In this document: positions 1 to 64,000 of the stretch, piece by piece
Layout: every line of letters starts with the position of its first letter
Position numbering within the stretch: position 1 is the first letter of the stretch
Assembly: GCA_903911085.1 (NCBI GenBank)
Contig: CAIWCC010000269.1
Coordinates: 41,149 to 105,148, forward strand
Length of the DNA: 64,000 nt
Direction: 5' to 3'
Source: an uncultured Bacteroidales bacterium
GTDB taxonomy: Bacteria > Bacteroidota > Bacteroidia > Bacteroidales > Paludibacteraceae
Notes under the pieces: generated by a model
Database searches by the model: none
What the model was told of the DNA's origin: nothing
The model's input: the letters and a program-made list of their open reading frames with translations, nothing else
Program-made: the position numbers and the translations under genes

Positions 1-5
1 AGCTG

Positions 6-2546
6 ATGGAACCGGATATGACCATGAAATACATTCCGTTGCTGAAAGAGCAGGGAAAATGGACCGAACATGCCCGCTTTTCTCCCGAAAAATTAAAAGA
101 GTTGGAGGATGCCCCCGAAACTGTGTGGCCCGAAACTCCTCGAAGCGCGTATGATTTTACAGGATTCAATTATAAATTGCTCGGGTCGAAAGTGCCTGCA
201 CCGGGCGTGTATCCTCGATTGCTGTTTAGTCCCGAAGATATTCCGATGCTAATGCAACATATCAAAGAAAATAAATCGGCTCAGAAATCGCTGATTGAAA
301 TTGAGGTGCTTTTCAAAAAAACATGGTGGGATCCAACCACCAGCGACGGACAGGTTTTCAAACTGTTGGAAGAAGGAAAAATAGATGAAATCCGCAGTCA
401 GCAAAATTTCAAAAACGAAGGACCTGCTGCCTATCATGTGGCTAAACTTATCAAAGACCACAAACCGGGAATCCATAATTCACATATCAACTACACCACC
501 AACTGCCTCACAACCATGGCACTTTATGCCCTGTTGACCAATAACGATGAGCTTGGTAAGCGGGTAGCCAATGCATTGGTCACTTTTTATAAAGTCCTTG
601 AGCCTTCCATCGAAAGCTACATTGCAACTTCCGATTCTGAGTTTGGAACAAGTGTGGAAGAAGCCGGTAGTGCTTCTACACAATGGCGTGGCATGGTTGG
701 GGTGTTGCCACACATGGATTTAGCTTTTTCACTCGATTTTGCAGGCAAATATATGACGCCTGAACAAAAAAAGTTTATGCAAACCTTTATTGCCAAAGTT
801 ACCTATGGTCGGCGAACCAATGGCGGTGATGGCCCACGACGAGCCTGGCGCGACATCAACCACATGACCTGGCATTTGACGCACCACATTGCCATGGCTA
901 CCATCGAAGGACTTGATGGTTTTGACCCTGAAGCATACACATCGGGTTGCGAGTTGACTCGTGATTTCTTAGAATGGGGTATCGACAAAAACGGACAAAT
1001 GTTTGAGAGCAATGGCAAAAGCGGAGGTGGTTGGCAGTTCGAATTTTTAGCAATGATGATTCAGGCACGTCGCGGAGATAACCTTTTCGGTCATCCACAT
1101 TTACGTAAAATGCTTACCGCTCAGACCTACACCACGGCTCCCAACGGTAAAGAGACGCTTAGTAGCGGTACGTGGGGCGGTACGCCATTATCGCTCCAGT
1201 TAGTTAGCGAACTGAAAGCCTTTTTTCCTGAAGACCGCAATGCAGATTTTCTGATTTCCAATGTGTTCGAAAACTATTATCCTTACCACAAACAGTTGGG
1301 TAAAGACCCTACAAAATTCGATTTGGAGGCATATCGCGCTTTCCTTGAAAAGAAAATATCAGGAGTTCGTCTTCCCGGACCAACTTATCCGGGATTTGGA
1401 ATAGGTTTCCCTTACATTACCGACTGGAAACCAACCACCAAAGCCGATTTGAATTTGCCGCTCAACAGGAATACCGATGTCCATGGAATTCTGTCTGCTT
1501 CGAGCGATAATTCCGATAAAGCAGTGTGGCTGTGTCTTCATGTGCGCCCCAATCATTATATCGGTTCCGGTCATCATCATGCCGATATCGGGATGTTCTA
1601 TTTCTCAGGGAATGGCGTAAACTGGATTACCGAACCGACGCCAAAAACCTATTCGGGTCGTTACCACAGCGAAGTAGTTATTGATGGAAAAGCCGAACCT
1701 GAAAGTCCCGCAGCCAAAGGCGTTTACCTTGGCGCCAACATGAATGATAATGGAGCTTTCGGTACGGTTGATCAAACCTACTGTTATACCTGGCAATGGT
1801 GTACACAGGTGCAGAAATGGGGAACTGGATTCAGTAAAATCGATAGTACAGTAGCCAAAAACGGTTGGGAACTTGAACCTGATCCGGAGATTTTGAAGTA
1901 TTTCAAAGGAACAGCACATTATAAAATGAGAGTATGGTGGCCTTCGTTCAACTACTCCAATTTTATCCCTACACTTCGTGCCTTGTGGAATCCGGTAGAA
2001 TATGCCTACCGCTCGACTGGTCTTATTCGCGGCAAACATTCGTACGGACTGATTGTGGATGACCTGAAAAAAGACGATAAAGAGCACCTTTATCAATGGA
2101 CAGGCATGCTGGCGAAAGGAGTTTATCAGGCTCAATATGAAAATGTTTCGACTGGTTGTACTGTATTGGGCTTCAACGAAAAATTTATCAACATGAAGAA
2201 AGAAGAGACTTTCGAGCCAATTATTCCGGCTGCTGGCGATCCATTGCTGCTGGTTTGCTCCCTGGATGCCGCAAACGGTGCGGAAGTAGTTGTCAACACA
2301 CTGAAAGACGAAGATGGAAAGGACTATAACCGCCTGACTATTGAAAAAAAAGCTATTCAGTTGAACGACAAAATATTATTAATTCCGTTTTATTACGGAG
2401 AGAAACTTCCCAAAATAACCTTTGCCAATGGAAAAGCCGTTGTAAAATGGGCTGACCAGACCGATGAATTAAATTTCACCATAAAAGAAAACCGAACAAA
2501 AATCAATGTAGTTCGGGGTGCTAAAATGATTCTTGAAAGCAAATAA
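6..2546 (+). CDS. Heparinase II/III-like (polysaccharide-lyase-like) family protein; possibly 5'-truncated by the window edge
   Basis: 846-aa ORF. GSGHHHADIGMFYFSGNGVNWI resembles the heparinase II/III-like signature. The N-terminal GVYPRLLFSPEDIPMLMQHIKEN segment is typical of this lyase-like family. There is no in-frame stop between the window start and the first ATG, and no signal peptide is seen, so the true start may lie upstream. Confidence 0.6.
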   Translation: MEPDMTMKYIPLLKEQGKWTEHARFSPEKLKELEDAPETVWPETPRSAYDFTGFNYKLLGSKVPAPGVYPRLLFSPEDIPMLMQHIKENKSAQKSLIEIEVLFKKTWWDPTTSDGQVFKLLEEGKIDEIRSQQNFKNEGPAAYHVAKLIKDHKPGIHNSHINYTTNCLTTMALYALLTNNDELGKRVANALVTFYKVLEPSIESYIATSDSEFGTSVEEAGSASTQWRGMVGVLPHMDLAFSLDFAGKYMTPEQKKFMQTFIAKVTYGRRTNGGDGPRRAWRDINHMTWHLTHHIAMATIEGLDGFDPEAYTSGCELTRDFLEWGIDKNGQMFESNGKSGGGWQFEFLAMMIQARRGDNLFGHPHLRKMLTAQTYTTAPNGKETLSSGTWGGTPLSLQLVSELKAFFPEDRNADFLISNVFENYYPYHKQLGKDPTKFDLEAYRAFLEKKISGVRLPGPTYPGFGIGFPYITDWKPTTKADLNLPLNRNTDVHGILSASSDNSDKAVWLCLHVRPNHYIGSGHHHADIGMFYFSGNGVNWITEPTPKTYSGRYHSEVVIDGKAEPESPAAKGVYLGANMNDNGAFGTVDQTYCYTWQWCTQVQKWGTGFSKIDSTVAKNGWELEPDPEILKYFKGTAHYKMRVWWPSFNYSNFIPTLRALWNPVEYAYRSTGLIRGKHSYGLIVDDLKKDDKEHLYQWTGMLAKGVYQAQYENVSTGCTVLGFNEKFINMKKEETFEPIIPAAGDPLLLVCSLDAANGAEVVVNTLKDEDGKDYNRLTIEKKAIQLNDKILLIPFYYGEKLPKITFANGKAVVKWADQTDELNFTIKENRTKINVVRGAKMILESK

Positions 2547-2574
2547 GTTTTATCACACATTCAAAGTTACAAAC

Positions 2575-4257
2575 ATGAAAAAGCACATTAAACTACTGAT
2601 TATCTACATATTCTGCACAGTAGTTGTACATACTTATGCATTGGCAGCTACTCCGGAATCATGTCGCACACCAGAGAATCAGGTTTTCCAGTTTATGCAA
2701 AGCGGAACCTGCACTGCCTGGGCTGATAGTTCCAGAACCAATGCAACGCTCTATCTCTGGATTCCCGAAAACTGCAAAAAACTACGCGGGCTAGTTATTA
2801 TGTGTACCAATGTGCCTGAGCACATGCTGGTGGGTCATGCAGCTATCCGCAAAGCCTGCGAAACAAATGATTTAGGAATAATCTGGAGCACGCCCTCTTT
2901 TATGAACTTTCGCAAATCCACCAAAGATGGAAAAACACTGAATATGGCATTGGAATACAAAACCACCGTGGACTTTCTACAACAAATGCTTTATGGACTG
3001 GCTGAAAAATCAGGTTACACCGAAGTGGCTACGGTTCCTTGGCTGCCCATGGGCGAATCGGGTCATTTACTCATGGTGGATGCATTAGTAGAGCAAAGTC
3101 CCGAACGTTGTATTGCCTGCATTTTTATAAAAAACAACCATATGCAACCCAAAAACCGTGATGTACCTACGTTGGTGGCTTTTGGTACTGCTCAGGAGTG
3201 GGGACAGGATAAAGTGGATATCCGTACCCGCTGGAATGATGTGGGCGCAGCATACGAAGGAATTCTCAATCAGCGAAAACAAAACCCAAACTGGCCATTG
3301 AGTTACATTATTGATGGTTCGAGCGGCCATTTTGACTGTTCGGAAAAGTTAGCACTCTATTTCGCCAACTACATTAATCTGATTACCAGGGCCCGATTGT
3401 CCGACGATGGTAGCGCAAAGTTGAAACCGCTCAATCTGAATAAAGGATATCTTGCCGATATGCCCGTTCCAGGTCATGAAAAACACCCGGCTACCGCTTA
3501 TTCCGAAGCAAAACCCGAAGCAATGTCATGGCCCTGGTTTTTGGACAAGGAAAGCGCGCTGGAAGCACAGTCTTTTGCGGCCATCAACTGGAAAGCTTCA
3601 ACACAAATTCCCGCATTTCTGAATGACAGTGGCAAAGTTGCGCCTTTTATTTTTAATGGAATTTCCAAACTGACTCCTTCGGACATGGGCGAAGATGGAA
3701 TTACTTTTACGGTGAAACCTGTATTGCTGGATAAAATTCCTTCAAATTTCACAGTAGGTGCAGGCGAAAAACTGGCTAAAACATCTGGAACACCAGTATT
3801 AGAATGGGTATGCGGGCAATATAAACCATTGGGAAATAATAAATTCCGTATTTCGCTTGACCGCTCGTGGCCAAATACTGCAAATTATATCGGTGTTCGA
3901 CAACAAGGCAACGACAGTATCCGAAGTATTTTTCAGCCTTGCGGTTTAATACTTCCCAAAAACAATTCAGGTAAACCTCAAAAAATCACTTTTGAAAAAA
4001 TACAGGATGTAGTAGCCGGAACAAAATCAATTCAGCTTTCAGCAACTTCGGATTCAGGTTTGTCTGTAGAGTTTTATGTAGTGGCTGGTCCTGCTGTTAT
4101 TGAAAACAAAAAACTTATCTTTACCAAAATTCCACCAAAATCGAAGTTCCCGATACAGGTAACTGTTGCAGCCTGGCAATGGGGACAGTCAAAAGAGCCA
4201 AAAATAAAAATGGCAGAGATTAGTAAACAGACGTTTCAAATTCTTCAAAACAAATAA
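2575..4257 (+). CDS. Secreted hypothetical protein (possible alpha/beta-hydrolase-like N-terminal half, Ig-like C-terminal region)
   Basis: ORF 2533-4257. ATG at 2575 is preferred because MKKHIKLLIIYIFCTVVVHTYALA is a signal peptide and this start removes the overlap with the upstream gene. PWLPMGESGHLL could be a degenerate nucleophile elbow. No family recognised with certainty. Confidence 0.5.
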   Translation: MKKHIKLLIIYIFCTVVVHTYALAATPESCRTPENQVFQFMQSGTCTAWADSSRTNATLYLWIPENCKKLRGLVIMCTNVPEHMLVGHAAIRKACETNDLGIIWSTPSFMNFRKSTKDGKTLNMALEYKTTVDFLQQMLYGLAEKSGYTEVATVPWLPMGESGHLLMVDALVEQSPERCIACIFIKNNHMQPKNRDVPTLVAFGTAQEWGQDKVDIRTRWNDVGAAYEGILNQRKQNPNWPLSYIIDGSSGHFDCSEKLALYFANYINLITRARLSDDGSAKLKPLNLNKGYLADMPVPGHEKHPATAYSEAKPEAMSWPWFLDKESALEAQSFAAINWKASTQIPAFLNDSGKVAPFIFNGISKLTPSDMGEDGITFTVKPVLLDKIPSNFTVGAGEKLAKTSGTPVLEWVCGQYKPLGNNKFRISLDRSWPNTANYIGVRQQGNDSIRSIFQPCGLILPKNNSGKPQKITFEKIQDVVAGTKSIQLSATSDSGLSVEFYVVAGPAVIENKKLIFTKIPPKSKFPIQVTVAAWQWGQSKEPKIKMAEISKQTFQILQNK

Positions 4258-4272
4258 GCAATTCCATTAGTT

Positions 4273-4668
4273 ATGTGTAAAACAAATACAGTCTTCTTTA
4301 TCAGCCTGTTTATAGCAAGCTCTTTATCAGCCCAGAACAAAGATATTGACGATAAATTCCGTCAATTCAGCAACACTGAGCTAGCTCCCACCGATCCCCG
4401 ATTAACCGAAATGCCAACCCGAAAGGCAACGGTGGAAGAAGTTTTGAACGGAACATTGAAATGGACAAATCCATACAAAGAAGAACTGAAATACGATACC
4501 AATGGATTTGATTTTTCCAGGTTAGGAAAAACCCCTGCTAAAGGAATTCATCCCCGTATTTTCACTTCACCGGCAGAGTTTGCTGATGCCCGTAAGAGGC
4601 TTGAAACAACACTGTTGGGAAAAATGATAACAGCTGTTGCCAATTCTTCCAACAAAGAAGAAAGATGA
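4273..4668 (+). pseudogene. 5' fragment of a heparinase II/III-like paralogue (truncated)
   Basis: 131-aa ORF with signal peptide MCKTNTVFFISLFIASSLSAQ. Its segment GFDFSRLGKTPAKGIHPRIFTSPAEFADARKRLETT aligns by eye to GFNYKLLGSKVPAPGVYPRLLFSPEDIPMLMQHIKEN of the 846-aa protein at 6-2546. It stops after 131 codons where the full-length family continues for >700 aa. The GC-richer sequence ends here. Confidence 0.55.
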
Positions 4669-4826
4669 GTTCTATTTCAAAATCGGAAACGACAAACGCA
4701 CAGATGTAAAGTTAGTAAGGGATGGAAAGGTGATTTTTGATTTGTAAAATGACTTATCCTCTAAAGCCAAATAAAATAGACTTTATATATATTAGTATAC
4801 TATGTGATTTAAAATAAAAGATTTAC

Positions 4827-5036
4827 CACTAAGTCACTAAGGGCACAAAGTTTAGCTACGCTGACCGTTGGTTCACTAAGGTTCTTGTAATCATTAATTA
4901 TGAAAACACTAAGATAAAACATAAATGTTTTATAATAAAACGACTATTCTAAAAAATATTTATGTTTTTTCCTTAGTGTTCTTAATTTTTTAAAATATTC
5001 TTAGTGAAACTTAGTGTAATTTAGAGTAACTTAGTG
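4827..5036. repeat. Dyad-symmetric field of CACTAAG (left) / CTTAGTG (right) heptamers
   Basis: CACTAAG at 4827, 4835, 4874, 4907. Its reverse complement CTTAGTG at 4972, 5000, 5010, 5030, plus variant TTTAGAG at 5020. The last four are spaced exactly 10 bp apart. Central palindrome ATAAAACAT-AA-ATGTTTTAT at 4914-4933. Confidence 0.8.
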
Positions 5037-5210
5037 TCTAATCTTAAATCTCTGTTTTTGATAGCTATAAACGTTTAATCTGTATAAACTCTGTTAATTT
5101 CGACATATTGAATCTAGTGTTTTTATATGTTGATAATGTAGTTTTGTCGTCTTACTTTTAATTTACATTTTACCAAATATATAATTCTAATAGAGTTAAT
5201 TTATTTTATA

Positions 5211-5252
5211 ACAAAACAGGCATAGAAGATGTTCTGCTATGCCTGTTTTGTT
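5211..5252 (-). terminator. Putative rho-independent terminator of the GH13 gene
   Basis: AAAACAGGCATAG (5213-5225) pairs with CTATGCCTGTTTT (5237-5249), 16 nt past the stop at 5268. A T-rich run follows on the minus strand. Confidence 0.55.
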
Positions 5253-5267
5253 TCTGTTTAATTTGAG

Positions 5268-8063
5268 TTAGTTTTTTACTATTTTGTATATTCCTTTCCC
5301 ATTTTCAGTGTTTACTTCTATCATATATAGGCTATTACTTAAATTTGATAGGTCTACTTCAGTTGCATTAAAGACAGTTTTTACTATGGCTCCTTGTAAA
5401 TTGTAAATGCTAATGCTTTTTACAGCACTAGAGGTTGAAACATATACTTTGCCATTGGTAATTGTAGGGAAAACATTGCAATTAGCTTCTTTTTTTAGTT
5501 GTGATAAGCCACTTGGAAAATTGATTTTTCTATCGGTAAAAATCAATAATTCACCTGGTTGCATAGAAATTGTCATTTGAGTATTGCTTACATTCAATTC
5601 CAATCCAGTGAGAAGATTGTACCAAGTTCCAGTTTTTTGAAAATTTGGATTCGCAGTAATGGAGGCCGTTGCACTGAAATTTCCAAGTACAATCATGTTT
5701 AAATCGTTGTGAGATAGTGAAATTCGTCTTCCAGCACTCCAATCGTTAGCCCCAATATTTAAACCAAATGAACCTTGAGTAAATGGAATTGGATAAAGTT
5801 TGCGCAAAGTCATAATTTTTGCAGATGCATCTGCAGCAGCTTTTCTGTGAGCTAAAGTCAACCAGCTCCAAACAGCAGGTTTTTCGTTGGTTCTGCCACC
5901 AAACGAATCGATAGAATAGTCGAATCCAAATTCACCAAATTGCCAAAGCATTTTTGGGCCAGGTAATAGTGTGGCGAAAGCAATATTTAAAGGAACACGA
6001 TTTATTCTTGTTACAGAGTCGGTTTTAAGATTTCCATCGCCATACATTTTTGCTTTAAAGAAATTACGTTCTTTGTCATGACTTTCGGCAAAACCGACCC
6101 ATCTTCTTGGTAATGTGTTCATAGCGGAAAAATCTGACCCAGTTTGATATCCCATTGCCGATTGACAATAAGATTCATTTACTTCACGCCATAAAAACAT
6201 ACCTTTATTTGCTAATGCCAACTCTTCATCATAGGTGCAAAAATGTTCCAGAATAAACATAACATCGCTTTTTACAGCTTTTGCTGCATCGTAATAAGTT
6301 GCAATATTATTGATGCGCGATTGGTCGTAATTACTAGCATTCGATTCTGTAGTTTGTGTCTGCGTGAGTCCTTTAGTCAAATCTAGACGATATCCATCTA
6401 CTTTATACTCTGTAATCCAGTATTGAACCATTCGTTTAAAGTATTCTTTTGTTCCCGAAAATTCGTGATTAAAATCGTTATAAACACTATATGGATGTTT
6501 TGCTGTAGTGTTCATCCATGGATTATTTAATGGTGCATTGGTTGAACTATTCCAATATAGTTTTGCAAAAGGACTTGCTCCTGAAGCATGATTTAAAACT
6601 ATGTCAAGAAAAACTGCTATGCCTCGTTTATGACATTCGTCAATAAATTTTTTATACATTTCTTGTGTACCATAAGCTTTGTCAGTTGCAAAATAGTGGC
6701 TTGGATTATAACCCCAGCTGTTATTCCCATCAAATTCTTGAATTGGCATAAGTTCGATAGCAGTGATTCCAAGAGTTTGTAAATAATCGAGTTTAGTTAT
6801 AGCTGCTGTTAACGATTTTTCGCTAGTAAAATCGCGCAATAGCAATTCGTAGATTACCATATTTTCGGCAGCGGGCATTTTGAAATTCGGTATTTCCCAG
6901 TTGTATTGGGGTTTGGCTGTTTGTAATGTTGCAACCAACCCTTCGGTTTTACCATCTGGATATGCTTTTAGATTTGGATATCTCATGCTTTTTTCATTAA
7001 TCCATTTATCCTCCGATGGGTCAAGCACCATTTCGGTGTAAGCATCTGTTACTTTTAAAGTTCCATCTACAAGATATTGAAAACCATATATTTTGGACGG
7101 AGTTAATCCAGTAATTGTAATCCACCAATAGTCGCCATCTCTTTTCATTTGATAAGCGTTTAATTGTGTCCAATTATTGAATTCGCCAATAACAAAAACA
7201 TTTGTTTTTCTAGGTGCATACATTACCAAAGTGGCTGAAGTATTGTCGCTATTGTAATTGATACCATCTTTAACACCTGCTGGTCGAGCTTCATTTGCTA
7301 CTGTAGCTGGCACACAAATAAGTATTGTATCGCGAACCGTTTTATCCAATACAGCTTCTGCCACTAATGTATAATCTCCAGCTGTAGCAAAAGTATATGA
7401 ATGGCTCAATGCTTTAAGTCCATTTACTGTTTTTACGACACTACCATTTACATACAAATTCAGAGTATTGGCTGCAACCGATGTTCCAACTTGTATATTC
7501 ATAACAGTACCTACACTTACTGCCTGATTGGTTGTTGGATTTGTAAAACCTACATTAATGCCCGCTTGAACTAAGTCGATAAAAATATCAGTATTACCAG
7601 ACGTTTTACATGATTTTGTTCCATCGGCATTTCTGAATACTACCGCAATTTTTTGAATTATTTCGCCACTCGGCACGCCAAAATACTCTCGCAAGCTAGG
7701 AGAAATTGTCAACTTATATTTGTTGTTGCCAAGCGCAATAAGTTTGTTTTTTGATAAGTTAACCAGAGAATAATTTTCTGGTTTTTTTGTATCTGGCCAT
7801 GCGCTTGTTGCGCCAGGAGGTGTGGGTGGTACAACATATTTCCAATCAGTATTACCAGAGCTTAAATTTGTAATTACGCCAATGTGAGCATAAACGTCGG
7901 TTGGTGTTAACAAGCCCAAGTTACCTTCGGCAGATGCGGCATCAAATGTGATTTCGGTAACTCCATTATCCTGAGTAATAAACTGTGGATTGGTTGTTAC
8001 AAGTTGTGCCCAACTCCATACCGAGAAAAATAGCAATAGGCAGCTAGTAGTAATTTTTTTCAT
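5268..8063 (-). CDS. GH13 alpha-amylase-family enzyme with N-terminal beta-sandwich domains and T9SS C-terminal sorting domain
   Basis: ORF 5268-8147. Start moved to ATG 8063 (MKKITTSCLLLFFSVWSWAQ signal peptide), which removes the overlap with the upstream gene. GH13 regions seen: I DIVLNHAS, II GYRLDLTKG, III FILEHF, IV FAESHDKER. The C-terminus ISIYNLQGAIVKTV...LYMIEVNTENGKGIYKIVKN looks like a Por-type T9SS domain. Confidence 0.85.
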   Translation of the reverse strand: MKKITTSCLLLFFSVWSWAQLVTTNPQFITQDNGVTEITFDAASAEGNLGLLTPTDVYAHIGVITNLSSGNTDWKYVVPPTPPGATSAWPDTKKPENYSLVNLSKNKLIALGNNKYKLTISPSLREYFGVPSGEIIQKIAVVFRNADGTKSCKTSGNTDIFIDLVQAGINVGFTNPTTNQAVSVGTVMNIQVGTSVAANTLNLYVNGSVVKTVNGLKALSHSYTFATAGDYTLVAEAVLDKTVRDTILICVPATVANEARPAGVKDGINYNSDNTSATLVMYAPRKTNVFVIGEFNNWTQLNAYQMKRDGDYWWITITGLTPSKIYGFQYLVDGTLKVTDAYTEMVLDPSEDKWINEKSMRYPNLKAYPDGKTEGLVATLQTAKPQYNWEIPNFKMPAAENMVIYELLLRDFTSEKSLTAAITKLDYLQTLGITAIELMPIQEFDGNNSWGYNPSHYFATDKAYGTQEMYKKFIDECHKRGIAVFLDIVLNHASGASPFAKLYWNSSTNAPLNNPWMNTTAKHPYSVYNDFNHEFSGTKEYFKRMVQYWITEYKVDGYRLDLTKGLTQTQTTESNASNYDQSRINNIATYYDAAKAVKSDVMFILEHFCTYDEELALANKGMFLWREVNESYCQSAMGYQTGSDFSAMNTLPRRWVGFAESHDKERNFFKAKMYGDGNLKTDSVTRINRVPLNIAFATLLPGPKMLWQFGEFGFDYSIDSFGGRTNEKPAVWSWLTLAHRKAAADASAKIMTLRKLYPIPFTQGSFGLNIGANDWSAGRRISLSHNDLNMIVLGNFSATASITANPNFQKTGTWYNLLTGLELNVSNTQMTISMQPGELLIFTDRKINFPSGLSQLKKEANCNVFPTITNGKVYVSTSSAVKSISIYNLQGAIVKTVFNATEVDLSNLSNSLYMIEVNTENGKGIYKIVKN

Positions 8064-8097
8064 GATGTTGATTTTTATGTGAATTATTAAAGTTGTT

Positions 8098-10554
8098 TTA
8101 TATTTTAAAAATGCGTTCTGTAAGTTGTTTATTATCACTGAATTCAATCTTGATTATATACATTCCTATAGGTAACTCATTCATTGAAATAATTGAATTT
8201 TTAAAATTAGTTTTAATCAAACTTCCGCACAGGTCATACAAAACTACCGACTTTATTTGATTGTTTGAAATTATAGTTACTTTATCGGTTGTTGGGTTTG
8301 GATATATTTGTAAAGTCGTGTTAATAATTTGGTTTAAAGGTGTTTGATTTTGAATAAGTGGAATTTGATAATCGATGCCACCATTATTATCCCATGTGTT
8401 GTTGGTGGTTCTATTTACCACAAAACTTAGATACGAAACTGATTGAGTAACATTATTAAAAGGTCCAATTTGCGCTTGATATTTGCCATTATTTAATACA
8501 AAAGGAGTTCGTGCCGCTTTGCCATCAGTAAAAAAAGTTGAATTTGTGGGCAGATAAACGCTATTGGGCTTTTCAAATTTATTGACTCCCCAATGCAAAA
8601 TATCACCTGTATTTCCGTTTGGTATTTCAATTGTTATCACATCGTTAACAGTAGGATGATTGGGTGTAACTAGATAATTCCCAATGTTTAACTGTGGAGT
8701 GGTTTCACCATTATTTGTACTTTTATTTCCAATCCATACATGTGAAATTAATGAGCGTGCAACATTTCCTTTTGCATCAACTGCTTCGATATAATAATCT
8801 ACTAATACGTCTTTTAAACCTATAATTTGTGCTGAATATTCGTCTGCTTTGTAGTTTGGTTTCAAAATAGTAGTGCTAACAATGGATTTACTCAACATTG
8901 GTAATTCTTGCCATGCCGAAACTTCATTTCCACCTGCATAAGTCTCATTCTCATTGCTATTTAGAGGATTTAATCCATCTTTGTCTGTGCGAAATTTTAA
9001 TTTTACTGATGTCATGCCGCTAAAATCATAAACGTAGCTCCAAACTAATAAGTCCGAAGTCATTTTTGTTCCCCATTCGGTAGCACCCGGATTATAAGGT
9101 TCTCGTTGTGGATGGTAGATAGACGGTGGCGTTAAATCATTTCCCGTGTTTACAATGTTTATTGCTTTTTCGGTAGCCAAATTAGCCGCTCGAGTTGGTT
9201 TTGAATCCCAATCTTCGGTGCCATCCCAATACCAATAACAACTCGTTTCGCCTGTCATCAAATAATCCCAAGCAGTTTTAGTTTCAGCGGCTGACGGATT
9301 AATTTGTTCAGCAGTTTTTACGATATTTGATGCGGCAGTAATTACACTCCAACTATTTCTGTCGGGACTATATCCAACTGTGGGGTCGCCATTCCACTTC
9401 AAAAATTCAGGATCGGAGCCCGCACCAGACCAACTTCCGGCTTCTACGTGTATAATATCATCATTCGATGGTGGAAATTGCTGTAAATAATCTTGAATTG
9501 TAGTACATGCAAAACGTGCAGAATTAGCGTTAATCCATTTTACAAAACTGTCGAAATTACTACCATAATAGCTGTCGGTTCCGCCACCATAATTGTCTCC
9601 ATCGTGATGTAAAACTACTAAAATGGGATGTAATGGATCGGTGTTGAAACTTTCTAACTGGCTCATGGTATTTTCGTAATTCAAAGCTCCAAAACCTCCA
9701 CGTGCATCTTCGTTACCGAAAAATGTGGATGTTGGAACAGCAATCATTCTATATTCTGTTCCCGAAGTAGGATCTACATATTTAATCCAATGTGGACGAT
9801 GTCCCCAAGCAGCAGAAATTGGAATGGGTGCCCACAAACCATTTAATGATTTCCAATCGGCTGGATTTGGGTTTATTTGGTCTGCTTTATTTGGCTCAAC
9901 TACATTACAACCCTTTGCCCATGGTTGACCAATGCAAGCACGGTCGAAATGTTGATTGTCTACCATAACCCATTCTAAACCACAGGTTTTTAGCGCTGGA
10001 ATTATTTGTTCTTCAAAAGCATTTTCAGGTGGAAAAATTCCTTTAGAATAAGGTGTTCCAGGAAAATTGACAGCAAAACAAGCTTTGTGTTTTTCTATTT
10101 GTTTTTGAATATCAGCATTGTCAATGAGCGGCATTAATGGGTGATTATAACCAAACGCAACCATATCCAATCTTTGGTTTCCTAACGATGTTTTTTTAGA
10201 AACCATGCTGTTCCAACTTGTTTTCCAGCCCGAAAAACCTTTGGCACTTGCCTCCATTGCATTCAAATTTTCTACTAGCGAACCCGAAAAACTTACTTGC
10301 GCACCTGCGTTGCTCATTGACGACATTTTATTTACAGCATTGCTTGGCCAAGATGTGTAAGGACCAGACCGTGTGTTAAATATGTCGTACAAATTATATG
10401 AAAATGTGTTAGAATTTTGGGATTCTACAACCGATTGTCCTGGTTGATAGATAGGTTGGTGTAAATGCCATTGAAAAGCAATGTAGATAGGTGGATTAGC
10501 AGCTCCAATAGAACTTCCAATACAAAGTAAAAACATTAATATGCTATTTTTCAT
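8098..10554 (-). CDS. GH57-like alpha-amylase-family enzyme with T9SS C-terminal sorting domain
   Basis: Signal peptide. GH57-type regions: FQWHLHQPIY (HQP region), FPPENAFEE (nucleophile region), VLHHDGDNYGGG (acid/base region), GETSCYWYWDG. C-terminus LQIYPNPTTDKVTI...MYIIKIEFSDNKQLTERIFKI matches a T9SS domain. The related GH119 family cannot be excluded. Confidence 0.7.
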   Translation of the reverse strand: MKNSILMFLLCIGSSIGAANPPIYIAFQWHLHQPIYQPGQSVVESQNSNTFSYNLYDIFNTRSGPYTSWPSNAVNKMSSMSNAGAQVSFSGSLVENLNAMEASAKGFSGWKTSWNSMVSKKTSLGNQRLDMVAFGYNHPLMPLIDNADIQKQIEKHKACFAVNFPGTPYSKGIFPPENAFEEQIIPALKTCGLEWVMVDNQHFDRACIGQPWAKGCNVVEPNKADQINPNPADWKSLNGLWAPIPISAAWGHRPHWIKYVDPTSGTEYRMIAVPTSTFFGNEDARGGFGALNYENTMSQLESFNTDPLHPILVVLHHDGDNYGGGTDSYYGSNFDSFVKWINANSARFACTTIQDYLQQFPPSNDDIIHVEAGSWSGAGSDPEFLKWNGDPTVGYSPDRNSWSVITAASNIVKTAEQINPSAAETKTAWDYLMTGETSCYWYWDGTEDWDSKPTRAANLATEKAINIVNTGNDLTPPSIYHPQREPYNPGATEWGTKMTSDLLVWSYVYDFSGMTSVKLKFRTDKDGLNPLNSNENETYAGGNEVSAWQELPMLSKSIVSTTILKPNYKADEYSAQIIGLKDVLVDYYIEAVDAKGNVARSLISHVWIGNKSTNNGETTPQLNIGNYLVTPNHPTVNDVITIEIPNGNTGDILHWGVNKFEKPNSVYLPTNSTFFTDGKAARTPFVLNNGKYQAQIGPFNNVTQSVSYLSFVVNRTTNNTWDNNGGIDYQIPLIQNQTPLNQIINTTLQIYPNPTTDKVTIISNNQIKSVVLYDLCGSLIKTNFKNSIISMNELPIGMYIIKIEFSDNKQLTERIFKI

Positions 10555-10659
10555 GACATTTATTTGGTAGGTAAGGTGTTGATTATTAATTCACGACAAA
10601 TATAAGCTAAAATTAAGTTTTGAAATATGAAACATTCTAAGAAAAGTAATTTTTTAAGT

Positions 10660-10671
10660 GCAAACGTTTGC
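10660..10671. promoter_or_regulatory. LacI-family operator (perfect 12-bp palindrome GCAAACGTTTGC within TGCAAACGTTTGCGA)
   Basis: Matches the LacI/GalR-type consensus TGnAAnCGnTTnCA at 13 of 14 positions. The 15-nt string is identical to the site at 16943-16957. It lies ~105 nt upstream of the GH57 start and downstream of the susE-like terminator. Confidence 0.7.
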
Positions 10672-10696
10672 GAGATAATCAGTTTATGATGCCTAT

Positions 10697-10726
10697 AAAA
10701 AAAGCACGGCAGTTGCCGTGCTTTTA
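10697..10726 (-). terminator. Rho-independent terminator after the susE-like gene
   Basis: AGCACGGCA / TGCCGTGCT hairpin (10703-10722), followed on the minus strand by a T7 run (A-run 10697-10703 on plus). It starts ~20 nt after the stop at 10744. Confidence 0.7.
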
Positions 10727-10743
10727 GAATTAGATTTGAATGA

Positions 10744-11970
10744 TTATTTTGTGAATGTAATTTTAATTGTACTTGCTTTAGAACCTGTCCAAATCACTTC
10801 AAATTTAACTTTTGTATAAGTAGCATCAGCATTTACAATAAAGTTATCAGTTCCACCAAATGTTTCACCAACCATGGTTGCACCACTTGTTCCAATCCAT
10901 GCACCATTATAACGAACTTTAAATTCTTTTGTAGCTACAACTTTTAAATTTGTAATGTTGTAAACATAAGTACCTGCTTTAGTAGTTGTATTTGTAACTG
11001 TACTTGCAGCAGCATCGTAGGTAGCTAATGTTGCACCTGCAGGATCACTCCATTCTGCTGGAGGCGTGGTATTTGTTCCAAAGGCATTTCCACTAAAACC
11101 TACTACAAATACTTTAGGATCTTCAATAATAATGTTTCCAGTAACAGCGTAAGTATAGCTTTTTGAAATTTCTCCACTTGCCAAGTTCCAAGTTAAAGTC
11201 AACTTAATATTCGTCCCTTTTGGCAAATTCATATTGTCACCACCTTGTTTCATATCACCACCTAAATTGGTGTTTGCTTTTACTTTACCAGCATCATCCA
11301 ATTGAATTTTCCATCCACCACCATAAGCTAATTTATATTCACCTGCGGTTGTTGTAGCGATAGTTGTATCCCAAACCATGGTTGTTTTGCTAAAAGTTGT
11401 TGGAGATTTCATTTTTTTCCAACCCCAATCACCATTAACACCTCTTACACCCCATTCAACAGGAGCAATAATAACTTGAGCACCGCCTGTTAAATCGAGT
11501 GCTTTGTCAAGATTTAAATCTAGAACAATGTGATACAAGCCACTTTTTGTAACCTTAAGAGCAGGAGCGGTAGATCCAATAACTAAAGAGCCTTTTTGAA
11601 TAATAAATGGTTTTTCAGCAGAGCCAGCTTGATCATTTTCACCTTTAAGCTCTTTGTTTGCCAACGTTGCACCATAACGGGTTTCTACAGCACCTTCTTT
11701 CAATAATAAATAGAATTCTTTATTTGCTTCCAATGCTACGTATTTTTCATACATTCCAGCACGTTTTTGTTTTGTAACATCTTTTTCTACTTCATTTACT
11801 CCAGGAGCTAGCCTATAGTCTACATTCAATACATCTGCACCTGTAGCACTTCCAGCCACATAGAAACCGTCTTCTACAATTCCTTCTACAACAGGGTCGG
11901 TGCCTTTACAAGATGTAAATGTAACACACAATAGTGCCAATGCACTTAAGAAAATACTAATTTTTTTCAT
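10744..11970 (-). CDS. SusE/SusF-like outer-membrane glycan-binding lipoprotein
   Basis: Lipoprotein signal MKKISIFLSALALLCVTFTSC. Beta-rich, Gly/Thr/Trp-rich modular sequence. Sits immediately downstream of susD in a starch locus. The call rests mainly on context. Confidence 0.55.
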   Translation of the reverse strand: MKKISIFLSALALLCVTFTSCKGTDPVVEGIVEDGFYVAGSATGADVLNVDYRLAPGVNEVEKDVTKQKRAGMYEKYVALEANKEFYLLLKEGAVETRYGATLANKELKGENDQAGSAEKPFIIQKGSLVIGSTAPALKVTKSGLYHIVLDLNLDKALDLTGGAQVIIAPVEWGVRGVNGDWGWKKMKSPTTFSKTTMVWDTTIATTTAGEYKLAYGGGWKIQLDDAGKVKANTNLGGDMKQGGDNMNLPKGTNIKLTLTWNLASGEISKSYTYAVTGNIIIEDPKVFVVGFSGNAFGTNTTPPAEWSDPAGATLATYDAAASTVTNTTTKAGTYVYNITNLKVVATKEFKVRYNGAWIGTSGATMVGETFGGTDNFIVNADATYTKVKFEVIWTGSKASTIKITFTK

Positions 11971-12048
11971 GATCGTAAATTTTTTGTTGTTAATAATTGT
12001 TTTTTGATTTGATAATTAAATTCGTGAAAGTTGTTTTATATATAAAGG

Positions 12049-13728
12049 TCAATATCCATTATTTTGTGTCCATATTGGTTTTCCATCCTGATCTCTTGGT
12101 GATTTTTCTATTACGGAAAATGGAATTGGAAACCATTTCCTATAGCTATCAGTAGCACTTACATAATCAATATAAGTAGGATCGTTGAATTTCCCAAATC
12201 GAATTAAATCTCGACGACGAACATTCTCCCACGCAAATTCACGTCCACGTTCATTTATTATCTCATCAAGTGTAAGTACAGTGTAAACTTTAGAAACTCC
12301 GCCATCTATGTCATAAGCAAAAGCTCTTGTACGTATTCTTTGAAAGTCTGGACTAGACTTAACGCTTGTTCCAGTACCACCACGTAAAATTGCTTCTTCA
12401 TTCATATAAAGTACATCTGCATAACGAAAAAGAACAAAATCATTCTCTGCAAAAGCATATTTCTTTTGTTTATCAACTTCGTATTTAAATAAACGTGCGC
12501 CTTCGTTCCAAGTTGCATTGTCTAGTGAAGTTATTTCAGGAACTATTTCTACAGGGCTTTTATTGTCGTCGAGCAATTGTGTTGTGCCATCTTCGCTATA
12601 AACTTTACCTACAAACCAACCCCATTTTTTTGTGTTTTTAGTTCCATTTCCTTCATTTCCTGGACCACGAACATCTGTAGGTTCATAACGTTGAATAAAT
12701 TTGGGACGAGCCGCAAATCCATTCCAAGGTTTTTCAATCATATTGTATGTGGTTTGCTGAGAATAATGAAGTGTAAGCAAAATCATTCTCATTTTATTAG
12801 ACATACTACCACTAGAGCGTACATCAAAATCTGCATTTCCATCTTCAACAATAACAAAAATATTTTCTTTACTATCTTGGTTTTGAATTGTGAAGTTTTT
12901 AAAGAAATCGTCTGCAATTGTGTATGAGCCTGAATCTATCACTTTTTTACAGCTTGCAGCGCAACGGGTATAAAAATCGCTTACAGAATTAATGCCAGAT
13001 ACTTGAATATTTGCAGGGGTGCAACCGTATGATTCTGCATTTAAATATAGTCTAGCAAGAAGCGCATAAGCAAAACCTTGTGTAACTCGTCCATAATTTG
13101 CAGCCCTATTGCCATCGTTAACAATAGGTAAATTAGGTGCGTTTTTTTCAAGAGAATTTACAAGATTTGACCAAACAACAGAAGGTTCACTTAATGGAAC
13201 TGCCTCTTCTTTAAATTCTTCAAGATATGGAACGCGTCCAAAACAATCAAACAAGTTAAAATAATAATATGTTCTTAATACTTCAAGTTCACTAACATAT
13301 TGATTATAAACAGAAACACTCATTGTCGCTTTGTTTGTGTCAATAGTTTTAAGTATCTTGTTACATAATACTGCTCCTGAAATTGTTGTGTTCCAAATAT
13401 TTTTGAATGCGTCTCCAAATGCATCCCAATTATGAGTATTTAAATTTGACCAATAACTGCCATCAGACCAATGCTTACCTGGATTTCTTACAGGACAAAC
13501 ACATTCGTCAGATACTAAGGCATTTACGCCCCAATAGCCCCAGTGGTCATGAAGCCATTTTACATCTGCGTAAGCTTGACCAACAAGTAAAGTAACATTT
13601 TTTTCTTGTTTAACCATTTCTTCAACTGTAGGATTGCCGTAGTTTTTTTCATCAAGCAACGAATCACAGCCAGATACAATTATCAGTGTGATAATTGCAA
13701 AAAGTAATTTTATATTTGACTTATTCAT
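12049..13728 (-). CDS. susD: SusD/RagB-family nutrient-binding outer-membrane lipoprotein
   Basis: Lipoprotein signal (IIVSGCDS). 559 aa. Typical SusD-like segments (YLNAESYG, FRYADVLYMNEEAIL, WFPIPFSVIE). Directly downstream of the SusC-type receptor. Confidence 0.85.
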   Translation of the reverse strand: MNKSNIKLLFAIITLIIVSGCDSLLDEKNYGNPTVEEMVKQEKNVTLLVGQAYADVKWLHDHWGYWGVNALVSDECVCPVRNPGKHWSDGSYWSNLNTHNWDAFGDAFKNIWNTTISGAVLCNKILKTIDTNKATMSVSVYNQYVSELEVLRTYYYFNLFDCFGRVPYLEEFKEEAVPLSEPSVVWSNLVNSLEKNAPNLPIVNDGNRAANYGRVTQGFAYALLARLYLNAESYGCTPANIQVSGINSVSDFYTRCAASCKKVIDSGSYTIADDFFKNFTIQNQDSKENIFVIVEDGNADFDVRSSGSMSNKMRMILLTLHYSQQTTYNMIEKPWNGFAARPKFIQRYEPTDVRGPGNEGNGTKNTKKWGWFVGKVYSEDGTTQLLDDNKSPVEIVPEITSLDNATWNEGARLFKYEVDKQKKYAFAENDFVLFRYADVLYMNEEAILRGGTGTSVKSSPDFQRIRTRAFAYDIDGGVSKVYTVLTLDEIINERGREFAWENVRRRDLIRFGKFNDPTYIDYVSATDSYRKWFPIPFSVIEKSPRDQDGKPIWTQNNGY

Positions 13729-13751
13729 ATTGTAGTTATTTTTAAGTGATA

Positions 13752-16700
13752 TTATTTAAGACTAAAATTCACGCCAACTAAAAATGTGGCAACTTTTGGA
13801 TAAAAACTTGGGTAGTCTATACCTGAATTCCAGACACTAGTAGTGTTTACCTCTGGATCTTGTCCGCTATAGGCTGTTACAGTTAATAAATTTTGACCAG
13901 TAACATATGCTCTAAGTGATTGTAAATACTTATTGTTTTTTAATGGAAGACTATATCCAATTGTCAGATTATCAAGTTTTAAGTACGATCCATCTTCAAG
14001 ATAATAATCACTAAAATTCTTCTTATTTGTATATATTCCACCAGCGACATCTTTCATGAAAATATTCATCGACTCAGTTGGGGTGTCAGGTTTTGATGGT
14101 TCATTTGGTCCATAAGCCCAACGTGTAACATTAAGAATTTTGTTTCCAACCACCCCACGGAAGAATGCAGTAATATCAAAATTCTTATATTTTATAACGT
14201 TGTTCCAACCATATGTAAACCAAGGTTGTGCGTTTCCAATTGCTTGACGTTGATTTTCAGATGGATCAGAAGTAAATCCGCCTGCTGGAGTGCTGAACAT
14301 CCAAGTACCATCTGATTTAAATCCATAAAATTTATATCCATAAAAAGTTCCTACAGTCTCACCTTCTACCAGAATTTGAGTATTTGTATTCATAATTCCG
14401 TTCTCGCCAATACCGCCAGAAGTTGTCTGTTTGTAGTTAAATCCTTTTGTAGGATCAGACAATTTAGTAATTGTGTTTTGATTAAAAGCAATTGTTGGTG
14501 TTGAAATCCAAGTTAAATTTTTTGCCTGAAGAATTACAGCCGATAATGCCAACTCTACACCATAACTATCCATTTGGCCTGCATTAGCCAAAAGTGTTGG
14601 AAACTGGTATGGAGGTGTTGGAACTTCATAATCCCATAATAAATCGCGTGTTTGTCTGTAATACATATCTAAACTACCATAAACTCTTTTCTTTAAAATT
14701 GAATAATCTAATCCAACATTATATTCGTATTTTTTCTCCCAGCGTAAGTCTGGATTTTCATTTTGTGCTACTCCATAAGTATAAACCCAAGCTCCATTAT
14801 ACCAAAATGTACCTCCATTTGACATCATAGCAATAGAACGTAAATCAGAAGCTAGATTATTGCCAGTAACGCCATATCCAATTCTTAATTTCAAATCATC
14901 GATGTTTTTCACACCTTTCATAAACTCTTCACTAGTAATTCTCCAACCTAAACTCAAAGCAGGGAAAATACCCCATTTATTGTTTACTCCAAAGCGTGAT
15001 GAACCTTCGCGGCGAACCGAAGCCGATGCCAAGTAACGATCTTTGTAATTATAATTAGCACGTCCAAATACTGCGGCTAAGGTGTTTGAATTACGAAACG
15101 ATGATACATTTAAGTATTTCTTTGTAGCATCTCCATTTCCAATCTGAAAATATTTTGCATCGTCTGTAGGAAAGCCTTTATTTGAAATATCAGAACCATC
15201 ATATACAAAATTTTGGTAGGAAAATCCAGCAACAGCTACAAGAGAATGACCTCCCGATAAATCGGCAATATAATCACCTGTGAGTTCAAAAAGTTTGTTT
15301 TGATTTGAATCAGAGGTTCTTCCAGCCTTTCCAGATCCCGATAAATCGGTGTTTACTAAACCATTATACCAGTATCTATTATTATCACCCTCTTCCAAAG
15401 CAGCAAAAGTAGATAACTTTAGTCCTTTTATGCTTTTAATATTAACTGAGGCTTTTATAGATCCACGGAAATAATTTCCCGACTGATTTGATTCACGCTG
15501 ATTCATGTTTTCTACCGGATTTGATAAACCAGTTCCAGTCGGTTTGTAATAACCATTAGCGGTAGATGCATCGTATATAGGGTAGGTTGGATTCATGATA
15601 GCAGCTTGTTTGAAGTCGCCAGTAAAGTAATCATTTTTATAATCCATATACGAAAAATCATATTGTAAATCTAACCAGCCATTAAGAGCTTTTTGATTTG
15701 CGGCTAATTTTGCAATAATTTCCTGACGATTTGAGACTTTGGCTATTCCCTCGGCATTTTTAAAATTTATAGCGGCTCTATAATTAAAATCTTTTGCGCT
15801 TCCCGAAATTGCTAAATTGTGATTGTGTGTTAATGCGACATCCCTTGTTAATGCTCCCATCCAATCGGTATTGAAAGTATTTCCTTCAGGGTCAGAAAAC
15901 AATACTGGAATTACTTTTCCATTTGAAATGCTGGAAAGATTTCTAAATTGATCAGGTGTTGCCATGCCGTTATTATCGTTTCTAATCGATGTTGAAACGT
16001 AGCCTGAATATTCTACATTTGTAACTGCAACTTCAGAATAATTTCCACCTCTTTTTGTTGTAATAATGATAACACCGTTTGTTCCACGAGTTCCATAAAT
16101 AGCTGCTGCTGATCCATCCTTTAAAACATCCATTGATGCAATTTCATCAGGTGAAATATTATCAATATTATTTACAGGGATACCATCAACTATAAATAGT
16201 GGAGAAGTTCCCGCACCTTTGTCAAGGGTCGAAAATCCACGAATTTGAATGTTATAGCCTGTATTTGTTGGGTCGCTACTTGTTTTGATAACATTTAAAC
16301 CTGCAACTTTTCCTTGTAATAAGCCTATTGGACTTGTTTTTATACCAGCGTTAAAATCTTCTGCTTTTATAGATGCAACAGAACCCGTTACTTCTTTCTT
16401 TTTTTGCGATCCATAGCCAATAGCTACTACTTCACCCAGTGCTACTGCATCTTCTTTTAATTGAATAACTAGATTTTTTTTACCTGCTATAGGCATTTCT
16501 ACGGTAAGATAGCCAACATATTTGATTACCAATGTTGCATTTGGAGCTACGGAAAGAGTGAATTGTCCATCAAAATTTGTAATTGTACCATTGGATGTGC
16601 CTTTTTCAAAAATATTGGCACCAAGAATTGCTTCTCCATTGCTGGCATCTTTTACTATTCCGGTAATTGGTGTTTTTTGAGCACTTAGTGTTGTGCTTAA

Positions 16701-16763
16701 AACTAACATCACAAGTAGAGCTACTAAAGCTCGGAATTTTAGTTTAAAGTCTCTGTACTTCAT
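13752..16763 (-). CDS. susC: SusC-type TonB-dependent outer-membrane transporter
   Basis: 1003 aa. Signal peptide. Carboxypeptidase-regulatory-like start ITGIVKDASNGEAILGANIF. Plug segments VVAIGYGSQKKKEVTGSV and IASMDVLKDGSAAAIYGTRGTNGVIIITTKRG. Long beta-barrel region. Followed by susD. Confidence 0.9.
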   Translation of the reverse strand: MKYRDFKLKFRALVALLVMLVLSTTLSAQKTPITGIVKDASNGEAILGANIFEKGTSNGTITNFDGQFTLSVAPNATLVIKYVGYLTVEMPIAGKKNLVIQLKEDAVALGEVVAIGYGSQKKKEVTGSVASIKAEDFNAGIKTSPIGLLQGKVAGLNVIKTSSDPTNTGYNIQIRGFSTLDKGAGTSPLFIVDGIPVNNIDNISPDEIASMDVLKDGSAAAIYGTRGTNGVIIITTKRGGNYSEVAVTNVEYSGYVSTSIRNDNNGMATPDQFRNLSSISNGKVIPVLFSDPEGNTFNTDWMGALTRDVALTHNHNLAISGSAKDFNYRAAINFKNAEGIAKVSNRQEIIAKLAANQKALNGWLDLQYDFSYMDYKNDYFTGDFKQAAIMNPTYPIYDASTANGYYKPTGTGLSNPVENMNQRESNQSGNYFRGSIKASVNIKSIKGLKLSTFAALEEGDNNRYWYNGLVNTDLSGSGKAGRTSDSNQNKLFELTGDYIADLSGGHSLVAVAGFSYQNFVYDGSDISNKGFPTDDAKYFQIGNGDATKKYLNVSSFRNSNTLAAVFGRANYNYKDRYLASASVRREGSSRFGVNNKWGIFPALSLGWRITSEEFMKGVKNIDDLKLRIGYGVTGNNLASDLRSIAMMSNGGTFWYNGAWVYTYGVAQNENPDLRWEKKYEYNVGLDYSILKKRVYGSLDMYYRQTRDLLWDYEVPTPPYQFPTLLANAGQMDSYGVELALSAVILQAKNLTWISTPTIAFNQNTITKLSDPTKGFNYKQTTSGGIGENGIMNTNTQILVEGETVGTFYGYKFYGFKSDGTWMFSTPAGGFTSDPSENQRQAIGNAQPWFTYGWNNVIKYKNFDITAFFRGVVGNKILNVTRWAYGPNEPSKPDTPTESMNIFMKDVAGGIYTNKKNFSDYYLEDGSYLKLDNLTIGYSLPLKNNKYLQSLRAYVTGQNLLTVTAYSGQDPEVNTTSVWNSGIDYPSFYPKVATFLVGVNFSLK

Positions 16764-16943
16764 GTATTAAATTATTTAAGGTTAATAAAATAATCACTCG
16801 AAAATTTCAGATTATATTCATAACAAAAAATAAATTGTATGATAAAATAATTTGTTTTTTATTAAGTGATTTGTGACGGCAAAATTATAGTATTAATGTT
16901 TATTTGCAATCTGTAAATAATAAATATAAATAGAAAAAACCCT

Positions 16944-16955
16944 GCAAACGTTTGC
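16944..16955. promoter_or_regulatory. LacI-family operator (perfect 12-bp palindrome GCAAACGTTTGC within TGCAAACGTTTGCGA)
   Basis: Same 15-nt string as at 10659-10673. Located in the 422-bp divergent region between susC (start 16763, minus strand) and the LacI-family gene (start 17186, plus strand). Confidence 0.7.
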
Positions 16956-17185
16956 GAAAGATATTTGAAATAATAGCGTAAATAATTTTTTATTCGGATA
17001 AAGTAATTTACTTTTGCAAATGATATTGAATTTGAAAGTCAGAAAAAAACGGATTGAAAACAAAATGTTTGTATAACTATTTGTATATTAGACTTTATTT
17101 GTGGTTTGGGTATTTGTTGACCTAAAAAATATGTCTATATTCTGGTTTTGTTGGATAATTCTTTTTAACCTTAAATATTTACTTT

Positions 17186-18196
17186 ATGAATAAACCACAA
17201 ATTACGATTAAGGACATTGGTCGTGCGCTAGATATTTCACCCTCTACGGTTTCTCGTGCTTTGAAAAATCATCCTGATATAAGCCAAAGCACTAAAGATG
17301 CGGTAAATAAATATGCCAAGGAATTTAATTATAAGCCCAATACATTGGCATTGAGCCTTCGTATGAGTAGAAACAATACTATTGGCGTAATTGTTCCTGA
17401 AATCAACAATTATTTTTTCTCTTCAATTCTTTCTGGTATTGAGCAAGTTGCCAACGAAGGCGATTTTAATGTAATTCTATGTCAGTCAAGCGAAAGTTAC
17501 GAGAAAGAAGTGCGAAACACCCAAGCCTTAATAGCTACACGCGTGTCGGGTGTGTTGGCTTCTTTGTGTAAACATACCACCAATTACGATCATTTTCAGG
17601 AAATTATTGATAGCGACATTCCTCTAGTGTTTTTCGACCGCATTTGCATTGGTATAAGTACCGACCGTGTGGTTGTTGACGATTATAAAGGCGCTTTTGC
17701 TGCTGTTGAATATCTTATTCAGACGGGCTGTAAGCGAATTGCATTTTATAGTTCTCCTTTTCATTTAGAGATTTCTAAGAATCGGAAAAATGGATATATG
17801 GACGCCTTACGTAAATATGGATTGACTGTTGATGAATCATTGATTCGTGTCTGCGATACTCGTGAAGAAGCCATTATTATCACTCCCGAAATACTTGATA
17901 GACCCAACCGCCCCGATGGTTTTTTTGCCATAAATGATCATTGTGCAGCTGGAATTCTTTATGCAGTTAAATTAGCCAAACTTCGCATTCCTCAAGATAT
18001 TGGTATTTTTGGTTTTTCGGATGGAGAACTAGCAAAAGCCTGTGATCCAATGCTTAGTACGGTTGAACAACATGGATACGAAATGGGAAAAAATGCTGCC
18101 AAATTACTGCTCGACAAAATTAATGGTGTAACACATGGACAATATACAAATAAGATTGTAAAAACGAATTTGATTATTAGGGGGACGACAAGATAA
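17186..18196 (+). CDS. LacI-family transcriptional regulator
   Basis: N-terminal HTH TIKDIGRALDISPSTVSRALKN. The rest resembles a periplasmic-binding-protein-like sugar-binding fold (IGVIVPEI, DGFFAINDHCAAG). 336 aa. Confidence 0.9.
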   Translation: MNKPQITIKDIGRALDISPSTVSRALKNHPDISQSTKDAVNKYAKEFNYKPNTLALSLRMSRNNTIGVIVPEINNYFFSSILSGIEQVANEGDFNVILCQSSESYEKEVRNTQALIATRVSGVLASLCKHTTNYDHFQEIIDSDIPLVFFDRICIGISTDRVVVDDYKGAFAAVEYLIQTGCKRIAFYSSPFHLEISKNRKNGYMDALRKYGLTVDESLIRVCDTREEAIIITPEILDRPNRPDGFFAINDHCAAGILYAVKLAKLRIPQDIGIFGFSDGELAKACDPMLSTVEQHGYEMGKNAAKLLLDKINGVTHGQYTNKIVKTNLIIRGTTR

Positions 18197-18200
18197 ATTT

Positions 18201-18310
18201 GTTTCGCGTTCCGTGTTTTGCGTTCCGTGTTTTGTGTTCCGTGTTTTGTGTTCCGTGTTTCGCGTTCCGTGTTTCGTGTTTCGCGTTCCGTGTTCCGTGT
18301 TCCGTGTTCC
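18201..18310. repeat. Tandem heptamer array A: 16 units of GTTYYGY
   Basis: Read directly: GTTTCGC GTTCCGT GTTTTGC GTTCCGT GTTTTGT GTTCCGT GTTTTGT GTTCCGT GTTTCGC GTTCCGT GTTTCGT GTTTCGC GTTCCGT GTTCCGT GTTCCGT GTTCC. The array starts 4 nt after the LacI-family stop. Confidence 0.95.
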
Positions 18311-18385
18311 AGTTTTTTGAAAATCTATAATAATTTAGAGAACTTAAATAATTCATAATTATAACTATAACTATATAACTTAAAA

Positions 18386-18805
18386 ATGGCAACCATTCAA
18401 AGATTTGAAGATTTAGAAGTTTGGAAAAAATCACGTGAAATTTGTAAATTTATTTTTCAATTGACCATTAGAGAAAATTTTTCAAGAGATTATTCCCTTA
18501 AAGATCAGATTAGGCGTTCTAGTGGTTCAGTTATGGACAATATTGCAGAAGGATTTGAAAGAGAGGGAAATAAAGAACTTGTTAATTTCCTATCAATATC
18601 AAAGGGATCAATTGGTGAAGTTCGGTCTCAAGCATATAGGGCATTTGATTATGGGTATATTAATCAAGAAGAGTTTGATTTTTTGATAAAAGAAACTGTT
18701 TCATTATCAGAAAGATTAGGTAAATTTATTAGTTATCTAAGAAGTTCAGATTATAAGGGGGTTAAATTTAAGAAAGAAAATGATAATAATAAGAAAGATG
18801 AATAA
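18386..18805 (+). CDS. Four-helix-bundle protein (23S rRNA intervening-sequence protein family, PF05635/TIGR02436-like)
   Basis: 139 aa. [35 protein letters not shown] and [16 protein letters not shown] are the hallmark helices of this family. Confidence 0.8.
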
Positions 18806-20132
18806 CTCTAAACAAGGAAGCCAAAACGCGGAACGCGAAACGCGAAACGCAAAACCGAAATTGACTTTTTGGCAAATATGGAACATGAGTTTTGGATTCC
18901 TTGGAATTCAATTTGGATTTGCATTGCAGAATGGAAATGCTTCTCGAATATTAATGACTTTTGGTGCTGATGTGCATAATTTAAGTTGGTTCTGGTTGGT
19001 TGCACCTATTACCGGAATGATTATTCAACCAATAGTGGGTTATTATAGCGATAAAACATGGACAAAGCTTGGTCGCCGTAGGCCTTATTTTTTAGTTGGT
19101 GCTATTCTTACTAGTATTGCATTAATACTAATGCCTAATGCACCACATTTGTCTAATTTTTTGGCACCAATGTTTGTTGGGGGAGGTTTATTGATGATTA
19201 TGGATGCATCCATAAATATTTCGATGGAACCATTTCGGGCTTTAGTTGCCGACAAACTACCTGAAGAACAGCATACTTTGGGATTTTCGGTTCAAACATT
19301 ATTAATTGGAATTGGAGCTGTTATAGGATCATGGTTACCTTATATTTTGGGCAATTGGTTTGGAATTTCAAAAGATGCTGGCGCAAACGGACTTGTACCA
19401 GATAATGTAACATATTCTTTTTATTTTGGTGCATTTGTACTGATAACAACTATCTTATGGACTATATTCAGTACCAATGAATATCCACCAGAACAAATTG
19501 AAGTTGAGACTGTAGCAGCAAAAAATGAAAAGTTTTTTATTCCACCAGTAATGATACAATTATTGTTGGTTCAATTTTTTTCGTGGTTTGCACTATTTTC
19601 TATGTGGGTATATACCACACCAGCAGTGGCTTTAAAGTTTTTTGGCACTACGGATGCTAATTCTGTGGCTTTTCAAGAAGCTGGCAATTGGGTTGGAATT
19701 TTATTTGGAGTTTATAATGGAATTTCAGCAGTATTGGCTTTATCGTTGCCTGTTTTGACTCGCAAATTTTCAAAAAAAGTAACACATTCCATAGCATTAT
19801 TCGTTGGTGGATTAGCATTGCTTTCATTTCTGATTATTAAAGATGCTGATTATCTTGTTATTCCAATGATTGGAATTGGAATTGCTTGGGCTAGCATTCT
19901 GGCTATGCCTTACGCAATGCTTGCAAATTCTATTCCACCCAAAAAGATGGGTATGTATATGGGGCTATTTAATATGTCGATAACAATTCCCCAGATTGTA
20001 AGCGGAATTTTTTCAGGATTAATTTTGAAATATTTATTTGCAGATAATCCAATTTTGTGTATTGTAATGGCGGGTGCATCATTTATTATTGCTAGCGGTT
20101 TGTCGTTGCTGATTAAAACCCCTAACCCCTGA
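18798..20132 (+). CDS. Sugar MFS transporter (SLC45/GPH-like, putative maltose/maltodextrin importer)
   Basis: Polytopic hydrophobic profile. [30 protein letters not shown] and LGRRRPYF are typical of the sugar MFS transporters found in flavobacterial alpha-glucan loci. The start is ambiguous: ATG 18780, ATG 18798 or TTG 18861. Confidence 0.8.
18821..18855. repeat. Heptamer array B (reverse complement of array A units)
   Basis: CCAAAAC GCGGAAC GCGAAAC GCGAAAC GCAAAAC. Starts 15 nt after the four-helix-bundle stop codon and lies within the 5' end of the transporter ORF. Confidence 0.9.
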
Positions 20133-20166
20133 AGAAGAATAAGTTACAATTCCCGAATTTTGGTAA

Positions 20167-20201
20167 GCAAAACACAAAACGCAAAACACGAAACGCAAAA
20201 C
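20167..20201. repeat. Heptamer array C (same orientation as B)
   Basis: GCAAAAC ACAAAAC GCAAAAC ACGAAAC GCAAAAC. Ends 10 nt before the GH65 ATG at 20212. Confidence 0.9.
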
Positions 20202-20211
20202 ATTTTTTATC

Positions 20212-22518
20212 ATGAATAAATACCTACAAACTGACCCTTGGTGCATTATAGAAGAGGGTTTTCATCCCAACAAGCAATTGGTGTCCGAAAGTATTTTTAG
20301 TTTGGGAAACGGTCATATTGGTCAACGTGCTAATTTTGAAGAGTATTATTCGGGCGAAACAATGCTTGGGTCGTATATTGCTGGAATTTATTTTCCGGAG
20401 CGAGCCGAACGAGGTAATTGGAAAAATGGATATTCGGATGCCAACGACAAAATTGTAAATGCGCCAAATTGGACTGGAATTAGCGTCCGTTTGAATGATG
20501 ATAGGCTCGATTTGGCAGAATGGGATGTGCAAAATTTCAGGCGTGTATTGAATATGCGTGAAGGATTCTTGGAGCGTACATTTGAGGCAATTTCTTCAAA
20601 AGGACATAGAATTCAAGTGTCGGTAAAAAGGTTTTTGAGTATGGCCGAAACTGAAATTGGAGCTATTAGTTATTCTGTTAAATCATTGAACTATGAAGGA
20701 CGAATTTCGTTTTTACCGCTTATTGATGGAGATGTGAAGAATAAACATACCAATTATAATGAACAGTTCTGGAATATGTTACAGACCAAAACACAACAAG
20801 ATGTATCACATATTTGGGTTCAAACTCGAAGAATGGATTTTCATGTTTGTGGAGCATTGACATATGTTTTGTATAAAAACAATGAGCAGCTGAAAGTAAA
20901 TCCAACTAAAATTGAGAAAGAAAAAGTGGCTGGTTTTAGTGTTGGAACCGATGTGCGCATTGGTGATACTGTTTGTTTGAATAAATATGTAGCCATTATA
21001 AGTTCGCTCAATCATCCTCGCGAAGAACTTACAGAGCGTGCTTGTAATCTGGCACTTGCAGCTAAAGAAAAAGGTTGGAATCAACTTTTTGAAGAGCATT
21101 CAGCTGTGTGGGCAGAAAAATGGTTACAATCTGACATAATAATTGATAGTGATTTGGAGGCACAGCAAGCCATTCGTTTTAGCATTTTTCAGCTCAATCA
21201 GACCTATAATGGCGATGATTCTCGACTGAATATCAGCCCAAAAGGTTTCACTGGCGAAAAATATGCTGGTGCTACACGATGGGATACTGAAGCAACTTGC
21301 ATTCCATTTTATTTGTGTACTTCGCCTCAAAACGTTGCCAAAAACTTGTTGCTATACCGTTTCCGTCATTTGCCAAAAGCCATTCAAAATGCTCAGAAAT
21401 TTGGGTTTATAAATGGAGCAGCGCTTTTCCCAATTGCTACTTTTAATGGTGTGGAAAGTTATAACGAATGGGAAACAACTTTTGAAGAAGTACACCGAAA
21501 TGGCATTATTGCCTTTGCTATAAGCAATTACATTCGCTATACTGGCGACGAAAACTATTTAGCCGAAGCTGGTTTAAAAGTTTTAATTGGTATTTCTAGA
21601 TTTTGGGCTCAGCGTGTTAATCTATCGTATGAAAAGAAGAAATTCGTAATTCTAGGTGTTACTGGACCTAATACGTACGAAAATAATGTTAACAATAACT
21701 GGTTTACAAATTATATTGCCGTTTGGACACTTCAATATACTATAGAATGTGTAGAAAAAGTGAAGCAATCAAATTTTAGAGCTTTTGAAGATTTATCGCA
21801 AGATATAAATTTTGCCAATGATGAAATTTTTCTATGGAAAGATATTATTGAAAATATGTATTTACCCGAAAATAAAAAACTTGGTATAATTCTGCAACAA
21901 GATGGATTTTTGGATAAGACATTAACTAATGCTGCAGAAATTCCAGAAACGCAACGACCTATTAATCAGCACTGGACTTGGGACAGAATTTTACGTTCTT
22001 CGTTTATTAAGCAAGCCGATGTTGTTCAAGGACTTTATTTTTTCGAGGAAAACTTTGATAAAGATACTATTCGTAAAAATTTTGAATTTTATGAACCACT
22101 TACTGTTCATGAATCTTCACTATCGCCATGTATTCACTCCATAGTGGCTAGTGCTGTAGGCAATAAACAAAAAGCTTACGAATTATATCTTCGTACAGCA
22201 CGACTCGATTTAGATGATTACAATAATGATGTAGCTGATGGCCTGCATATTACAAGTATGGCCGGCACTTGGTTAACCATTGTACAAGGCTTTGGAGGAA
22301 TGAGAGTGAAAGACGGAAAACTGCATTTCAATCCACAAATTCCCGAGAAATGGAATGCATTTGCGTTTAATATCCTATTTAGAGGAAATCAATTAAATAT
22401 TCGAGTTGAAAAGCAAAAAGTTATTCTTCATAACATTAAAGGTGAGGGAATTGACTTGTATGTTAATGCGAAAATAATTCATATCAAAGCCGAAAGCCAA
22501 GTAGAATTTGTTATTTAA
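20212..22518 (+). CDS. GH65 glycoside phosphorylase (maltose phosphorylase-like)
   Basis: 768 aa. The N-terminus DPWCIIEEGFHPNKQLVSESIFSLGNGHIGQRANFEE is typical of GH65. The length and the starch-locus context fit maltose/kojibiose/trehalose phosphorylases. Confidence 0.85.
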   Translation: MNKYLQTDPWCIIEEGFHPNKQLVSESIFSLGNGHIGQRANFEEYYSGETMLGSYIAGIYFPERAERGNWKNGYSDANDKIVNAPNWTGISVRLNDDRLDLAEWDVQNFRRVLNMREGFLERTFEAISSKGHRIQVSVKRFLSMAETEIGAISYSVKSLNYEGRISFLPLIDGDVKNKHTNYNEQFWNMLQTKTQQDVSHIWVQTRRMDFHVCGALTYVLYKNNEQLKVNPTKIEKEKVAGFSVGTDVRIGDTVCLNKYVAIISSLNHPREELTERACNLALAAKEKGWNQLFEEHSAVWAEKWLQSDIIIDSDLEAQQAIRFSIFQLNQTYNGDDSRLNISPKGFTGEKYAGATRWDTEATCIPFYLCTSPQNVAKNLLLYRFRHLPKAIQNAQKFGFINGAALFPIATFNGVESYNEWETTFEEVHRNGIIAFAISNYIRYTGDENYLAEAGLKVLIGISRFWAQRVNLSYEKKKFVILGVTGPNTYENNVNNNWFTNYIAVWTLQYTIECVEKVKQSNFRAFEDLSQDINFANDEIFLWKDIIENMYLPENKKLGIILQQDGFLDKTLTNAAEIPETQRPINQHWTWDRILRSSFIKQADVVQGLYFFEENFDKDTIRKNFEFYEPLTVHESSLSPCIHSIVASAVGNKQKAYELYLRTARLDLDDYNNDVADGLHITSMAGTWLTIVQGFGGMRVKDGKLHFNPQIPEKWNAFAFNILFRGNQLNIRVEKQKVILHNIKGEGIDLYVNAKIIHIKAESQVEFVI

Positions 22519-22536
22519 CACAAAAGTTCTTTGTCG

Positions 22537-24387
22537 ATGAAAAAGTACATATTTATATTATTGTCATTTATTAATATTCTAGTTTTTAATATCCAAGCCA
22601 AAACAGACTCTTGGGTAAAACGTCTAGAACCTACAAATTGGTGGACGGATATGAAACAGTCTGAATTGCAATTGATGTTTTATGGCGAAGGAATTGCATC
22701 CGCCGAAATTTCTGTAAATTATCCAGGAGTAAGCATTGTTGGTAAACAGTTGACTGACAATGCTAATTATCTGTTTCTTTATCTGAAGATTGCTAAAGAA
22801 ACCATTCCCGGCAAATTTAATTTTGAAATTAAAAAAGGAAAGAAAAAGCAAATAGTAAGTTACGAATTGAAGCAAAGACGAAATGGTTCGGCTGCTCGAA
22901 AAAGTTTTACTGAGGCAGATGCAATTTATTTACTTATGCCCGACCGTTTTGCAAATGGAAATATGGCAAATGATTCCGTAACAGGCTATATACAAGGTGT
23001 GAATAGAAAGGAATTAGGTATGCGTCATGGTGGTGATATTCAAGGCATTATTTCGAAAATTCCATATCTGGCTGATTTAGGAATCACTGCATTGTGGACT
23101 ACACCACTTTTTGACAATAACGATACAAATTATTCGTATCATCATTACGCTTGTTCCGATTATTATAAAATTGACCCTCGGTTTGGAAATAACGACGACT
23201 ATGCACGTCTGTCCGAAACCTGTCACGCCAACGGTTTGAAATTGATTGTTGATGTAGTGCCAAATCATTGTGGTTCTTTACATTGGTGGATGAAAGACTT
23301 GCCCGCTAAGGATTGGTTTAACACTTGGCCTACTTTTACAAACTCAAATTACCGAATGACAACTTGGACAGATCCACATGCTTCAGAATCTGATAAATAT
23401 CGACTATCGCACGGTTGGTTTGCGCCTAATATGCCCGATTTGAATTTGCAAAATCCTTTGCTGTTCGATTATCTGCGACAAGTTTACACTTTTTGGATTG
23501 AAAATGCAAATATTGATGGAATGCGTGTGGATACATATCCTTATAATGACTTGAAAACTGCTGCTCGATTTATTCAATCCATTCGTAATGAATATCCAAA
23601 TATGAATGTTGTAGGCGAATGTTGGGTGAAATCGCCAGCAGAAATTGCTTATTATCAGTCGGGTAACAATAATAAAGATGGTTTCGACTCGCGTTTGACA
23701 AGTGTTATGGATTTTTGTTTGAAAGATGTTTTCAGTGCTGCATTCAACGAATCCGAAAGTTGGGATGGTGGTATGGCTAGATTTTATGCACATTTTGCCC
23801 AAGATTTTGTTTATGCAAATCCCAATATGATTATGAACTTTCTTGATAATCATGATATTGACCGTTATTCAACTTCTATAAATCGCGATGTTAGAAAATT
23901 TAAAATGGCTTTGGCAATGTTAATTACATCGCGAGGTTACCCACAAATATATGCCGGCACCGAAATAATGTTGGACGGAATTCCTGGAAACTACGAAGGT
24001 CATCGATTCGATTTCCCTGGTGGATGGGCTACCGATAAACGAAATGCATTTATACCCGAAGGAAGAATTGAAAAAGAAAATGAAGTTTTTACTTATTTGA
24101 AAACGCTTTTGAATTATCGAAAAAATAACCCCGTGCTGCAAAATGGTAAAATGAAGCAGTTTATTCCCGAAAATGGAATCTATGTAAATTTTAGATACAA
24201 CGACCAAAAAATGATTATGATAATTTCAAATAATAACTTGGACGATAAAGAGTTAAGTCTAAATCGTTACTCAGAAATGCTTAAGGGCAAAAACGTTGGA
24301 ACTGAAATTACTACTAACAAGACATATAGTCTACAAACGGCAATTTTAATACCTGCAAAGTCAGTTATAGTTTTAGATGTCAATTAA
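22537..24387 (+). CDS. GH13 alpha-amylase/cyclomaltodextrinase-like enzyme (periplasmic, SusA-like role)
   Basis: The ORF track starts at TTG 22531; ATG 22537 is preferred. Signal peptide. N-terminal RLEPTNWWTDM...LQLMFYG resembles the cyclomaltodextrinase N-domain. GH13 regions: I DVVPNHCG, II GMRVDTYPY, III VVGECW, IV FLDNHDIDR. Confidence 0.85.
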   Translation: MKKYIFILLSFINILVFNIQAKTDSWVKRLEPTNWWTDMKQSELQLMFYGEGIASAEISVNYPGVSIVGKQLTDNANYLFLYLKIAKETIPGKFNFEIKKGKKKQIVSYELKQRRNGSAARKSFTEADAIYLLMPDRFANGNMANDSVTGYIQGVNRKELGMRHGGDIQGIISKIPYLADLGITALWTTPLFDNNDTNYSYHHYACSDYYKIDPRFGNNDDYARLSETCHANGLKLIVDVVPNHCGSLHWWMKDLPAKDWFNTWPTFTNSNYRMTTWTDPHASESDKYRLSHGWFAPNMPDLNLQNPLLFDYLRQVYTFWIENANIDGMRVDTYPYNDLKTAARFIQSIRNEYPNMNVVGECWVKSPAEIAYYQSGNNNKDGFDSRLTSVMDFCLKDVFSAAFNESESWDGGMARFYAHFAQDFVYANPNMIMNFLDNHDIDRYSTSINRDVRKFKMALAMLITSRGYPQIYAGTEIMLDGIPGNYEGHRFDFPGGWATDKRNAFIPEGRIEKENEVFTYLKTLLNYRKNNPVLQNGKMKQFIPENGIYVNFRYNDQKMIMIISNNNLDDKELSLNRYSEMLKGKNVGTEITTNKTYSLQTAILIPAKSVIVLDVN

Positions 24388-24401
24388 TTAAATTATAAAT
24401 C

Positions 24402-26171
24402 ATGAAAAAAATATCTTTAAGAGAAGTTACCAATAAATTGTTAATGGTTACTGTTAGGTTTCACTTAGTTTTGGTGTTTATTTTTGGAGTAGGCTTGTAT
24501 CTATTTCTGAAAATCAACTATCCTAAACATGCATTAGAAAACAGTACTTTGGTTTTTTTCATTCTCTGCGCATTGGCATATATCCCAATTTCTTTAATGA
24601 TAGAGGATACAAAAAATAGAATATTTAGTGCTTTGCTTTTCGTTTTGCCTATTCCTATTTTGAGTATTTATAGCTTTTCTTTACCCGAAGATTTATTTGT
24701 ATTTCAGTTTTATCAGGTCTTTATATTTGTGTTATTTTTTGTCTTGACAACATTTGTGGTGTCTTTTGTCTCCAAAGATAATGATATTGCATTTTGGGAG
24801 TTCAGCAAAAAATGCATTTGGCAATTTATTATTTCAAATGTTTTTGCCCAAGTATTATTTGTAGGTCTAAGTTTAGCAATACTATCGTTGAAAGAACTTT
24901 TTAAAATTGATGTTCAAATAGAAGTTTATAAAAATTTAGCAGTTATATGTTACGTGTTTTTTGCTCCAATATTTTTTCTTGCCAATTTGCCTAATAAAAT
25001 TGATAAATTTAAAAAAGAATATACATTCGATAAATTATTGAAAGTCTTAGGGTTGTATATTTTGATGCCCATATTGGCTTTGTATTCACTTATTTTATAT
25101 GTGTATTTATTTCAAATAATAATTAAATGGGAATTGCCAAATGGTTGGGTCTCATTGCTTGTATCGGTGCTCGCTTTGGGTGGTTTTTTAAGTATGCTTA
25201 TTACTTATCCATTGCGATTAAATGATGAAAATAAGTTTGTAAATTTTCTTTTTCGCTATTTCCCACTTTTATTAATGCCTCTTTTAGTTTTAATGTCGGT
25301 GGGTATTTTTCGACGTTTGGGAGATTATGGTTTAACAATAAATCGCTGTTATGTGCTTATTCTCAATCTTTGGTTGTTTGGCATCAGCGTTTATCTTTTT
25401 TTATCAAAAGCCAATCATTTAAAATGGATAATTATTTCATTTTCAGTTGTTATGTTTGTTTCGTCGGTTGGTCCATGGAGCGTGTTTAGCATTACCAAAC
25501 AATCACTTATTAAGGAAATTGGACAACTGCTCAACAAAGCTAAATTGATTGAAAATGGAAAAGTGATTGACAATTATAAAGCTCATATAAAGGTTGATTC
25601 AATTCTATCGAAAAAAATATATGAAGACGTAAAATATATTTGTAATACCTATGGCACAAATAGTATTCAATTATTTTTTAAGGATTCTATTGGTAATTTA
25701 AATTATTTATCAATCAATAATCGATTAGGAATTAGTGAATCAAACTATTATGCGCCTTATTTGTTACCAGACAAAAAAAGCAGTAGCTCGTGCAAGTATT
25801 TTACTGCCAAATTAAGTTCAAAAAATCAGTTGATTGATATCGGAACTGATTTTAAATCTTATATAGAATTGAGTCGGCAAAATGATACAGAACAAGTTTA
25901 CGAAGGTGATGATTTGATTGTGAAGTATTTAAATAATTCATTTCTAATTTATAAACCGACTGATAAAAATTTCAAAATAAGCATTCCGCTACAAGCTAAA
26001 CTTAAAGAAATTACTAAGCAAAAGGATAAAGGCTATGATTTTTCACCAAAGGATCTTACAATTGATGGAATGAATTTTAAGTTGATTATTAGTAATTTAA
26101 CTGGATTTTATTATCAAAAGTCAGATAGTATAACGGTTACGAATATTGAAGCAAACTTATTTTTAAAATAA
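24402..26171 (+). CDS. DUF4153-like polytopic membrane protein with soluble C-terminal domain
   Basis: 589 aa. About 10-12 hydrophobic helices over the first ~360 aa, then a hydrophilic ~220-aa tail. The N-terminal pattern (LLMVTVRFHLVLVFIFGVG) is reminiscent of DUF4153 proteins; this family call is from memory only. Gaps to the flanking GH13 genes are 14-15 nt. Confidence 0.5.
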   Translation: MKKISLREVTNKLLMVTVRFHLVLVFIFGVGLYLFLKINYPKHALENSTLVFFILCALAYIPISLMIEDTKNRIFSALLFVLPIPILSIYSFSLPEDLFVFQFYQVFIFVLFFVLTTFVVSFVSKDNDIAFWEFSKKCIWQFIISNVFAQVLFVGLSLAILSLKELFKIDVQIEVYKNLAVICYVFFAPIFFLANLPNKIDKFKKEYTFDKLLKVLGLYILMPILALYSLILYVYLFQIIIKWELPNGWVSLLVSVLALGGFLSMLITYPLRLNDENKFVNFLFRYFPLLLMPLLVLMSVGIFRRLGDYGLTINRCYVLILNLWLFGISVYLFLSKANHLKWIIISFSVVMFVSSVGPWSVFSITKQSLIKEIGQLLNKAKLIENGKVIDNYKAHIKVDSILSKKIYEDVKYICNTYGTNSIQLFFKDSIGNLNYLSINNRLGISESNYYAPYLLPDKKSSSSCKYFTAKLSSKNQLIDIGTDFKSYIELSRQNDTEQVYEGDDLIVKYLNNSFLIYKPTDKNFKISIPLQAKLKEITKQKDKGYDFSPKDLTIDGMNFKLIISNLTGFYYQKSDSITVTNIEANLFLK

Positions 26172-26186
26172 ATAAAATTTTTTATT

Positions 26187-28553
26187 ATGAAAGTGCAATA
26201 TCTATATTTAATTGTAATTTTAGCTTTAACTTCATGTCAGCCAAAGCTAAATCTTCCTTCAGATGCTGAAAATAACAAAAATCTGAATTCACTAATAACG
26301 CTGAAAATAGGGAAGAATACGGTTTTTTTACAAGACTTTATTCTGAAACCAGCTGATATTGATTCTATTACAAGTTCGTCAAAGAAATTGATTTGTAAAA
26401 TTGATAGCAATAAAACCACAGCAACGCTTTCTGTGCCTAATGATTTGGAGCATTTTGTGGATGTAAAACTCTGGACGAAAGGAGTAGCTTTTTCCATACC
26501 TTGCCGAAAAACGGATAAAATTGATTACACTTTCACCTATAATCCAAATGGAAAAATCTTCAATAAAGTACAAATTGCGGGTCAGATGAACGATTGGGTA
26601 CCAACGCTGTCACCCGATTTAAAGCTGAATAACAAAGGTATATATACAGTGACGTTAAATCTGAGCCCTGGTACGTATTTATATCAAATGGTACTCGATG
26701 GTGATCAAAGCCACGACGCAACAAATCCAAATAAGGTGGATAATGGTTACGGAAAGTTCAATTCCATACTTCAAGTAGCTAGTGAAAATGACAAAACACC
26801 AAAACTGACTACTGATAAAATAAATTATTCAACTATTACATTATCAGCTGAAAATGAAGTTGATAAAGTGTTTATTTATTGGCAGAATTATTTTATGCCA
26901 GCCAAATATTCAATTATTAAGCAAAATGAGATTCTTATAAGTATTCCAGCCGAAGCCAATCTGTTGGAGCGTTCGTTTATAAGGGTTTGGGCTTGTAATA
27001 GATATGGCGTTAGCAATGATGTGCTTGTACCACTCCAAAGAGGAAAAGTGTTGACTGATAAAAAGCAAATAACTCGTAATGATAAACAGGCTCAAATTAT
27101 GTATTTTATGTTGGTTGACAGGTTTAATAATGGTGATAAAACCAACGACAAACCCATGAATAGACCTGATGTAAACCCAAAAGTGGATTATTGGGGTGGA
27201 GATTTGGCTGGATTGCAACAAAAAATCGATGATGGATATTTTGAAAAATTAGGAGCTAACACGCTTTGGATTTCACCTATAAACCAAAATCCAACCGAGC
27301 CTTACGGATTTAATGAACTTATGAAAACAAAGTTTTCGGGCTATCACGGATACTGGCCAATTTCATCCTCGAAAGTAGATTTTAGATTTGGTACAAATGC
27401 TGAATTTAAGAATTTGGTAACCGATGCCCATAAAATGAACATGAATGTATTGCTCGATTATGTGGCGCATCATGTTCATATTGAGCACCCATTCTACAAA
27501 CAACATCCCGAATGGACAACGCCATTATATTTGCCAGATGGTACATTAAATACAGAACGTTGGAACGATTATCGGCTTACAACTTGGTTCGATACTTTTA
27601 TGCCAACACTCGATTTAATAAATCCGAAAGTGACAGATATGATGACTGATTCGGCAATGTTTTGGTTAAACGAATTCAAATTGGATGGTTTCAGACACGA
27701 TGCTTGTAAACATATTCCTGAACAATTTTGGCGTGAATTAACTTTAAAAATCAAGCGGCAAAACAAAGGGAAAAATCTTTATCAAATTGGCGAAACTTAT
27801 GGAAGTCCAGAATTAATAAGTAGTTATTTAACTACAGGAATGCTTGATGGACAATTTGATTTTAACGTTTATGATGTTGCAAATACTACTTTTGCTGGTG
27901 TTGGAGGAAGCGATTTAAATCAAGTTCAAACCATTCTCAATTCAAGTTTGTATATTTACGGAAACCACAATTTGATGGGTAATATTTCAGGAAATCATGA
28001 CAAGCCACGTTTTATGGCGTATGCTTCGGGCGATTTGAAATTTGGCGAAGATAGTAAAGCTGCTGGTTGGCAACGTGTTATTGGAATAACAGATTCTACC
28101 GCTTATGATAAATTGGCTTTGATGCATACATTTAACTTGACTATTCCAGGCATTCCAGTCATTTTTTATGGCGACGAAATTGGTCTCACTGGTGCTAACG
28201 ATCCTGATTGTAGACGCATGATGAAATTTGGTGGTTGGAATAAGCGTGAAACTAAATTGTGGAATACTGTTTCAAAGTTAGCTCACTTAAGAAGTGATAA
28301 TCCCGTTTTGATTTACGGTGACTTTATTAATATCAAAACCACTAAAGATAGTTGGGTGTACGCTCGCAAATTCTTTGATAAAGAGGTTGTTATATTTATT
28401 AATAATTCTTCTAAATCTAAAACTATTGAAGTAGAATTGCCTAAGTCGCTAAAAATTACTACTTTTACAGCTACTTTCAACAACCGTTTTACAATGAAAG
28501 AAAACAGAATAAGTATGACATTACCAGCGTTTAGCGCAGAAATTTTGTTGTAG
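26187..28553 (+). CDS. GH13 alpha-amylase-family lipoprotein with E-set/CBM48-like N-terminal domain
   Basis: Lipoprotein signal (ILALTSCQ). VQIAGQMNDWVP...YLYQMVLDG is a glycogen-binding-like module. GH13 regions: I LLDYVAHHV, II GFRHDACKH, III YQIGETYG, IV ISGNHDKPR. Confidence 0.85.
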   Translation: MKVQYLYLIVILALTSCQPKLNLPSDAENNKNLNSLITLKIGKNTVFLQDFILKPADIDSITSSSKKLICKIDSNKTTATLSVPNDLEHFVDVKLWTKGVAFSIPCRKTDKIDYTFTYNPNGKIFNKVQIAGQMNDWVPTLSPDLKLNNKGIYTVTLNLSPGTYLYQMVLDGDQSHDATNPNKVDNGYGKFNSILQVASENDKTPKLTTDKINYSTITLSAENEVDKVFIYWQNYFMPAKYSIIKQNEILISIPAEANLLERSFIRVWACNRYGVSNDVLVPLQRGKVLTDKKQITRNDKQAQIMYFMLVDRFNNGDKTNDKPMNRPDVNPKVDYWGGDLAGLQQKIDDGYFEKLGANTLWISPINQNPTEPYGFNELMKTKFSGYHGYWPISSSKVDFRFGTNAEFKNLVTDAHKMNMNVLLDYVAHHVHIEHPFYKQHPEWTTPLYLPDGTLNTERWNDYRLTTWFDTFMPTLDLINPKVTDMMTDSAMFWLNEFKLDGFRHDACKHIPEQFWRELTLKIKRQNKGKNLYQIGETYGSPELISSYLTTGMLDGQFDFNVYDVANTTFAGVGGSDLNQVQTILNSSLYIYGNHNLMGNISGNHDKPRFMAYASGDLKFGEDSKAAGWQRVIGITDSTAYDKLALMHTFNLTIPGIPVIFYGDEIGLTGANDPDCRRMMKFGGWNKRETKLWNTVSKLAHLRSDNPVLIYGDFINIKTTKDSWVYARKFFDKEVVIFINNSSKSKTIEVELPKSLKITTFTATFNNRFTMKENRISMTLPAFSAEILL

Positions 28554-28667
28554 AATTATTAAACCCGAGGTTGTAGTATTCTAATTAATAACAGTGTTTT
28601 TTACTTATTATATTCTTAACTTCATATTTTCTTATATTCTTATATTCTTATACTTCTTATTAATATT

Positions 28668-29168
28668 ATGATTCAACTAAAAAACAGTCAATTAACCGCA
28701 GCAGCCCAAAAAGGCATGGATGAATTTTTACAAGTTTTTACTAATGCGTATTTGGAAACAATTGGTGGAAACTTGACTGCCGAAAACATGTCGAAATTGA
28801 ACGGATTACAACATACTTTGTTAGCACATCGTTTTTTTCAAGACGAAATGCGTGATGGTGGTTTTGTTCAATTAATTCAGAATGGTTATGGGGGATATAT
28901 TTTTCAAAATCCTTTTGCCAAAGCCATTAAACAATTTGGTGCTGCTGAATTAGCTCGAATAATTTATAAAGCTAAAGAGATTTATGACCCTAATAAAGTT
29001 GAGTTAGAACGAGAAACCACAGAGGCGGAATTTAATGCTATGTATGTTGATTTTGAGGCGTTTGACGATTTGGAAGAAATGTATTTTGAAATTGAAGAAC
29101 AACAAACTGCCATTATTGCAGCCTATGTAGACGAAAATATCGCCGATTTTGCAGAAGTTGTTGATTAA
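28668..29168 (+). CDS. DMP19/DUF4375-like protein
   Basis: 166 aa, acidic C-terminus. The core LLAHRFFQDEMRDGGFVQLIQNGYGGYIF resembles the NGGFxQ motif of DUF4375/DMP19-family proteins. Recognition is from memory. Confidence 0.45.
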   Translation: MIQLKNSQLTAAAQKGMDEFLQVFTNAYLETIGGNLTAENMSKLNGLQHTLLAHRFFQDEMRDGGFVQLIQNGYGGYIFQNPFAKAIKQFGAAELARIIYKAKEIYDPNKVELERETTEAEFNAMYVDFEAFDDLEEMYFEIEEQQTAIIAAYVDENIADFAEVVD

Positions 29169-29226
29169 TAGTTCTATAACTGTTTCTTTTTAATTATTGA
29201 AAAATTCCATTAAAACACAATTAATT

Positions 29227-30111
29227 ATGGCAGAATTTGTCGAAAAATATATAAATCCGTTCACCGATTTTGGATTCAAGAAACTATTTGGAGAAGAATT
29301 AAATAAGGATTTGCTTTTGGACTTTTTAAATGAATTGCTAAAAGAAGAGCAAGGTAAAATTCTGAATTTGACTTATCTGAAAACTGAACAACTTGGCACT
29401 ACTGAGATTGATAGAAAAGCGATTTTTGATTTGTATTGCGAAAATGAAAAAGGAGAAAAATTCATTGTAGAATTGCAAAAAACAAAGCAAAATTTTTTCA
29501 AAGACCGAAGTGTTTATTATTCCACTTTCCCTATTCGTGAGCAGGCCAAACGCGCTGACTGGAATTTTGAACTAAAGGCCGTGTACACCATTGGAATACT
29601 CGATTTTGTTTTTGATGCAGACAAAGATGAACCTAACAAATTTCGCTACGATGTTAAGCTTATTGATAAAGATACACAAAAGGTGTTTTATGATAAATTG
29701 ACATTTATTTATTTGGAAATGCCCAAATTCAATAAAACTGAAGACGAGCTTGAAACAAGATTTGATAAATGGTTGTTTGTGCTTCGCAATTTACATAAAC
29801 TTGACCGAATTCCAGATAAGCTCCGTGAAATGATATTTGATAAATTATTTGAAACAGCAGAGATTGCAAAATTTACAATTGATCAAGTGCATTCATACGA
29901 GGATAGTTTAAAGTATTATCGCGATTTGAATAACTCCATAGATACTGCCAGAGATGAAGGAAGAATCGAAGGTGAAATAAAAGGTCGTATTGAAGGTGAA
30001 ATAAAAGGACTAATTAAAGTTGCCAAATCAGCATTGTCCAAAGGAATTCCAATAAAAGACATATCAGATTTAACAGGATTGTCGGAAGAAGAAATAGGTA
30101 ATTTACTTTAA
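29227..30111 (+). CDS. Rpn-like PD-(D/E)XK nuclease-family protein (putative transposase/recombination-promoting nuclease, PDDEXK_2-like)
   Basis: The ORF track starts at TTG 29197; ATG 29227 (MAEFVEKYINPFTDFGFKKLFGEE) matches the usual N-terminus of this Bacteroidota family. D...E-x-Q core IFDLYCENEKGEKFIVELQK. The C-terminal tail RIEGEIKG-RIEGEIKG...GLSEEEI is typical of Rpn-like proteins. Confidence 0.7.
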   Translation: MAEFVEKYINPFTDFGFKKLFGEELNKDLLLDFLNELLKEEQGKILNLTYLKTEQLGTTEIDRKAIFDLYCENEKGEKFIVELQKTKQNFFKDRSVYYSTFPIREQAKRADWNFELKAVYTIGILDFVFDADKDEPNKFRYDVKLIDKDTQKVFYDKLTFIYLEMPKFNKTEDELETRFDKWLFVLRNLHKLDRIPDKLREMIFDKLFETAEIAKFTIDQVHSYEDSLKYYRDLNNSIDTARDEGRIEGEIKGRIEGEIKGLIKVAKSALSKGIPIKDISDLTGLSEEEIGNLL

Positions 30112-30179
30112 TAAGTAATAATATATAATTAAGATATTGTATTTCAATTAAATAATCATTCACTTAATATGCTTAAATT

Positions 30180-32990
30180 ATGAATAGTAATTATTTTAAA
30201 TTCGTTTCATTGTTCTTGTTTCTTATTTTTAGTATTGTTATATTTTCTCAACAATCACTTACTATTGACCCCAAAGTGCGTTGTGGAAAGCTTGAAAATG
30301 GTTTGACGTATTATATCCGTGCAAATCAGCAGCCCAAAGAGAGAGCTGAGTTTTTTATTGCTCAAAATGTAGGTGCAATTCTTGAAAATGATAACCAAAA
30401 TGGTTTGGCTCACTTTTTAGAACACATGGCTTTTAATGGTACAAAGAATTTTCCAGGCAAAGGAATTATAAATTATTTAGAGAAGAATGGTGTAAAATTT
30501 GGAACTAATATTAATGCTTATACTTCTTTAGATGAGACAGTTTATAATCTTTCGGATGTTCCAACTACCCGTTCTGGAATAATAGATAGTGCTTTACTAG
30601 TATTGCATGATTGGTCGAGCTTTATTTCGCTGGAGTCAAACGAAATTGATTCGGAGCGTGGTGTGATTCGCGAAGAATGGCGTTCGGGAGCTGGTGCCGA
30701 TCGTCGAATGTGGAAAGAATCAAACAAATTGAAATATCCTAACTCGCAATACTCAAAACGAGATATAATTGGTGATACAGCTATAATAAACAATTTCTCT
30801 CATCAAACAATTCGCGATTTTTATGCAAAATGGTATCGTCCCGATTTGCAAGCAATTTTGATAGTTGGTGATGTGGATGTGGATAAAGTTGAGGCTAAAA
30901 TTAAATCAATATTTGCTGATATTCCCAAAAAAAGCAATGCTGGTGAACGTCCGATTTATAAAATAATGGACAATGCGGAACCAATTGTTTCAATAGTGAA
31001 AGACAAAGAAGCTCGGATGACGCGTATTGAATTGGAGTACAAGCACGATATAATGCCACTTGAGGAAAAATTATCAATTAATGGTTATATGAAAGGCGTG
31101 GCAAATTCACTTATTTCAACTATGGTTGGCAATCGTTTTGAGGAGATAACACAACAAGCCGATGCACCTTTTGTGGGTGCTTATGCCGATTATAGTGAGT
31201 TAGTTAAGTCGAAAGATGCTTTCCAATTATTGGCAGTGCCAAAAGAAGGAAAAGAGCTTGCTGGATTAAATGCTTTGTTGCTCGAAGCCGAAAAAATTAA
31301 ACGTTTTGGGTTTACTAATTCTGAATTGGAACGTGCAAAAATTGATTTTTTGAAATCTATGGAGAAAGGTTACAATGAACGTGGGAATCAGAAAAACAAT
31401 GATTTAGTGCACGAATATGTTCGTAACTTTTTGAAACAAGAAGGTATTCCTGGTATTGAATGGGAATATCAAGCCACAAAAATTATGATTCCTCAATTGA
31501 AATTGATGATGATTAATGAAATTGCTAAATCATATATTACCGATAGTAATTTGATTGTTTCATTGATGGCACCTGATAAGGAGGCCGTAAAAATTCCTAC
31601 GCGAGAACAAATACTAAATGCAGTATCTCTTTCTAAAAAAGCCCAACTCGTTGCTAGAGCAGAGGAGGTGATGAATAAACCGTTGATTAGTAAAACTCCA
31701 AAAGCAGGAACGGTTATTAAAACCGGAAAAAACAAAATGCTTGCAACTACCGAGTGGACATTGAGTAATGGAATTAAAGTAATAATTAAACCTACAACAT
31801 TTAAAAAGGATGAAATTCTAATGACTGCTTATAGCGACGGTGGACTTTCGAAAGTAACAAATGTTGCCGACCTGCCTTCGGGAATGCTTGCTGCTGATAT
31901 AGTTAGTAATAACGGCTTGGGTAAATATTCACTTATAGAATTAAATAAAATATTGACAGGAAAAATTGCTGTTGTAAACCCAAGTATTGAAGCTTATGAA
32001 GAGGGTTTTTCAGGAAATTCTTCAGTATCAGATTTCGAAACTATGCTGCAATTAATTTATTTGAATTTTACAGCAATTCGTAAGGATGATAATGCTTTTT
32101 CTGCAATGATGAATGGATATAAAGCTAGTATGGCAAATAGTGCCACTGACCCACGCAAAGCATTTTCAGACTCAATAAACACTACTTTGACCAGCCATAA
32201 TGCACGTACAATTTTGTTTGATTTAAAAACACTTGATTTGGTAAATCAAGATAAGGCTTTGTCCATTTTCAGACAACGTTTTGCTATTCCTGCCGATTTT
32301 ACTTTCATTTTTACTGGAAATATCGATCCTTCAAATTCGGCTGTTAAGAAAGCTATTTGTACTTATTTGGGAGGTTTAAAATCAGTAAAAGGCAATGAAA
32401 AATATACAGATAACAACATTCGTAAACCTAAAGGGAAAGTTAGTAATTATTTCGTGAAAGAAATGAAAGTAAAAAAGGCTTCTAGTATGATTGTGTATAG
32501 TGCTGATATTCTGTTTAATATAGAAAATAGGACAGCAATGTCTGCAATTGGAAATATCTTAAATATTCGTTACCTCGAAAGTATTCGCGAAAAAGAGGGT
32601 GGTTCGTATGGAGTAGGTGTACGTGGTGGAATAAATAATACCCCAATTAATGAAGCTACTGTAACGATGCAATTTGATACTGATCCATTGAAACAACCCA
32701 AATTAATTGGCATTATACATTCCGAAGTTGCTGAAATTGTAGCAAATGGACCGCGAGTTGATGATTTACAAAAAGTGAAGGAGAATATGTTGAAGAAATA
32801 TTCTGAAGATTTAGAGCAAAATACCTGGTGGCAAGCTGCCATTGAGCGTTATTACCATGATAATTTGAACATGGTGAATGATTATAAGCCTGCTGTAAAT
32901 TCATTAACCCCTGAAATTATTCAGACTACTTTAAAGAAAATTGTTACACAAGGAAATGTAATTGAAGTGGTTATGAAACCAAAGGAGTAG
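30180..32990 (+). CDS. M16-family (insulinase/pitrilysin-like) zinc peptidase, secreted
   Basis: Signal peptide. Inverted zincin motif HFLEHMAFNGT (HxxEH). The 936-aa two-half architecture is typical of M16. Confidence 0.85.
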   Translation: MNSNYFKFVSLFLFLIFSIVIFSQQSLTIDPKVRCGKLENGLTYYIRANQQPKERAEFFIAQNVGAILENDNQNGLAHFLEHMAFNGTKNFPGKGIINYLEKNGVKFGTNINAYTSLDETVYNLSDVPTTRSGIIDSALLVLHDWSSFISLESNEIDSERGVIREEWRSGAGADRRMWKESNKLKYPNSQYSKRDIIGDTAIINNFSHQTIRDFYAKWYRPDLQAILIVGDVDVDKVEAKIKSIFADIPKKSNAGERPIYKIMDNAEPIVSIVKDKEARMTRIELEYKHDIMPLEEKLSINGYMKGVANSLISTMVGNRFEEITQQADAPFVGAYADYSELVKSKDAFQLLAVPKEGKELAGLNALLLEAEKIKRFGFTNSELERAKIDFLKSMEKGYNERGNQKNNDLVHEYVRNFLKQEGIPGIEWEYQATKIMIPQLKLMMINEIAKSYITDSNLIVSLMAPDKEAVKIPTREQILNAVSLSKKAQLVARAEEVMNKPLISKTPKAGTVIKTGKNKMLATTEWTLSNGIKVIIKPTTFKKDEILMTAYSDGGLSKVTNVADLPSGMLAADIVSNNGLGKYSLIELNKILTGKIAVVNPSIEAYEEGFSGNSSVSDFETMLQLIYLNFTAIRKDDNAFSAMMNGYKASMANSATDPRKAFSDSINTTLTSHNARTILFDLKTLDLVNQDKALSIFRQRFAIPADFTFIFTGNIDPSNSAVKKAICTYLGGLKSVKGNEKYTDNNIRKPKGKVSNYFVKEMKVKKASSMIVYSADILFNIENRTAMSAIGNILNIRYLESIREKEGGSYGVGVRGGINNTPINEATVTMQFDTDPLKQPKLIGIIHSEVAEIVANGPRVDDLQKVKENMLKKYSEDLEQNTWWQAAIERYYHDNLNMVNDYKPAVNSLTPEIIQTTLKKIVTQGNVIEVVMKPKE

Positions 32991-33185
32991 GAAGGCGTCA
33001 TAAAATCAAACAATATAATTATGAAGTAGCTATAAATAACCTTTTAAAAATACCCTAATTTAGACGGCCGATTTGTTTGTATGTGTTAATGTTTGGTTTT
33101 TTTCTGTTTTTATAAATCCAAATCATTGAATGGTTACGTCTAATAGAAAAATAAACATTTATAGTAAACTTCAAAACAAATTATT

Positions 33186-33818
33186 ATGAAACGACTTGGA
33201 TTATTATTGCTTGCTTTAACGTTAATTGTTGGAGCAAATGCTGCTAAGAAAAATATTGTAGAAAAGGATAGTATCGAAAATATCAGCTCGAATTCAGAGC
33301 AAGCACTGAGTCAGTCAATTAAAGACTCAATGCTTATGTCCAAATTATCTGCCGATCAACTTATGGAACTCGAAAAAGCCAAACTTGAACTCGAAAGAAA
33401 ACGGATAAATGCCGAAAGTGAGAATGATGTGCCTTTGAGTAGTTTTGGAATTGTGGTGATTTGCTTGTTGCCATTTTTATTTGTAGCTACAATTATAATT
33501 GTTACAACACGAGCAAAAAATCGTGAATCGCAACGTAGATACGATTTATATAACAAATCGCTAGAAATGGGACAAACGGTTCCCGAACATTTTTTTGATG
33601 AACCCAAAAAAGCAAATGCTCCATCCAATTTAAAGAAAGGCATTCTCTGGCTTGTTGTAGGATTGGGAATAGTGGTTTCTTTTATTGTAATGAAAGAAAC
33701 TGATGGATTAATTGTCGGTATAATACCAGTGTTTGTAGGAATTGGGTATTTGCTAGTGCACAAATTGGATAAGCCCAAAACTGACACAACCGAGCAAAAC
33801 GATGAGCAACGCGGATGA
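33186..33818 (+). CDS. Hypothetical membrane protein (signal peptide, coiled coil, three TM helices)
   Basis: MKRLGLLLLALTLIVGANA signal. Coiled-coil-like LMELEKAKLELERKRINAE. Three hydrophobic helices. The 3' end overlaps the sigma-factor gene by 17 nt. Confidence 0.55.
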   Translation: MKRLGLLLLALTLIVGANAAKKNIVEKDSIENISSNSEQALSQSIKDSMLMSKLSADQLMELEKAKLELERKRINAESENDVPLSSFGIVVICLLPFLFVATIIIVTTRAKNRESQRRYDLYNKSLEMGQTVPEHFFDEPKKANAPSNLKKGILWLVVGLGIVVSFIVMKETDGLIVGIIPVFVGIGYLLVHKLDKPKTDTTEQNDEQRG

Positions 33819-34347
33819 TCTCCTCTGGGTTACACAGCTAACTTTGCTGGGCGACAAGAGTGCATTCGATAAATTGACTTGTAAATATCAGTCGCCCATA
33901 CGTCGGTTTTTTTTGAATTTGACTATGGGCGATGGTCCTTTGAGTGACGATTTAGCTCAAGAGACTTTTATTAAAGCCTATCTGAATATTAATGCATTCA
34001 AAGGAATTTCGGGATTTTCTACATGGCTTTACCGAATTGCGTACAATGTTTTTTACGACTCTGTGCGAGCTCAAAAACATTTTGTAGACCTCGATGAGCA
34101 AGTAGTGGACAATCAACATAGTACATTCAATGAATTTTCGGCGGAGAAAATGGATATTTATCAAGCGTTAAAATTATTGAGAAGAGAAGAACAGACTGCA
34201 GTGCTTTTATTTTATATGGAAGATAAAACGCAGAACGAAATCGCAAAAATTATGAATTGTCCACTTGGAACAGTTAAAACATATTTATTAAAAGGGAAAG
34301 AGAAACTTAGTGTTTATCTCACAAAGGCTGGATATGGAAACAAATGA
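33802..34347 (+). CDS. ECF-type RNA polymerase sigma-70 family factor
   Basis: 181 aa. Region 2-like DDLAQETFIKAYLNINAFKGISGFSTWLYRIAYNVFYD. Region 4 HTH QNEIAKIMNCPLGTVKTYLLKGKEKL. Confidence 0.85.
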   Translation: MSNADDLLWVTQLTLLGDKSAFDKLTCKYQSPIRRFFLNLTMGDGPLSDDLAQETFIKAYLNINAFKGISGFSTWLYRIAYNVFYDSVRAQKHFVDLDEQVVDNQHSTFNEFSAEKMDIYQALKLLRREEQTAVLLFYMEDKTQNEIAKIMNCPLGTVKTYLLKGKEKLSVYLTKAGYGNK

Positions 34348-34651
34348 TAAATTGCTGAAAGAATTTTTTAGCTCTCAAAAACAAGATATTGCTGATAACG
34401 GATTCACTCAAGGTGTAATGCGCAAAATCCCTAAACGTGATGATAAAGATTGGATTGTTTGGTTTTTTGCGTGTATGGGATTTTTAATCAGTCTTTATAT
34501 GGGAATCAACTCTGGATTTATTCAATTAATGATTGTGTCAATTAGAAGTATATCAATGACATATGTTTTAATAGGAGTTTTTTGTTTTCCTTTGGTGAGT
34601 ACGGTCTGGTTATATGTGAATAACAGAATAAGCATACGCTTTATATCTTAG
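34334..34651 (+). CDS. Small membrane protein downstream of the ECF sigma factor (possible anti-sigma factor)
   Basis: The ORF track starts at GTG 34310; ATG 34334 (METNDKLLKEFF) overlaps the sigma stop by 14 nt. Cytoplasmic N-terminus followed by two TM helices. The role is assigned by position only. Confidence 0.4.
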   Translation: METNDKLLKEFFSSQKQDIADNGFTQGVMRKIPKRDDKDWIVWFFACMGFLISLYMGINSGFIQLMIVSIRSISMTYVLIGVFCFPLVSTVWLYVNNRISIRFIS

Positions 34652-34918
34652 TAAGAATGTAATACATAACTAGGTTAGTTTTATAATTATAAAATTAGTT
34701 GTTAAAGTTGTATGCACAACGTTTAGATATACAATGATTTTGTTTGTGTCCCTGGGCACAAGTTTCATAGGATTCAATTTATAATTATCGGAGTGGACTT
34801 CAATGATTAACTTTGTGATACACCTACCTCAATTCTGATTAAATATTATATTTACTGAAAAAAAATATTAAAGTGTTCTAAACTTTGTTTTACAACGTTT
34901 TCTTATACTCAAACTATT

Positions 34919-36085
34919 ATGTTTAAACACATTACACGAGTAGTCTGGATTTTATCGGTTGTAAGCTTATTTACAGATGTAGCGAGTGAAATGCTATATC
35001 CAATAATGCCAATCTATCTCAAGAGCATAGGATTTTCAATTTTGATTATAGGGATTTTGGAAGGTGTATCCGAGGCAACGGCTGGACTTAGTAAAGGATA
35101 TTTTGGTAAACTTTCGGATGCTACTGGGAAACGATTACCGTTTGTGCAATTTGGATATATTCTCAGCGCTGTAGCAAAGCCAATGACAGCATTTTTTGTA
35201 CACCCAATTTGGATATTTTTTGTTCGAACCACCGACCGATTTGCCAAAGGAATACGCACAGGAGCACGCGATGCTATACTTTCCGATGAAGCCACTCCAG
35301 AAACAAAGGGCACTGTTTTCGGTTTTCATCGTGCAATGGATACTCTTGGCGCTGCAATTGGACCTACAATGGCTTTGATATATCTTTATTATTTCCCAAG
35401 AGATTATATTACCTTGTTTTATATTGCATTTATTCCTGGTTTTATTGCCATTATTACAACACTTTTGCTCAAAGAAACCAAAAAACATGATATACCCACA
35501 CATGAAAAGGTAACTTTTTTTTCGTTTCTAAAATACTGGAAACAAAGTTCTGCTGCCTATCGTCAATTAACATTAGGTATTCTCATTTTTACCTTATTCA
35601 ATAGTTCGGATGTCTTTCTTTTACTCAAAGCCAAAGATGCAGGACTCGATGACACTTATGTAATTGGCATATATATTTTCTACAACTTGGTATATGCTTT
35701 ATTTGCTTATCCAGTTGGTTTACTGGCCGACAAAATTGGACTTAAACGCATGTTTTTGATTGGTTTGGCATTATTTTCAATTGTATATTTTGGATTTTCT
35801 TTCAATACTAATATTTACCTCTTTTTGGGATTGTTTTTTCTTTATGGGTTATATGCTTCGGCAACTGAAGGTGTGTCAAAAGCTTGGATTAGCAATATAT
35901 CAAACCAAAAAGATACAGCAACAGCAATTGGCACTTTCACTGCGTTACAAAGTTTATGTACAATGGTAGCAAGTTCTTTGGCGGGTGTAATCTGGTTTGG
36001 TTTAGGGGCAAAGGCATTATTTATAATTAGCGCAGTAATGGCACTAGTTGCATTGGTTTATTTATCGAGATTGAATGATAAATGA
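34919..36085 (+). CDS. MFS transporter (unknown substrate)
   Basis: 388 aa, ~12 hydrophobic helices. The loop motif GKLSDATGKRLP is typical of the MFS 2-3 loop. Confidence 0.75.
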   Translation: MFKHITRVVWILSVVSLFTDVASEMLYPIMPIYLKSIGFSILIIGILEGVSEATAGLSKGYFGKLSDATGKRLPFVQFGYILSAVAKPMTAFFVHPIWIFFVRTTDRFAKGIRTGARDAILSDEATPETKGTVFGFHRAMDTLGAAIGPTMALIYLYYFPRDYITLFYIAFIPGFIAIITTLLLKETKKHDIPTHEKVTFFSFLKYWKQSSAAYRQLTLGILIFTLFNSSDVFLLLKAKDAGLDDTYVIGIYIFYNLVYALFAYPVGLLADKIGLKRMFLIGLALFSIVYFGFSFNTNIYLFLGLFFLYGLYASATEGVSKAWISNISNQKDTATAIGTFTALQSLCTMVASSLAGVIWFGLGAKALFIISAVMALVALVYLSRLNDK

Positions 36086-36248
36086 ATTTCACTACTTTCT
36101 GATAGTTAATACTGAATTTGTTTTACACCTAGTAATTATATGTCTTTTATTGAATTAGCATTTATTATAATAATAAATGAACATAAATCAAAACATATAC
36201 TTATTTTTACCGAAAAATTTGATTCATAATCACCAAAATTAGATTGTC

Positions 36249-37283
36249 ATGAAAAAAACTTTACTTTTTCTTTTTTTTGCCTTGTTTTCAAATGGAATAT
36301 TTGCTGTTTTAGGTGTTAAAGTAGTAAATGTGTCCACTCCAGGAACCCTAAGAACTTTTTTTAGTACTTTGGAAAAAACGACTGTAACAAGTCTTACAGT
36401 TACGGGAGCAATAGATGCACGTGACTTTAAATGCATGCGGGATACTTTGAAAGCGTTGTCGATTCTAGATTTAGGTGGAGCAATCATTCAGGGATATATT
36501 GGATCTGATGGAACAATATCAGGCACAAATATCAATTATCCAGCTAATGAAATTCCAGCTAACTCATTCTTTAATAATGATATCAGACCTTCTGTCTCTA
36601 AAATATCATTAACGAGTATTGTGTTTCCAACAACAGTTAATTCTATTGGAGATCAAGCATTTTTTCAATGTGTGGGATTAATTGGAAGTTTGTCATTTCC
36701 GTCGTCAGTTAATTCAATCGGCAATAGTGCTTTTCAAGAATGTACTGGACTCAATGGGTCATTAATCCTTCCAAACTCTCTTACTGTAGTTAAAAATTGT
36801 GCATTTGGATGGTGTGCAGGATTTACAGAATTAGTTATGGGTTCAATGGTTAGTTCTATTGAAAGCGAGGCTTTTACAGATTGCTACGGTTTAAAAAAGA
36901 TTTCAATCGCTCGTGCTTTACCGCCTTCAATTGCTGGAAATTCATTCGGATTTGATAAATCAAACTGCACATTATATGTTCCTGTTGGTGCAAGTTCAGC
37001 ATATAAAATTGCTGAAAACTGGAGTAGTTTTTTGTTGATTTCAGAGAAGAACTTTAGTACAGAAATGCAAAATATAAGTGAGAGATGCATTAGAATTTAT
37101 AGTGCAAAATCGAAGGTTTGTATTGAAGGTGTCTCCAAGAATGAGGTGATTAGCATTTACAGTGTTAATGGGAGACTCCTCCGCACAATAAAATCACAAG
37201 GTAAAATGATTTCAATTTCTCTGCCTTTAAGCAATGTGTACTTTGTAAAAACTAAGTTTAATACTTGGAAAGTTGTAATGTAA
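36249..37283 (+). CDS. BspA-type leucine-rich-repeat surface protein with T9SS C-terminal domain
   Basis: Repeats of the type VNSIGDQAFFQCVGL / VNSIGNSAFQECTGL / VVKNCAFGWCAGF / IESEAFTDCYGL. C-terminus ISIYSVNGRLLRTIK...VYFVKTKFNTWKVVM. Confidence 0.8.
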   Translation: MKKTLLFLFFALFSNGIFAVLGVKVVNVSTPGTLRTFFSTLEKTTVTSLTVTGAIDARDFKCMRDTLKALSILDLGGAIIQGYIGSDGTISGTNINYPANEIPANSFFNNDIRPSVSKISLTSIVFPTTVNSIGDQAFFQCVGLIGSLSFPSSVNSIGNSAFQECTGLNGSLILPNSLTVVKNCAFGWCAGFTELVMGSMVSSIESEAFTDCYGLKKISIARALPPSIAGNSFGFDKSNCTLYVPVGASSAYKIAENWSSFLLISEKNFSTEMQNISERCIRIYSAKSKVCIEGVSKNEVISIYSVNGRLLRTIKSQGKMISISLPLSNVYFVKTKFNTWKVVM

Positions 37284-37408
37284 AAATCATAATATTTACA
37301 TTCTTAGTTTTAAATTATTGAGATAAGTATTTATTGTTTCCTATTTGATGATGCAAAATAATCCTTAAAAAGTGCGGAGTCAGCACGTGAAACACTGACG
37401 ATAATCAA

Positions 37409-38506
37409 GTGAAAAAGACTAGGAGTCAGATTCTTATGTTTTGTTGTGTGTTGTTTTCTGTTGGTTGTGATAAAATCTTTAATGACTCATCTACATCTAA
37501 TTGGGAGCAATTGGGTAAATCTTTTGAAAGCATTATTTACAATGTAATTTCAGATAAAGATGGAAAGATTTATGTTTCTGGTGGAGATATTGGGAATGTG
37601 TCGGTATGGGATGGTGCAAACTGGAGCCAGTTAGGAAATGCTAGTGAAACATTTAGTGGCGGCGTTTATTGGCCTATAACAATTGATAATGCAGGCAATG
37701 TTTTTGCAGTTGGACGAATTAGAGTGCCTCAGGCAAATTCAACCTATAATGTAGCAAAATGGAACAAATCAACCAATACATGGATTAATCTTACAAGTGA
37801 TAAAGTGTTGTTCGATAATGGCATAGATGCAATAGCAACAGATGCTAATGGAAATCTGTATGTAGCTGGCAAAGCACAACATATTGCAGGAATAGAATCT
37901 GGTGCATATATTTATAAATGGAATGGAAGCACATGGAACATATTGGGAGCAAAGATGTTGGCTGGAAGTGAAATTCTGTTGTATATAGACAAATTAAATA
38001 ACATTTATTGTTCGTTTGGTATAAATGACAATGCGTCGCCATATATTGCAAAATGGAATGGAACCAGCTGGGATGAACTTGGTGGTAAAAATAGTGCAAA
38101 TTTTGGTATTGGTTATTTACTATGTATTAATTCTGATTCGCAAGGAAACGTATATGCAGGTGGATATTTTACCGATGGTTCCAAAGCTTATAACATATAT
38201 AAATGGACCAAAGCAAGCAATAAAACAAGTGCTATGTACACACATGGCAACTCTTTAGAAGCAAATTCAATTGCTTTTGATTCGGCAGATACACTTTATG
38301 TTGCAGGTGATTTTACAAACTCTATTGATAAACGATATATTGCTAAATATCATTTAGATAGAGATCAATGGAGCGATTATTGGAATTTGAATGCCAATGG
38401 CAAAATTAAATCAATTTGTTTTGATAAAAATGGAAATATGTATGCTGGAGGAGAATTTACCAATAGTGAAAAAAAATATTATGTAGCTGTGTATAAAAAG
38501 AAATAA
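37409..38506 (+). CDS. Beta-propeller-repeat lipoprotein (SBBP-like repeats)
   Basis: GTG start gives a classical lipoprotein signal MKKTRSQILMFCCVLFSVGC. Seven repeats of the form D-x-x-G-N-hydrophobic-Y-hydrophobic-x-G (DKDGKIYVSGG, DNAGNVFAVG, DANGNLYVAGK, DSQGNVYAGG, DSADTLYVAGD, DKNGNMYAGGE), plus W-N-G-S/T-W motifs. Confidence 0.65.
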   Translation: MKKTRSQILMFCCVLFSVGCDKIFNDSSTSNWEQLGKSFESIIYNVISDKDGKIYVSGGDIGNVSVWDGANWSQLGNASETFSGGVYWPITIDNAGNVFAVGRIRVPQANSTYNVAKWNKSTNTWINLTSDKVLFDNGIDAIATDANGNLYVAGKAQHIAGIESGAYIYKWNGSTWNILGAKMLAGSEILLYIDKLNNIYCSFGINDNASPYIAKWNGTSWDELGGKNSANFGIGYLLCINSDSQGNVYAGGYFTDGSKAYNIYKWTKASNKTSAMYTHGNSLEANSIAFDSADTLYVAGDFTNSIDKRYIAKYHLDRDQWSDYWNLNANGKIKSICFDKNGNMYAGGEFTNSEKKYYVAVYKKK

Positions 38507-38547
38507 ACTATTATTTGAATAAAATTCAATTTGATATTCGTATGCAA

Positions 38548-38590
38548 AAACACCCCGCTAAGTTATTATTTGGCGGGGTGTTTATTTATT
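38548..38590 (+). terminator. Rho-independent terminator
   Basis: AAACACCCCGC (38548-38558) pairs with GCGGGGTGTTT (38573-38583), followed by ATTTATTTTT. It lies 42 nt after the stop at 38506. Confidence 0.7.
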
Positions 38591-38591
38591 T

Positions 38592-38849
38592 TTAAAATAT
38601 TGTTGTCCGGTAAAAACAAAAGAAAAAATAATGTCGCTCCTAAGGAGCTCTGGTAATACTTGTAACTTATTGACTACCATAGTCTCGCTTCTCCGAAGCT
38701 ATTTATAAAAAGTCCCATCGGGACGAAATTATGGTAGAAAATATGCAAAAACAAAGTCTAAGCCCCATCGGGGCGAAATTATCTCAAAGCATTATTGGAA
38801 GCGGTTTTTCAGATGAAAATTAAAAGTTTATCGGACAACAATATTTAAA
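38592..38849. repeat. Multi-hairpin element bounded by inverted repeats (MITE-like or structured-RNA-like)
   Basis: Terminal inverted repeats 38592-38614 / 38827-38849 match at 21 of 23 positions, with a perfect 15-bp core AAATATTGTTGTCCG. An inner 7-bp pair CTACCAT (38674-38680) / ATGGTAG (38731-38737) is present. Four 5-bp-stem/3-nt-loop hairpins: GCTCC-TAA-GGAGC 38636-38648, GCTTC-TCC-GAAGC 38687-38699, GTCCC-ATC-GGGAC 38712-38724, GCCCC-ATC-GGGGC 38762-38774. Confidence 0.75.
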
Positions 38850-38872
38850 AAATTAAAAAGTTTTGATTGCAA

Positions 38873-39640
38873 TTATTTGTTGAAATTTCTCAACTTGATA
38901 TTGGTTAGCATTTTCTTAGTATGTAATGTGAAATCGCTATTCATCATCCAACCATAATAGCCCAAATCAGTTTTCAGTACATCAGTAACTTTTTTTCCTT
39001 TGTATTTTCCAAAATTAATGATTTCTTCACCTTTATCATTGTATATCATGCGTCCTGCAAAATCTACATTGTTGTTTTGTGCAGTAAATTTTGCTAAAAA
39101 CTCAATGTCGTTTTGAAGCTCAGGGTAGCGATCTAGTTGAGCTTCAAGTATTTCGTATGTAGCTAATGTGTCAGCTTCGGCACCATGTGCGCCAACCAAA
39201 TCTTTGCTGCAATAAAACTTGTATGCAGCTCCCAAAGTTCGAGCTTCCATTTTATGAAAAACCACTTGTACATCAACAAATTTCCGTTTTGTGAAATCAA
39301 TATCTACGTCAGCTCTCAATAATTCCTCTGCCAATACTGGGATGTCGAATCTATTTGAATTGTAACCAGCCAAATCGCAGCCTTCAATATCACGAGCTAT
39401 TTCTTTAGCAACTGCCTTAAATGTAGGACAATCCACAACATCCGCATCGTAAATTCCGTGAATTGCCGATGACTCTTCTGGAATGTGAATTTCTGGATTT
39501 ATTCTCATACTTTTAGTTTCTTGACGACCATTTGGAGATACCTTATGATAAGCTATTTCAACTATTCTGTCAGAAACAATATTTGTTCCAGTAGTTTCAA
39601 GATCGAAAAATACAATTGGGTTCTTTAATTTTAGTTTCAT
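38873..39640 (-). CDS. DnaQ-like DEDDh 3'-5' exonuclease domain protein
   Basis: Exo I IVFFDLETTGTN, Exo II GYNSNRFDIPVLAEE, Exo III HGAEADTLATYEI. 255 aa. Lies downstream of dnaN. Confidence 0.85.
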   Translation of the reverse strand: MKLKLKNPIVFFDLETTGTNIVSDRIVEIAYHKVSPNGRQETKSMRINPEIHIPEESSAIHGIYDADVVDCPTFKAVAKEIARDIEGCDLAGYNSNRFDIPVLAEELLRADVDIDFTKRKFVDVQVVFHKMEARTLGAAYKFYCSKDLVGAHGAEADTLATYEILEAQLDRYPELQNDIEFLAKFTAQNNNVDFAGRMIYNDKGEEIINFGKYKGKKVTDVLKTDLGYYGWMMNSDFTLHTKKMLTNIKLRNFNK

Positions 39641-39724
39641 ATTATTACATTTTCAAAAGTCATTTATATTAGAACAAATTGTTTGATTCTTTTTTTGTTC
39701 GAATAAAAAAAATATCTCAAAAAT

Positions 39725-39755
39725 AAAGGTCAAATATCATTGACATTTGACCTTT
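39725..39755 (-). terminator. Putative terminator/attenuator after dnaN
   Basis: AAAGGTCAAAT (39725-39735) pairs with ATTTGACCTTT (39745-39755), with a 9-nt loop. A T-rich run follows on the minus strand. Confidence 0.5.
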
Positions 39756-39779
39756 ATTTATAATCGTTTATCACTTAGT

Positions 39780-40919
39780 TTAGTCATTAAGAAGCATAGG
39801 CATTAATAACATCAATATATTCTCGTTTTCTTCATTTATAAATGGCAGAATTAATCCTGCACGAGATGAATCAGATAATTCCAGTATGATATCCGAGGAA
39901 TTAATATTGCCCAAAATTTCTATTAGAAACGGCGATTTAAAACCAATTTTAATTGGATCTCCATCGTATTGACAGCTGATAGTTTCTTCAGCAGAAATTG
40001 AAAAATCAATGTCTTGTGCCGAAATATGAATACTATTTTCAGCAAAATATAATTTTACTAAATTACTGCCTTGATTGGCAAAAACAGAAACACGTTTCAT
40101 TGCATTAAGCAATGTAGAGCGATCTATAATTATTTTATTAGGATTGTTGTTTGGAATTACTGCGTTGTAATTTGGGAAACGTCCTTCAATTTGACGGCAA
40201 ATAATAGTGTAATTCGCTAGTTTGAAATGTGCATTCTTTTTATCGAAATGAATTTGAACTTCTCCACTTTCTTTTGGAAGAATATTCTTAAGCATTGTGG
40301 CTGGTTTTTTTGGCAAAATAAATGTAACCGAACCTTCATCTTCTTGAACTGATGTTGAAGTTTGCACAGTTCTGAAGCGCACAAGTTTATGAGCATCAGT
40401 TGCTACTAGTGTTAAATTGTTGTATGTTATATCAAAGAATATACCGTTCATAACTGGTCTTAATTCATCATCGGCAGTGCAAAAAAGCGTTTTTGAAATT
40501 CCTGAAAGCAGGTTCGCTACTGATAAATCTAAAGTTCGTGCATCACTTTGTAATTCTGGTAAACGAGGATATTCATCTCCACTCTGACCTATAAAATTAT
40601 AAGATCCGTTGGATGAAGTAATAACCATTGCCAAATTAGAATCGTTAATGCTGAAAGTGAGCGGTTGGTCCGAAAATTCTCGCAAGGTGTCCAATAATAA
40701 ACGTGAAGCTACTGCAACTTTCCCATTTCCTTCACTGCTATCAACCTCCATTGAAGTTATCAATGTTGTTTCTATATCTGATGCAGTAAGTGTTAACTTT
40801 GAACCTTCGAGATGAAACAAGAAATTATCTAAAATTGGTAATGAGTTTTTACTGTTTATTACACGGCTAATTGCTTGTAAGTGACTCAATAGTTCAGTAC
40901 TGGAAACAATGAATTTCAT
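39780..40919 (-). CDS. dnaN: DNA polymerase III beta sliding clamp
   Basis: 379 aa. MKFIVSSTELLSHLQAISRVINSKNSLPILDNFLF and the three-domain length are typical of DnaN. Confidence 0.9.
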   Translation of the reverse strand: MKFIVSSTELLSHLQAISRVINSKNSLPILDNFLFHLEGSKLTLTASDIETTLITSMEVDSSEGNGKVAVASRLLLDTLREFSDQPLTFSINDSNLAMVITSSNGSYNFIGQSGDEYPRLPELQSDARTLDLSVANLLSGISKTLFCTADDELRPVMNGIFFDITYNNLTLVATDAHKLVRFRTVQTSTSVQEDEGSVTFILPKKPATMLKNILPKESGEVQIHFDKKNAHFKLANYTIICRQIEGRFPNYNAVIPNNNPNKIIIDRSTLLNAMKRVSVFANQGSNLVKLYFAENSIHISAQDIDFSISAEETISCQYDGDPIKIGFKSPFLIEILGNINSSDIILELSDSSRAGLILPFINEENENILMLLMPMLLND

Positions 40920-41238
40920 ATTTTTTGTTTTTATTGGTTTGCCTATTTAGAAATATTCAACAAATGTAGTAAATAATTTAATCACTGAAAAATTCTTAGA
41001 GCTTTTTATTTGAAATTTAAGATTACATATTAAGTTTGTATATTAAAGTCAATATGAATTAAAAATTAAGTGATTTCTAATTGTTATGTGCTAATTTTGG
41101 TAATAATCAAATGGTCAAATGAATTATCTCATGAGACTATTTGAGGTATTCTTTTTGTGCAAAATTGAATCTAGAATTTCTAATTATTCCAAGACTTTAA
41201 ACGCTTATATTTGGTGATTAGATGCTTGTAATTAGAAT

Positions 41239-44200
41239 TTATTGTTTGATAATTTTATGATTTCTTCCGTTTATCTCAATAAAATAGATTCCTTTTGGCA
41301 GGTTCGAAATATCAATCGTATTATCAATTTTGTTTATTATTACTTGCTGTTTGATGCCACTCAAATTAATGATATCCAGTTTGTTGGAATTGCAAATTCC
41401 TTCGATAAAAAGTACTTTGTTTGTTGGATTTGGAAATAATCTTACATTGATTTCCGAGCTCATATCGATGTTCGAATTTATTATTGATGGTTTTAAAATA
41501 AATTCAAGCGGTGTGGCTAATCTTGCAGCCCACCAAGTTTCGGAATGGTCAGCACCATTAAATACTTTTGAAGTCCAATTTTTACTGTTATAGCCTTTAT
41601 TCTGCATAATTACATCCACTAAATCTTGGTGCTGTGCATAATTGGCGTCGAGTCCTACCGTGCCGTGATCGAAATAAAAACTATGGTTTGTTGGCGATGG
41701 CAAATGTTCAATCATGTAATTTCTCATAGCTTCGGGCTCTAATGGGCTGTCAATAGAATTGTTTGCCCAATGTGTTGAAATACAGGCAGCTGCCGAAAAA
41801 GTTAGTGGATATTCACATACAGCGTACCATGAAATTAATCCGCCCATGCTCGATCCAGCTATAAAAGTGTTATTAGCATCGGTGAGAGTCGAAAAAGTTT
41901 TATCTATAAAAGGTTTTAATTCTGTAACTAAAAATTTTAAATAATCATCTCCTTCTGGATCGCCTGACATACTATTTATTTTATTGCTTTTTACTGGCTC
42001 TGGCATGTAACTAATTGCTTTTTCAGGAAAATACTCAGGATATCTTTTTGAAGAATTCCAAATTCCTACAACAATTACATCTCTAATTTTCTTTTGTTCT
42101 ATAAGCTGTGTAATAGTTTCATCTACTTTCCATTCTTGACCATTAAAACTATTTGTTGGTCCGTCGAACAAATTTTGTCCGTCTTGCATATATAAAACTG
42201 CATATTTTTTTGTTGCAGAATAGCCTTGTGGTAACCATATATCTACAAGGCGGCTGTCAACATACTGTGACGTAAATGAATATCGCACTAAATTTCCTGC
42301 TGAAACTATCGGTTGATTATTTAAAAGTATAACTGGTGAGTTGGGATCCCATATTGCTGTCCATTTAATTACAATGTCATTGCTTGAATAATTTCTATCT
42401 GTAATTTTTGTATTGTCAGCGTTTAACTCTTCGAAAGCCCAATTTGGTCCGGCGCAATATTTATATTTTTGTGTGTTTGTTGCTCCAATAATACTTAGTG
42501 TGTAATGAGTGGAGTCTGTTTTTGTCATAGCTTGTTGATTCCATCCATTCATTTCCCCTGCAATATAGCACGCTTTAGTACCAATAGGAACTGTTACATT
42601 GTATGTTAGCGATGCTATTGGTGGTTCGTAAATTGCTTTCCATCTCACAACTATGTCATTTTCGGCGTATAATCTATTAGAGATTGGATTGCTATTTGCG
42701 TCAAATTCTTCGTAATCCCAACTTGGACCTGAACAATATTTATATTTGTAGGTCGAAAGTGACGGAATAGTAATTTTATATAGAGTTTCACTCACTTTTG
42801 TCATGGCTTGTTGTTTCCAATTGTTCATATCGCCTGCCAGATAACATGCTTTTGTACCAATAGGAACTGTGACAGAGTAGGTTAAGCTGCCAATTGATGT
42901 TGGGTCATATACAGCACTCCATTTTGCAACCTCGTCGCTAACTGTGTAAGTTCTGTTTTGAGTTTCGCTACCATCAGCATTTACTTCACAGAAATTCCAA
43001 TTTGGCCCAGAGCAATATTTGTATTGATCTGCTGTGGTTGCATTTGGAATTACAATATTGTAATGAGTGTCATCAATTTTTGTCATTTGTTGTTGAACCC
43101 ATCCATTCATTTCTCCTGCAATATAACAAGTTTTTGTGCCAATTGGCACTTTTACATTGTAGTTAAATAATGTAGATGCGTTACCAGTTAATGAAGGTGT
43201 TAAGTAACAATTCGTTGCTGAATTAATTTCGTATATAGCAAAATGATAAATAGTTCCTGTTGTAAGTGTAGTTAAATTGACTGATGTGCCAGTTCCGTTG
43301 TAAATTACATAGTTGCCTGTTGTTATTTCATTTCCGCTACCAAAAGCTGCATTTGCAACGTAAGATTTGCCATCAATTGGATTACTATTTACTGCATTGT
43401 TTGCTCTTGCTACTACAATTACTGCATTTCCATTTCCACGTGACCAGCTTAGTTTCATCGTGTTGTTAGTAATTTCCGACACATCTAAATTGGTAGCTTG
43501 CATGCTAGGAGTTGTACAAATATAACCACCATTAAAATTAAATGAGATGGTTTTGTCTGTTGTGTTTTCGGCAATATTGGTAATTGTTTTTGATGTTTCT
43601 GTTCCATTCCACGATTTCGAATTTGGTGTGGTGAAATCAGTAAACGAAGTTTTGTTTAATTTTCCTGGATATGGACAACCGTCTGTATTTAAACTTGTTG
43701 ACGGTGATTCAATTCCGTTTGCCACGGTTGAGCTTGCAGGTATAATATATAAAGCTTGGTGACTTCCATTATTTATGTCATTGCTAAAATAATGTTCGTC
43801 AATAAAATTTCCATCAACATGATATATCAATAATCCATGTCCTGGAACGTAGGTGTCAAAACCTAAATTTTGTTTGTTTTCTAGTAAAAAATACTCGTTC
43901 GGAGAGTTTGTGTTATATCGATAATAACTATTTGAATTTTGATTAGAATTTTTCATAGTAATATCTTGAGTTGTCGTTATCAATGTGGTTTTTGACCAAT
44001 TATAAATGTAACATTTTGTAAATGGGTTTGGTTGAGCTGGTGTGTGTCCGTAATTGTTCCAATTGCCACCAGATTGCAAATCCCAACCGCCAGTACCTTC
44101 AAATTGTCCATCACTGTCGTAGTTGGTGTCGTAATAATCGGGAGCGCCAAGTGTATGACCAAATTCATGACAAATCACGCCTATTGAAGTTGTCCATGTT

Positions 44201-45138
44201 CCATCTGCTGGAACACCTGATAATTCACAAGAACATGCATAATTTGAAATTGTTTTTCCGTCCTTTATAACAGGTTCTATACTTGAGGCATGCGCCCAAA
44301 TATAATCGGAACTACCACCTGATTCTTCACCATATCCAGCATAAATTACATAAATTCCATCCACATAACCATCATTGTCATTGTCGAAATTAGCGAAATT
44401 TACAGTCGGGTCAGCCAAATTAACGGCTTCTGTAATAAGCTCATAAGCTTTCAGGTCTTTCAAATCTATTGCATCTTTGTCATTTGCACCATAATATGCC
44501 ATATTGTTGGCGGCCACAAAAGGACCTGCAACTGTGGTGTTTAAATTTAGCTTGTTATACGATGCTTCAGCAAAGAAATCATGAACGCTTCCAGTTGCAT
44601 AATTCTCACTATAACCTACTTGATTGAATAAGTTATTAAATTCTGCTTGAGATTTAATAAATGGTTTATCTTTAAATCCTATTAATAAACAAACTAGATT
44701 TCGTTGTCCTAACGATGGAAATGACCTGGCAACTTTACTTTGCTGAGATTTGGCCATTCGTCTGATTTGTTTCATTATTGAAACTTGGGAATCACTATAT
44801 TTAATGTGTTTTGGTATTGATGTGAGCATTGATTCAATTTGTGGAACTCGTTGTTTTGCATTTTGAGCAATTGTTCCTGAAGTTGTCAAATCTCCATTGT
44901 TTTGTTTCACAGCATATTCATAAAATCCTTTGGAATTATACATAATGGTATAACCGTCAACAGTTTCTGCTCGGTTCATTTTTTCATCTCCATAAAGATG
45001 AATTTGTAAAATGGCACCATCTGGTTGGGTAAAGTTTATTAATCCTGGATAAGCAGGTGATGAGGTTAATTTCAGAGGGAGGAATAAAGCTACAAATAAT
45101 AAGAAAACACATTCAAAAAATAAGTCTTGCTTTTTCAT
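41239..45138 (-). CDS. Multidomain T9SS cargo: M6 (immune-inhibitor-A-like) metalloprotease + FN3 + three tandem beta-sandwich modules + esterase-like alpha/beta hydrolase + T9SS C-terminal domain
   Basis: Signal peptide. HEFGHTLGAPDYYD at codons 324-337 (nt 44155-44169 encode HEFGH). FN3-like LDVSEITNNTMKLSWSRG...YHFAIYEIN. Three ~93-aa repeats (VPIGTK-x-CY-hydrophobic-AG-x-MN-x-W...YKYC-x-GP-x-W). Esterase-like segment AVLYMQDGQNLF...FIAGSSMGGLISWY. C-terminus VRLFPNPTNKVLFIEG...GIYFIEINGRNHKIIKQ. Confidence 0.8.
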   Translation of the reverse strand: MKKQDLFFECVFLLFVALFLPLKLTSSPAYPGLINFTQPDGAILQIHLYGDEKMNRAETVDGYTIMYNSKGFYEYAVKQNNGDLTTSGTIAQNAKQRVPQIESMLTSIPKHIKYSDSQVSIMKQIRRMAKSQQSKVARSFPSLGQRNLVCLLIGFKDKPFIKSQAEFNNLFNQVGYSENYATGSVHDFFAEASYNKLNLNTTVAGPFVAANNMAYYGANDKDAIDLKDLKAYELITEAVNLADPTVNFANFDNDNDGYVDGIYVIYAGYGEESGGSSDYIWAHASSIEPVIKDGKTISNYACSCELSGVPADGTWTTSIGVICHEFGHTLGAPDYYDTNYDSDGQFEGTGGWDLQSGGNWNNYGHTPAQPNPFTKCYIYNWSKTTLITTTQDITMKNSNQNSNSYYRYNTNSPNEYFLLENKQNLGFDTYVPGHGLLIYHVDGNFIDEHYFSNDINNGSHQALYIIPASSTVANGIESPSTSLNTDGCPYPGKLNKTSFTDFTTPNSKSWNGTETSKTITNIAENTTDKTISFNFNGGYICTTPSMQATNLDVSEITNNTMKLSWSRGNGNAVIVVARANNAVNSNPIDGKSYVANAAFGSGNEITTGNYVIYNGTGTSVNLTTLTTGTIYHFAIYEINSATNCYLTPSLTGNASTLFNYNVKVPIGTKTCYIAGEMNGWVQQQMTKIDDTHYNIVIPNATTADQYKYCSGPNWNFCEVNADGSETQNRTYTVSDEVAKWSAVYDPTSIGSLTYSVTVPIGTKACYLAGDMNNWKQQAMTKVSETLYKITIPSLSTYKYKYCSGPSWDYEEFDANSNPISNRLYAENDIVVRWKAIYEPPIASLTYNVTVPIGTKACYIAGEMNGWNQQAMTKTDSTHYTLSIIGATNTQKYKYCAGPNWAFEELNADNTKITDRNYSSNDIVIKWTAIWDPNSPVILLNNQPIVSAGNLVRYSFTSQYVDSRLVDIWLPQGYSATKKYAVLYMQDGQNLFDGPTNSFNGQEWKVDETITQLIEQKKIRDVIVVGIWNSSKRYPEYFPEKAISYMPEPVKSNKINSMSGDPEGDDYLKFLVTELKPFIDKTFSTLTDANNTFIAGSSMGGLISWYAVCEYPLTFSAAACISTHWANNSIDSPLEPEAMRNYMIEHLPSPTNHSFYFDHGTVGLDANYAQHQDLVDVIMQNKGYNSKNWTSKVFNGADHSETWWAARLATPLEFILKPSIINSNIDMSSEINVRLFPNPTNKVLFIEGICNSNKLDIINLSGIKQQVIINKIDNTIDISNLPKGIYFIEINGRNHKIIKQ

Positions 45139-45342
45139 AAGAGTTTACTTTTAATTGGTTTAAAAAACTACTTATCTGAATAAAAAAATACAGTTTATTT
45201 AATTTGTAAAATACTCAATATGCTGTATTTTTGGTAAATATCAATAAGCGCCAAAGATAATGATATTTTTCATTTAATCAATAATTATGTATAAAATATT
45301 CTTTTTTTTTGATTTTCAATTGCTTGTCAAATGATAAATAGG

Positions 45343-45385
45343 AAAAAAAAACTGCTCTAAGAAAGTTCTTACAGCAGTTTATTTT
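45343..45385 (-). terminator. Putative (bidirectional) rho-independent terminator
   Basis: CTGCTCTAAGAA (45352-45363) pairs with TTCTTACAGCAG (45366-45377) with one mismatch. Flanked by an A-run (45343-45351) and a T-rich tail. Lies downstream of the minus-strand stop at 45507. Confidence 0.55.
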
Positions 45386-45506
45386 TATAAAACTTTTTAT
45401 GTGTTTTTGTAATTCAAATATTTGAAAATTAAAATTACAGTTTTTCTAATATAATGCTATTGAAAATTTAGTCAATCAAATTAGTAATTTAATATGCAGA
45501 AAATTA

Positions 45507-47951
45507 TTATTCCATACCGTCCATGTTCATATCCGAAGATCCTTCTTTTTTCTTCATTTCAGATTGTTTTGGTTTCATATTGCCAAAATTATAACTTACT
45601 GTAAAACCTATCATGCGTCTGTGAAAATATGATTCATCTTTTTGATAGAAACCTGTTCCCCAAGTGATTGTTCTCTCTGTGTTAAAGTTGAAAATGTCTG
45701 TGGCCATGATACTTAAGCTCAGCTTGCGGTCGAAAAAAGTTTTGCGTAGTCCTAAATCAACTTGATATTCAGCACTTTCTGTTCCTTGTGCAATAAGAGT
45801 AGGAGCGGAGTATTCACCAGTTATTTGGCCCGACAATGTTTTACTCAACATGAAGTTAGCAATTACATTTGCACTCCACGAGAAAGTGCTTTGCGCAGGA
45901 ATAGTAGTTGTGGCAGATGTGTATCTATCTGCATATACCGACGAATCCATTTGGCTATAATACAAATTCAAAGTAGAAGTTAGGTTTAAAATTGAGAACA
46001 ATCTATTTTTTGCAACTAGCTCTACCCCCGAATTTTTCATTCTCGCAATATTCATATAGGTGCTTTCCATTGTTACGCCATTCATGAACTGAACGTTCTC
46101 TATTACGTTATCTGTGAATCTATAATAAGCCGATGCTGAAAGGGAGTGGTTCTCCCATGTTTTCATATAATTGAATTCCAAAGCAGATGAATATTCGGGC
46201 AATAAGTTTGGATTTCCGTAAACAATTTTTGTTGAGTCGGAAAAATCGCGAAATGGGTTAAGTTGTCGACCTCTTGGACGATTTACTCTGCGTGTGAAAT
46301 TCAGTTGCAATTCATCCGATTTCGACAATGTATAAGCTAAGTATAAACTTGGGAAAAATTGAATTGTAGCTTTAGGTTCAATAGTTTGCGTTGCCAAATC
46401 CGTTATATCCGTAAATTTTTTGTCCATATATTCAGCTCTTAAACCTCCTTGAATGCTAAGTTTATCAATAAATCTATCGCCGTAAGTTAGGTATGCAGCA
46501 TGAATCATTTCATTATAATCAAATTTATCTTTATAAGTCGAAATTTCAGCATTGGTTTGTGTGTAAAAACCATAAGCATCAGTAATTCTATTGTTTAATG
46601 TACTTTGCCAACCTGCTTCTAAACGACTTGTTTCGCTGAATTTATTAGTATAATCAGTTTTAAACACAAGCTCTTTGTTATTATTCACCGAACTTTGAGT
46701 GATGTCGTTAATTGGTGTTGGTAAATAGCTTTGTTCGAACTTGTTATCACTACCACGTTTGTGTTCGGAATACGCAAGACTTGACAAAATGTTATGAGTG
46801 CCTTTTTTGTTGAAATCGTGGCGGTAGTCAAGATTTACGTTTAAACTTGGACGAGTGCCAGTGCCAGTGTTAATTCGTGTGTAATCACGAAGTGTAGAAT
46901 GTATAACTTCATTGGTGAGTAAATAGTCAATTGTACTTTTGGAGTCGCCGTAGCCCGACATTCCAAAACCACCTATACTGAGTGAGTTTTTGTCATCGAA
47001 ATGATAATCGACGCCTGCACGTAAAAATAATCCGCCGAACGATACATCTCTATTCGTTTTTTGACTCAATAACGTGGTGTCAACTCCTTTGTAGTTGAAT
47101 CTTTGGAAATTTCCACCACCATTGAAACTCATTGCTCGGTAACCAATATTCAAATAAGCATCTATTTTGCTACTACTATAATTAATATTTGCGCCAACAT
47201 TTGGTCCTACTTTTCCACCAGTAGGATACATCACCCCAGCTGATAAGCTTCCATAATAACCTGCTTTTCTATTCTTTTTCATTACTAGATTGATTATTCC
47301 GGCAGTTCCTTCAGGATTGAATTTAGCCGACGGATTAGTCATAATCTCAATTGATTCAATGCTTTCGGCAGGCATTTGTTGTAATACTTGTGCACGATTG
47401 TCGGCAGTTAATCCTGATGGTTTTCCATTAATCCAGACTTCAACATTTGCATCTTTGCGGAGCGATACATTACCTTCATTATCAACTTTTACCGACGGAA
47501 TATTCTTCAAAACATCTGATGCAGAACCACCTGCTGCGGCAATATTCTGATCTACACTAAAGATTTTTTTGTCTATATCAAAACGCATTTGAGAGCCTTG
47601 CCCAACAATTTCTACATTACCTAACTGTTTACTGTCTTCAAATAGTTTTATAGTACCAATATTAATTGTTTTGTTGTCGATGTTAAGTTTCTGATTATAT
47701 GGTTTGTATCCAATGTAACTTACGCGAATATCAAATTTTCCATTAGCAACAGACTGAAATTTAAATTCTCCGTTTTTATTGGTAGAAACACCTGCAACAG
47801 GATTGTTGTCGCCTTGAACAAATAAGGTAACATTTACAAAATCGAGCGGTAATTGAGTGTTTGCATCAATAATTTTTCCATCTACGCTTACAGCAGCCAA
47901 TAATGACAAAGAAAAGGAAAGAAAAATAATAAAGGAAAGAATTTTTTTCAT
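45507..47951 (-). CDS. TonB-dependent receptor-like outer-membrane beta-barrel protein (CarboxypepD_reg + plug + barrel)
   Basis: Signal peptide. VDGKIIDANTQLPLDFVNVTLF...GKFDIRVSYIGYKP. Plug-like IESIEIMTNPSAKFNPEGTAGIINLVMKK. Long alternating beta-strand pattern. No SusD partner. Confidence 0.75.
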   Translation of the reverse strand: MKKILSFIIFLSFSLSLLAAVSVDGKIIDANTQLPLDFVNVTLFVQGDNNPVAGVSTNKNGEFKFQSVANGKFDIRVSYIGYKPYNQKLNIDNKTINIGTIKLFEDSKQLGNVEIVGQGSQMRFDIDKKIFSVDQNIAAAGGSASDVLKNIPSVKVDNEGNVSLRKDANVEVWINGKPSGLTADNRAQVLQQMPAESIESIEIMTNPSAKFNPEGTAGIINLVMKKNRKAGYYGSLSAGVMYPTGGKVGPNVGANINYSSSKIDAYLNIGYRAMSFNGGGNFQRFNYKGVDTTLLSQKTNRDVSFGGLFLRAGVDYHFDDKNSLSIGGFGMSGYGDSKSTIDYLLTNEVIHSTLRDYTRINTGTGTRPSLNVNLDYRHDFNKKGTHNILSSLAYSEHKRGSDNKFEQSYLPTPINDITQSSVNNNKELVFKTDYTNKFSETSRLEAGWQSTLNNRITDAYGFYTQTNAEISTYKDKFDYNEMIHAAYLTYGDRFIDKLSIQGGLRAEYMDKKFTDITDLATQTIEPKATIQFFPSLYLAYTLSKSDELQLNFTRRVNRPRGRQLNPFRDFSDSTKIVYGNPNLLPEYSSALEFNYMKTWENHSLSASAYYRFTDNVIENVQFMNGVTMESTYMNIARMKNSGVELVAKNRLFSILNLTSTLNLYYSQMDSSVYADRYTSATTTIPAQSTFSWSANVIANFMLSKTLSGQITGEYSAPTLIAQGTESAEYQVDLGLRKTFFDRKLSLSIMATDIFNFNTERTITWGTGFYQKDESYFHRRMIGFTVSYNFGNMKPKQSEMKKKEGSSDMNMDGME

Positions 47952-48103
47952 GATAGAATGTTCATTTTGAAGAATTAACCCCTAAACAAAATGTGTTTAG
48001 AAATAAAAAGTGAAATATGCTTGCATGATTTTACATACAGGTTTGATTTGACTTGAAGCCAATTAAATAGTTTAATTATGTAGAGGATGTTTGTTTTTAT
48101 TAT

Positions 48104-48135
48104 AAAAAAAGGCGTTAATATTAACGCCTTTTTTT
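48104..48135 (-). terminator. Rho-independent (bidirectional) terminator after pyk
   Basis: Perfect 18-nt palindrome GGCGTTAATATTAACGCC (48111-48128), flanked by A7 and T7 runs. Confidence 0.7.
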
Positions 48136-48152
48136 ACAATAAACTTTTTTGC

Positions 48153-49595
48153 TTAAAAATTAGGCAAAAGATATTTTTCTCTCGATTCAAGAATTTTGCT
48201 AACACGATTTACTTCTAAGAAGGTGGTTCCAAATCCTGAACCAAAACTGCCGCTTAGAAAACTTACAAAATCATTTGGTTGAATCATTCCTTGTTTGATA
48301 AATTCTTGTAAACCAGCTATAAAGTATTTCTGAGTATTGTCTTTTTCTTCTTGGAAAACAGGAAATACACCATAAGATAAAGCCAATTCACGAGTTGAGC
48401 GTTCGTGATAACACAGTGCCAAAATAGGGTTTGTGCTTCGATATGCTGATAAATGAAGTGCAGTTTTTCCGCTAAAAGTATCAGTTATAATTGCCTTAGT
48501 ACCTACTTTAATACTTGCTTCGTTTGCTGCATTGGCCAAGAATGAAGTTAAATCATTTGTGCCAATATTTACGGGAATATCATTTTCAATCAATTTTGTT
48601 TTTTCAGCTTCTTTAGCCACTTTAGCCATTGTACGTACCGATTCGATTGGGTATTTACCATAAGCAGTTTCACCACTTAACATTACAGCATCGGTGCGAT
48701 AGTAGATTGCGTTCGCAATGTCTGTTATTTCGGCACGCGTTGGACGTGGGTTTTTAATCATCGAGTGAAGCATTTGAGTAGCTACAATAACTGGTTTGCG
48801 AGCCACAACACATTTACGAATCAATCGACGTTGAATGCCTGGAATTTTTTCTTGAGCTACTTCTATTCCTAAATCGCCACGGGCAATCATTACTCCATAA
48901 GTGTGTTCAAGAATTTCGTCGATATTATCCACACCTTCTTGATTTTCAATTTTTGAGATAATCTTAATAGGGCTATTGTGCTCGTCAAGAATGGCCTGAA
49001 TATCCATCAAATCATGTTTGTTGCGTACAAATGAGTGCGCAATAAAATCGATATCATTTTCGATGGCAAACAAAATGTTTTTGCGATCTTTTTCAGTCAA
49101 TGAAGGCAAATTGATTCGAACGCCTGGTGTATTTACACTTTTGCGACTTCCCAAAACTCCATCGTTTAATACTTGACAATACAAGAAATCGGCATCTTTC
49201 GACTCTACAACCAAGTCAATCTCACCATCATCAAAAAGAATGTTATCACCCACATTCAAATCTCTTACAAAATGTGGATAATTTACTGCAATACATTCTT
49301 TGTTTGAAATCAAATCATTATTTCCACAAACTTTTATTAAATCACCAGTTTTAAGCTCAATTGAATCATTTTCTACAACGGTAGTTCTAACTTCTGGACC
49401 TTTGGTATCCATCAGAATAGCAATATTTTTACTTACAGCGCGCACGTTGTTAATAATTTTGGTAAATCCTTCGGCTTGTAGATGTGCGGAGTTCATTCTA
49501 ACAACGTTCATACCTTCGGCATACATTTCTCTTAGAAAATCCACTTCACAGCGCAGGTCGCTAATCGTTGCGACAATTTTTGTTGACTTAGACAT
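48153..49595 (-). CDS. pyk: Pyruvate kinase
   Basis: ORF 48153-49640. ATG 49595 is preferred (MSKSTKIVATISD). Canonical motifs: NVVRMNSAHL, ILMDTKGPEVRT, MIARGDLGIEV, ATQMLHSM. Confidence 0.9.
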   Translation of the reverse strand: MSKSTKIVATISDLRCEVDFLREMYAEGMNVVRMNSAHLQAEGFTKIINNVRAVSKNIAILMDTKGPEVRTTVVENDSIELKTGDLIKVCGNNDLISNKECIAVNYPHFVRDLNVGDNILFDDGEIDLVVESKDADFLYCQVLNDGVLGSRKSVNTPGVRINLPSLTEKDRKNILFAIENDIDFIAHSFVRNKHDLMDIQAILDEHNSPIKIISKIENQEGVDNIDEILEHTYGVMIARGDLGIEVAQEKIPGIQRRLIRKCVVARKPVIVATQMLHSMIKNPRPTRAEITDIANAIYYRTDAVMLSGETAYGKYPIESVRTMAKVAKEAEKTKLIENDIPVNIGTNDLTSFLANAANEASIKVGTKAIITDTFSGKTALHLSAYRSTNPILALCYHERSTRELALSYGVFPVFQEEKDNTQKYFIAGLQEFIKQGMIQPNDFVSFLSGSFGSGFGTTFLEVNRVSKILESREKYLLPNF

Positions 49596-49695
49596 ACAAT
49601 CTTTTTTTTTGATTTTATTATTCCTTCTTAAGCTAAACATCTTAAGAAGGACTGATTTAAAAAAACTAATATTTAATACTTATTTTTATCTTTCA

Positions 49696-50121
49696 TTAAT
49701 TATTATTTAATATGGAATCAATTGCCAATCGGTAAGAATCCAATCCAAAACCAACAATACATCCTTTGCAAGCTTCTGATAAAAATGAATGATGTCGAAA
49801 ATTTTCTCTCTTAAAAACATTGGAAATGTGAACTTCAATAACAGGAACTGAAATAGACCTAATGGCATCGGCAATAGCTATTGATGTGTGGGTATAAGCT
49901 CCAGCATTTAAAATAATTCCATCGTACGTAAATCCAATTTCGTGTAATTTATCAATAAGCAATCCTTCTGTATTTGATTGAAAATAATCAAGTTTAACAT
50001 CCGGAAATTTGGCTTTTAATTCCAAAAAATAATCTTCAAAAGTTTGATTACCATACACTGTTGGCTCGCGTTTGCCCAGTAAATTCAAATTGGGTCCATT
50101 AATAATCTGAATTTGTTTCAT
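49696..50121 (-). CDS. aroQ: Type II 3-dehydroquinate dehydratase
   Basis: 141 aa. IQIINGPNLNLLGKREPTVYG, NAGAYTHTSIAIADA, VIEVHISNV. Confidence 0.9.
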   Translation of the reverse strand: MKQIQIINGPNLNLLGKREPTVYGNQTFEDYFLELKAKFPDVKLDYFQSNTEGLLIDKLHEIGFTYDGIILNAGAYTHTSIAIADAIRSISVPVIEVHISNVFKRENFRHHSFLSEACKGCIVGFGLDSYRLAIDSILNNN

Positions 50122-50399
50122 GATTTTTGCTTTTTTTTGCTGATATTATTACGAATAGTAATGATAAGGATGTAAACAGAGGGTATTAAACAAATAAAAT
50201 TGGCAAGAATCATTGGTAAGTCAGGAATTAACACTCCATATAAAAACCAAAATAATATTCCAAATGTCATTATTGTATACATTCCCACAGAAATGCTATG
50301 AGTTTCGCCTGTTTTAATTACTTTATAGGCCTGTGGAAATTGCGCTACTGCAGTGCAAAAGCCTGCTATATAGCCAATTATTTTTATGTCAAATACCAT
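50118..50399 (-). CDS. SemiSWEET/PQ-loop small membrane transporter
   Basis: The ORF track start at 50417 is TTG; ATG 50399 is preferred. About 93 aa with three TM helices and the PQ motif AQFPQAYKVIKTG. The stop overlaps the aroQ start (ATGA, 50118-50121). Confidence 0.7.
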   Translation of the reverse strand: MVFDIKIIGYIAGFCTAVAQFPQAYKVIKTGETHSISVGMYTIMTFGILFWFLYGVLIPDLPMILANFICLIPSVYILIITIRNNISKKKQKS

Positions 50400-50865
50400 T
50401 GAGAAAATTTTGTGCAAAAGTAGTAAAAAAAAGTGAACTGAACAAAATTCTTAAAAACGCCGATGTCAGCTTGAATTGAAATTTTGTATGATTAAATAAT
50501 TACCTACTTAGGAAAAAACAAATAGATTTGTATTTTTTACATGATTAAAAGATATATGAGACTGATGATAATGTCAAACATATTAACATAATTATGATAG
50601 TTATATGAAAATAATTCATATATTTGCAGTCTAATTTTTACATATTTGTTTTATAACTATGCATTTATCAAGTTTGTGATTCACTGGATAAAATTCTCAG
50701 ATTGATTAATTTAAAGTTAATTCGTTTAAGAACAGAGTCTTTTAGAACAAAATGAATAATTGTTTGTTTAATTTAAATTAGTTTCTCTTTATAATGATAT
50801 TAATCCTTTCATATATTTTTATTTTTTAATCAAAGCAAATTATTTACTTAAAAAATTAAACGGTC

Positions 50866-53800
50866 ATGAGAAAAATTACTTTATTATTTATTGCCATTAT
50901 TATGGCAAGTTCTTTTGCAAATGCTATAACCGGGGGCACTACAGGTTGGTACGACGATTATTTATCAATTAACGCAAATGGCTCTGGAGCAACATCATAT
51001 TGGATTGGAACTTCAGGGACAGGAACAGCACTTCAAGGTGTGAACTTTGGAAGTGTTAGTAGTTTAACTATTAATGGTTGCGATATGAAATATTGGAGCA
51101 GTAACCAAGAGAGAACAGGCGGCTCATTTTTTTACAAAATTATGTCTGCTAATGGAGCAACACAAATAGTAGCACCCGTTGAAACTATTTGGGATCAAGC
51201 AAAACTTCCTGCAGCCAATGATTATCAAGGAACAAAAGCCACTACTATAAATTTGTTAACAGGTTTAATGCCTGGTACCACTTACGAATTACATGTTTGG
51301 GCTAAACACTGGGGATCTGCACTTGGCGATAACTATCTTTCAAACTCAAATGGAAATTATAGGGCAACTTTTACCACACCTGCCGTTATGGTTACTGGTG
51401 CAAATGGTATTGCTAATGGCACTTTTTACGCTACATTAAAGGATGCTTTTGATGCAATTAATTTACAAACTGATCAAACCGGAAAAGATATTGAAATTCT
51501 AATTGGTGCTAGCACTACTGAAACTGCTTCAGCTATTCTTAACCAACCATCAGTGGCAAGCTGGAATTCCCTTAAAATTTATCCCACTAATGCTGGAGTT
51601 ACAGTAAGTGGCAATTTTGCAAATGCTTTGATTGATTTGAATGGTGCTGACAAAGTAACTATTACCGGTAAACTTAATAAAACTGGTACACCTAAATCAT
51701 TAACTTTTATGCAACAAGAGGCAACAAATTCTTTGTCAAGCACTATAAGACTAATAAACGATGCTAAAAATGACACTATTTCGTATTGTACTCTTAAAGG
51801 ATCTGTTCAATCATCTAGTTCTGTCGGTGGTATTGTATATTTCGCTACGGCATTAACAACAACGGGTACAGGAAACAGCGACAATGTTATTTCCTATAAT
51901 GACTTCACCAGAGCTGGCACGGTTAGTCCATTAAATGCAGTTTATTCAAATGGTACAAGTGCAGCTGTATTTAATTCTAAAAACACAATTGATAATAATA
52001 ATTTCTTTGGTTTATATGATGGTTTAAGTAGTCAGTATGGAGTAAAATTAGGAATAAATAATGCAGAATTTACAATTACAAATAATAGTTTTTACGAGCC
52101 AAATGAAGTAGTTCCAACAGGTACTGGTAATTACTACTCAATAAATATTGGAGCTGGTGGTCCAGGTGAAAAGTTTAATATCTCAAATAATTATATTGGT
52201 GGCAGTGAGCCCAAATGTGCTGGTTTGCCTTTTAGAAAAACAAATGCAAATTCAAATATATTTATAGGGTTATTTGTTTCAGTTTCTTCAACAGCATTAA
52301 ATAATTTCAGTGACATACAAGGAAATCATATTCAGAATATCAATTGGAAAAACAGTGCTACCAAAAAAGATTTTACCGGGATACAATCATTTGGTGGTAA
52401 CATGTATATTGGTACTACTACAGCTAATAATATTAGTGATATTGTACTTGAAAATGGTGCTATTAGTGCCTCAATTTTCTATGGTATATATGTTCAAAAT
52501 TCAACAGGATCATATACAGTACAAAACAATACCATTTCAAACATAACTATTAACAATCCAGATGGAGCTAATGGCACTAGTTTTTATGGTCTTTATAAAT
52601 CCAATTCCGCTGGTGAAGTTAACTTTAGCGATAATATAATTGGTGGTGCAACTGCCAATAGTATTAATGTAACAGGAACAAGTACTGCTAATACACAAAT
52701 AGTTGCAGGTGTTTATATGTTAACAGGAAATAATACTTCTAAAGTTACTATTTCTGGAAATACAATTCGGAATTTGAATAACAGTTCAAATAGAACTGAT
52801 GTGTTAAACTCAACCTATGGTGTTTTTTGTAGCACTGCTAATTTAAATGGAAGTATAAATAATAATAAAATTTATGGTCTTACAGCATCGAATACTACCT
52901 TGCCAGCACGTGTAATTGGTGTAAATATGGATGTAACTTCCACTTCTACTGCCATGAATTGTTATAACAATTTTATTTCATTAGGCAATTCAAATCCAGG
53001 AATTGTATATGGAATTTTACAAAATACAGGATTAGGAAAAGTTTACAACAACACTGTTTTATTAGCAGGTACTGTAACAACAGGTGCTTTTGAAAGTGCA
53101 GCTTTAAGAGGTTCTGCGGGAACAACAGCGGGAAGAGATTATAAAAATAATATTTGTTATAATACTCGATCAAATAATGGAGCTACAGGAACTCATTATG
53201 CTGTTAAAATAGAACAACTTACTGGTTTGACAATTGATGCAAATAATTATTATGTTTCAGGTACTGGTGGCGTTCTTGGTAATTTAACCACAGATTGTAG
53301 CACACTAGCTTCTTGGAAGATTGCAACTAGTCAAGATGTGAATTCAAAATCTAAAGATGTTGAATTTGTAAGCACAACAGATTTAAGTCTTACAGGCACC
53401 TCAATAAACGATGCGGAATTAGGTGTAGCTCGTTTAACCGGAGTTGTTGATAAGGATATTTCTGGCACAACTTCGCGTGCTGGTACAACTTATATGGGTG
53501 CTCACGAAGCAAGTGATTTAACTATACCTGCTCCAACAAAAACATTTACTGTTACTGTACCAAGCGGAACTTCAAAGGTTTATATTGCAGGAACATTTAC
53601 AGGTAAGAAATGGAATATCACTACTCCACATGAACTTACAGCTACTTCAAATCCAAATGAGTTTACGGGAACATTTGCTTGTACTAACGATGTAACATAT
53701 AAATATTTGTGTGATACAGGCGACTTTGCTTATCAAGCTGCTGTATCTGCAGGTGGAGCTGCTGAAGCAAATCGTACATATAATGCTGCAGACCCAGCGG

Positions 53801-54333
53801 TAGTGGCTTGGTTGAACATGAAAACTGTTACACTTAATGTTAGTTTTGCAACAGGTGTACCAACAAAATTATTTGTGAAAGGTAGTTGGGATAATTTTGC
53901 AGCACCAATTGAATTGACAAAAACTGACAATACTTTCTCAACAACTTTAAGTGGTTTACTTGCTAATAAAATTCCTAGCAATACTCAGTATAAGTATTAT
54001 ACAAATGATGAGATTGCTGATAATTGGGAATCGAATGCCGATAACTCACTTAGAAATAATCGTTGGAGCATTTTCCCAGTAATGAATGATGAAATAGCTC
54101 GCTTTACTACAGCAATTGTTTCTGGTGTTAAAAATTCTGTGGCTAATGTTCGTATTATGCCTACGGCATCAGGTATTGATGTGTTACTTAATGGACAATC
54201 AACTGTCGAATTGTTAAATGTGAATGGTGTTTTAATTGAGAAAACTGTTGCTAACGGTTTTTATTCACGCAAACTTGATCATGGCGTTTATATTATTCGA
54301 ATAGATGGTAAAGCAACTAAGTTTGTAAAATAA
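50866..54333 (+). CDS. Large T9SS cargo protein: right-handed beta-helix-like repeat region + two beta-sandwich modules + T9SS C-terminal domain
   Basis: Signal peptide. Hundreds of residues of N/G/T-rich ~22-25-aa periodic segments (NNNFFG, ITNNSFY, ISNNYIGG, IQGNHIQNI, VQNNTISNI, ISGNTIRNL, INNNKIYGL, CYNNFISLG, VYNNTVLLAG) are typical of parallel beta-helix/pectate-lyase-fold repeats. C-terminus VELLNVNGVLIEKTV...GVYIIRIDGKATKFVK. Confidence 0.7.
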   Translation: MRKITLLFIAIIMASSFANAITGGTTGWYDDYLSINANGSGATSYWIGTSGTGTALQGVNFGSVSSLTINGCDMKYWSSNQERTGGSFFYKIMSANGATQIVAPVETIWDQAKLPAANDYQGTKATTINLLTGLMPGTTYELHVWAKHWGSALGDNYLSNSNGNYRATFTTPAVMVTGANGIANGTFYATLKDAFDAINLQTDQTGKDIEILIGASTTETASAILNQPSVASWNSLKIYPTNAGVTVSGNFANALIDLNGADKVTITGKLNKTGTPKSLTFMQQEATNSLSSTIRLINDAKNDTISYCTLKGSVQSSSSVGGIVYFATALTTTGTGNSDNVISYNDFTRAGTVSPLNAVYSNGTSAAVFNSKNTIDNNNFFGLYDGLSSQYGVKLGINNAEFTITNNSFYEPNEVVPTGTGNYYSINIGAGGPGEKFNISNNYIGGSEPKCAGLPFRKTNANSNIFIGLFVSVSSTALNNFSDIQGNHIQNINWKNSATKKDFTGIQSFGGNMYIGTTTANNISDIVLENGAISASIFYGIYVQNSTGSYTVQNNTISNITINNPDGANGTSFYGLYKSNSAGEVNFSDNIIGGATANSINVTGTSTANTQIVAGVYMLTGNNTSKVTISGNTIRNLNNSSNRTDVLNSTYGVFCSTANLNGSINNNKIYGLTASNTTLPARVIGVNMDVTSTSTAMNCYNNFISLGNSNPGIVYGILQNTGLGKVYNNTVLLAGTVTTGAFESAALRGSAGTTAGRDYKNNICYNTRSNNGATGTHYAVKIEQLTGLTIDANNYYVSGTGGVLGNLTTDCSTLASWKIATSQDVNSKSKDVEFVSTTDLSLTGTSINDAELGVARLTGVVDKDISGTTSRAGTTYMGAHEASDLTIPAPTKTFTVTVPSGTSKVYIAGTFTGKKWNITTPHELTATSNPNEFTGTFACTNDVTYKYLCDTGDFAYQAAVSAGGAAEANRTYNAADPAVVAWLNMKTVTLNVSFATGVPTKLFVKGSWDNFAAPIELTKTDNTFSTTLSGLLANKIPSNTQYKYYTNDEIADNWESNADNSLRNNRWSIFPVMNDEIARFTTAIVSGVKNSVANVRIMPTASGIDVLLNGQSTVELLNVNGVLIEKTVANGFYSRKLDHGVYIIRIDGKATKFVK

Positions 54334-54394
54334 CAACTCGCTCCAACCTTTTTTTCAATTAAAGGTTATAAAAGTAATGAGGAATATTCTTTAG

Positions 54395-54430
54395 CAACCG
54401 TCTTTCTTTATTTTTGAAAGACGGTTGTTA
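54395..54430 (+). terminator. Putative rho-independent terminator
   Basis: CAACCGTCTTTC (54395-54406) pairs with GAAAGACGGTTG (54416-54427), with a 9-nt T-rich loop. Lies 62 nt after the stop at 54333. Confidence 0.55.
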
Positions 54431-54513
54431 TTACTTAATTTTCACGATTGTAAAGATATAATATTAGATAACTTATTTCAATTCATAAATTGAATTCACA
54501 ATTTCTGTTCAAT

Positions 54514-56187
54514 ATGAAAACAACTACCCAATACTTCAATCTCAAATTTGCAGTCATTATTGCATTTATAATTGTTATTGCAAATGGATTACAAGCTACT
54601 ACTTTGTTCGAAAATTTTGATAGTCCATCTGCGGCTTCTACAAATAATACTGCAAAAGACATTACCTATCCTTCAGGTGTGTGGAATGTGTGTGCAATTA
54701 CTAAACCTACAACAGCAACAGAAAATGACAGAATAAATGGAATATATTCCATGCGAATGAGAGGATTGACGGGTCAAAATTTTATGTTTATGAAATTTGA
54801 TAAAGCAGGTGCAGGCATACTTTCGTTCAATTATGGTTCGTATAGCAATTACAGTAATGGTGAATTTACAATTCAGCAATCGACTGATGGGGGCGCAAAT
54901 TGGGTTAATGTTGGCACTCCAGTGACTGTTCCAAAATGGAGCGGAACTTTTTTAAGCTATTCATTGCCAATAAATTACAATGGAAATATTCGTTTTAAAA
55001 TTGTAGTTACTTGTCGTGCTGTCAATAACCCAAACGAACAGTTTAATATTGACGATTTTCAGATCACAGATTTTGGATCTGAGCAAACCGCCATTCCAGT
55101 TTCGTCCGTTGCTACAGGTGTTTACGAAACTCCACAAACGGTTACAATTACTTCAGCAACATCGGGTGCAACTATTTATTACACAACCGATGGAACGGCA
55201 CCTACTACTTCGTCAATGATATATTCAACTCCACTGAATGTAACAACTACTACAAAAATCAGAGCTATTGCAGTGGCAACCGGAAAAGTGGATAGTCGCG
55301 AAGAAGTCGTGCTTATTAGTTTTCCTATATCAATTAGTACTTTAGCTGAGTTTACTGCTAAATTGGCCACAACTGGAACAAATATAACTTATTTTAAATA
55401 TACTGGCGAAGCAGTTATTTCCTACTATTACACTACTTCTTCAGTAGCTGGTTATGGCACAACCATCACAAAATACGCTTTCTTGCAAGACAATACAGCC
55501 GGAGTTTCATTAAAGGACAATAATAAAGTTCTTACTAAAAATTATGCTACTGGTGATAAAATTACGGGAATTATTCTACAAGTATATAATATAAATAATA
55601 CAGTTCAAATATATCCATACGCAGATTTTACAATAGTTTCATCAAATAACATTCTAACACCTGTAGTTTCTACAATTGCAAGTATTGCCTCTAAACCATA
55701 TCAATTAGTACAGTTAAATAATGTTTTGTTTGATGGTGCAGATGGAACGAAAACTTTTGGGGTAAACAATTCAATATTTCTGAAAGAGGGTTCTAATACA
55801 GTTAGTACATTTCCACTAAGAATTCCTTCATTATTGACAATTGCACCAGATTTTCAAGGAACAATTATTCCAACAACTACAAAAAATATAGTGGGAATAG
55901 TGTCTAAATCAGAAACTAGTTTTACTGATTATTCATTATTTGTTCGAAATGCTGCAGAACTAGACCTTCAAGTATCCAGAATACAAACTTTGAGACTAAA
56001 TAATCTTTTCGTTTCAAACAATAAAGTATATTTTGAAACTTCGTCTGTTGAAAAAGTAATTGTTTATTCTATTAATGGACAGCTTGTTAAGAGCGTTAAG
56101 TCTTCGATAGGAATGAATTCTATAGAATTGAAAAATGGTGTTTATTTATTCCGCATTGGAGATAGAATTGTTAAAGTTATTTTGTAG
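54514..56187 (+). CDS. T9SS cargo protein: choice-of-anchor-J/MAM-like domain + chitobiase/hexosaminidase-C-like (FN3-associated) domain + DUF5689/OB-like region + T9SS C-terminal domain
   Basis: The ORF track start at 54490 is TTG; ATG 54514 gives the signal peptide MKTTTQYFNLKFAVIIAFIIVIANGLQA. LFENFDS...FNIDDFQITDFG is beta-sandwich-like. GVYETPQTVTITSATSGATIYYTTDGTAPTTSS is the CHB_HEX_C-like signature. YAFLQDNTAGVSL resembles the OB-like domains seen in ExeM/NucH-type proteins (from memory). C-terminus IVYSINGQLVKSV...GVYLFRIGDRIVKVIL. Confidence 0.6.
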   Translation: MKTTTQYFNLKFAVIIAFIIVIANGLQATTLFENFDSPSAASTNNTAKDITYPSGVWNVCAITKPTTATENDRINGIYSMRMRGLTGQNFMFMKFDKAGAGILSFNYGSYSNYSNGEFTIQQSTDGGANWVNVGTPVTVPKWSGTFLSYSLPINYNGNIRFKIVVTCRAVNNPNEQFNIDDFQITDFGSEQTAIPVSSVATGVYETPQTVTITSATSGATIYYTTDGTAPTTSSMIYSTPLNVTTTTKIRAIAVATGKVDSREEVVLISFPISISTLAEFTAKLATTGTNITYFKYTGEAVISYYYTTSSVAGYGTTITKYAFLQDNTAGVSLKDNNKVLTKNYATGDKITGIILQVYNINNTVQIYPYADFTIVSSNNILTPVVSTIASIASKPYQLVQLNNVLFDGADGTKTFGVNNSIFLKEGSNTVSTFPLRIPSLLTIAPDFQGTIIPTTTKNIVGIVSKSETSFTDYSLFVRNAAELDLQVSRIQTLRLNNLFVSNNKVYFETSSVEKVIVYSINGQLVKSVKSSIGMNSIELKNGVYLFRIGDRIVKVIL

Positions 56188-56269
56188 TATTTAGTATGTT
56201 TTTTGTTTGTAGACGAATAAATTTGTCAATAAATAGCTGTGCTTTTGTTTTATCAAAAAAAAGGATATT

Positions 56270-59065
56270 GTGTATTTCAAACATTTCATTCATTTTTCAG
56301 TAATAATCTTGTTGCTTATCTTTACTACAGAAGCTACGAGTCAGAATACCACGACTAAACGCGATGTCTACAGTGTGAGTATTTCAGTTTTGGATAGTTT
56401 AACGGGCGAAAAAATAGTTGGTGCGCCATGTCAGATTAAAAGTCAAGGAGTATTTGCAGTAACCGATGGTAATGGTTTGGCTGTATTTAAGAATCTGCGC
56501 AAAGGAGAAACTTTGATTGATATTTCGTACCTTGGTTACGAATCTGTTTCAAGAATGATAAATGTAAAAGCGGATTTGATTTTAAAAATCAAAATTGTAG
56601 CTACATCATTACAACTCAAAGAAGTGAGTGTGGTGGCAAAAAGTAGTGCTGCAGGTTCTTCTACCTCGTCCCTAATTAGTAGGCAAGCTATTGAACACTT
56701 GCAAGCCACCAACTTAGGCGATTTGATGCAATTGCTGCCAGGAGCTACTATGCAAACACCCGACCTCACCGTAGCAAGCAGTTTACAAATTAGAAATGCT
56801 TCGAATGCCGGTTTCGACAAAAATAATTCATTTGGTGCTTCAATTATTGTAGATGGTGTGCCTGTTTCGAACAATGCAAATATTGATTCAAAGTTGGGTG
56901 GAAATAATAATACTGCTGGTCAGGGTATCGACTTGCGACAAATTTCGGCAGACAATATAGAGTCGGTTGAGGTTATAAGAGGAATACCATCGGCCGAATA
57001 TGGCGATTTAACTTCGGGAGCAGTAATTGTAAAATCTAAATCGGGTAAAACTCCTTATGAAATTCGCACCAAAGTAAATCCAACTACCATTAACACTTCG
57101 TTTGGGAAAGGTTTTTCGTTTGGTGAAAAATCAGGTTTTTTAAATACAAATTTTGATTATGTACAAGCTTGGGGTGACCCTCGAAAAAAAACGGAATCGT
57201 TCGATCGGTATTCAGTTTCGCTTAATTACAGCAATACTTTTTTTAAAAAATGGAAAACAAACACCAAATTTAATTATAGTGGTTTAATTGATTGGACTGG
57301 ACAGGACGCAGATGCTTTATTAGAAGGTACTGAGGATAAGCAAACAAATAACAATTTCAAAATCAGTCACGATGGGAAAATTGCACTTAATTTACCTTGG
57401 ATGCGTACACTTTCTTATGTAATTGGCTATTCTACACAAATAAGTGAATCGCATAAAATAGCGAAAATTGCTGCAGATGGTTTCAAGCCCATTATTTCAT
57501 CGCTCGAAACAGGTTATTTTGAAGTGCCATATAAAACTGTATCTTACTATGGAAGTGGAGGCGTTAAAAGTAATCCTCAGGACTTGTTTTTCAAAGTTTC
57601 GAACAGTTTTGGATTCAAATTACTTGATACGTGGACAAATCAAATTGGAATGGGAGTAGAATACCGTTATGAACAAAATAAAGCGCAGGGCTACTACAAC
57701 GATGATTCATTATTGCCTTTAAAAACAAACGAAGATGGACGCCCTCGACCTTACTATGATATACCGCCCATTAATCAGTTTTCTGCTTATCTAGAAGATA
57801 AAATGACATGGAAAATGCTTGGAATGAAAACAAATTTGAGTGCCGGATTGAGATTTAATATGTTACAACCTGGTAAAGAGGAACAAGTTTCGGCATTATC
57901 GCCACGTATTAACGCATCTGTTGAATTATCAAAAAATATATATCTTAGATTAGGATATGGAAAAAATGCCAAAACTCCTGGTTTGACTCATTTATATCCC
58001 GAAAAAAAATACATCGATAGAATTGCTGCCAATACTGCATATCAGCCAAATATTGCGGAACGAATGGTATTGTATAATACTATGGTGTACGATGTACAAC
58101 GTAGCATTGGACTAAAAAATGCTATTAACACAAAATATGAGATAGGGTTTGATATAAAATTACCTCAAGATCGTAGCATCAATATTGTGGCTTTTCAAGA
58201 TATTACTCCCAACGGCTTTGGATCAAATTCTGAATACTTCACCTATCTGGCTGATTATTATGCAATTGACAATGGCTTAAAATACATTGCAAATGATAAA
58301 CCGGTTCTTGATCCATCCACCTCACCCACCAGAGTTGATACTGTTTATGCTACTAAAGGTTTGTTTGGAAATACCGAGTGGTCGCGAAATAGGGGAATTG
58401 AATTAGAAATTAATTTAGGACGGTCTTATTTCTTGAATACATCATTCTATTTTAGTACTGCTTACTCCGAAACAAGTTCGAAATCGGTTGGAACAGAATA
58501 TTCTAACCCTAAAAGAGAATCATCGATAAAATGGAAAAACTATTTTTATGATAGCAATACTCCACCTTTTAAATACATATATAATAGTGGAACTCAAGTT
58601 AATTATTATAGCAGTTTAAACTCTACTTTTAGAGCTGTAACAAATATACCTGCTCTAAAGATGGTAATGTCTAATACCGTTTTTGTAAGTTTTTCAACTG
58701 CTACTTGGGAATCTAATGATTTGAAAGTACCTATAGGATATATTGTTGCTAATCAAACAGGTGGATTTGATAGTTATCAGATTACCCAAGAAATGTTAGA
58801 CAATAAAGAAACAAAAATAAAAGAACATCCTTTGTCTGAAGGTATTATTAACAATGCAGACAAAATACCTACCAGATCTGATGTACCAATTTGGAATATA
58901 TCGACCCGATTGACGAAGGAAATTTCGAAAGTGGCCGGATTTTCGTTTTTTGTAAATAACACTTTGTTCTATGAACCTTGGCTGCATTCTTCAACATCTA
59001 CAACTTTAACACAACGAAACACTGGAACTTTTAGCTTTGGGATGGAGTTATTCTTGAAATTATAA
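56270..59065 (+). CDS. TonB-dependent receptor (not SusC/SusD-paired)
   Basis: GTG start. Signal MYFKHFIHFSVIILLLIFTTEATSQ. Carboxypeptidase-regulatory-like VSISVLDSLTGEKIVGAPCQI...LIDISYLGYES. Plug segments LGDLMQLLPG and IESVEVIRGIPSAEYGDLTSGAVIVKSKSG. Long barrel region. Confidence 0.8.
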   Translation: MYFKHFIHFSVIILLLIFTTEATSQNTTTKRDVYSVSISVLDSLTGEKIVGAPCQIKSQGVFAVTDGNGLAVFKNLRKGETLIDISYLGYESVSRMINVKADLILKIKIVATSLQLKEVSVVAKSSAAGSSTSSLISRQAIEHLQATNLGDLMQLLPGATMQTPDLTVASSLQIRNASNAGFDKNNSFGASIIVDGVPVSNNANIDSKLGGNNNTAGQGIDLRQISADNIESVEVIRGIPSAEYGDLTSGAVIVKSKSGKTPYEIRTKVNPTTINTSFGKGFSFGEKSGFLNTNFDYVQAWGDPRKKTESFDRYSVSLNYSNTFFKKWKTNTKFNYSGLIDWTGQDADALLEGTEDKQTNNNFKISHDGKIALNLPWMRTLSYVIGYSTQISESHKIAKIAADGFKPIISSLETGYFEVPYKTVSYYGSGGVKSNPQDLFFKVSNSFGFKLLDTWTNQIGMGVEYRYEQNKAQGYYNDDSLLPLKTNEDGRPRPYYDIPPINQFSAYLEDKMTWKMLGMKTNLSAGLRFNMLQPGKEEQVSALSPRINASVELSKNIYLRLGYGKNAKTPGLTHLYPEKKYIDRIAANTAYQPNIAERMVLYNTMVYDVQRSIGLKNAINTKYEIGFDIKLPQDRSINIVAFQDITPNGFGSNSEYFTYLADYYAIDNGLKYIANDKPVLDPSTSPTRVDTVYATKGLFGNTEWSRNRGIELEINLGRSYFLNTSFYFSTAYSETSSKSVGTEYSNPKRESSIKWKNYFYDSNTPPFKYIYNSGTQVNYYSSLNSTFRAVTNIPALKMVMSNTVFVSFSTATWESNDLKVPIGYIVANQTGGFDSYQITQEMLDNKETKIKEHPLSEGIINNADKIPTRSDVPIWNISTRLTKEISKVAGFSFFVNNTLFYEPWLHSSTSTTLTQRNTGTFSFGMELFLKL

Positions 59066-59101
59066 GTTTTAATATTGTACTTTTTTTTAAGATAAAATGA
59101 A

Positions 59102-60334
59102 ATGAAAAAAAATAGTTATTTACTTCATCTTACTGTTATTGTCTGTTTCTTTGAGATGATAACGAGTTGTGTGGATAGCCAGAAACTTCCACTTGTATCG
59201 GCATATACAGTTCAGGTTACTATGCCAGACGAAATGAAAGATAGTTATTTGTATGTAAATCATATTGTTACATTGAGAAGTCAGCGGATTACTTATACAT
59301 CATACACCAATGAAAATGGTGTTGCCAAATTCGAAAATATTATTCCGGATATTTATGATGTTTACACATCATGGGATATTACAGGTGAAGAATATGTGAA
59401 CATGAGTGATTCTCTCGTAGAAAACAAACCGGCACTTATTTCAGCAATTATGCCGTTAAATAATATATTTTCAGACAGTACTATTAATCTTAAAACATTG
59501 TTAACTCTAAAGCAAAGTTTGCTAATAAGTAAAGTGTACGCTTCAGGTACCCGCGATTTGAATAACGCTGCTTATACTGTTGATGGTTATGTTGAAATAT
59601 TCAACAACTCCGACGAAACTCAATACATTGATGGTATTTATTTGGCGCTTGTAGAAGGAGATTCTCCCATAGCTTTTGCTGCTAAGGATAATCCGACAAA
59701 TATTCATGCACGCCAGGTTTTTCAATTTCCAGGCAATGGTAAAGATTATCCTATATTGCCAGGTAAGAGCATTGTGGCTTGTAATAGTGCAATTGACCAT
59801 ACAGCCAATGCTACAAATACTGTAAATCTGCAACAAGCTGATTTTGAATTTAAAACAATAGCATCTAAACCAACTAACAACCCCGCAATAACCGCAATGA
59901 CTTTGATTCAAACAAGTTATGTTGGATTAAATAATTTGAATTTACAAAGAAGTTCGGTTAATGGCATTTGTTTATTTAAAACAACCGATAATGTGGGTAC
60001 ATATACTTTGGATTATCCTCCAGGAAAAACATCGGGTAACAAATTTTTACGAATACCCGCAAAATATGTGTTCGATGGTGTTGAAATTCTTGCTTATCGA
60101 AGCACAGGTGTTGATCCAAATTCAAAACGATTTCAGAATTTTATTGATGCAGGTTACAAAACAATCTCCTCTACATCTGGTTATACGCATGAAAGTATTG
60201 AACGTAAGGTAGATACCAAAAGGTCTAACATTGTTAGAGTATATTTAATTGACACTAATAATAGTCAGAATGATATGGTAACAATAACTGACCCAACACA
60301 AAAGAAATACGATAAAACTTTATTATTGCAGTAA
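59102..60334 (+). CDS. DUF4876-like surface lipoprotein with lamin-tail-domain (LTD)-like segment
   Basis: Lipoprotein signal (FFEMITSCVDS). N-terminal Ig/CarboxypepD-like segment (VNHIVTLRS...TNENGVAKFENIIPDIYDVY). LLISKVYASG...DGYVEIFNNSDETQYIDGIYLAL fits the LTD pattern (INE-like...E-F/Y-hydrophobic-E-L/I-x-N...hydrophobic-D-L/I-x-G). The DUF number is from memory. Confidence 0.5.
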   Translation: MKKNSYLLHLTVIVCFFEMITSCVDSQKLPLVSAYTVQVTMPDEMKDSYLYVNHIVTLRSQRITYTSYTNENGVAKFENIIPDIYDVYTSWDITGEEYVNMSDSLVENKPALISAIMPLNNIFSDSTINLKTLLTLKQSLLISKVYASGTRDLNNAAYTVDGYVEIFNNSDETQYIDGIYLALVEGDSPIAFAAKDNPTNIHARQVFQFPGNGKDYPILPGKSIVACNSAIDHTANATNTVNLQQADFEFKTIASKPTNNPAITAMTLIQTSYVGLNNLNLQRSSVNGICLFKTTDNVGTYTLDYPPGKTSGNKFLRIPAKYVFDGVEILAYRSTGVDPNSKRFQNFIDAGYKTISSTSGYTHESIERKVDTKRSNIVRVYLIDTNNSQNDMVTITDPTQKKYDKTLLLQ

Positions 60335-60376
60335 AAATGCAGAAAACTGCTTGGCGTATTAAACAAAATAAGAATT

Positions 60377-61978
60377 ATGCAAAGATATTTTAACACACTG
60401 TTCTTTTTAATTTTATACATACCACTTACGGCACAAATTGGTTACAATTCTGAGCAACTAGAACTACATAAACTCACAAACAATTGGTTAAATACCGACA
60501 ATGCTGCTGGTTTAGGTTTTATTAATTTTCATCAACATGGAAATTCAGAATTGGGCTACAGCAACGAAAGTGGTAATTTGCATCGAGCTCAGGAAGGTGA
60601 TGGAAAAAATGGAATTCGTTTTTTCTCTGAACGATTTGATAAAATTGATAAAAACTGGATGTCGTGGGGAAGTTTCGAATTTAGAATGAATACTGAAGAA
60701 AACCGTACATGGTCAAATGCATTTCATACCTATAACAATTCGCCTTATCTTTTTGGAGATAGTATTCCTGGACGATATGATCAACAGACTTTTGACCTTC
60801 GAGCAAAGATTTGTCGAAAAATAAATGAAAAATGGAGTTTTGGGGTAAATTTTGATTATTATGCAGGCGATATGTCGCGACTTCGCGACGGCCGTACACG
60901 TACTTTTATTGCTGATTATGCCATTGCTCCCGGAACAGTATTTAAGATTAATGGCTCAAATATCTTTGGCACTACACTGGGATTTCGTTTTGAAAAGGAA
61001 AAAATGCCGTCGGTAATAACTGTTCAAGCCAATCCTGAAATTAACTATTTCTTTTTTCTAGGCAATGAAAATGCTAATGCGGTGAAGAATGCTTATTTAG
61101 GTTTCGACAGACAGTTTGTAAGCAGAGAATTATTTGCAGAACTACAATATAATTTTGTAAATAAACAACTTGATTGGTTTACAACTTTAGGATTTACATC
61201 CCGCCAACAACAGGTGCTTGGCGGTGAACGAGAAAGTCCTGGAGAATTTCAGTCCCAAAACGTGCGTTTTAACTCTAAAGCAAATGTGTTTTTAAATAAA
61301 AAATTACTTATAATTGATTTAAAATCAAATTATCAATTTGGTACGGCTAACGAATTTCTGCAAGAGCTTGTAATAACCAGAGACACTATTAATCACGATG
61401 TTTCAAAAAGATGGAACACCCTTTATATCTATAAAAATAGATATTCATCAAATTCTTACAATGCACGTTTAAATATAAGTTTGCGTAATCTGCTTAATGA
61501 CGGTAAAGATTATTCATGGATGGCAGCTATTGATGGAACATTTTATGGATTCAGCAACAGTTACCAGTTGCCCTATTCGGTTTTCGAATCGCAACGTTTG
61601 CGTTTTGGTACAAATGCTGGAGTACGTGTTTTGAATAAAAAGGGACATCGAATAAGTCTCACTGCAAAAGGTGGATTTGGTTTTGGATTGAACAATAAAC
61701 TGGAATTAAACAGTATTGCAAATGCCACTCCAAACTTAGGTTCGAGTACCTTTGAAAAAGCAACTTTCAAAATTGCGAATGAAATTATGAAGCCTGATTT
61801 AGAATTTTATAAGCAAAATGTAATTGACTATGGTGTTGATGCGCTTTATAGTTTTCCACTTAAGTCAAAAAAAAGCAATTTTGTTGGACAAACTAAAGTG
61901 TTTTATAACAATCAGATTAGTGGAACTTTAGGCTCATGGCGCATGTTCGGCTTCTCGCTTGGACTTATTACCTTGTAA
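60377..61978 (+). CDS. DUF6850-like outer-membrane beta-barrel protein
   Basis: Signal MQRYFNTLFFLILYIPLTAQ. 533 aa with alternating hydrophobic beta-strand pattern and many aromatic-girdle residues. It follows the DUF4876-like gene, as I recall for this family. The family name is from memory. Confidence 0.45.
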   Translation: MQRYFNTLFFLILYIPLTAQIGYNSEQLELHKLTNNWLNTDNAAGLGFINFHQHGNSELGYSNESGNLHRAQEGDGKNGIRFFSERFDKIDKNWMSWGSFEFRMNTEENRTWSNAFHTYNNSPYLFGDSIPGRYDQQTFDLRAKICRKINEKWSFGVNFDYYAGDMSRLRDGRTRTFIADYAIAPGTVFKINGSNIFGTTLGFRFEKEKMPSVITVQANPEINYFFFLGNENANAVKNAYLGFDRQFVSRELFAELQYNFVNKQLDWFTTLGFTSRQQQVLGGERESPGEFQSQNVRFNSKANVFLNKKLLIIDLKSNYQFGTANEFLQELVITRDTINHDVSKRWNTLYIYKNRYSSNSYNARLNISLRNLLNDGKDYSWMAAIDGTFYGFSNSYQLPYSVFESQRLRFGTNAGVRVLNKKGHRISLTAKGGFGFGLNNKLELNSIANATPNLGSSTFEKATFKIANEIMKPDLEFYKQNVIDYGVDALYSFPLKSKKSNFVGQTKVFYNNQISGTLGSWRMFGFSLGLITL

Positions 61979-62020
61979 TGATATTAACATACAATTTATT
62001 CTTCAAAATTAATACAAATA

Positions 62021-64000
62021 ATGACAAATAAAACATTTATTATCTGCGCATTAGTTGCGTTTACTACATTTGCCACCGCACAACGAAAGAAGATTGATGC
62101 TGGTGAAAATCAAGATAAAGTAACCAGTCAAACCGATAGTGCTCAAACCCCAAAAACCAAAGATTTCTCGAAAATAACTGCGGGAGCAAAACTTAGTTCA
62201 GGACTTTTCAATATTTACAAAACAAAAACGGGAACTTACTACTTTGAAATTCCGGATTCGTTGTTGGGTCGACCAATGTTGATTGCCGCCAGAGTGGTGA
62301 ATATCAGTGATAATAACAAAATATCCGCTGGTCAGATGCGGAGCAATCCCATACTAATATCATTTTCGAGGCGCGATAAGTTTTTGTTTATGCATCAGCC
62401 TACTGGTACTTCATACGCCAATGCCAACGATCCGATAGCGACATCACTTGCTCGAAATAATATGATGCCTATAGTTATGTCGTTCGATATCACAAGCCGC
62501 AACGCTACAAATGATGCTTCGTTGATAGATGTTACCAAGCTATTTTCGGCTGAAGTGGATTTGGTTTTTCCTGCGGGAATTGGCAATACGGGCCGATTGG
62601 ACACTAAAGCAAGTCAAATAATCGATATGAAATCGTTTCCTCAAAACGTCGAAATTAAATCGTTTTATAATTATTCGGGTGGGAGAGAGCCATTTTGTAC
62701 AACCATCAATTATTCCTTTGTGTTGTTACCAAAAACTCCAATGAAAACTCGTTTTGCCGACGATAGAATTGGTTATAGTTCCGAAAATAAACGTAAATAT
62801 GAATCAGAAAAGCCAGTTGTTAATCAAAAGATAATTGATCGTTGGCGCATTGAACCTCGTCCTGTAGATATTGCAAAATTTAGAAAAGGAGAATTGGTAG
62901 TGCCTCAAAAACAGATTGTTATATATGTTGATACCGTAATGCCCGAAGTGTGGCGCAAATATGTTCGTCAAGGTATCGAAGACTGGAATATTGCATTCAA
63001 AGAAATTGGTTTTAAGCAAGTTATCATTGCAAAAGATTATCCACGCGACCCAAATTTCGATTCGGAGGATATTCGTAATACTTGTTTTAGATACATAACT
63101 TCTACCGATGCAAATGCCTCTGGACCACAGTGGATTGACCCACGAAGTGGTGAAATTATTCAGGGCGATATACTTTGGTGGCATAATGTGATAGATTTGT
63201 TGCAGACTTGGAAGTTTGTGCAAACCGCAGCAGTAGACCCCGAAGCACGAAAAAAAGTGTTAGACGAAAAAATTATGGGAGAAACCATACGATATGCTGT
63301 TGCTCATGAAACTGGTCATGTATTTGGATTACAGCATAATATGCGAGGTTCGTATGCTTTGCCTACGGATTCATTGCGGTCGCCAGCGTTTACTAAAAAA
63401 TATGGTACCACTGCCAGTATAATGGATTATGCTCGTTTCAATTATGTGGCTCAGCCAGGTGATAAAGAAAAAGGCGTGAAACTTACTCCTCCGGTAATGG
63501 GACCTTATGATTTGTTTTCAATAAAATTTGGTTATTTGCCTATATATGAGGCCAAAACACCCGAAGAAGAACTTCCTGTGTTGAATAAATGGTTTTTAGA
63601 AAAAGGCAATAATCCATTGTTTTTATATGCGCCAGCTGTAATTTCGCCTGTGGCACCCGATCCATCTTCGCAAACCGAAGCATTGGGAAATGACATCATA
63701 AAATCAGGACAATATGGCATTGCTAATCTTAAAGTTATTACTAAAAATTTATTGAAATGGACTGTAAATGACGGTGATAACTATGATTTGCTCAATAAAC
63801 GATTTGATGGTATAAGCAAATTGTACACTCGGTTGGTTACTTTGCCAATTTCCTACCTTGGTGGAATATATACTTTTTCGGGCACTGTTGGTCAATTTCC
63901 AGCCAATTATCTTCCTGTCGAAAAATCGAAACAGCAAGAAACAATTCGATTTGTGGTAAGTGAAATTACTAACTGCGATTGGCTGATTCAACCAGACTTA
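62021..64000 (+). CDS. Secreted zinc-dependent metalloprotease (DUF5117/DUF5118/DUF4953-type), 3'-partial at window end
   Basis: Not in the ORF track because no stop is reached. ATG 62021 (MTNKTFIICALVAFTTFATAQ signal) is open for all 660 codons to position 64000. HExxH motif AVAHETGHVFGLQHNMRGS (nt 63305-63319 encode HETGH). TASIMDYARFNYVAQPGD is typical of this family. Confidence 0.8.
   Translation, partial: MTNKTFIICALVAFTTFATAQRKKIDAGENQDKVTSQTDSAQTPKTKDFSKITAGAKLSSGLFNIYKTKTGTYYFEIPDSLLGRPMLIAARVVNISDNNKISAGQMRSNPILISFSRRDKFLFMHQPTGTSYANANDPIATSLARNNMMPIVMSFDITSRNATNDASLIDVTKLFSAEVDLVFPAGIGNTGRLDTKASQIIDMKSFPQNVEIKSFYNYSGGREPFCTTINYSFVLLPKTPMKTRFADDRIGYSSENKRKYESEKPVVNQKIIDRWRIEPRPVDIAKFRKGELVVPQKQIVIYVDTVMPEVWRKYVRQGIEDWNIAFKEIGFKQVIIAKDYPRDPNFDSEDIRNTCFRYITSTDANASGPQWIDPRSGEIIQGDILWWHNVIDLLQTWKFVQTAAVDPEARKKVLDEKIMGETIRYAVAHETGHVFGLQHNMRGSYALPTDSLRSPAFTKKYGTTASIMDYARFNYVAQPGDKEKGVKLTPPVMGPYDLFSIKFGYLPIYEAKTPEEELPVLNKWFLEKGNNPLFLYAPAVISPVAPDPSSQTEALGNDIIKSGQYGIANLKVITKNLLKWTVNDGDNYDLLNKRFDGISKLYTRLVTLPISYLGGIYTFSGTVGQFPANYLPVEKSKQQETIRFVVSEITNCDWLIQPDL

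Follow-up and report, generated by a model that had tools for sequence, protein, structure and literature searches.

What is a small gene for a four-helix-bundle (4HB) protein doing between a transcriptional regulator and a sugar transporter, and why do inverted arrays of seven-nucleotide repeats flank it? The question arises in a 64 kb stretch of DNA (the window), where Pfam recognises a starch/maltodextrin locus: SusD and SusC on the minus strand, then LacI, MFS, GH65 and GH13, in agreement with the starch-utilization context of the original prediction. All features that concern us here lie on the plus strand. The LacI-family regulator gene (17186-18196; Pfam LacI plus Peripla_BP_1/3/4) is the upstream host gene, and is followed by array A, the 5' arm (18201-18312), by an AT-rich spacer that reaches to the 4HB start codon (18313-18385) and lacks the Bacteroidetes -7 box (TAnnTTTG), and by the gene for the 139-residue 4HB protein (18386-18805). 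Next come the MFS sugar transporter gene (18798-20132; Pfam MFS_1), with array B, the 3' arm, inside its ORF (18821-18855), array C (20167-20201) and the downstream host gene, a GH65 maltose phosphorylase (20212-22518; Pfam GH65 N/m/C). These neighbours are ordinary operon genes with no recombinase or transposase association, and Pfam gave no transposase in the segment or beside it. Consensus scans for sigma-70 promoters and intrinsic terminators gave matches no commoner than in shuffled sequences, Rfam at E <= 1 matched no RNA family in 16700-20400, and a search of 17900-20500 gave no repeats other than the heptamer arrays.

Array A begins 4 nt past the LacI stop, as originally described, and its transcript is G/U-rich; of the 16 GTTYYGY heptamers first counted in it, 15 are exact (18201-18305) and the last is degenerate (GTTCCAG). 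Array B, A/C-rich and 15 nt past the 4HB stop as also described, holds five RCRRAAC heptamers (CCAAAAC, GCGGAAC, GCGAAAC twice and GCAAAAC), the reverse complement of the units of A. Array C, made of five more RCRRAAC heptamers, lies downstream of the MFS stop (20132) and ends 9 nt ahead of the GH65 start; it too is complementary to A, and is part of the same system as A and B. TRF calls a period-7 array of 15.9 copies at 18200-18310 (and a period of 14, with 89% match), as well as arrays at 18824-18860 and 20167-20202. A three-unit GTTYYGY pattern, allowing up to 2 mismatches, has 20 matches in the 64 kb, all within arrays A, B and C, against an expectation of 0.04 in shuffled sequence. The description of a single gene boxed in by arrays needs amending, since the 3' arm lies inside the MFS coding sequence and a third array is found past the MFS gene.

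The placement of array B would make it part of a protein. The MFS reading frame opens at ATG 18798, which overlaps the 4HB stop codon (ATGAATAA), and remains open across the T-free array B into a conserved 16-residue stretch, array B encoding part of a 21-residue N-terminal tail. Judged from the reading frame, this ATG is the likely MFS start. Array B is in the MFS frame in all ten heptamer-type relatives, where its length changes by +21 or +42 nt, both multiples of 21. Phase variation of the MFS gene was considered and rejected, as the frame is kept in 10/10 loci and the units are imperfect.

The ORF at 18386-18805 was compared with the family profile named in the original prediction, PF05635, and matched it with E 1.2e-32 and 112.7 bits (cut-off 33.8); TIGR02436 was matched as well (E 2.3e-30, 105 bits, cut-off 24). 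The matches of the protein (S23p/Avd fold) comprise this family and four-helix-bundle structures only, with no transposase family among them. The PF05635/TIGR02436 family takes its name from ORFs found in 23S rRNA intervening sequences (IVSs), stem-loops that RNase III excises, as published for Coxiella and others, and its members crystallise as pentamers. We know of no function assigned to S23p ORFs since the early 1990s, with the exception of the distant protein Avd, a component of the reverse-transcriptase RNA-protein complex (8UB7) of diversity-generating retroelements (DGRs). An AF2 monomer model (pLDDT 85.6) has four long helices, and its best Foldseek matches are 2GSC (TM 0.75 normalised by query, 0.88-0.91 by target) and 2RLD, both also returned by a profile search of PDB sequences. 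Avd (4DWL) superimposes with a TM of about 0.68 by query and 0.87 by target, at 6% sequence identity, while the matches within the family are XCC0516 and BT_0352, neither of them from a DGR. Purifying selection acts on the protein (dN/dS 0.04-0.2). Carriage of the family by phages was rejected, since a scan of viral contigs with the 4HB family alignment gave no relatives.

Was this gene inserted together with its arrays? The original prediction called for empty sites among relatives, and five loci provide them (L116, L127, L142, L143 and L196): orthologous LacI (74-94% identity in amino acids) and MFS genes lie 3-49 nt apart from stop to start, the 4HB gene is absent, and no array of at least three units is present anywhere in the five loci. 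Every occupied locus examined carries arrays, which speaks to the concern, raised at the outset, that relatives might hold the gene at this site without them. Arrays in the MFS-GH65 spacer follow the same distribution, being present in the occupied loci L003, L011, L093-L101, L115 and L126 and absent in all the empty-site relatives. In the window, the left insertion boundary is the LacI stop codon itself (18194-18196). The right-hand boundary is not clean: at L196, one of the empty sites, the 5' part of the MFS coding region already contains 2.7 B-like heptamers, and one A-type unit follows the LacI stop. Instead of being untouched, L196 may be a footprint.

Occupied loci also differ in what occupies them. 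L099 and L100 share 99% of their LacI DNA and 96% of their MFS DNA, yet their 4HB proteins are only about 62% identical and their arms are built of octamers and heptamers, respectively; the divergence extends from directly past the LacI stop to MFS codon 3. The closest MFS relative of the window, L115, has an octamer-type cassette, in which the 4HB gene carries a premature stop and the arrays are retained, and L126 has a nonamer-type cassette. Three cassette types (7-, 8- and 9-nt units) are thus found at one junction, with boundaries sharp at the outer arm ends, and homologous recombination in the flanks could account for the swaps. The copy number of array A differs among strains with an identical LacI protein. 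It was also observed that arm length is hypervariable between strains and that contigs break at the arrays. We conclude that the feature is very probably an inserted cassette.

The window cassette is one member of a large class in Bacteroidota and Cyanobacteria. We chose 88 Bacteroidota genes of the 4HB family by protein alone and looked for arrays within 150 nt. Period-7 arrays of at least 3 copies were present at 64 of them (73%), on both sides in 41, and were not found at the remaining 24; when periods 6-9 were allowed, 70 of 79 genes had at least one array and nine had none. Other 4HB genes thus carry such arrays, as the original prediction had asked. It had also considered that the arrays might occur genome-wide with no association with 4HB genes. 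Arrays do occur elsewhere (99 in 749 kb), but their density there is 0.132 per kb, compared with 1.76 per kb near 4HB genes, a 13-fold enrichment. In Cyanobacteria, short tandem arrays flank 10/10 plasmid 4HB genes and are inverted in eight; Pseudanabaena has a direct and a further inverted array, and a split pseudogene has one downstream only. Inverted array pairs with no ORF between them also exist. As a separate observation, 4HB genes recur inside unrelated operons, cas operons among them.

Within the class, the two arms of a cassette match each other. Measured as rotation-minimised distance, the upstream unit and the reverse-complemented downstream unit are 1.14 apart within cassettes and 2.65 apart between cassettes (permutation p <= 5e-5). 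Arm-to-arm duplexes have a mean energy of -34.6 kcal/mol, compared with -14.2 for shuffled arms; per nucleotide, arms of the same cassette give -1.03 and arms from different cassettes -0.49 (p 6e-12). The arms, which reach up to 376 nt and consist wholly of tandem arrays, are also precisely placed: the upstream arm begins a median of 2 nt past the stop of the upstream gene, and a median of 12 nt separates the end of the downstream arm from the downstream ATG. Neighbours are co-directional on both sides for 57 of 67 4HB genes, where 57% would be expected (p 7e-7), and the strands are polar, with T 43% and G 24% in the upstream arm and A 46% and C 24% in the downstream arm. The TAnnTTTG box lies upstream of 3 of 79 4HB genes, all of the L093/L100 type, where shuffles predict 6.3 and control ORFs have it in 15%; a cassette-borne promoter was accordingly rejected as a general feature. 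This anatomy, the insertion status, the swapping, the co-variation of the arms, their placement at stop and start codons and the purifying selection were all computed in this analysis.

On balance we favour the following explanation. A promoterless cassette of ~650 nt, made of arm A, AT-rich spacer, 4HB gene and arm B, has been inserted exactly at the junction of LacI stop and MFS start, and its arms pair in the read-through RNA. That the arms act by pairing with each other is likely; whether the pairing takes place in RNA is, in our judgement, evenly balanced. In the window, the predicted fold of the 681-nt stretch has A paired with B around the 4HB ORF, as proposed originally, with an MFE of -156.8 kcal/mol (z -2.7), but the antisense strand folds about equally well. 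The duplex energies are -61.2 kcal/mol for A:B and -50.5 kcal/mol for A:C, and the full-length fold has arm A paired with both B and C. We infer RNA pairing, RNase III cleavage and an effect on the coupling of cistrons, along these lines. Read-through from the host operon would transcribe the cassette, and the arms would pair in that transcript as an imperfect duplex of 35-50 bp, looping the cassette out so that the upstream stop and the downstream start region adjoin again at the base of the stem. In the window, the long arm A could pair with B and C simultaneously. MFS translation would begin at the ATG overlapping the 4HB stop and proceed through arm B, and MFS expression would therefore be linked both to translation of the 4HB gene and to the condition of the stem.

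The stem would be a likely substrate for RNase III, by analogy with the 23S IVS of Coxiella, where 2-3 tandem GACAGAT units, in a number that varies among strains, lie upstream of the S23p ORF and RNase III cuts at the first repeat (PMC4990558). Cleavage of the arm stem by RNase III is an idea that we hold only tentatively on this analogy. A cut inside arm B would part the MFS start (18798) from the MFS ORF, which makes a simple excision model awkward here. The core of the original prediction, a self-contained IVS-like cassette of stem plus ORF in an mRNA between regulator and transporter, has nevertheless gained from the empty sites, from the swaps of whole cassettes with their arms, from the finding of the same architecture across dozens of unrelated operons as well as in another phylum, and from the Coxiella heptamers. 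Other parts of it fared less well. The argument that transitions between units keep many registers pairable in RNA finds no support: sense and antisense arm duplexes are the more stable in 21 cassettes each (Wilcoxon p 0.76), and wobble asymmetry, in the absence of any such bias, was rejected as a sign of RNA-level pairing. The option of a selfish element is doubtful, given the low dN/dS and the lack of recent transposition among the 95 genes compared: when their cassettes, each with 250-nt flanks, were searched all against all with blastn, only orthologous pairs emerged and no near-identical cassettes in differing contexts, so that active mobility is not demonstrated.

Equal stability of sense and antisense arms means that nothing favours selection on the sense RNA over complementarity of the DNA. 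The inverted arrays could instead be ends that are used or made when the cassette is inserted, excised or exchanged, RNA pairing being incidental; possible routes are a hairpin or cruciform on single-stranded DNA, template switching between the arms, or a recombinase acting in trans. We regard this as unlikely. It would account for complementarity with no wobble bias toward the sense transcript, for three cassette types with sharp outer boundaries at one junction, for the footprint-like units of L196, and for the ORF-less inverted pairs, the hypervariable arms and the contig breaks at arrays. Against it, the operon neighbours are ordinary and no recombinase or transposase is associated, recent copies in new contexts were not found among the 95 genes, and the Coxiella repeats are an RNA processing site. 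In addition, the strict polarity, the co-orientation with the host and the stop/start placement of the arms point to a constraint linked to transcription or translation, which argues against arms that act at the DNA level.

The arrays could also be binding platforms for the 4HB protein, gene and repeats forming one protein-nucleic-acid system; the protein could regulate its own operon, or could create, maintain or spread the arrays, as has been suggested for RAYT proteins and REP sequences. Such a role is consistent with the restriction of arrays, array C included, to loci with a 4HB gene, with purifying selection on the protein and with the match of its fold to the Avd of the DGR ribonucleoprotein (4DWL, 8UB7). 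Solo arrays near a cassette are likewise closer to its unit than to the units of other genomes (mean distance 1.85 vs 2.53, p 2e-6), and the heptamer-rich lineages Nostoc and Xanthomonas (source of the XCC0516 structure) hold 4HB genes. We nonetheless consider it quite improbable. Unit sequence and period (7, 8 or 9) vary among cassettes whose proteins are 60-85% identical, which is hard to square with sequence-specific recognition; L052 and L068, two cassettes 4 kb apart in one genome, have differing units, and the arrays of L115 persist despite the premature stop in its 4HB gene.

There is little to recommend the notion that the arrays are slippage-prone simple-sequence repeats, either neutral filler or a contingency switch for the MFS gene, with the 4HB association incidental, and we judge it very improbable. 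In its favour, many bacteria have heptanucleotide repeats as their most frequent class of long SSR (Mrazek 2007, cited in PMC4679880), closely related strains differ in copy number, and single 7-nt steps in the coding array B would shift the frame. But the enrichment at 4HB genes is 13-fold, the reverse-complement relation is specific to each cassette, empty sites are devoid of arrays of at least 3 units, imperfect units suppress slippage, and an array B that stays in frame in ten loci out of ten while changing by 21 or 42 nt is the opposite of an on/off switch. A DGR remnant with the 4HB gene as its Avd component, suggested by the match of the model to 4DWL, was rejected as next to impossible, because identity with Avd is 6%, the family matches (XCC0516 and BT_0352) do not come from DGRs, the genes on either side encode LacI and MFS but no reverse transcriptase, and a TR/VR pair is absent.

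Under the favoured explanation, of arms that pair around an inserted gene, gene and repeats are a single module whose ends are defined at stop and start codons, which has been acquired, lost and swapped at a fixed junction in the operon, and whose design is common to two phyla. Three puzzles would thereby be joined in one testable system: the IVS ORF family, the excess of heptamer repeats and the presence of 4HB genes in unrelated operons. If the arms insulate or re-couple cistrons, the cassette would exemplify a new way of residing inside an operon while leaving it intact. There are practical consequences too, since the arms break assemblies, mislead start-codon calls of downstream genes and can add low-complexity tails to host proteins. 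In the searchable full-text literature we found no paper that links 4HB genes to flanking tandem arrays, the Coxiella IVS excepted. A bolder idea, to which we give low credence, is that heptamer tandem repeats of bacteria in general have their missing partners in the 4HB (S23p/Avd-fold) proteins, which would bind, build, stabilise or spread arrays of 7-9-nt units. If so, gene and array would be one system comparable to RAYT and REPIN, ORF-less pairs and solo arrays would descend from it (among the candidates are cyanobacterial STRR, the Xanthomonas GGGAATC pairs and the paired sites of Geobacter), 23S rRNA IVSs would represent a special case, in which rRNA was the target of insertion, and the excess of heptanucleotide repeats in certain lineages would be accounted for.

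How does the cassette compare with known systems? An IS or MITE was rejected, there being no transposase in the cassette or beside it and no near-identical copies elsewhere among the 95 genes; array edges are fuzzy, and none of the occupied loci has an empty counterpart close enough to show a target-site duplication. Like integron cassettes, these are modules with one ORF and no promoter that run in the direction of the host transcript, and different ones replace each other at a fixed junction; unlike them, they have inverted tandem arrays at both ends instead of one imperfect 3' palindrome, they occur one per site and scattered through ordinary operons, and the window cassette has LacI and MFS beside it instead of an integrase. 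On the grounds of array ends and neighbours, an integron gene cassette was therefore rejected. REP/REPIN-RAYT systems resemble the cassette in having a single gene between inverted short repeats, with ORF-less inverted doublets elsewhere in the genome, but the 4HB protein matches no transposase, and the repeats here are tandem arrays with cassette-specific units. With Avd of DGRs the four-helix-bundle fold is shared, although the closest relatives of the 4HB protein in sequence and structure are XCC0516 and BT_0352, which are not from DGRs.

Cyanobacteria, Xanthomonas, Geobacter, Beggiatoaceae and some Bacteroidetes have an excess of tandem heptanucleotide repeats. Intergenic examples are cyanobacterial STRR, GGGAATC of Xanthomonas, GGGGAYT of Nostoc, TAACTGA, and the paired 7-9-mer sites of Geobacter metallireducens, and convergent inverted pairs number 70 in X. 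campestris and 24, 21 and 8 in G. metallireducens (PMC4692102, PMC2700814, PMC4679880). The likeness lies in tandem units of 7-9 nt that are placed near the ends of ORFs, in most cases where the ORFs on both sides run the same way, and the window arrays fit this descriptive class of tandem 7-nt intergenic units, a fit that implies no mechanism. The difference is that those three papers tie the repeats to no gene family, whereas the arrays described here are the complementary arms of 4HB genes, absent at empty sites and swapped together with the gene.

A further comparison is with the ORF-containing 23S rRNA IVSs of Coxiella burnetii and Leptospira. Several differences are clear: the host is an operon mRNA between LacI and MFS genes and not 23S rRNA helix 25 or 45, the arms are long tandem arrays throughout, the insertion falls precisely between one gene's stop codon and the start codon of another, the 3' arm is probably translated within the next gene, and the ORF is under purifying selection while that of Coxiella is decaying. 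On the other hand, the ORF belongs to the same family, PF05635, complementary termini close it in a stem (predicted for the window arms by the A:B duplex), and short ORF-less IVSs are paralleled by the ORF-less inverted array pairs. The module resembles a bona fide IVS with a mapped RNase III site, and cassettes of this class share both their construction and their gene family with those 23S rRNA intervening sequences that contain an ORF.

The locus in the window carries, in order, SusD and SusC genes on the minus strand, a LacI-family gene (17186-18196), an MFS transporter gene, a GH65 gene and a GH13 gene, and by this gene content it is an alpha-glucan utilisation locus. It holds three short-period arrays. 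Array A (18201-18312, forward strand), made of 15 exact GTTYYGY units and one degenerate unit, starts 4 nt after the LacI stop; arrays B (18821-18855) and C (20167-20201) consist of RCRRAAC units, the reverse complement of those of A, and C ends 9 nt before the inferred GH65 start. Between A and B lies a 139-aa four-helix-bundle (4HB) ORF (18386-18805), a clear member of PF05635/TIGR02436. The original prediction of arrays and a PF05635 ORF inside a starch operon was thus borne out by repeat detection, pattern matching and the family match. GTTYYGY-type triples, searched with up to two mismatches, gave 20 matches in 64 kb, all of them within A, B and C, against 0.04 in shuffled sequence. The proposed pairing was recovered in the predicted fold of a 681-nt stretch, in which A pairs with B. 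Judging from the computed duplex energies (A:B -61.2, A:C -50.5 kcal/mol), the complementarity of C to A would be on a par with that of B, and the predicted fold of 18190-20215 has the long A array engaged with B and C simultaneously.

Array B had been described as a reverse-complementary array 3' of the 4HB ORF, which it is, but it does not merely lie downstream: it sits inside the MFS reading frame. The conserved MFS N-terminus starts directly 3' of B. Since B lacks any T, it contains no start or stop codon, and the frame is open back to the ATG at 18798, which overlaps the 4HB stop (ATGAATAA). The frame is likewise open through B in all ten heptamer-type relatives examined, and its length differs between close strains by 21 or 42 nt (L098 to L093; L100 to L101), three heptamers equalling seven encoded residues. 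In all likelihood, then, translation from the inferred MFS start turns array B into a low-complexity tail at the N-terminus of the transporter.

The AlphaFold model of the 139-aa protein (pLDDT 85.6) aligns with the structures of XCC0516 (2GSC) and BT_0352 (2RLD) and, at greater distance, with Avd, a component of the RNA-protein complex of diversity-generating retroelements (DGRs); relatives of this fold are pentameric. Among orthologues at this locus dN/dS is 0.04-0.2, with values at unsaturated dS of 0.125 (L093 vs L100) and 0.17 (L099 vs L094), and on this measure the gene is free of decay.

Proteins 65-99% identical to the 4HB ORF occur mainly in Paludibacter-like genomes, in which the gene holds the same LacI-4HB-MFS position. 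The expectation that it would not occur here without arrays held, its flanks again carrying them. Array units vary by lineage, yet upstream and downstream units correspond; in the relative L011, upstream GTTCTGC units are complementary to downstream GCAGAAC units. The distance from LacI stop to 4HB start ranges from 95 to 263 nt among contigs with identical LacI protein, because arm length varies. Strains with identical LacI protein also hold two unrelated cassette types, one with heptamers (GTTYCGG upstream, CCGRAAC downstream, protein of 143-147 aa) and one with octamers (GATTYGAW upstream, CTTCAAAT downstream, 134-aa protein), whose 4HB proteins are only ~62% identical. Two such strains with differing cassettes, L099 and L100, share 99% of LacI and 96% of MFS DNA: their alignment is identical up to the LacI stop, diverges through arms and gene, and regains identity at MFS codon 3. 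L115, whose MFS is the closest to that of the window (LacI 95%, MFS 93% aa), has a cassette (1961-2420) with octamer arms and a 4HB gene with an in-frame TAA at codon 31. In L126 the upstream arm (1524-1899) consists of 9-mers (AGTTTGAAG x 42.6) over 376 nt, with ten complementary 9-mers downstream and more 7-mer arrays after the MFS and GH65 genes.

The site is empty in five relatives whose LacI (74-94% aa) and MFS genes are orthologous (L116, L127, L142, L143, L196): they have no 4HB gene, only 3-49 nt from LacI stop to MFS start, and no array of at least three units in the whole locus, MFS-GH65 spacer included. The empty sites looked for at orthologous loci thus exist, and the arrays come and go with the 4HB gene. 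In L196 (3509-3590; LacI 94% aa) a single GTTTCGT directly follows the LacI stop, and the MFS 5' coding region (MNTKTQNTKPK) contains 2.7 B-like AAAACRC units. This may be a footprint left by a lost cassette, or the seed of an array B. In L133 (2300-2420) a 228-nt LacI-MFS spacer bears CATCACC-type arrays and no 4HB gene; these may be a solo arm remaining after gene loss. In the more distant L158 (2290-2480) the spacer is filled by G/C-rich palindromes (CCCCCTGAAGGGGG ... CCCCCTTCAGGGGG), with neither 4HB gene nor tandem arrays.

Several further features of these loci were observed. Heptamer units of the window type persist in the MFS-GH65 spacer of L115 and may be left over from an earlier heptamer cassette. 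The same spacer is a mosaic of differing 7-/8-mer arrays in L093, L098, L099, L100, L101 and L107, and ACGAAAC-type and TCTTCAAA/TTATCAAA-type units are found both in L101 (heptamer cassette) and in L107 (octamer cassette). Metagenome contigs L095, L096 and L108 end at arrays and L104 and L105 have N-runs there, which points to failed assembly or to arm lengths that vary within the population. The window LacI and GH65 are 88-92% and 84-87% identical to those of L003, L011 and L013 (in L002, GH65 is truncated and 65% identical). The window MFS (18885-20129) is only 58-61% identical to those of L002, L003, L011 and L013 and 85% to that of L014 (LacI 84%); these disagreeing gene trees suggest that recombination within the locus has replaced the MFS allele. 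Elsewhere in the window, a solo 8-mer array (28608-28660, TTATATTC x 6.5) ends 7 nt 5' of the ATG of a DMP19-like ORF (28668-29168, PF14300), followed by a PDDEXK_2 transposase-like ORF (29197-30111), directly after a GH13 gene; the array has no inverted partner in the 64-kb window.

We sampled the family on protein similarity alone in one scan of GTDB species genomes; of at least 597 hits the best 80 were kept, a sample that leans toward Bacteroidota related to the query. These 80 loci (Bacteroidales, Flavobacteriales, Chitinophagales, Cytophagales and a few others; 50-76% identity) lie in contexts that are nearly all different. Other 4HB genes do carry such arrays: within this best-80 sample, 64/88 genes have a period-7 array (at least 3 copies) within 150 nt and 41/88 have one on both sides, and 70 of 79 have at least one when periods 6-9 are allowed. 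Arrays are linked to the gene, with a density in this best-80 sample of 1.76 per kb near 4HB genes vs 0.132 elsewhere. In the same best 80, the upstream unit differs from the reverse complement of the downstream unit by a mean of 1.14 mismatches within a cassette vs 2.65 across cassettes (p <= 5e-5), and the computed duplex energy per nt is -1.03 within vs -0.49 across (p 6e-12). Upstream arms in this best-80 set are rich in T (43%) and G (24%), downstream arms in A (46%) and C (24%). The upstream arm follows the preceding stop at a median of 2 nt (82% within 10 nt), and the next in-frame ATG, the inferred start, lies a median of 12 nt after the downstream arm, again in the best-80 sample. Both neighbours are co-directional in 57/67 cases of this sample (57% expected, p 7e-7), and a -7 promoter box is depleted, being found upstream of 3/79 genes. 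Second 4HB copies within one locus (L052, L068) have their own matching arm pairs. ORF-less inverted array pairs also exist, some sharing the unit of a nearby cassette (L064), and the units of solo arrays near a cassette are closer to that cassette's than to those of other genomes (p 2e-6).

A tblastn search against plasmids, covering plasmid copies only, gave ten cyanobacterial copies (Nostoc, Anabaena, Calothrix, Aulosira, Geminocystis and Pseudanabaena). All ten are flanked by short tandem arrays, with upstream/downstream units such as GGGAACA/CTGTTCC, GAGTCAG/CTGACTT, GGGAAAA/TTTTCCC and GACAGGT/CTGTCAC, in inverted orientation in eight. The split pseudogene L197 has an array downstream only; in L110 the two nearest arrays are direct (AAAAGCT, AAAAGCC) and an inverted one lies further upstream. 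In L110 (Pseudanabaena plasmid) and L113 (Anabaena sp. 90 plasmid) the 4HB gene and long heptamer arrays stand between cas6 and cas4, which explains the earlier report of this family within cas operons (PMC3936711).

We propose that the cassette is a promoterless insertion, whose transcription would be supplied by read-through from the host operon. The arms would pair and loop the cassette out, and the stem base would bring the upstream stop and the downstream start side by side, the arrangement of an operon without the insertion; by analogy with intervening sequences (IVSs) of 23S rRNA, RNase III may cleave the stem. In the window, MFS translation is apparently coupled to 4HB translation and would run through arm B, so stem and ribosome traffic should interact; a simple cleavage reading meets the problem that a cut within B would part the MFS start codon from its ORF. 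The transitions between units had been read as keeping RNA registers pairable, but sense and antisense arm duplexes have equal computed stability, so the sense strand has no advantage and this comparison gives no sign of selection at the RNA level. Also counting against a simple form of the proposal, the 95 4HB genes compared show no trace of recent transposition. Arms acting at the DNA level, in insertion or exchange, are a minority possibility. Somewhat less probable still is a RAYT/REPIN-like system in which the arrays would serve the 4HB protein as platforms. We disfavour incidental slippage repeats, and a DGR remnant was ruled out with near certainty.

The 23S IVS of Coxiella burnetii is the archetype of the 4HB family. 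It has a 28-bp terminal stem and, just 5' of the S23p ORF, two or three tandem GACAGAT repeats whose number varies among strains, the 5' RNase III cut mapping to the first of them (PMC4990558). Gene, stem and heptamers are common to this rRNA IVS and the operon cassettes, but the window element lies outside rRNA, the defining location of a 23S IVS. Since it also shows none of the features typical of IS elements, integron cassettes or DGRs, we class it as an IVS-like operon cassette. Intergenic heptamer arrays and inverted pairs are on record several times, always unexplained: in cyanobacteria as STRR, in Xanthomonas as GGGAATC arrays (70 convergent pairs), in Geobacter metallireducens as paired 7-9-mer sites, and as TAACTGA repeats, Paludibacter included (PMC4692102, PMC2700814, PMC4679880). 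These papers make no link from repeats to 4HB genes, and none turned up in full-text searches of the openly searchable literature. The element is an IVS-like, repeat-armed 4HB cassette at operon stop-start junctions, and as such a new variation on the IVS.

Follow-up and report, generated by a model that had tools for sequence, protein, structure and literature searches.

A probable non-autonomous MITE of Paludibacter with Y1-type, REP-like hairpin cargo

The element described here occupies 246 bp, positions 38598–38843, of the window (the whole 64,000-nucleotide stretch of DNA that was analysed). In behaviour it resembles a MITE, and its contents resemble a REP cluster. We read it as a non-autonomous MITE with Y1-type, REP-like hairpin cargo that was moved in trans by a putative DDE transposase, and we assign this reading a probability of roughly 0.8. 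Interior hairpin repeats of this kind normally flank the gene of a small ssDNA transposase, and the element is thus mobile DNA and not an RNA gene. The family has conserved TIRs of 17–19 bp and a fixed 9 bp TSD, and its members are small, non-coding, multi-copy and dispersed. TIRs that go together with a duplication of fixed length mark the action of a DDE transposase in trans, and 9 bp duplications are known from several IS families. The original prediction, made from the sequence alone, had proposed either a non-autonomous MITE/REP-like element or a small structured ncRNA. Both halves of the first proposal hold: the copies have TIRs and TSDs, and the hairpin units are homologous to those flanking a Y1 gene.

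The window copy and its family

The window belongs to a 6.25 Mb Paludibacter MAG (269 contigs, 97.9% complete). The element sits in a convergent gap between the ORFs at 37409–38506 (+), which encodes a beta-propeller repeat protein, and 38873–39640 (−), which encodes an RNase_T/ExoX-like exonuclease and is followed by dnaN; as predicted, the element comes after the left gene's own terminator, which is a strong one. The only coding content is a 41-residue chance ORF that overlaps the edge of the element. Rfam matches in this stretch are below-threshold terminator look-alikes at 38486–38600, to the left of the element. The limits of the element had been placed at 38592–38849 on 23 nt terminal inverted repeats, in which 21 of the positions match and 15 bp form a perfect core. 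These repeats are present exactly as described, but their outer 6 nt belong to the A/T-rich TSD, and the alignment of 31 full-length copies with flanks, which begin with TATTGTTGTCCGGTAAA... and end with ...TTTAYCGGACAACAATA, sets the true ends at 38598 (TATTGTTG...) and 38843 (...CAACAATA). A repeat search returned inverted-repeat arms at 38582–38614 and 38827–38859 (33 nt, 88% complementary) and a 23 nt direct repeat (91%) at 38710–38732 and 38760–38782, which bears out the near-duplicate hairpins and the pairing-preserving T-A to C-G swap between them. It also recovered the inner inverted pair around CTACCAT (38674–38680) and ATGGTAG (38731–38737), both of which lie where they had been reported. 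The features, including the Y1 gene discussed below, are as follows.

38548..38583, plus strand: intrinsic terminator of the left gene, outside the element (16-pair stem and T-run)
38589..38597, no strand: left TSD TTTTTAAAA (register test, 40 copies)
38598..38843, no strand: MITE copy, subfamily A, 246 bp (31-copy alignment; about 60–70 loci in its own genome)
38598..38616, plus strand: left TIR TATTGTTGTCCGGTAAAAA, ‘shell 1’ (repeat search, copy alignment)
38628..38782, no strand: four-unit hairpin module (cargo), order ← ← → → (recurs in another shell and upstream of the Y1 gene)
38628..38648, minus strand: unit 1, tail ATAATGTC and hairpin GCTCC-TAA-GGAGC; the minus strand reads hairpin and then GACATTAT
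38674..38699, minus strand: unit 2, CTACCATAGTCTC and hairpin GCTTC-TCC-GAAGC
38712..38737, plus strand: unit 3, hairpin GTCCC-ATC-GGGAC and GAAATTATGGTAG
38762..38782, plus strand: unit 4, hairpin GCCCC-ATC-GGGGC and GAAATTAT
38825..38843, minus strand: right TIR AGTTTATCGGACAACAATA (repeat search, copy alignment)
38844..38852, no strand: right TSD TTTAAAAAA (register test and window sequence)
C203:291-752 (contig C203 of the same genome): IS200-like Y1/HUH gene, 153 amino acids (Pfam Y1_Tnp, 82.8 bits)

BLASTN of the element against its own genome, a check that had been proposed for copies and TSDs, gave 96 HSPs at roughly 60–70 loci, which excludes a single-copy element. Many copies are cut by contig ends, and the family therefore breaks the assembly. 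There are three subfamilies of copies, which are about 95%, 85% and 76% identical to the one in the window. Target duplications were sought in 40 copies with both ends present, each possible offset and length being scored for a direct repeat on either side of the element. The sole register with a signal was one of 9 bp, offset 2 nt outside TTGTTG, in which the mismatch rate was 0.19 per bp against a background of about 0.57; the duplication is perfect in 15 of the 40 copies and has at most one mismatch in 24. These duplications are AT-rich. That of the window copy is imperfect, with TTTTTAAAA and TTTAAAAAA identical at seven of nine positions. No empty site for this copy was found among the available relatives; the nearest are ∼80% identical in the neighbouring gene and non-syntenic on the left, and the right-hand gene alone is conserved in relatives (67–81% identity).

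All 40 copies are intergenic. The 26 gaps with two callable neighbours comprise ten convergent, 13 tandem and three divergent cases, which is no significant departure from 1:2:1 (the convergent excess is not significant). The copy lies downstream of a gene in 23 of these 26 contexts, and its orientation relative to the neighbouring genes (9:4) shows no significant bias.

Hairpin units and the Y1 partner gene

Four hairpins with 5 bp stems and 3 nt loops had been described, and all four are there (38636–38648, 38687–38699, 38712–38724 and 38762–38774). Each is part of a unit of 21–26 nt, in which a GC-rich 5 bp stem with a loop of 3–4 nt is followed by GAAATTAT. The inner units (2 and 3) run on into GGTAG, located 8 nt 3′ of the stem and absent from units 1 and 4. 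The first two units belong to the minus strand and the last two to the plus strand, and all tails point outwards. The module formed by the four units is ∼155 bp long, and there is no transposase remnant between the TIRs. Hairpin 2 on the plus strand and hairpin 3 on the minus strand are each followed by a T-rich run. The centre of the module could act as a weak two-way terminator, which is speculative given stems of 5 bp; a weak bidirectional terminator or insulator effect at the insertion site is a possible side effect.

A strict census motif (perfect stem, tail with at most one mismatch) found 197 units in the genome, 170 of them inside MITE copies. Of the remaining 27, 21 make up one tandem array with a 52 bp period that spans the end of contig C133 and the start of contig C203, where it stops 5 nt before the start codon (C203:291) of the Y1 gene; an inverted, degenerate unit lies downstream of this gene. 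The Y1 protein contains the motifs DHVH, SWQEGY (WQ) and YIMDQEKHH (Y---Q--HH). The Y1 proteins score above the NCBIfam cut-off for the IS200 equivalog, with REP_Tyr_transpos absent or far below its own (34 versus 80 bits), and their nearest relatives with solved structures in the PDB are the TnpA proteins of ISDra2 and IS608. Judged by its sequence, the partner gene carries the signatures of TnpA_Y1 subclass 1.2, which is defined by DH[IV]H, WQ and Y---Q--HH, a length of about 148–150 amino acids, low copy number and occurrence in Bacteroidetes and Cyanobacteria (Quentin, Siguier, Chandler & Fichant, 2018; PMC6006769). The same authors list subclass 1.2 as being without such hairpin structures, whereas the genes found here are flanked by clade-specific hairpin units.

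At nine of 11 orthologue loci (≥58% identity, other Paludibacter), the strict motif scan picked up units of the same type no more than ∼250 bp from the gene. Where both flanks are assembled, for example in genomes G103 and G086, the tails face the gene; several orthologue flanks are tandem arrays with various stems, and the units beside Y1 genes lack any shell TIR. Two genomes (G030 and G108) have a complete four-unit module directly upstream of the Y1 start codon, in the order and with the spacing of the MITE. The order at the gene flanks, → → gene ← ←, and that in the module, ← ← → →, are related by circular permutation, and the module is no simple internal-deletion derivative of a Y1 element. 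More distant Y1 paralogues bear hairpins specific to their clades; the density of GC-rich perfect hairpins is 4.6 per kb out to 220 bp from these genes and 0.8 per kb beyond. The window genome has two other Y1 genes, each with a separate kind of hairpin repeat on its flanks, and neither kind is dispersed elsewhere in that genome. With the hairpins of these paralogues confined to their genes, the Y1 enzyme is not what spreads the hairpins that belong to it. The module is homologous to the hairpin clusters at Y1-gene flanks, and it was captured from such flanks or shares common ancestry with them.

Two shells around one module

A collection-wide scan with a 25 nt core motif matched only assemblies of Paludibacter and Paludibacteraceae. 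Of the genus's 102 genomes, 29 have the unit motif, and the window genome has by far the most exact matches (61; controls gave 0–1). In most of the other species the same ∼155 bp module, with homologous spacers and hairpins, is bounded by a different TIR, GAAGTCGTCTTGACTTTTT (‘shell 2’). Among 45 shell 2 elements a 3 bp TSD is perfect in 28, and no other register gives a signal. An autonomous element with the shell 2 TIR exists: it is an IS5-family IS with a 287-residue DUF4096+DDE transposase. The window genome has at least six copies of this IS, at contig ends, and a search of that assembly yielded no contig that leads on into the interior of the IS. The shell 1 TIR in turn bounds unrelated MITEs of 92–113 bp, with perfect 9 bp TSDs, in genomes G020 and G108. 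As the module is carried in shell 2 elsewhere and the shell 1 TIRs bound unrelated MITEs, the module is cargo; each of the two TIR systems serves as a chassis of general use, and in each of them the hairpin module travels as a passenger. Dispersal tracks the shells and not the Y1 genes, and the presence of the same module in an unrelated IS5-type shell in sister species attributes this dispersal to the DDE chassis and not to the Y1 enzyme. Many modules but no Y1 orthologue of ≥58% identity were found in four genomes (G089, G093, G025 and G028); since dispersed modules and the cognate Y1 clade co-occur only partly, a need of the modules for the Y1 protein today is no more than putative.

An autonomous IS with the shell 1 TIR was not found in the window assembly, which is fragmented, or in five relatives (G108, G110, G070, G020 and G027), one of which is a complete genome. 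The TIR-pair search of the window genome gave no candidate. An IS982-like transposase on contig C12, with a downstream region ending in ...GGACAACAAAT, was considered and rejected, as its IS in the complete genome G108 terminates at ATGCGAATCAG with a 5 bp TSD. The other PF01609 loci in the window genome have different TIRs. An ISAs1-family parent had been guessed from the CAG... ends and TSDs of 8–10 bp, and the sole copy of that family, in G108, has the TIR CAGGGCTGACGCAT. Unpaired matches to the shell 1 TIR in G108, G020 and G070 were also rejected as a parent IS; all of them pair with degenerate TIRs within 100–550 bp and thus are MITEs.

It is improbable that the whole nested palindrome, outer repeats included, was mobilized as ssDNA by a Y1/HUH enzyme in the manner of a pure REPIN or BIME, with no DDE transposase involved. 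Such an origin would suit the match between the units and those flanking the Y1 gene, the nested palindrome with its strong folding on either strand, the lack of a DDE parent in the window assembly and the five relatives, and the modules in other species (L130, L134 and L142) that have no recognisable shell. IS200/IS605-type HUH-Y1 transposition leaves no target duplication, and the sharp 9 bp signal stands against this origin, as do the identical TIR and TSD around unrelated interiors and the second, IS5-type shell with its 3 bp TSD and extant autonomous IS. Within the window genome, moreover, the units are dispersed inside shells only, and the hairpins beside the remaining two Y1 paralogues show no dispersal whatever.

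Constraint on the hairpins, mechanism and known systems

Covariation was counted in 80 distinct modules from about 20 genomes, over hairpins 1, 2 and 4 and the long-range pairing. The cells are paired in 98.5% of cases, and both-side changes were found at nine pairs (51 cells), a level reached by 0 of 500 column shuffles; controls with slid partners gave 1–4 pairs with both-side changes. All of the compensatory pairs fall in hairpins 1, 2 and 4. The 8 bp long-range pairing of CTACCATA with TATGGTAG shows no compensatory change in the 80 sequences and was rejected as a helix for that reason; it is a conserved motif in inverted copies. The original suggestion of nested helices with covariation thus survives for the small hairpins, which do co-vary, but not for CTACCAT/ATGGTAG. 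Hairpin 3 was scored by direct enumeration because MAFFT offsets its 5′ arm between families, and five perfectly paired stem types were found. The variants include GCCCC/GGGGC in unit 1 (subfamily B, compensatory), GTCCC/GGGAC, GCTCC/GGAGC and GTACC/GGTAC in unit 2, and GCTGC/GCAGC, GCTCC/GGAGC, GTTCC/GGAAC and GCCTC/GAGGC in unit 3; the third pair of unit 4 is UA in 53 cases and CG in 24, and one copy has GCCAC/GTGGC. Swapping of entire units with Y1 flanks, in place of stepwise compensation, could have produced the compensatory differences between subfamilies.

Substitutions from the consensus were counted in ten related copies of the youngest subfamily, subfamily A, a sample with small numbers: three in 400 positions for stems, eight in 420 for tails, eight in 380 for TIRs, six in 120 for loops and 35 in 1140 for the remainder (spacers). 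The hairpins are conserved as structure and the tails as sequence. Read in unit orientation (hairpin and then tail), single mispairs are G·T in 20 cases and A·C in three, in both halves of the module and with related copies included; this skew is weak evidence that every unit is recognised on the strand to which it belongs and not as part of one transcript.

These observations bear on the two remaining alternatives. There is little probability that the element is an ordinary MITE in which the hairpins are neutral leftovers, their likeness to Y1 flanks having arisen from MITEs that landed beside Y1 genes. Bacteroidales MITEs with unrelated internal repeats are known (BrickBuilt and MITE464 of P. 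gingivalis; PMC4596501) and many genomes have modules without the cognate Y1 clade; however, the Y1-flanking units are free of shell TIRs and often form tandem arrays with different stems, the Y1 paralogues have clade-specific hairpins that are denser near the gene than further away (4.6 versus 0.8 per kb, as above), and the stems are under-substituted and co-varying. A structured ncRNA gene or cis-acting RNA element that is under selection as RNA and multi-copy by chance is very improbable, for although compensatory changes in three hairpins, strong folding (z-scores of −7.25 and −6.61 for the two strands of the element region against dinucleotide shuffles), the position downstream of genes and the T-rich runs after hairpins 2 (+) and 3 (−) would suit it, an Rfam 15 scan at E ≤ 10 gave no match to a known RNA family within 38598–38843, both strands fold equally, the two halves of the module are ‘correct’ on opposite strands (the 20:3 skew), which one transcript cannot satisfy, the long-range pairing does not co-vary, orientation relative to genes shows no significant bias and the TSDs and TIRs show transposition; the ncRNA half of the original prediction is accordingly not supported.

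For the preferred reading, a MITE with hairpin cargo, the following mechanism is proposed. A DDE-type transposase would recognise the 17–19 bp TIRs (TATTGTTGTCCGGTAAA) and cut AT-rich intergenic DNA with a 9 bp stagger, giving rise to the 9 bp duplication. The cargo of ∼155 bp consists of four REP-like units, two per strand, that are derived from or akin to those at Y1-gene flanks. Each unit would be a putative ssDNA hairpin-plus-tail site for the Y1 protein, on the strand in which the tail lies 3′ of the hairpin, and this is the most likely reason for its retention. A further step is offered only tentatively, and we regard it as rather doubtful: the module may be the cognate ssDNA substrate of subclass 1.2 that escaped an inefficient enzyme in at least two unrelated DDE shells (with 9 bp and 3 bp TSDs), its hairpins being kept because the Y1 protein or the host acts at every copy. 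If this were true, the module would be a parasite of parasites.

Correia/NEMIS, ERIC and RUP are the classical bacterial MITEs, in which the TIRs and internal sequence pair up into a single long hairpin. The present family resembles them in its size range (100–300 bp), its TIRs and TSD, its dozens to hundreds of intergenic copies and its strongly folding transcripts, but those elements have no module in common with an HUH-gene flank, and we know of no case among them of one interior in two unrelated TIR shells. With the REP/BIME/REPIN–RAYT systems (‘REPtrons’; Nunvar, 2010, PMC2817692; Bertels & Rainey, 2011, PMC3116915; Di Nocera, 2013, PMC3733652) it shares short GC-rich hairpin units that have a conserved flanking motif and are clustered in alternating orientation, the bracketing of a small HUH-Y1 gene by the same units in inverted orientation, and the conservation of the hairpin as structure and of the flank as sequence. 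It nevertheless lacks three defining REP/RAYT features, namely a stem-adjacent GTAG, a class-2 RAYT partner and naked dispersal: here GTAG is 8 nt beyond the stem and confined to the inner units, whereas in REPs it adjoins the palindrome; the partner is TnpA_Y1 subclass 1.2 and not a class-2 RAYT (TnpA_REP); and dispersal in the window genome takes place inside a TIR and TSD shell, unlike the shell-less, naked singlets and doublets of REPs and REPINs. GTAG REPs were not reported from Bacteroidetes.

The IS200/IS605-derived PATEs consist of LE and RE hairpins in gene-flank order with no TIR or TSD, in contrast to the permuted order, TIRs and TSD found here. BrickBuilt and MITE464/PgRS of P. gingivalis are likewise small and non-coding, with TIRs of IS5 type that match a resident IS family and a repeat cargo that is not a deleted transposase; their TIRs (GAGACC... 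and ACGTCAG...) differ, however, the cargo is a tandem minisatellite of 23 or 41 nt, and no link to an HUH gene is described (Klein et al., 2015; PMC4596501). Our literature search brought up no account of MITEs that contain Y1-type hairpin clusters, of an interior common to two shells or of hairpins as partners of subclass 1.2. The original remark that no functional description was known is fair for the literature searched, in which PMC6006769 lists the subclass without such structures.

What is new here is the packaging of a Y1-type hairpin module by a DDE system. It accounts for a class of hairpin-rich intergenic stretches in Bacteroidota that break MAG assemblies and risk annotation as tiny ORFs. 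Its TIR, 9 bp TSD and unit motif allow the family to be masked in Paludibacter metagenomics or to serve there as a strain marker. One conserved interior in two transposase systems offers a natural setting in which to ask what keeps cargo in MITEs, and for Y1 subclass 1.2, which is poorly understood, the units are a candidate DNA partner, testable by simple oligonucleotide binding and cleavage.

Hairpin arrays at the Y1 genes

The window's own genome (G000) carries three Y1 genes, each with hairpins at its flanks:

C133:9455-10016 and C203:1-283 (loci L043 and L053), tandem array of hairpin units at the Y1 gene of contig C203
C62:29348-31386 (L042), second Y1 paralogue, 155 aa
C208:13144-16485 (L041), third Y1 paralogue, 151 aa

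The array at the first gene is divided between contigs C133 and C203 by a contig break and comprises at least 15 units in tandem with a period of 52 bp, each unit reading GCCTC-GTA-GAGGC-GATATTATGGTAG/GGTTG followed by a spacer. Two inverted units lie ahead of it, and its end is separated from the start of the Y1 gene by 5 nt. The second paralogue is flanked by arrays of CTACAAAGATATTAGGGCTAACGCCCC, a hairpin restricted to this locus (six of seven matches in genome G000), and together with its arrays it adjoins a type I restriction-modification methylase-like gene. Around the third, mixed palindromes (GGGCTTTAGCCC, TTGGCTTTAGCCAA and CCTCCAGCTAAAGCTGGAGG) extend over ∼600 bp on either side and are laid out as large direct repeats.

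At a Y1 locus in the related genome G086 (contig C308; L054), direct repeats of ∼25 bp, TGATATGGAAAT[GT/AT]A[A/G]TCGAACAT, enclose the entire gene and its hairpin cassette. These repeats extend into repeated flanks of greater length, a hint that a duplicated segment contains the cassette.

Insertion sequences in G000

An IS5-family insertion sequence with the TIR GAAGTCGTCTTGACTTTTT is present in at least six copies in G000. They are visible solely as stubs of 90–150 bp at contig ends (C3, C20, C76, C96, C105, C141, C147, C182, C204, C215, C222 and C223), and no contig running on into the interior of the element was found in the G000 assembly. Genome G097 has an intact copy (L221:1559-2422; 287 aa).

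Directly after an IS982-like insertion sequence (TIR ATGCGAATCAG and 5-bp TSD, both in G108) lies a stretch dense in other GC-rich hairpins, among them CCGCTTGGAGCGG, TCCCGATTAAACGGGA and GTCCCCAAAGGGAC:

G000:C12:963-1260 (L050), GC-rich hairpin stretch, 300 bp

MITE interiors, edges and chimeras

Four MITEs of 92–113 bp (L201–L204) share the TIR of the window element and have perfect 9-bp TSDs, with unrelated interiors:

G020:C42, G020:C3 and G020:C19
G108:C1:1844940-1845180

The interior of one of them, L204, is a perfect palindrome with 22-bp arms.

At the edge of the window MITE, a 41-aa ORF with a TTG start (window 38531-38656) spans from the terminator of the left gene into the left end of the element; it is a chance frame, of the type that could get annotated as a tiny hypothetical protein.

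In several modules of other Paludibacter assemblies (L145, L152, L176 and L191), unit 3 or unit 4 carries a small palindrome, TCCCGATAGCTATCGGGA, instead of its tail. The palindrome looks like a nested mini-insertion, or else like a hairpin unit of another kind that has taken the tail's place. One MITE copy is chimeric:

G000:C252:8364-8598 (L028), chimeric MITE copy

The left third of this copy is similar to the module as it occurs in other species within the IS5-type shell, and the remainder is of the window type (subfamily A); this make-up suggests recombination between the IS5-shell and window-type lineages.

What the first reader, a model, noticed from the sequence alone, without database searches (positions are those of the whole stretch)
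56270..61978. Non-Sus outer-membrane uptake module: TonB-dependent receptor + DUF4876-like lipoprotein + DUF6850-like second barrel
Seen: a 931-aa TonB-dependent receptor is followed, at 36- and 42-nt gaps on the same strand, by two genes and not by a SusD-like gene. The first encodes a 410-aa lipoprotein (lipobox ITSC). The second encodes a 533-aa signal-peptide protein with a beta-barrel-like strand pattern. Established: characterised Bacteroidota TonB systems pair the transporter with a SusD-like lid, or with HmuY or other dedicated lipoproteins. I am not aware of any functional characterisation of the DUF4876/DUF6850 partnership. My family names are from memory of NCBI annotations. Inference: this is a three-component outer-membrane machine of unknown substrate, with receptor, surface binder and an accessory barrel (a possible porin, a lipoprotein-export partner or a second channel). 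It is a good candidate for an undescribed uptake system.
Basis: partly seen in the sequence, partly recalled or inferred. Interest (0 to 1): 0.7.

Follow-up and report, generated by a model that had tools for sequence, protein, structure and literature searches.

The report
TonB transporter, lid, extra barrel, proteases
A Paludibacter-like bacterium carries a strictly conserved outer-membrane trio (TonB-dependent transporter, surface lipoprotein, second barrel of unknown role) that sits in one operon with two periplasmic proteases, so it most likely imports peptides or small proteins for digestion; the second barrel has never been studied.

Summary
Three same-strand genes (56270-61978) encode a non-SusC TonB-dependent transporter (TBDT), a DUF4876 lipoprotein and a DUF6850 protein that AlphaFold2 models as a confident ~18-stranded barrel. 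No SusD-like gene is nearby.

The TBDT-DUF4876 pairing is not new: a 2023 preprint proposes it as a transporter plus non-SusD lid, and a family member (BT_1938) has a crystal structure. No paper in the searched library mentions DUF6850.

In 43 genomes of different species the triad is invariant, and it extends to the BT1939/BT1938-type Bacteroides locus.

In the window's clade the triad is only the front of a tightly packed operon. It continues with a signal-peptide-only metzincin (DUF5118/5117/4953; window 62021 to the end) and a DPP11-type S46 dipeptidyl-peptidase just beyond the window.

Best reading: a Bacteroidota "protease-associated import system" for peptides or small proteins, perhaps acidic ones. 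The barrel's role is unresolved: docking partner, exporter of the lid, or second channel. I rate it a new variant of known kinds, with moderately high interest.

The parts
50866..54333 (+). 1155-aa secreted protein with a probable T9SS C-terminal tail and a weak CBM48-like (AMPK1_CBM) match. It is a clade-specific accessory gene upstream of the core, not part of the invariant unit.
   Evidence: ORF. Weak AMPK1_CBM match. The C-terminus ...NGVYIIRIDGKATKFVK resembles a T9SS tail. It co-occurs with the triad only in Paludibacter-like loci: L001, L005, L006, L015, L044/45.
54490..56187 (+). 565-aa T9SS-tailed surface protein with CHB_HEX_C_1/Fn3_assoc and DUF5689 domains. It is a clade-specific accessory gene and a possible surface capture protein.
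   Evidence: Pfam. Por_Secre_tail TIGR04183 at E 2e-4. Present upstream of the TBDT in 8 loci including the window.
56218..56225 (+). Candidate Bacteroidota -7 promoter element (TAAATTTG) in the 82-nt gap before the TBDT.
   Evidence: and the sequence. The motif is not enriched overall in the window (115 found against 105 expected), so this is weak. No such motif and no terminator-like hairpin lies in the 36-, 42- and 42-nt gaps downstream.
56270..59065 (+). TonB-dependent transporter outside the SusC family. It has an N-terminal CarboxypepD_reg-like domain, a candidate TonB box (LKEVSVVA), a plug (residues 131-252) and about 679 aa of barrel.
   Evidence: Only the plug resembles solved TBDTs, and there is no TIGR04056 hit. 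Relatives in the ECF/FecR-type loci carry an extra STN signalling domain.
59102..60334 (+). DUF4876 surface lipoprotein, the putative lid. It has an N-terminal Ig-like domain, a weak LTD-like middle part and a C-terminal DUF4876 domain.
   Evidence: Pfam. Lipobox followed by acidic residues at +2 to +4 across 51 homologs. AF2 model with pLDDT 87.6. The top PDB fold hit is 4Q1Z (BT_1938) at E 1e-22 and TM 0.6. The profile hit to 4q1z has E 5e-37.
60377..61978 (+). DUF6850 outer-membrane beta-barrel with about 18 long strands. Short N-terminal helices lie at residues 25-48 and a long helix at residues 458-479 lies in a loop. Several loop motifs are conserved.
   Evidence: Pfam. AF2 pLDDT 88.2 and pTM 0.83. 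No close PDB fold (TM <= 0.38) and no PDB sequence hit. It always follows DUF4876, with a median gap of 6 nt. The family has about 2,200 clusters at 50% identity.
62021..64000 (+). Zinc metalloprotease (DUF5118 + DUF5117 + DUF4953 Met-zincin), truncated by the window end. It is 805 aa on the source contig. The HETGHVFGLQH motif lies at 63305-63337. It has a type-I signal peptide, no lipobox and no T9SS tail, so it is probably periplasmic.
   Evidence: Pfam. Full gene on L048/L049, followed 11 nt later by a 728-aa Peptidase_S46. HExxHxxGxxH is present in 38/38 orthologues. Signal peptides and C-termini.

Best explanation
The three genes are the outer-membrane front end of a five-gene, probably single-transcript nutrient-scavenging operon: TBDT, DUF4876, DUF6850, metzincin, then a DPP11-type S46 peptidase.

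Proposed mechanism, in steps:
1. The DUF4876 lipoprotein is flipped to the cell surface and sits on the extracellular face of the TBDT as a non-SusD lid that helps capture substrate. The homology is shown; the function is inferred.
2. In the window's clade, two T9SS-anchored surface proteins encoded upstream may help capture substrate. In the ECF/FecR clade a Calx-beta surface lipoprotein may do this instead.
3. The TBDT uses TonB energy to import an oligopeptide or a small protein.
4. In the periplasm the metzincin endopeptidase cuts the imported substrate, and the DPP11-type S46 exopeptidase releases dipeptides with Asp/Glu at P1. These are taken up across the inner membrane.
5. The DUF6850 barrel is an obligate partner of the DUF4876/TBDT pair. 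Most likely it is a docking or co-receptor barrel that completes the surface complex. Less likely, it is needed to deploy the lipoprotein.

Relatives with an ECF sigma factor, a FecR anti-sigma factor and an STN domain on the TBDT would also use the transporter as a substrate sensor.
For: Shown:
- The ORFs and their domain content.
- The triad is invariant in order and strand in 43 species-level genomes: DUF4876 40/40 and TBDT 32/32. Three further loci found from DUF4876 instead of DUF6850 show the same.
- The metzincin follows in 29/29 assessable loci and S46 in 27/27. This includes the window's own contig.
- Median gaps are 12, 6, about 10, 3 and 14 nt, and no terminator-like sites lie in the window's gaps.
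- Catalytic motifs are intact: HExxHxxGxxH in 38/38 metzincins, and the serine motif plus 'NFDR' in 31/31 S46 enzymes.
- The nearest solved S46 relatives are named 'Asp/Glu-specific dipeptidyl-peptidase'.
- Sorting signals: DUF4876 and Calx-beta are lipoproteins with acidic export-signal-like residues. The metzincin and S46 have only type-I signal peptides and no T9SS tail.
- The barrel is confidently modelled, and the lipoprotein is homologous to BT_1938.
- Recurrent flanking genes point to amino-acid metabolism: Asparaginase_2 plus two Glu/Asp-type SDF symporters (6 loci), SNF symporters, and glutamine synthetase III.

From the literature:
- DUF4876 is proposed as a lid that contacts the outer face of its TBDT (10.1101/2023.03.17.533168).
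- TBDT import followed by periplasmic proteolysis has precedent in Fus and YddB-PqqL (PMC6042079, PMC6793856).
- Peptide import by a lidded Bacteroidota TBDT has precedent in RagAB (10.1101/755678).
Against: - There are no expression, binding or genetic data for this locus.
- A second branch of the DUF6850 family (Pedobacter, a Bacteroides species, others) keeps the triad but replaces the proteases with one to three ~730-aa HEAT-like proteins. Peptide import therefore cannot be the function of every triad.
- DUF4876 loci in B. thetaiotaomicron and P. gingivalis are induced by iron or hemin starvation (PMC10434189, PMC10470040).
- Price et al. argue that alternative-lid TBDTs take small substrates, and they found no phenotype for BT1938/BT1939 in 519 conditions.
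- Periplasmic location of the metzincin is inferred only from the absence of other sorting signals.
- The upstream T9SS proteins carry glycan-binding-like modules (CBM48-like, CHB_HEX_C), which hints at a glycosylated or non-protein ligand.
- Nothing here tests physical contact among the three outer-membrane proteins.
Confidence: 0.5

Rival explanations
1. Fus-like cofactor piracy. The triad imports a small folded metalloprotein or cofactor-bearing protein. The periplasmic metzincin and S46 destroy it to release iron, heme or another cofactor, rather than to harvest amino acids.
For: - DUF4876/TBDT loci respond strongly to iron or hemin limitation in P. gingivalis (20-214x) and B. thetaiotaomicron.
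- ECF sigma, FecR and an STN-bearing TBDT occur in 14/22 assessable loci, as in Fec-type iron systems.
- Fus and PqqL set the precedent for a TBDT with a periplasmic metalloprotease.
- A small FMN_bind protein follows S46 in 8 loci.
Against: - None of about 50 loci contains a PepSY/FoxB-type reductase, heme-handling genes, Feo or a metal ABC importer.
- The recurrent extra neighbours are amino-acid transporters, Asparaginase_2 and GS-III.
- A dipeptidyl exopeptidase is not needed merely to release a cofactor.
- The iron-regulated DUF4876 loci are different subfamilies. BT3633-25 has no gene annotated as DUF6850.
Confidence: 0.15
2. The DUF6850 barrel is a dedicated exporter or assembly factor for the DUF4876 lipoprotein. 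It would act like Slam for TbpB or HxuB for HxuA, and would not take part in substrate passage. The TBDT and lid then act as an ordinary two-component importer.
For: - DUF6850 always directly follows DUF4876, with the tightest spacing in the operon (median 6 nt, often overlapping).
- The pairing survives even where the downstream genes change completely.
- Proteobacterial precedents exist for a TBDT with a surface binder and a dedicated barrel (own knowledge: TbpA/TbpB/Slam1 and HxuCBA).
- Some DUF4876 proteins in the HEAT branch have basic rather than acidic residues after the Cys (CKKKNE, CKKSGS). These are poor matches to the general export signal.
Against: - Most DUF4876 proteins in the window's clade have export-signal-like acidic residues, so the general Bacteroidota pathway should suffice.
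- By its published annotation, B. thetaiotaomicron BT3633-BT3631 has DUF4876 lids without any DUF6850.
- DUF6850 has no periplasmic TPR or POTRA domain and no DUF560 or Omp85 signature.
Confidence: 0.22
3. Small-molecule uptake, for example of a metallophore, vitamin or amino acid, by a TBDT-lid pair. The proteases would be co-located for regulatory or historical reasons only, and DUF6850 would be a substrate-specific diffusion channel.
For: - All alternative-lid TBDTs with known substrates take small ligands.
- The HEAT branch lacks proteases.
- The conserved charged residues R168, D171, R173 and K207 and the conserved loops of DUF6850 would suit a specific channel.
Against: - Metzincin (29/29) and S46 (27/27) are retained with 3-14-nt gaps, down to about 32% identity of the barrel and across several Bacteroidales families. 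That is hard to explain without functional coupling.
- The TBDT barrel region (about 679 aa after the plug) is longer than the ~569-aa median reported for lid-associated TBDTs.
Confidence: 0.1

Closest known systems
BT1939/BT1938-type 'alternative lid' TBDT systems (Price, Deutschbauer and Arkin 2023 preprint; PDB 4Q1Z)
   Same: Both have a non-SusC TBDT followed on the same strand by a DUF4876 lipoprotein. The window's lipoprotein is a structural homologue of BT_1938 (Foldseek E 1e-22, TM 0.6). In a Bacteroides locus whose DUF4876 is nearly identical to BT_1938 (771 bits over 398 aa), the next gene is a DUF6850 barrel. The published pair therefore belongs to the same triad.
   Different: The lipoproteins share only 22% identity. 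The Bacteroides-type locus continues with three HEAT-like proteins rather than a metzincin and S46. The preprint never mentions the third barrel. The window's version also has two T9SS-tailed proteins upstream.
RagAB / SusCD-type peptide importer of Porphyromonas gingivalis, with periplasmic DPPs
   Same: Both are Bacteroidota systems with a TonB-dependent barrel capped by a surface lipoprotein. Import of oligopeptides is followed by periplasmic S46-type dipeptidyl-peptidases (10.1101/755678; the role of the DPPs is from my own knowledge).
   Different: The TBDT is not in the SusC/RagA family and the lid is not SusD/RagB-like. An extra barrel is present. The proteases are encoded in the same operon.
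Protease-associated import systems (Fus: FusA/FusB/FusC; YddB-PqqL)
   Same: Both couple a TBDT genetically to a signal-peptide-bearing metalloprotease that processes the imported cargo in the periplasm (PMC6042079, PMC6793856).
   Different: Fus-type systems are described only in Proteobacteria. They use a FusA-family TBDT, an M16 protease, a dedicated TonB homologue and iron regulation. They have no lipoprotein lid, no second barrel and no S46. None of the components here is homologous to theirs.
TbpA/TbpB/Slam1 and HxuC/HxuB/HxuA (my own knowledge, not tested here)
   Same: Both follow a three-part logic: a TBDT, a surface or secreted substrate binder, and a second outer-membrane barrel encoded alongside.
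   Different: Slam is a DUF560 14-stranded barrel with a periplasmic TPR domain. HxuB is an Omp85/TpsB barrel with POTRA domains. DUF6850 has about 18 strands, no periplasmic domain and no sequence relation to either.
FadL / OmpP1 / PorV-like barrels
   Same: Both have a barrel preceded by a short helical N-terminal segment. DUF6850's nearly invariant N-A-A-G-L recalls the FadL 'NPA' hatch motif (from memory). FadL and TodX appear among the fold hits, and there is a weak FilD OmpP1/FadL hit (E 0.002).
   Different: TM-scores are only 0.26-0.37. DUF6850 has about 18 strands rather than 14. There is no sequence-level signal: the profile against PDB gave zero hits, and no Toluene_X or PorP_SprF match appeared in 35 members at E <= 10.

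Membership tests
SusCD-type (PUL-like) transporter pair | [quoted passage not shown] | tested here: not met
   The NCBIfam scan at E <= 0.01 lists only weak plug-level hits to siderophore-receptor models and no SusC/RagA model.
SusCD-type (PUL-like) transporter pair | An adjacent SusD/RagB-like lipoprotein | tested here: not met
   The neighbours are DUF4876, DUF6850, DUF5689 and a metzincin. The only SusD-like gene in the window is 42 kb away with its own SusC.
TBDT + DUF4876 'alternative lid' systems | [quoted passage not shown] | tested here: met
   PF16215 scores 82.5 bits against a cutoff of 27.9, and the gap is 36 nt. The arrangement is conserved in 40/40 loci.
TBDT + DUF4876 'alternative lid' systems | Lipobox and a surface-export signal | tested here: inconclusive
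   The lipobox ITSC is clear. The window has C-VDSQK, with a single acidic residue. Close homologues have CVDDQK, CKEEQM and CTREEP, and D/E predominate at +2 to +4. No scoring matrix was applied and there are no localisation data.
TBDT + DUF4876 'alternative lid' systems | Fold shared with BT_1938 (4Q1Z) | tested here: met
   Foldseek E 1.4e-22, TM 0.59/0.61. Profile hit E 4.9e-37.
TBDT + DUF4876 'alternative lid' systems | The lipoprotein contacts the extracellular face of its TBDT | not testable with these tools
   No multimer prediction was available. It needs AlphaFold-Multimer/AF3 or co-purification.
DUF6850 (PF21012) outer-membrane barrel family | Full-length match above the Pfam gathering score | tested here: met
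   230.9 bits against a cutoff of 27, covering residues 43-530 and profile positions 1-462 of 464.
DUF6850 (PF21012) outer-membrane barrel family | Beta-barrel architecture with a signal peptide | tested here: met
   AF2 pLDDT 88.2 and pTM 0.83, with about 18 long strands. A type-I signal peptide is conserved in homologues.
Protease-associated import systems (Fus/PAIS) | FusA/YddB-family TBDT | tested here: not met
   The PDB sequence search finds only plug-level similarity to PfeA and no FusA or YddB.
Protease-associated import systems (Fus/PAIS) | Co-encoded periplasmic M16 (FusC/PqqL-type) protease | tested here: not met
   The operon's proteases are a DUF4953 metzincin and an S46 serine peptidase. 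An M16 peptidase exists in the window at 30180-32990 but it is 26 kb away and unlinked.
Protease-associated import systems (Fus/PAIS) | Iron-dependent expression and release of iron from the cargo | not testable with these tools
   This needs transcriptomics and growth assays.
Slam / type 11 secretion (DUF560) | DUF560 14-stranded barrel with an N-terminal periplasmic TPR domain | tested here: not met
   No DUF560 or TPR hit was found in the window protein or in 35 family members at E <= 10. The model shows about 18 strands and only about 30 N-terminal non-barrel residues.
FadL/OmpP1 (Toluene_X) family | Sequence membership (PF03349) and a 14-stranded barrel with an N-terminal hatch | tested here: not met
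   No PF03349 hit and no PDB sequence hit. Fold similarity is only generic (TM <= 0.37).
S46 dipeptidyl-peptidase, DPP11 subtype (gene just beyond the window, L049:9673-11859) | Peptidase_S46 fold, the catalytic Ser motif, and Arg at the PgDPP11 Arg673-equivalent S1 position | tested here: met
   PF10459 scores about 621 bits in orthologues. The best PDB matches are named 'Asp/Glu-specific dipeptidyl-peptidase'. 'NFDR' follows the Ser motif in 31/31 enzymes. The meaning of Arg673 comes from the literature (my own knowledge).

The most novel reading that the evidence does not exclude
DUF6850 is a new class of accessory outer-membrane barrel with about 2,200 sequence clusters across Bacteroidota. 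On this reading it is an integral subunit of TBDT/DUF4876 complexes. It either deploys the lid at the surface or closes the ~20 A side opening reported for DUF4876-lidded transporters. That would let the complex import whole small, perhaps acidic, proteins, which are then dismantled by a dedicated periplasmic metzincin and DPP11 pair. The result would be a Bacteroidota-wide protein-import machine unrelated in its parts to Fus or SusCD.
Probability: 0.2. Interest if true: 0.85.

Novelty: new variant of a known kind. Interest (0 to 1): 0.62.

Why it matters
Bacteroidota dominate gut, sediment and digester communities, largely through their TonB-dependent uptake machines. Almost all mechanistic knowledge concerns SusCD pairs. 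This work gives three things:

- A widespread, strictly conserved third outer-membrane component that no paper in the searched library discusses. It also belongs to a locus (BT1939/BT1938) in the genetically tractable B. thetaiotaomicron.
- A concrete substrate hypothesis for one large clade: peptides or proteins, with an acidic bias suggested by the DPP11-type enzyme.
- A possible handle on two open questions: how Bacteroidota deploy or organise surface lipoproteins, and whether whole-protein import with periplasmic proteolysis exists outside Proteobacteria.

If the barrel proves to be only a passive neighbour, the result is still a useful annotation upgrade for five gene families now labelled DUF.

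Tried and rejected
1. SusD partner elsewhere: rejected. The only SusD-like gene belongs to an alpha-glucan locus 42 kb away.
2. Metzincin as a T9SS surface enzyme: rejected. Its C-termini look helical (...HYKLILNLIEKYTK) and are unlike the T9SS tails of the two upstream proteins. There was no Por_Secre_tail hit.
3. DUF6850 as a FadL, PorP or Slam relative: not supported at sequence level. The fold hits are generic barrels with TM <= 0.38. I keep this only as a weak lead based on the N-terminal NAAGL motif.
4. Literature on DUF6850, DUF4953/5117/5118, BT1937 and 'protein/peptide utilization locus': zero relevant papers.
5. Sigma-70 promoter and terminator scans, and the TAnnTTTG motif count: no enrichment over shuffles. 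These are used only descriptively.
6. Rfam scan of the whole window: nothing found.
7. An error of mine. In one search the downstream-protease query was translated one base out of frame (62022 instead of 62021). The 'dnMP' hits of that call are meaningless. The conservation figures come from de novo ORF clustering and Pfam.
8. Solved relatives of the two upstream proteins and of the metzincin: none found.
9. P0174 (Chitinophaga): no context could be retrieved.

Full report
**1. The observation**

The ORF list shows three same-strand genes exactly as described:
- 56270-59065: 931 aa from a GTG start.
- 59102-60334: 410 aa, N-terminus MKKNSYLLHLTVIVCFFEMITSC, lipobox ITSC.
- 60377-61978: 533 aa, signal peptide ending ...PLTAQ.

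The gaps between them are 36 and 42 nt. Public gene calls on the same contig start the first gene 13 codons later, giving 918 aa. The GTG start gives the more convincing signal peptide.

The first protein has CarbopepD_reg_2 and Plug domains. The second matches DUF4876 (PF16215, E 5e-23), with weak Ig-like and Lamin-Tail-Domain matches before it. The third matches DUF6850 (PF21012, E 5e-68) over nearly its whole length.

NCBIfam gives the TBDT only weak, plug-level hits to siderophore-receptor models and no SusC/RagA hit. The sole SusD-like gene of the window (12049-13728, minus strand) is paired with its own SusC-like gene inside an alpha-glucan utilisation locus 42 kb away.

**2. The third protein is a barrel**

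I built a 37-sequence alignment of homologues. AlphaFold2 gave a confident model with mean pLDDT 88.2 and pTM 0.83. It has about 18 long beta-strands from residue 54 to the C-terminus, three short N-terminal helices (residues 25-48) and a 22-residue helix in a late loop.

Foldseek against the PDB returns only generic barrel similarity with TM-scores of 0.26-0.38. The hits are TBDT barrels, FadL/TodX and FadL-like BAM accessory subunits. A family profile finds no PDB sequence at E <= 10. A permissive Pfam scan of 35 members finds nothing but DUF6850. NCBI labels the family 'DUF6850 family outer membrane beta-barrel protein'. An exhaustive profile search counts about 2,200 representative clusters at 50% identity, of which 1,636 have E <= 1e-10. 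This is a large family with no solved relative.

**3. Conservation of the triad**

A scan of one genome per species returned 43 loci. They come from Paludibacter, Phocaeicola, Rikenellaceae, Muribaculaceae, Tenuifilaceae, Fermentimonas and many unnamed Bacteroidales, with barrel identity down to 32%.

Comparing the window's proteins with all ORFs and clustering ORFs de novo show TBDT, then DUF4876, then DUF6850, in the same order and strand, wherever the contig reaches. DUF4876 is present in 40/40 assessable loci and the TBDT in 32/32. Three loci found from DUF4876 homologues instead of DUF6850 show the same arrangement.

A distant branch of the family (about 20% identity; Pedobacter, a Bacteroides species and other members) also keeps the triad.

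**4. Link to published work**

Price, Deutschbauer and Arkin (bioRxiv 10.1101/2023.03.17.533168) proposed DUF4876 lipoproteins BT1938 and BT3632 as non-SusD lids of TBDTs BT1939 and BT3633. Their evidence was AlphaFold-Multimer contacts and conserved proximity in 59-81 genera. They found no mutant phenotype, and they do not mention a third barrel.

My model of the window's lipoprotein (pLDDT 87.6) has one strong PDB match, 4Q1Z. That is the crystal structure of BT_1938 (E 1e-22, TM 0.6, 22% identity).

In locus L051 the DUF4876 protein scores 771 bits against the 4Q1Z chain over 398 residues and is nearly identical to it. Its signal peptide almost matches the corrected BT1938 N-terminus quoted in the preprint. 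The gene immediately downstream is a DUF6850 barrel whose cluster is named from 'uncultured Bacteroides sp.'. The published pair is therefore, by strong inference, part of the same triad.

No paper in the searched library mentions DUF6850 or BT1937.

**5. The unit is larger than three genes**

The window's next gene starts at 62021, after another 42-nt gap, and runs off the window. It is a DUF5118 + DUF5117 + DUF4953 'Met-zincin' with HETGHVFGLQH at 63305-63337.

On the source contig this gene is 805 aa. It is followed 11 nt later by a 728-aa Peptidase_S46.

Across the 43 genomes the metzincin follows the barrel in 29/29 assessable loci. It follows either directly or after one ~500-aa Calx-beta lipoprotein. 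The S46 follows in 27/27. Median gaps along the block are 12, 6, about 10, 3 and 14 nt. In the window no terminator-like hairpin or Bacteroidota -7 motif lies in the internal gaps, whereas a TAAATTTG lies 45 nt upstream of the TBDT start. This motif evidence is weak.

The catalytic motifs are intact. HExxHxxGxxH is present in 38/38 metzincins. The serine motif followed by 'NFDR' is present in 31/31 S46 enzymes.

The closest solved S46 relatives are named 'Asp/Glu-specific dipeptidyl-peptidase' (DPP11). The Arg of NFDR aligns with the Arg of PgDPP11 in that alignment. From my own knowledge of the DPP7/DPP11 literature, that residue is Arg673, which sets the Asp/Glu preference at P1.

**6. Where the parts sit (inference from sorting signals)**

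- DUF4876 homologues have a lipobox followed mostly by acidic residues at +2 to +4. This resembles the Bacteroidota lipoprotein export signal. The window's own signal, C-VDSQK, is weak.
- The Calx-beta protein has a strong signal (C-EKIDE and similar).
- The barrel, the metzincin and the S46 have type-I signal peptides only.
- The metzincin has no T9SS tail, whereas both upstream proteins end in typical T9SS tails.

The resulting layout is as follows. On the surface are DUF4876, plus the Calx-beta lipoprotein or the two T9SS-anchored proteins. In the outer membrane are the TBDT and DUF6850. In the periplasm are the metzincin and S46.

**7. Regulation and context**

Of 22 loci with enough upstream sequence, 14 have an ECF sigma factor and a FecR anti-sigma factor, and their TBDT carries an STN domain. 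Four have the window's pair of T9SS proteins instead, and four have something else.

After the S46, six loci carry Asparaginase_2 and two Glu/Asp-type SDF symporters. Two carry SNF amino-acid symporters. Several have glutamine synthetase III nearby. Eight have a small FMN_bind protein.

None of the roughly 50 loci shows PepSY/FoxB reductases, heme-processing genes or metal ABC importers.

**8. Best explanation**

The triad is the outer-membrane front of a protease-associated TonB-dependent import operon for peptides or small proteins. DUF4876 acts as the lid and binder and the TBDT as the energised gate. The metzincin cuts the cargo in the periplasm, and the DPP11-type S46 produces dipeptides, with a bias toward acidic substrates.

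- Shown: the gene content, its conservation, the intact catalytic motifs, the sorting signals, the barrel fold and the homology to BT_1938.
- Inferred: the substrate class, the lid contact, the periplasmic location, the single transcript and any contact involving DUF6850.

I put this at about 0.5.

**9. The barrel's role is the real unknown**

Its constant position directly after DUF4876 holds even where the downstream genes change from proteases to HEAT-like proteins. Several conserved motifs fall in what should be extracellular loops. Both points argue for a partnership with the lipoprotein or the TBDT surface.

- Docking or co-receptor subunit. This fits the ~20 A side opening that Price et al. 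report for DUF4876-lidded TBDTs. That link is speculation.
- Slam- or HxuB-like exporter. This fits the tight gene coupling and the poor export signals of some HEAT-branch lipoproteins. It is weakened by the export-signal-like sequences in the window's clade. It is also weakened by DUF4876 loci such as BT3633-BT3631, which by published annotation have no DUF6850.
- Diffusion channel. This remains possible.

**10. Rival substrate readings**

DUF4876/TBDT loci in P. gingivalis and B. thetaiotaomicron are induced by iron or hemin starvation (PMC10434189, PMC10470040). ECF/FecR/STN control is classic for iron systems. The Fus and YddB-PqqL systems show that a TBDT can import a whole protein for periplasmic proteolysis to free iron (PMC6042079, PMC6793856).

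A Fus-like cofactor-piracy function is therefore a serious rival (about 0.15). Against it stand the lack of any metal-handling genes and the amino-acid-metabolism neighbours. A small-molecule importer with incidental proteases gets about 0.1.

**11. Comparison and novelty**

The system works like RagAB plus periplasmic DPPs, and like Fus. It is a member of neither, because it has no SusC/SusD and no FusA/M16. The PAIS paper describes Fus-related clusters only in Proteobacteria and never mentions lipoproteins or S46.

It is a member of the DUF4876 alternative-lid class. This work extends that class in two ways. It adds an obligate DUF6850 barrel, and it adds, in one large clade, a dedicated protease module.

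I rate it a new variant of known kinds. Interest is about 0.6. The truly new and testable pieces are the barrel and the protease linkage.

**12. Caveats**

- The genome scan was seeded from the window's clade. The proportion of protease-type to HEAT-type loci across the whole family is therefore unknown.
- The strand count is read from DSSP only.
- The query for the downstream protease was out of frame, and its hits are disregarded.
- No multimer prediction or expression data were available.

Noticed in passing
window 41239-45138 (-): A 1299-aa T9SS-tailed multidomain protein. It combines a Peptidase_M6 (InhA-like) catalytic domain, a CBM48-like module, an esterase domain and Por_Secre_tail. 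It could be an extracellular protease that supplies peptides.
   Followed up: no
window 45507-47951 (-): An 814-aa TonB-dependent-receptor-like protein (OMP_b-brl_3 + Plug + CarboxypepD_reg). No lipoprotein partner is evident beside it.
   Followed up: no
window 5268-28553: An alpha-glucan (starch/glycogen) utilisation region. It holds a T9SS-tailed alpha-amylase with CBM48, a T9SS-tailed GH57, a SusD/SusC pair, an MFS transporter, a GH65 phosphorylase, a cyclomaltodextrinase and another amylase with a CBM48-like module. The same CBM48-like module recurs weakly in the 1155-aa protein upstream of the triad.
   Followed up: partly
window 30180-32990 (+): A 936-aa M16 peptidase, about the size of the PqqL/FusC-type periplasmic proteases of protease-associated import systems. 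It is not adjacent to a TBDT here.
   Followed up: no
window 1-4257: GC content is 0.43-0.455 against about 0.33 elsewhere. The region holds two large ORFs (846 and 574 aa) with no Pfam match at E <= 1e-5 and no Rfam family. It may be foreign or otherwise unusual DNA.
   Followed up: partly
L051 10590-17203; L053 10598-12853; L050 3814-6024: In the other branch of the DUF6850 family the triad is followed by one to three paralogous ~725-750-aa proteins. They have type-I signal peptides and weak HEAT_2 repeats, and no HExxH or CxxCH motifs. Their function is unknown, and they take the place of the proteases.
   Followed up: partly
L043 9890-11470 and downstream: DUF6850, the metzincin and the S46 are each split into two or three ORFs in this locus. 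Either the operon is decaying or these are assembly frameshifts.
   Followed up: no
L020 (whole locus): The record is labelled Candidatus Cloacimonadota, but its gene order and N-terminal protein sequences are nearly the same as those of the Bacteroidales locus L019. This is probably a binning error rather than a cross-phylum occurrence.
   Followed up: no
L001 16152-16694 and 7 other loci: A ~180-aa FMN_bind-domain protein directly follows the S46 gene in eight loci. It is unexplained and might hint at a redox step.
   Followed up: no
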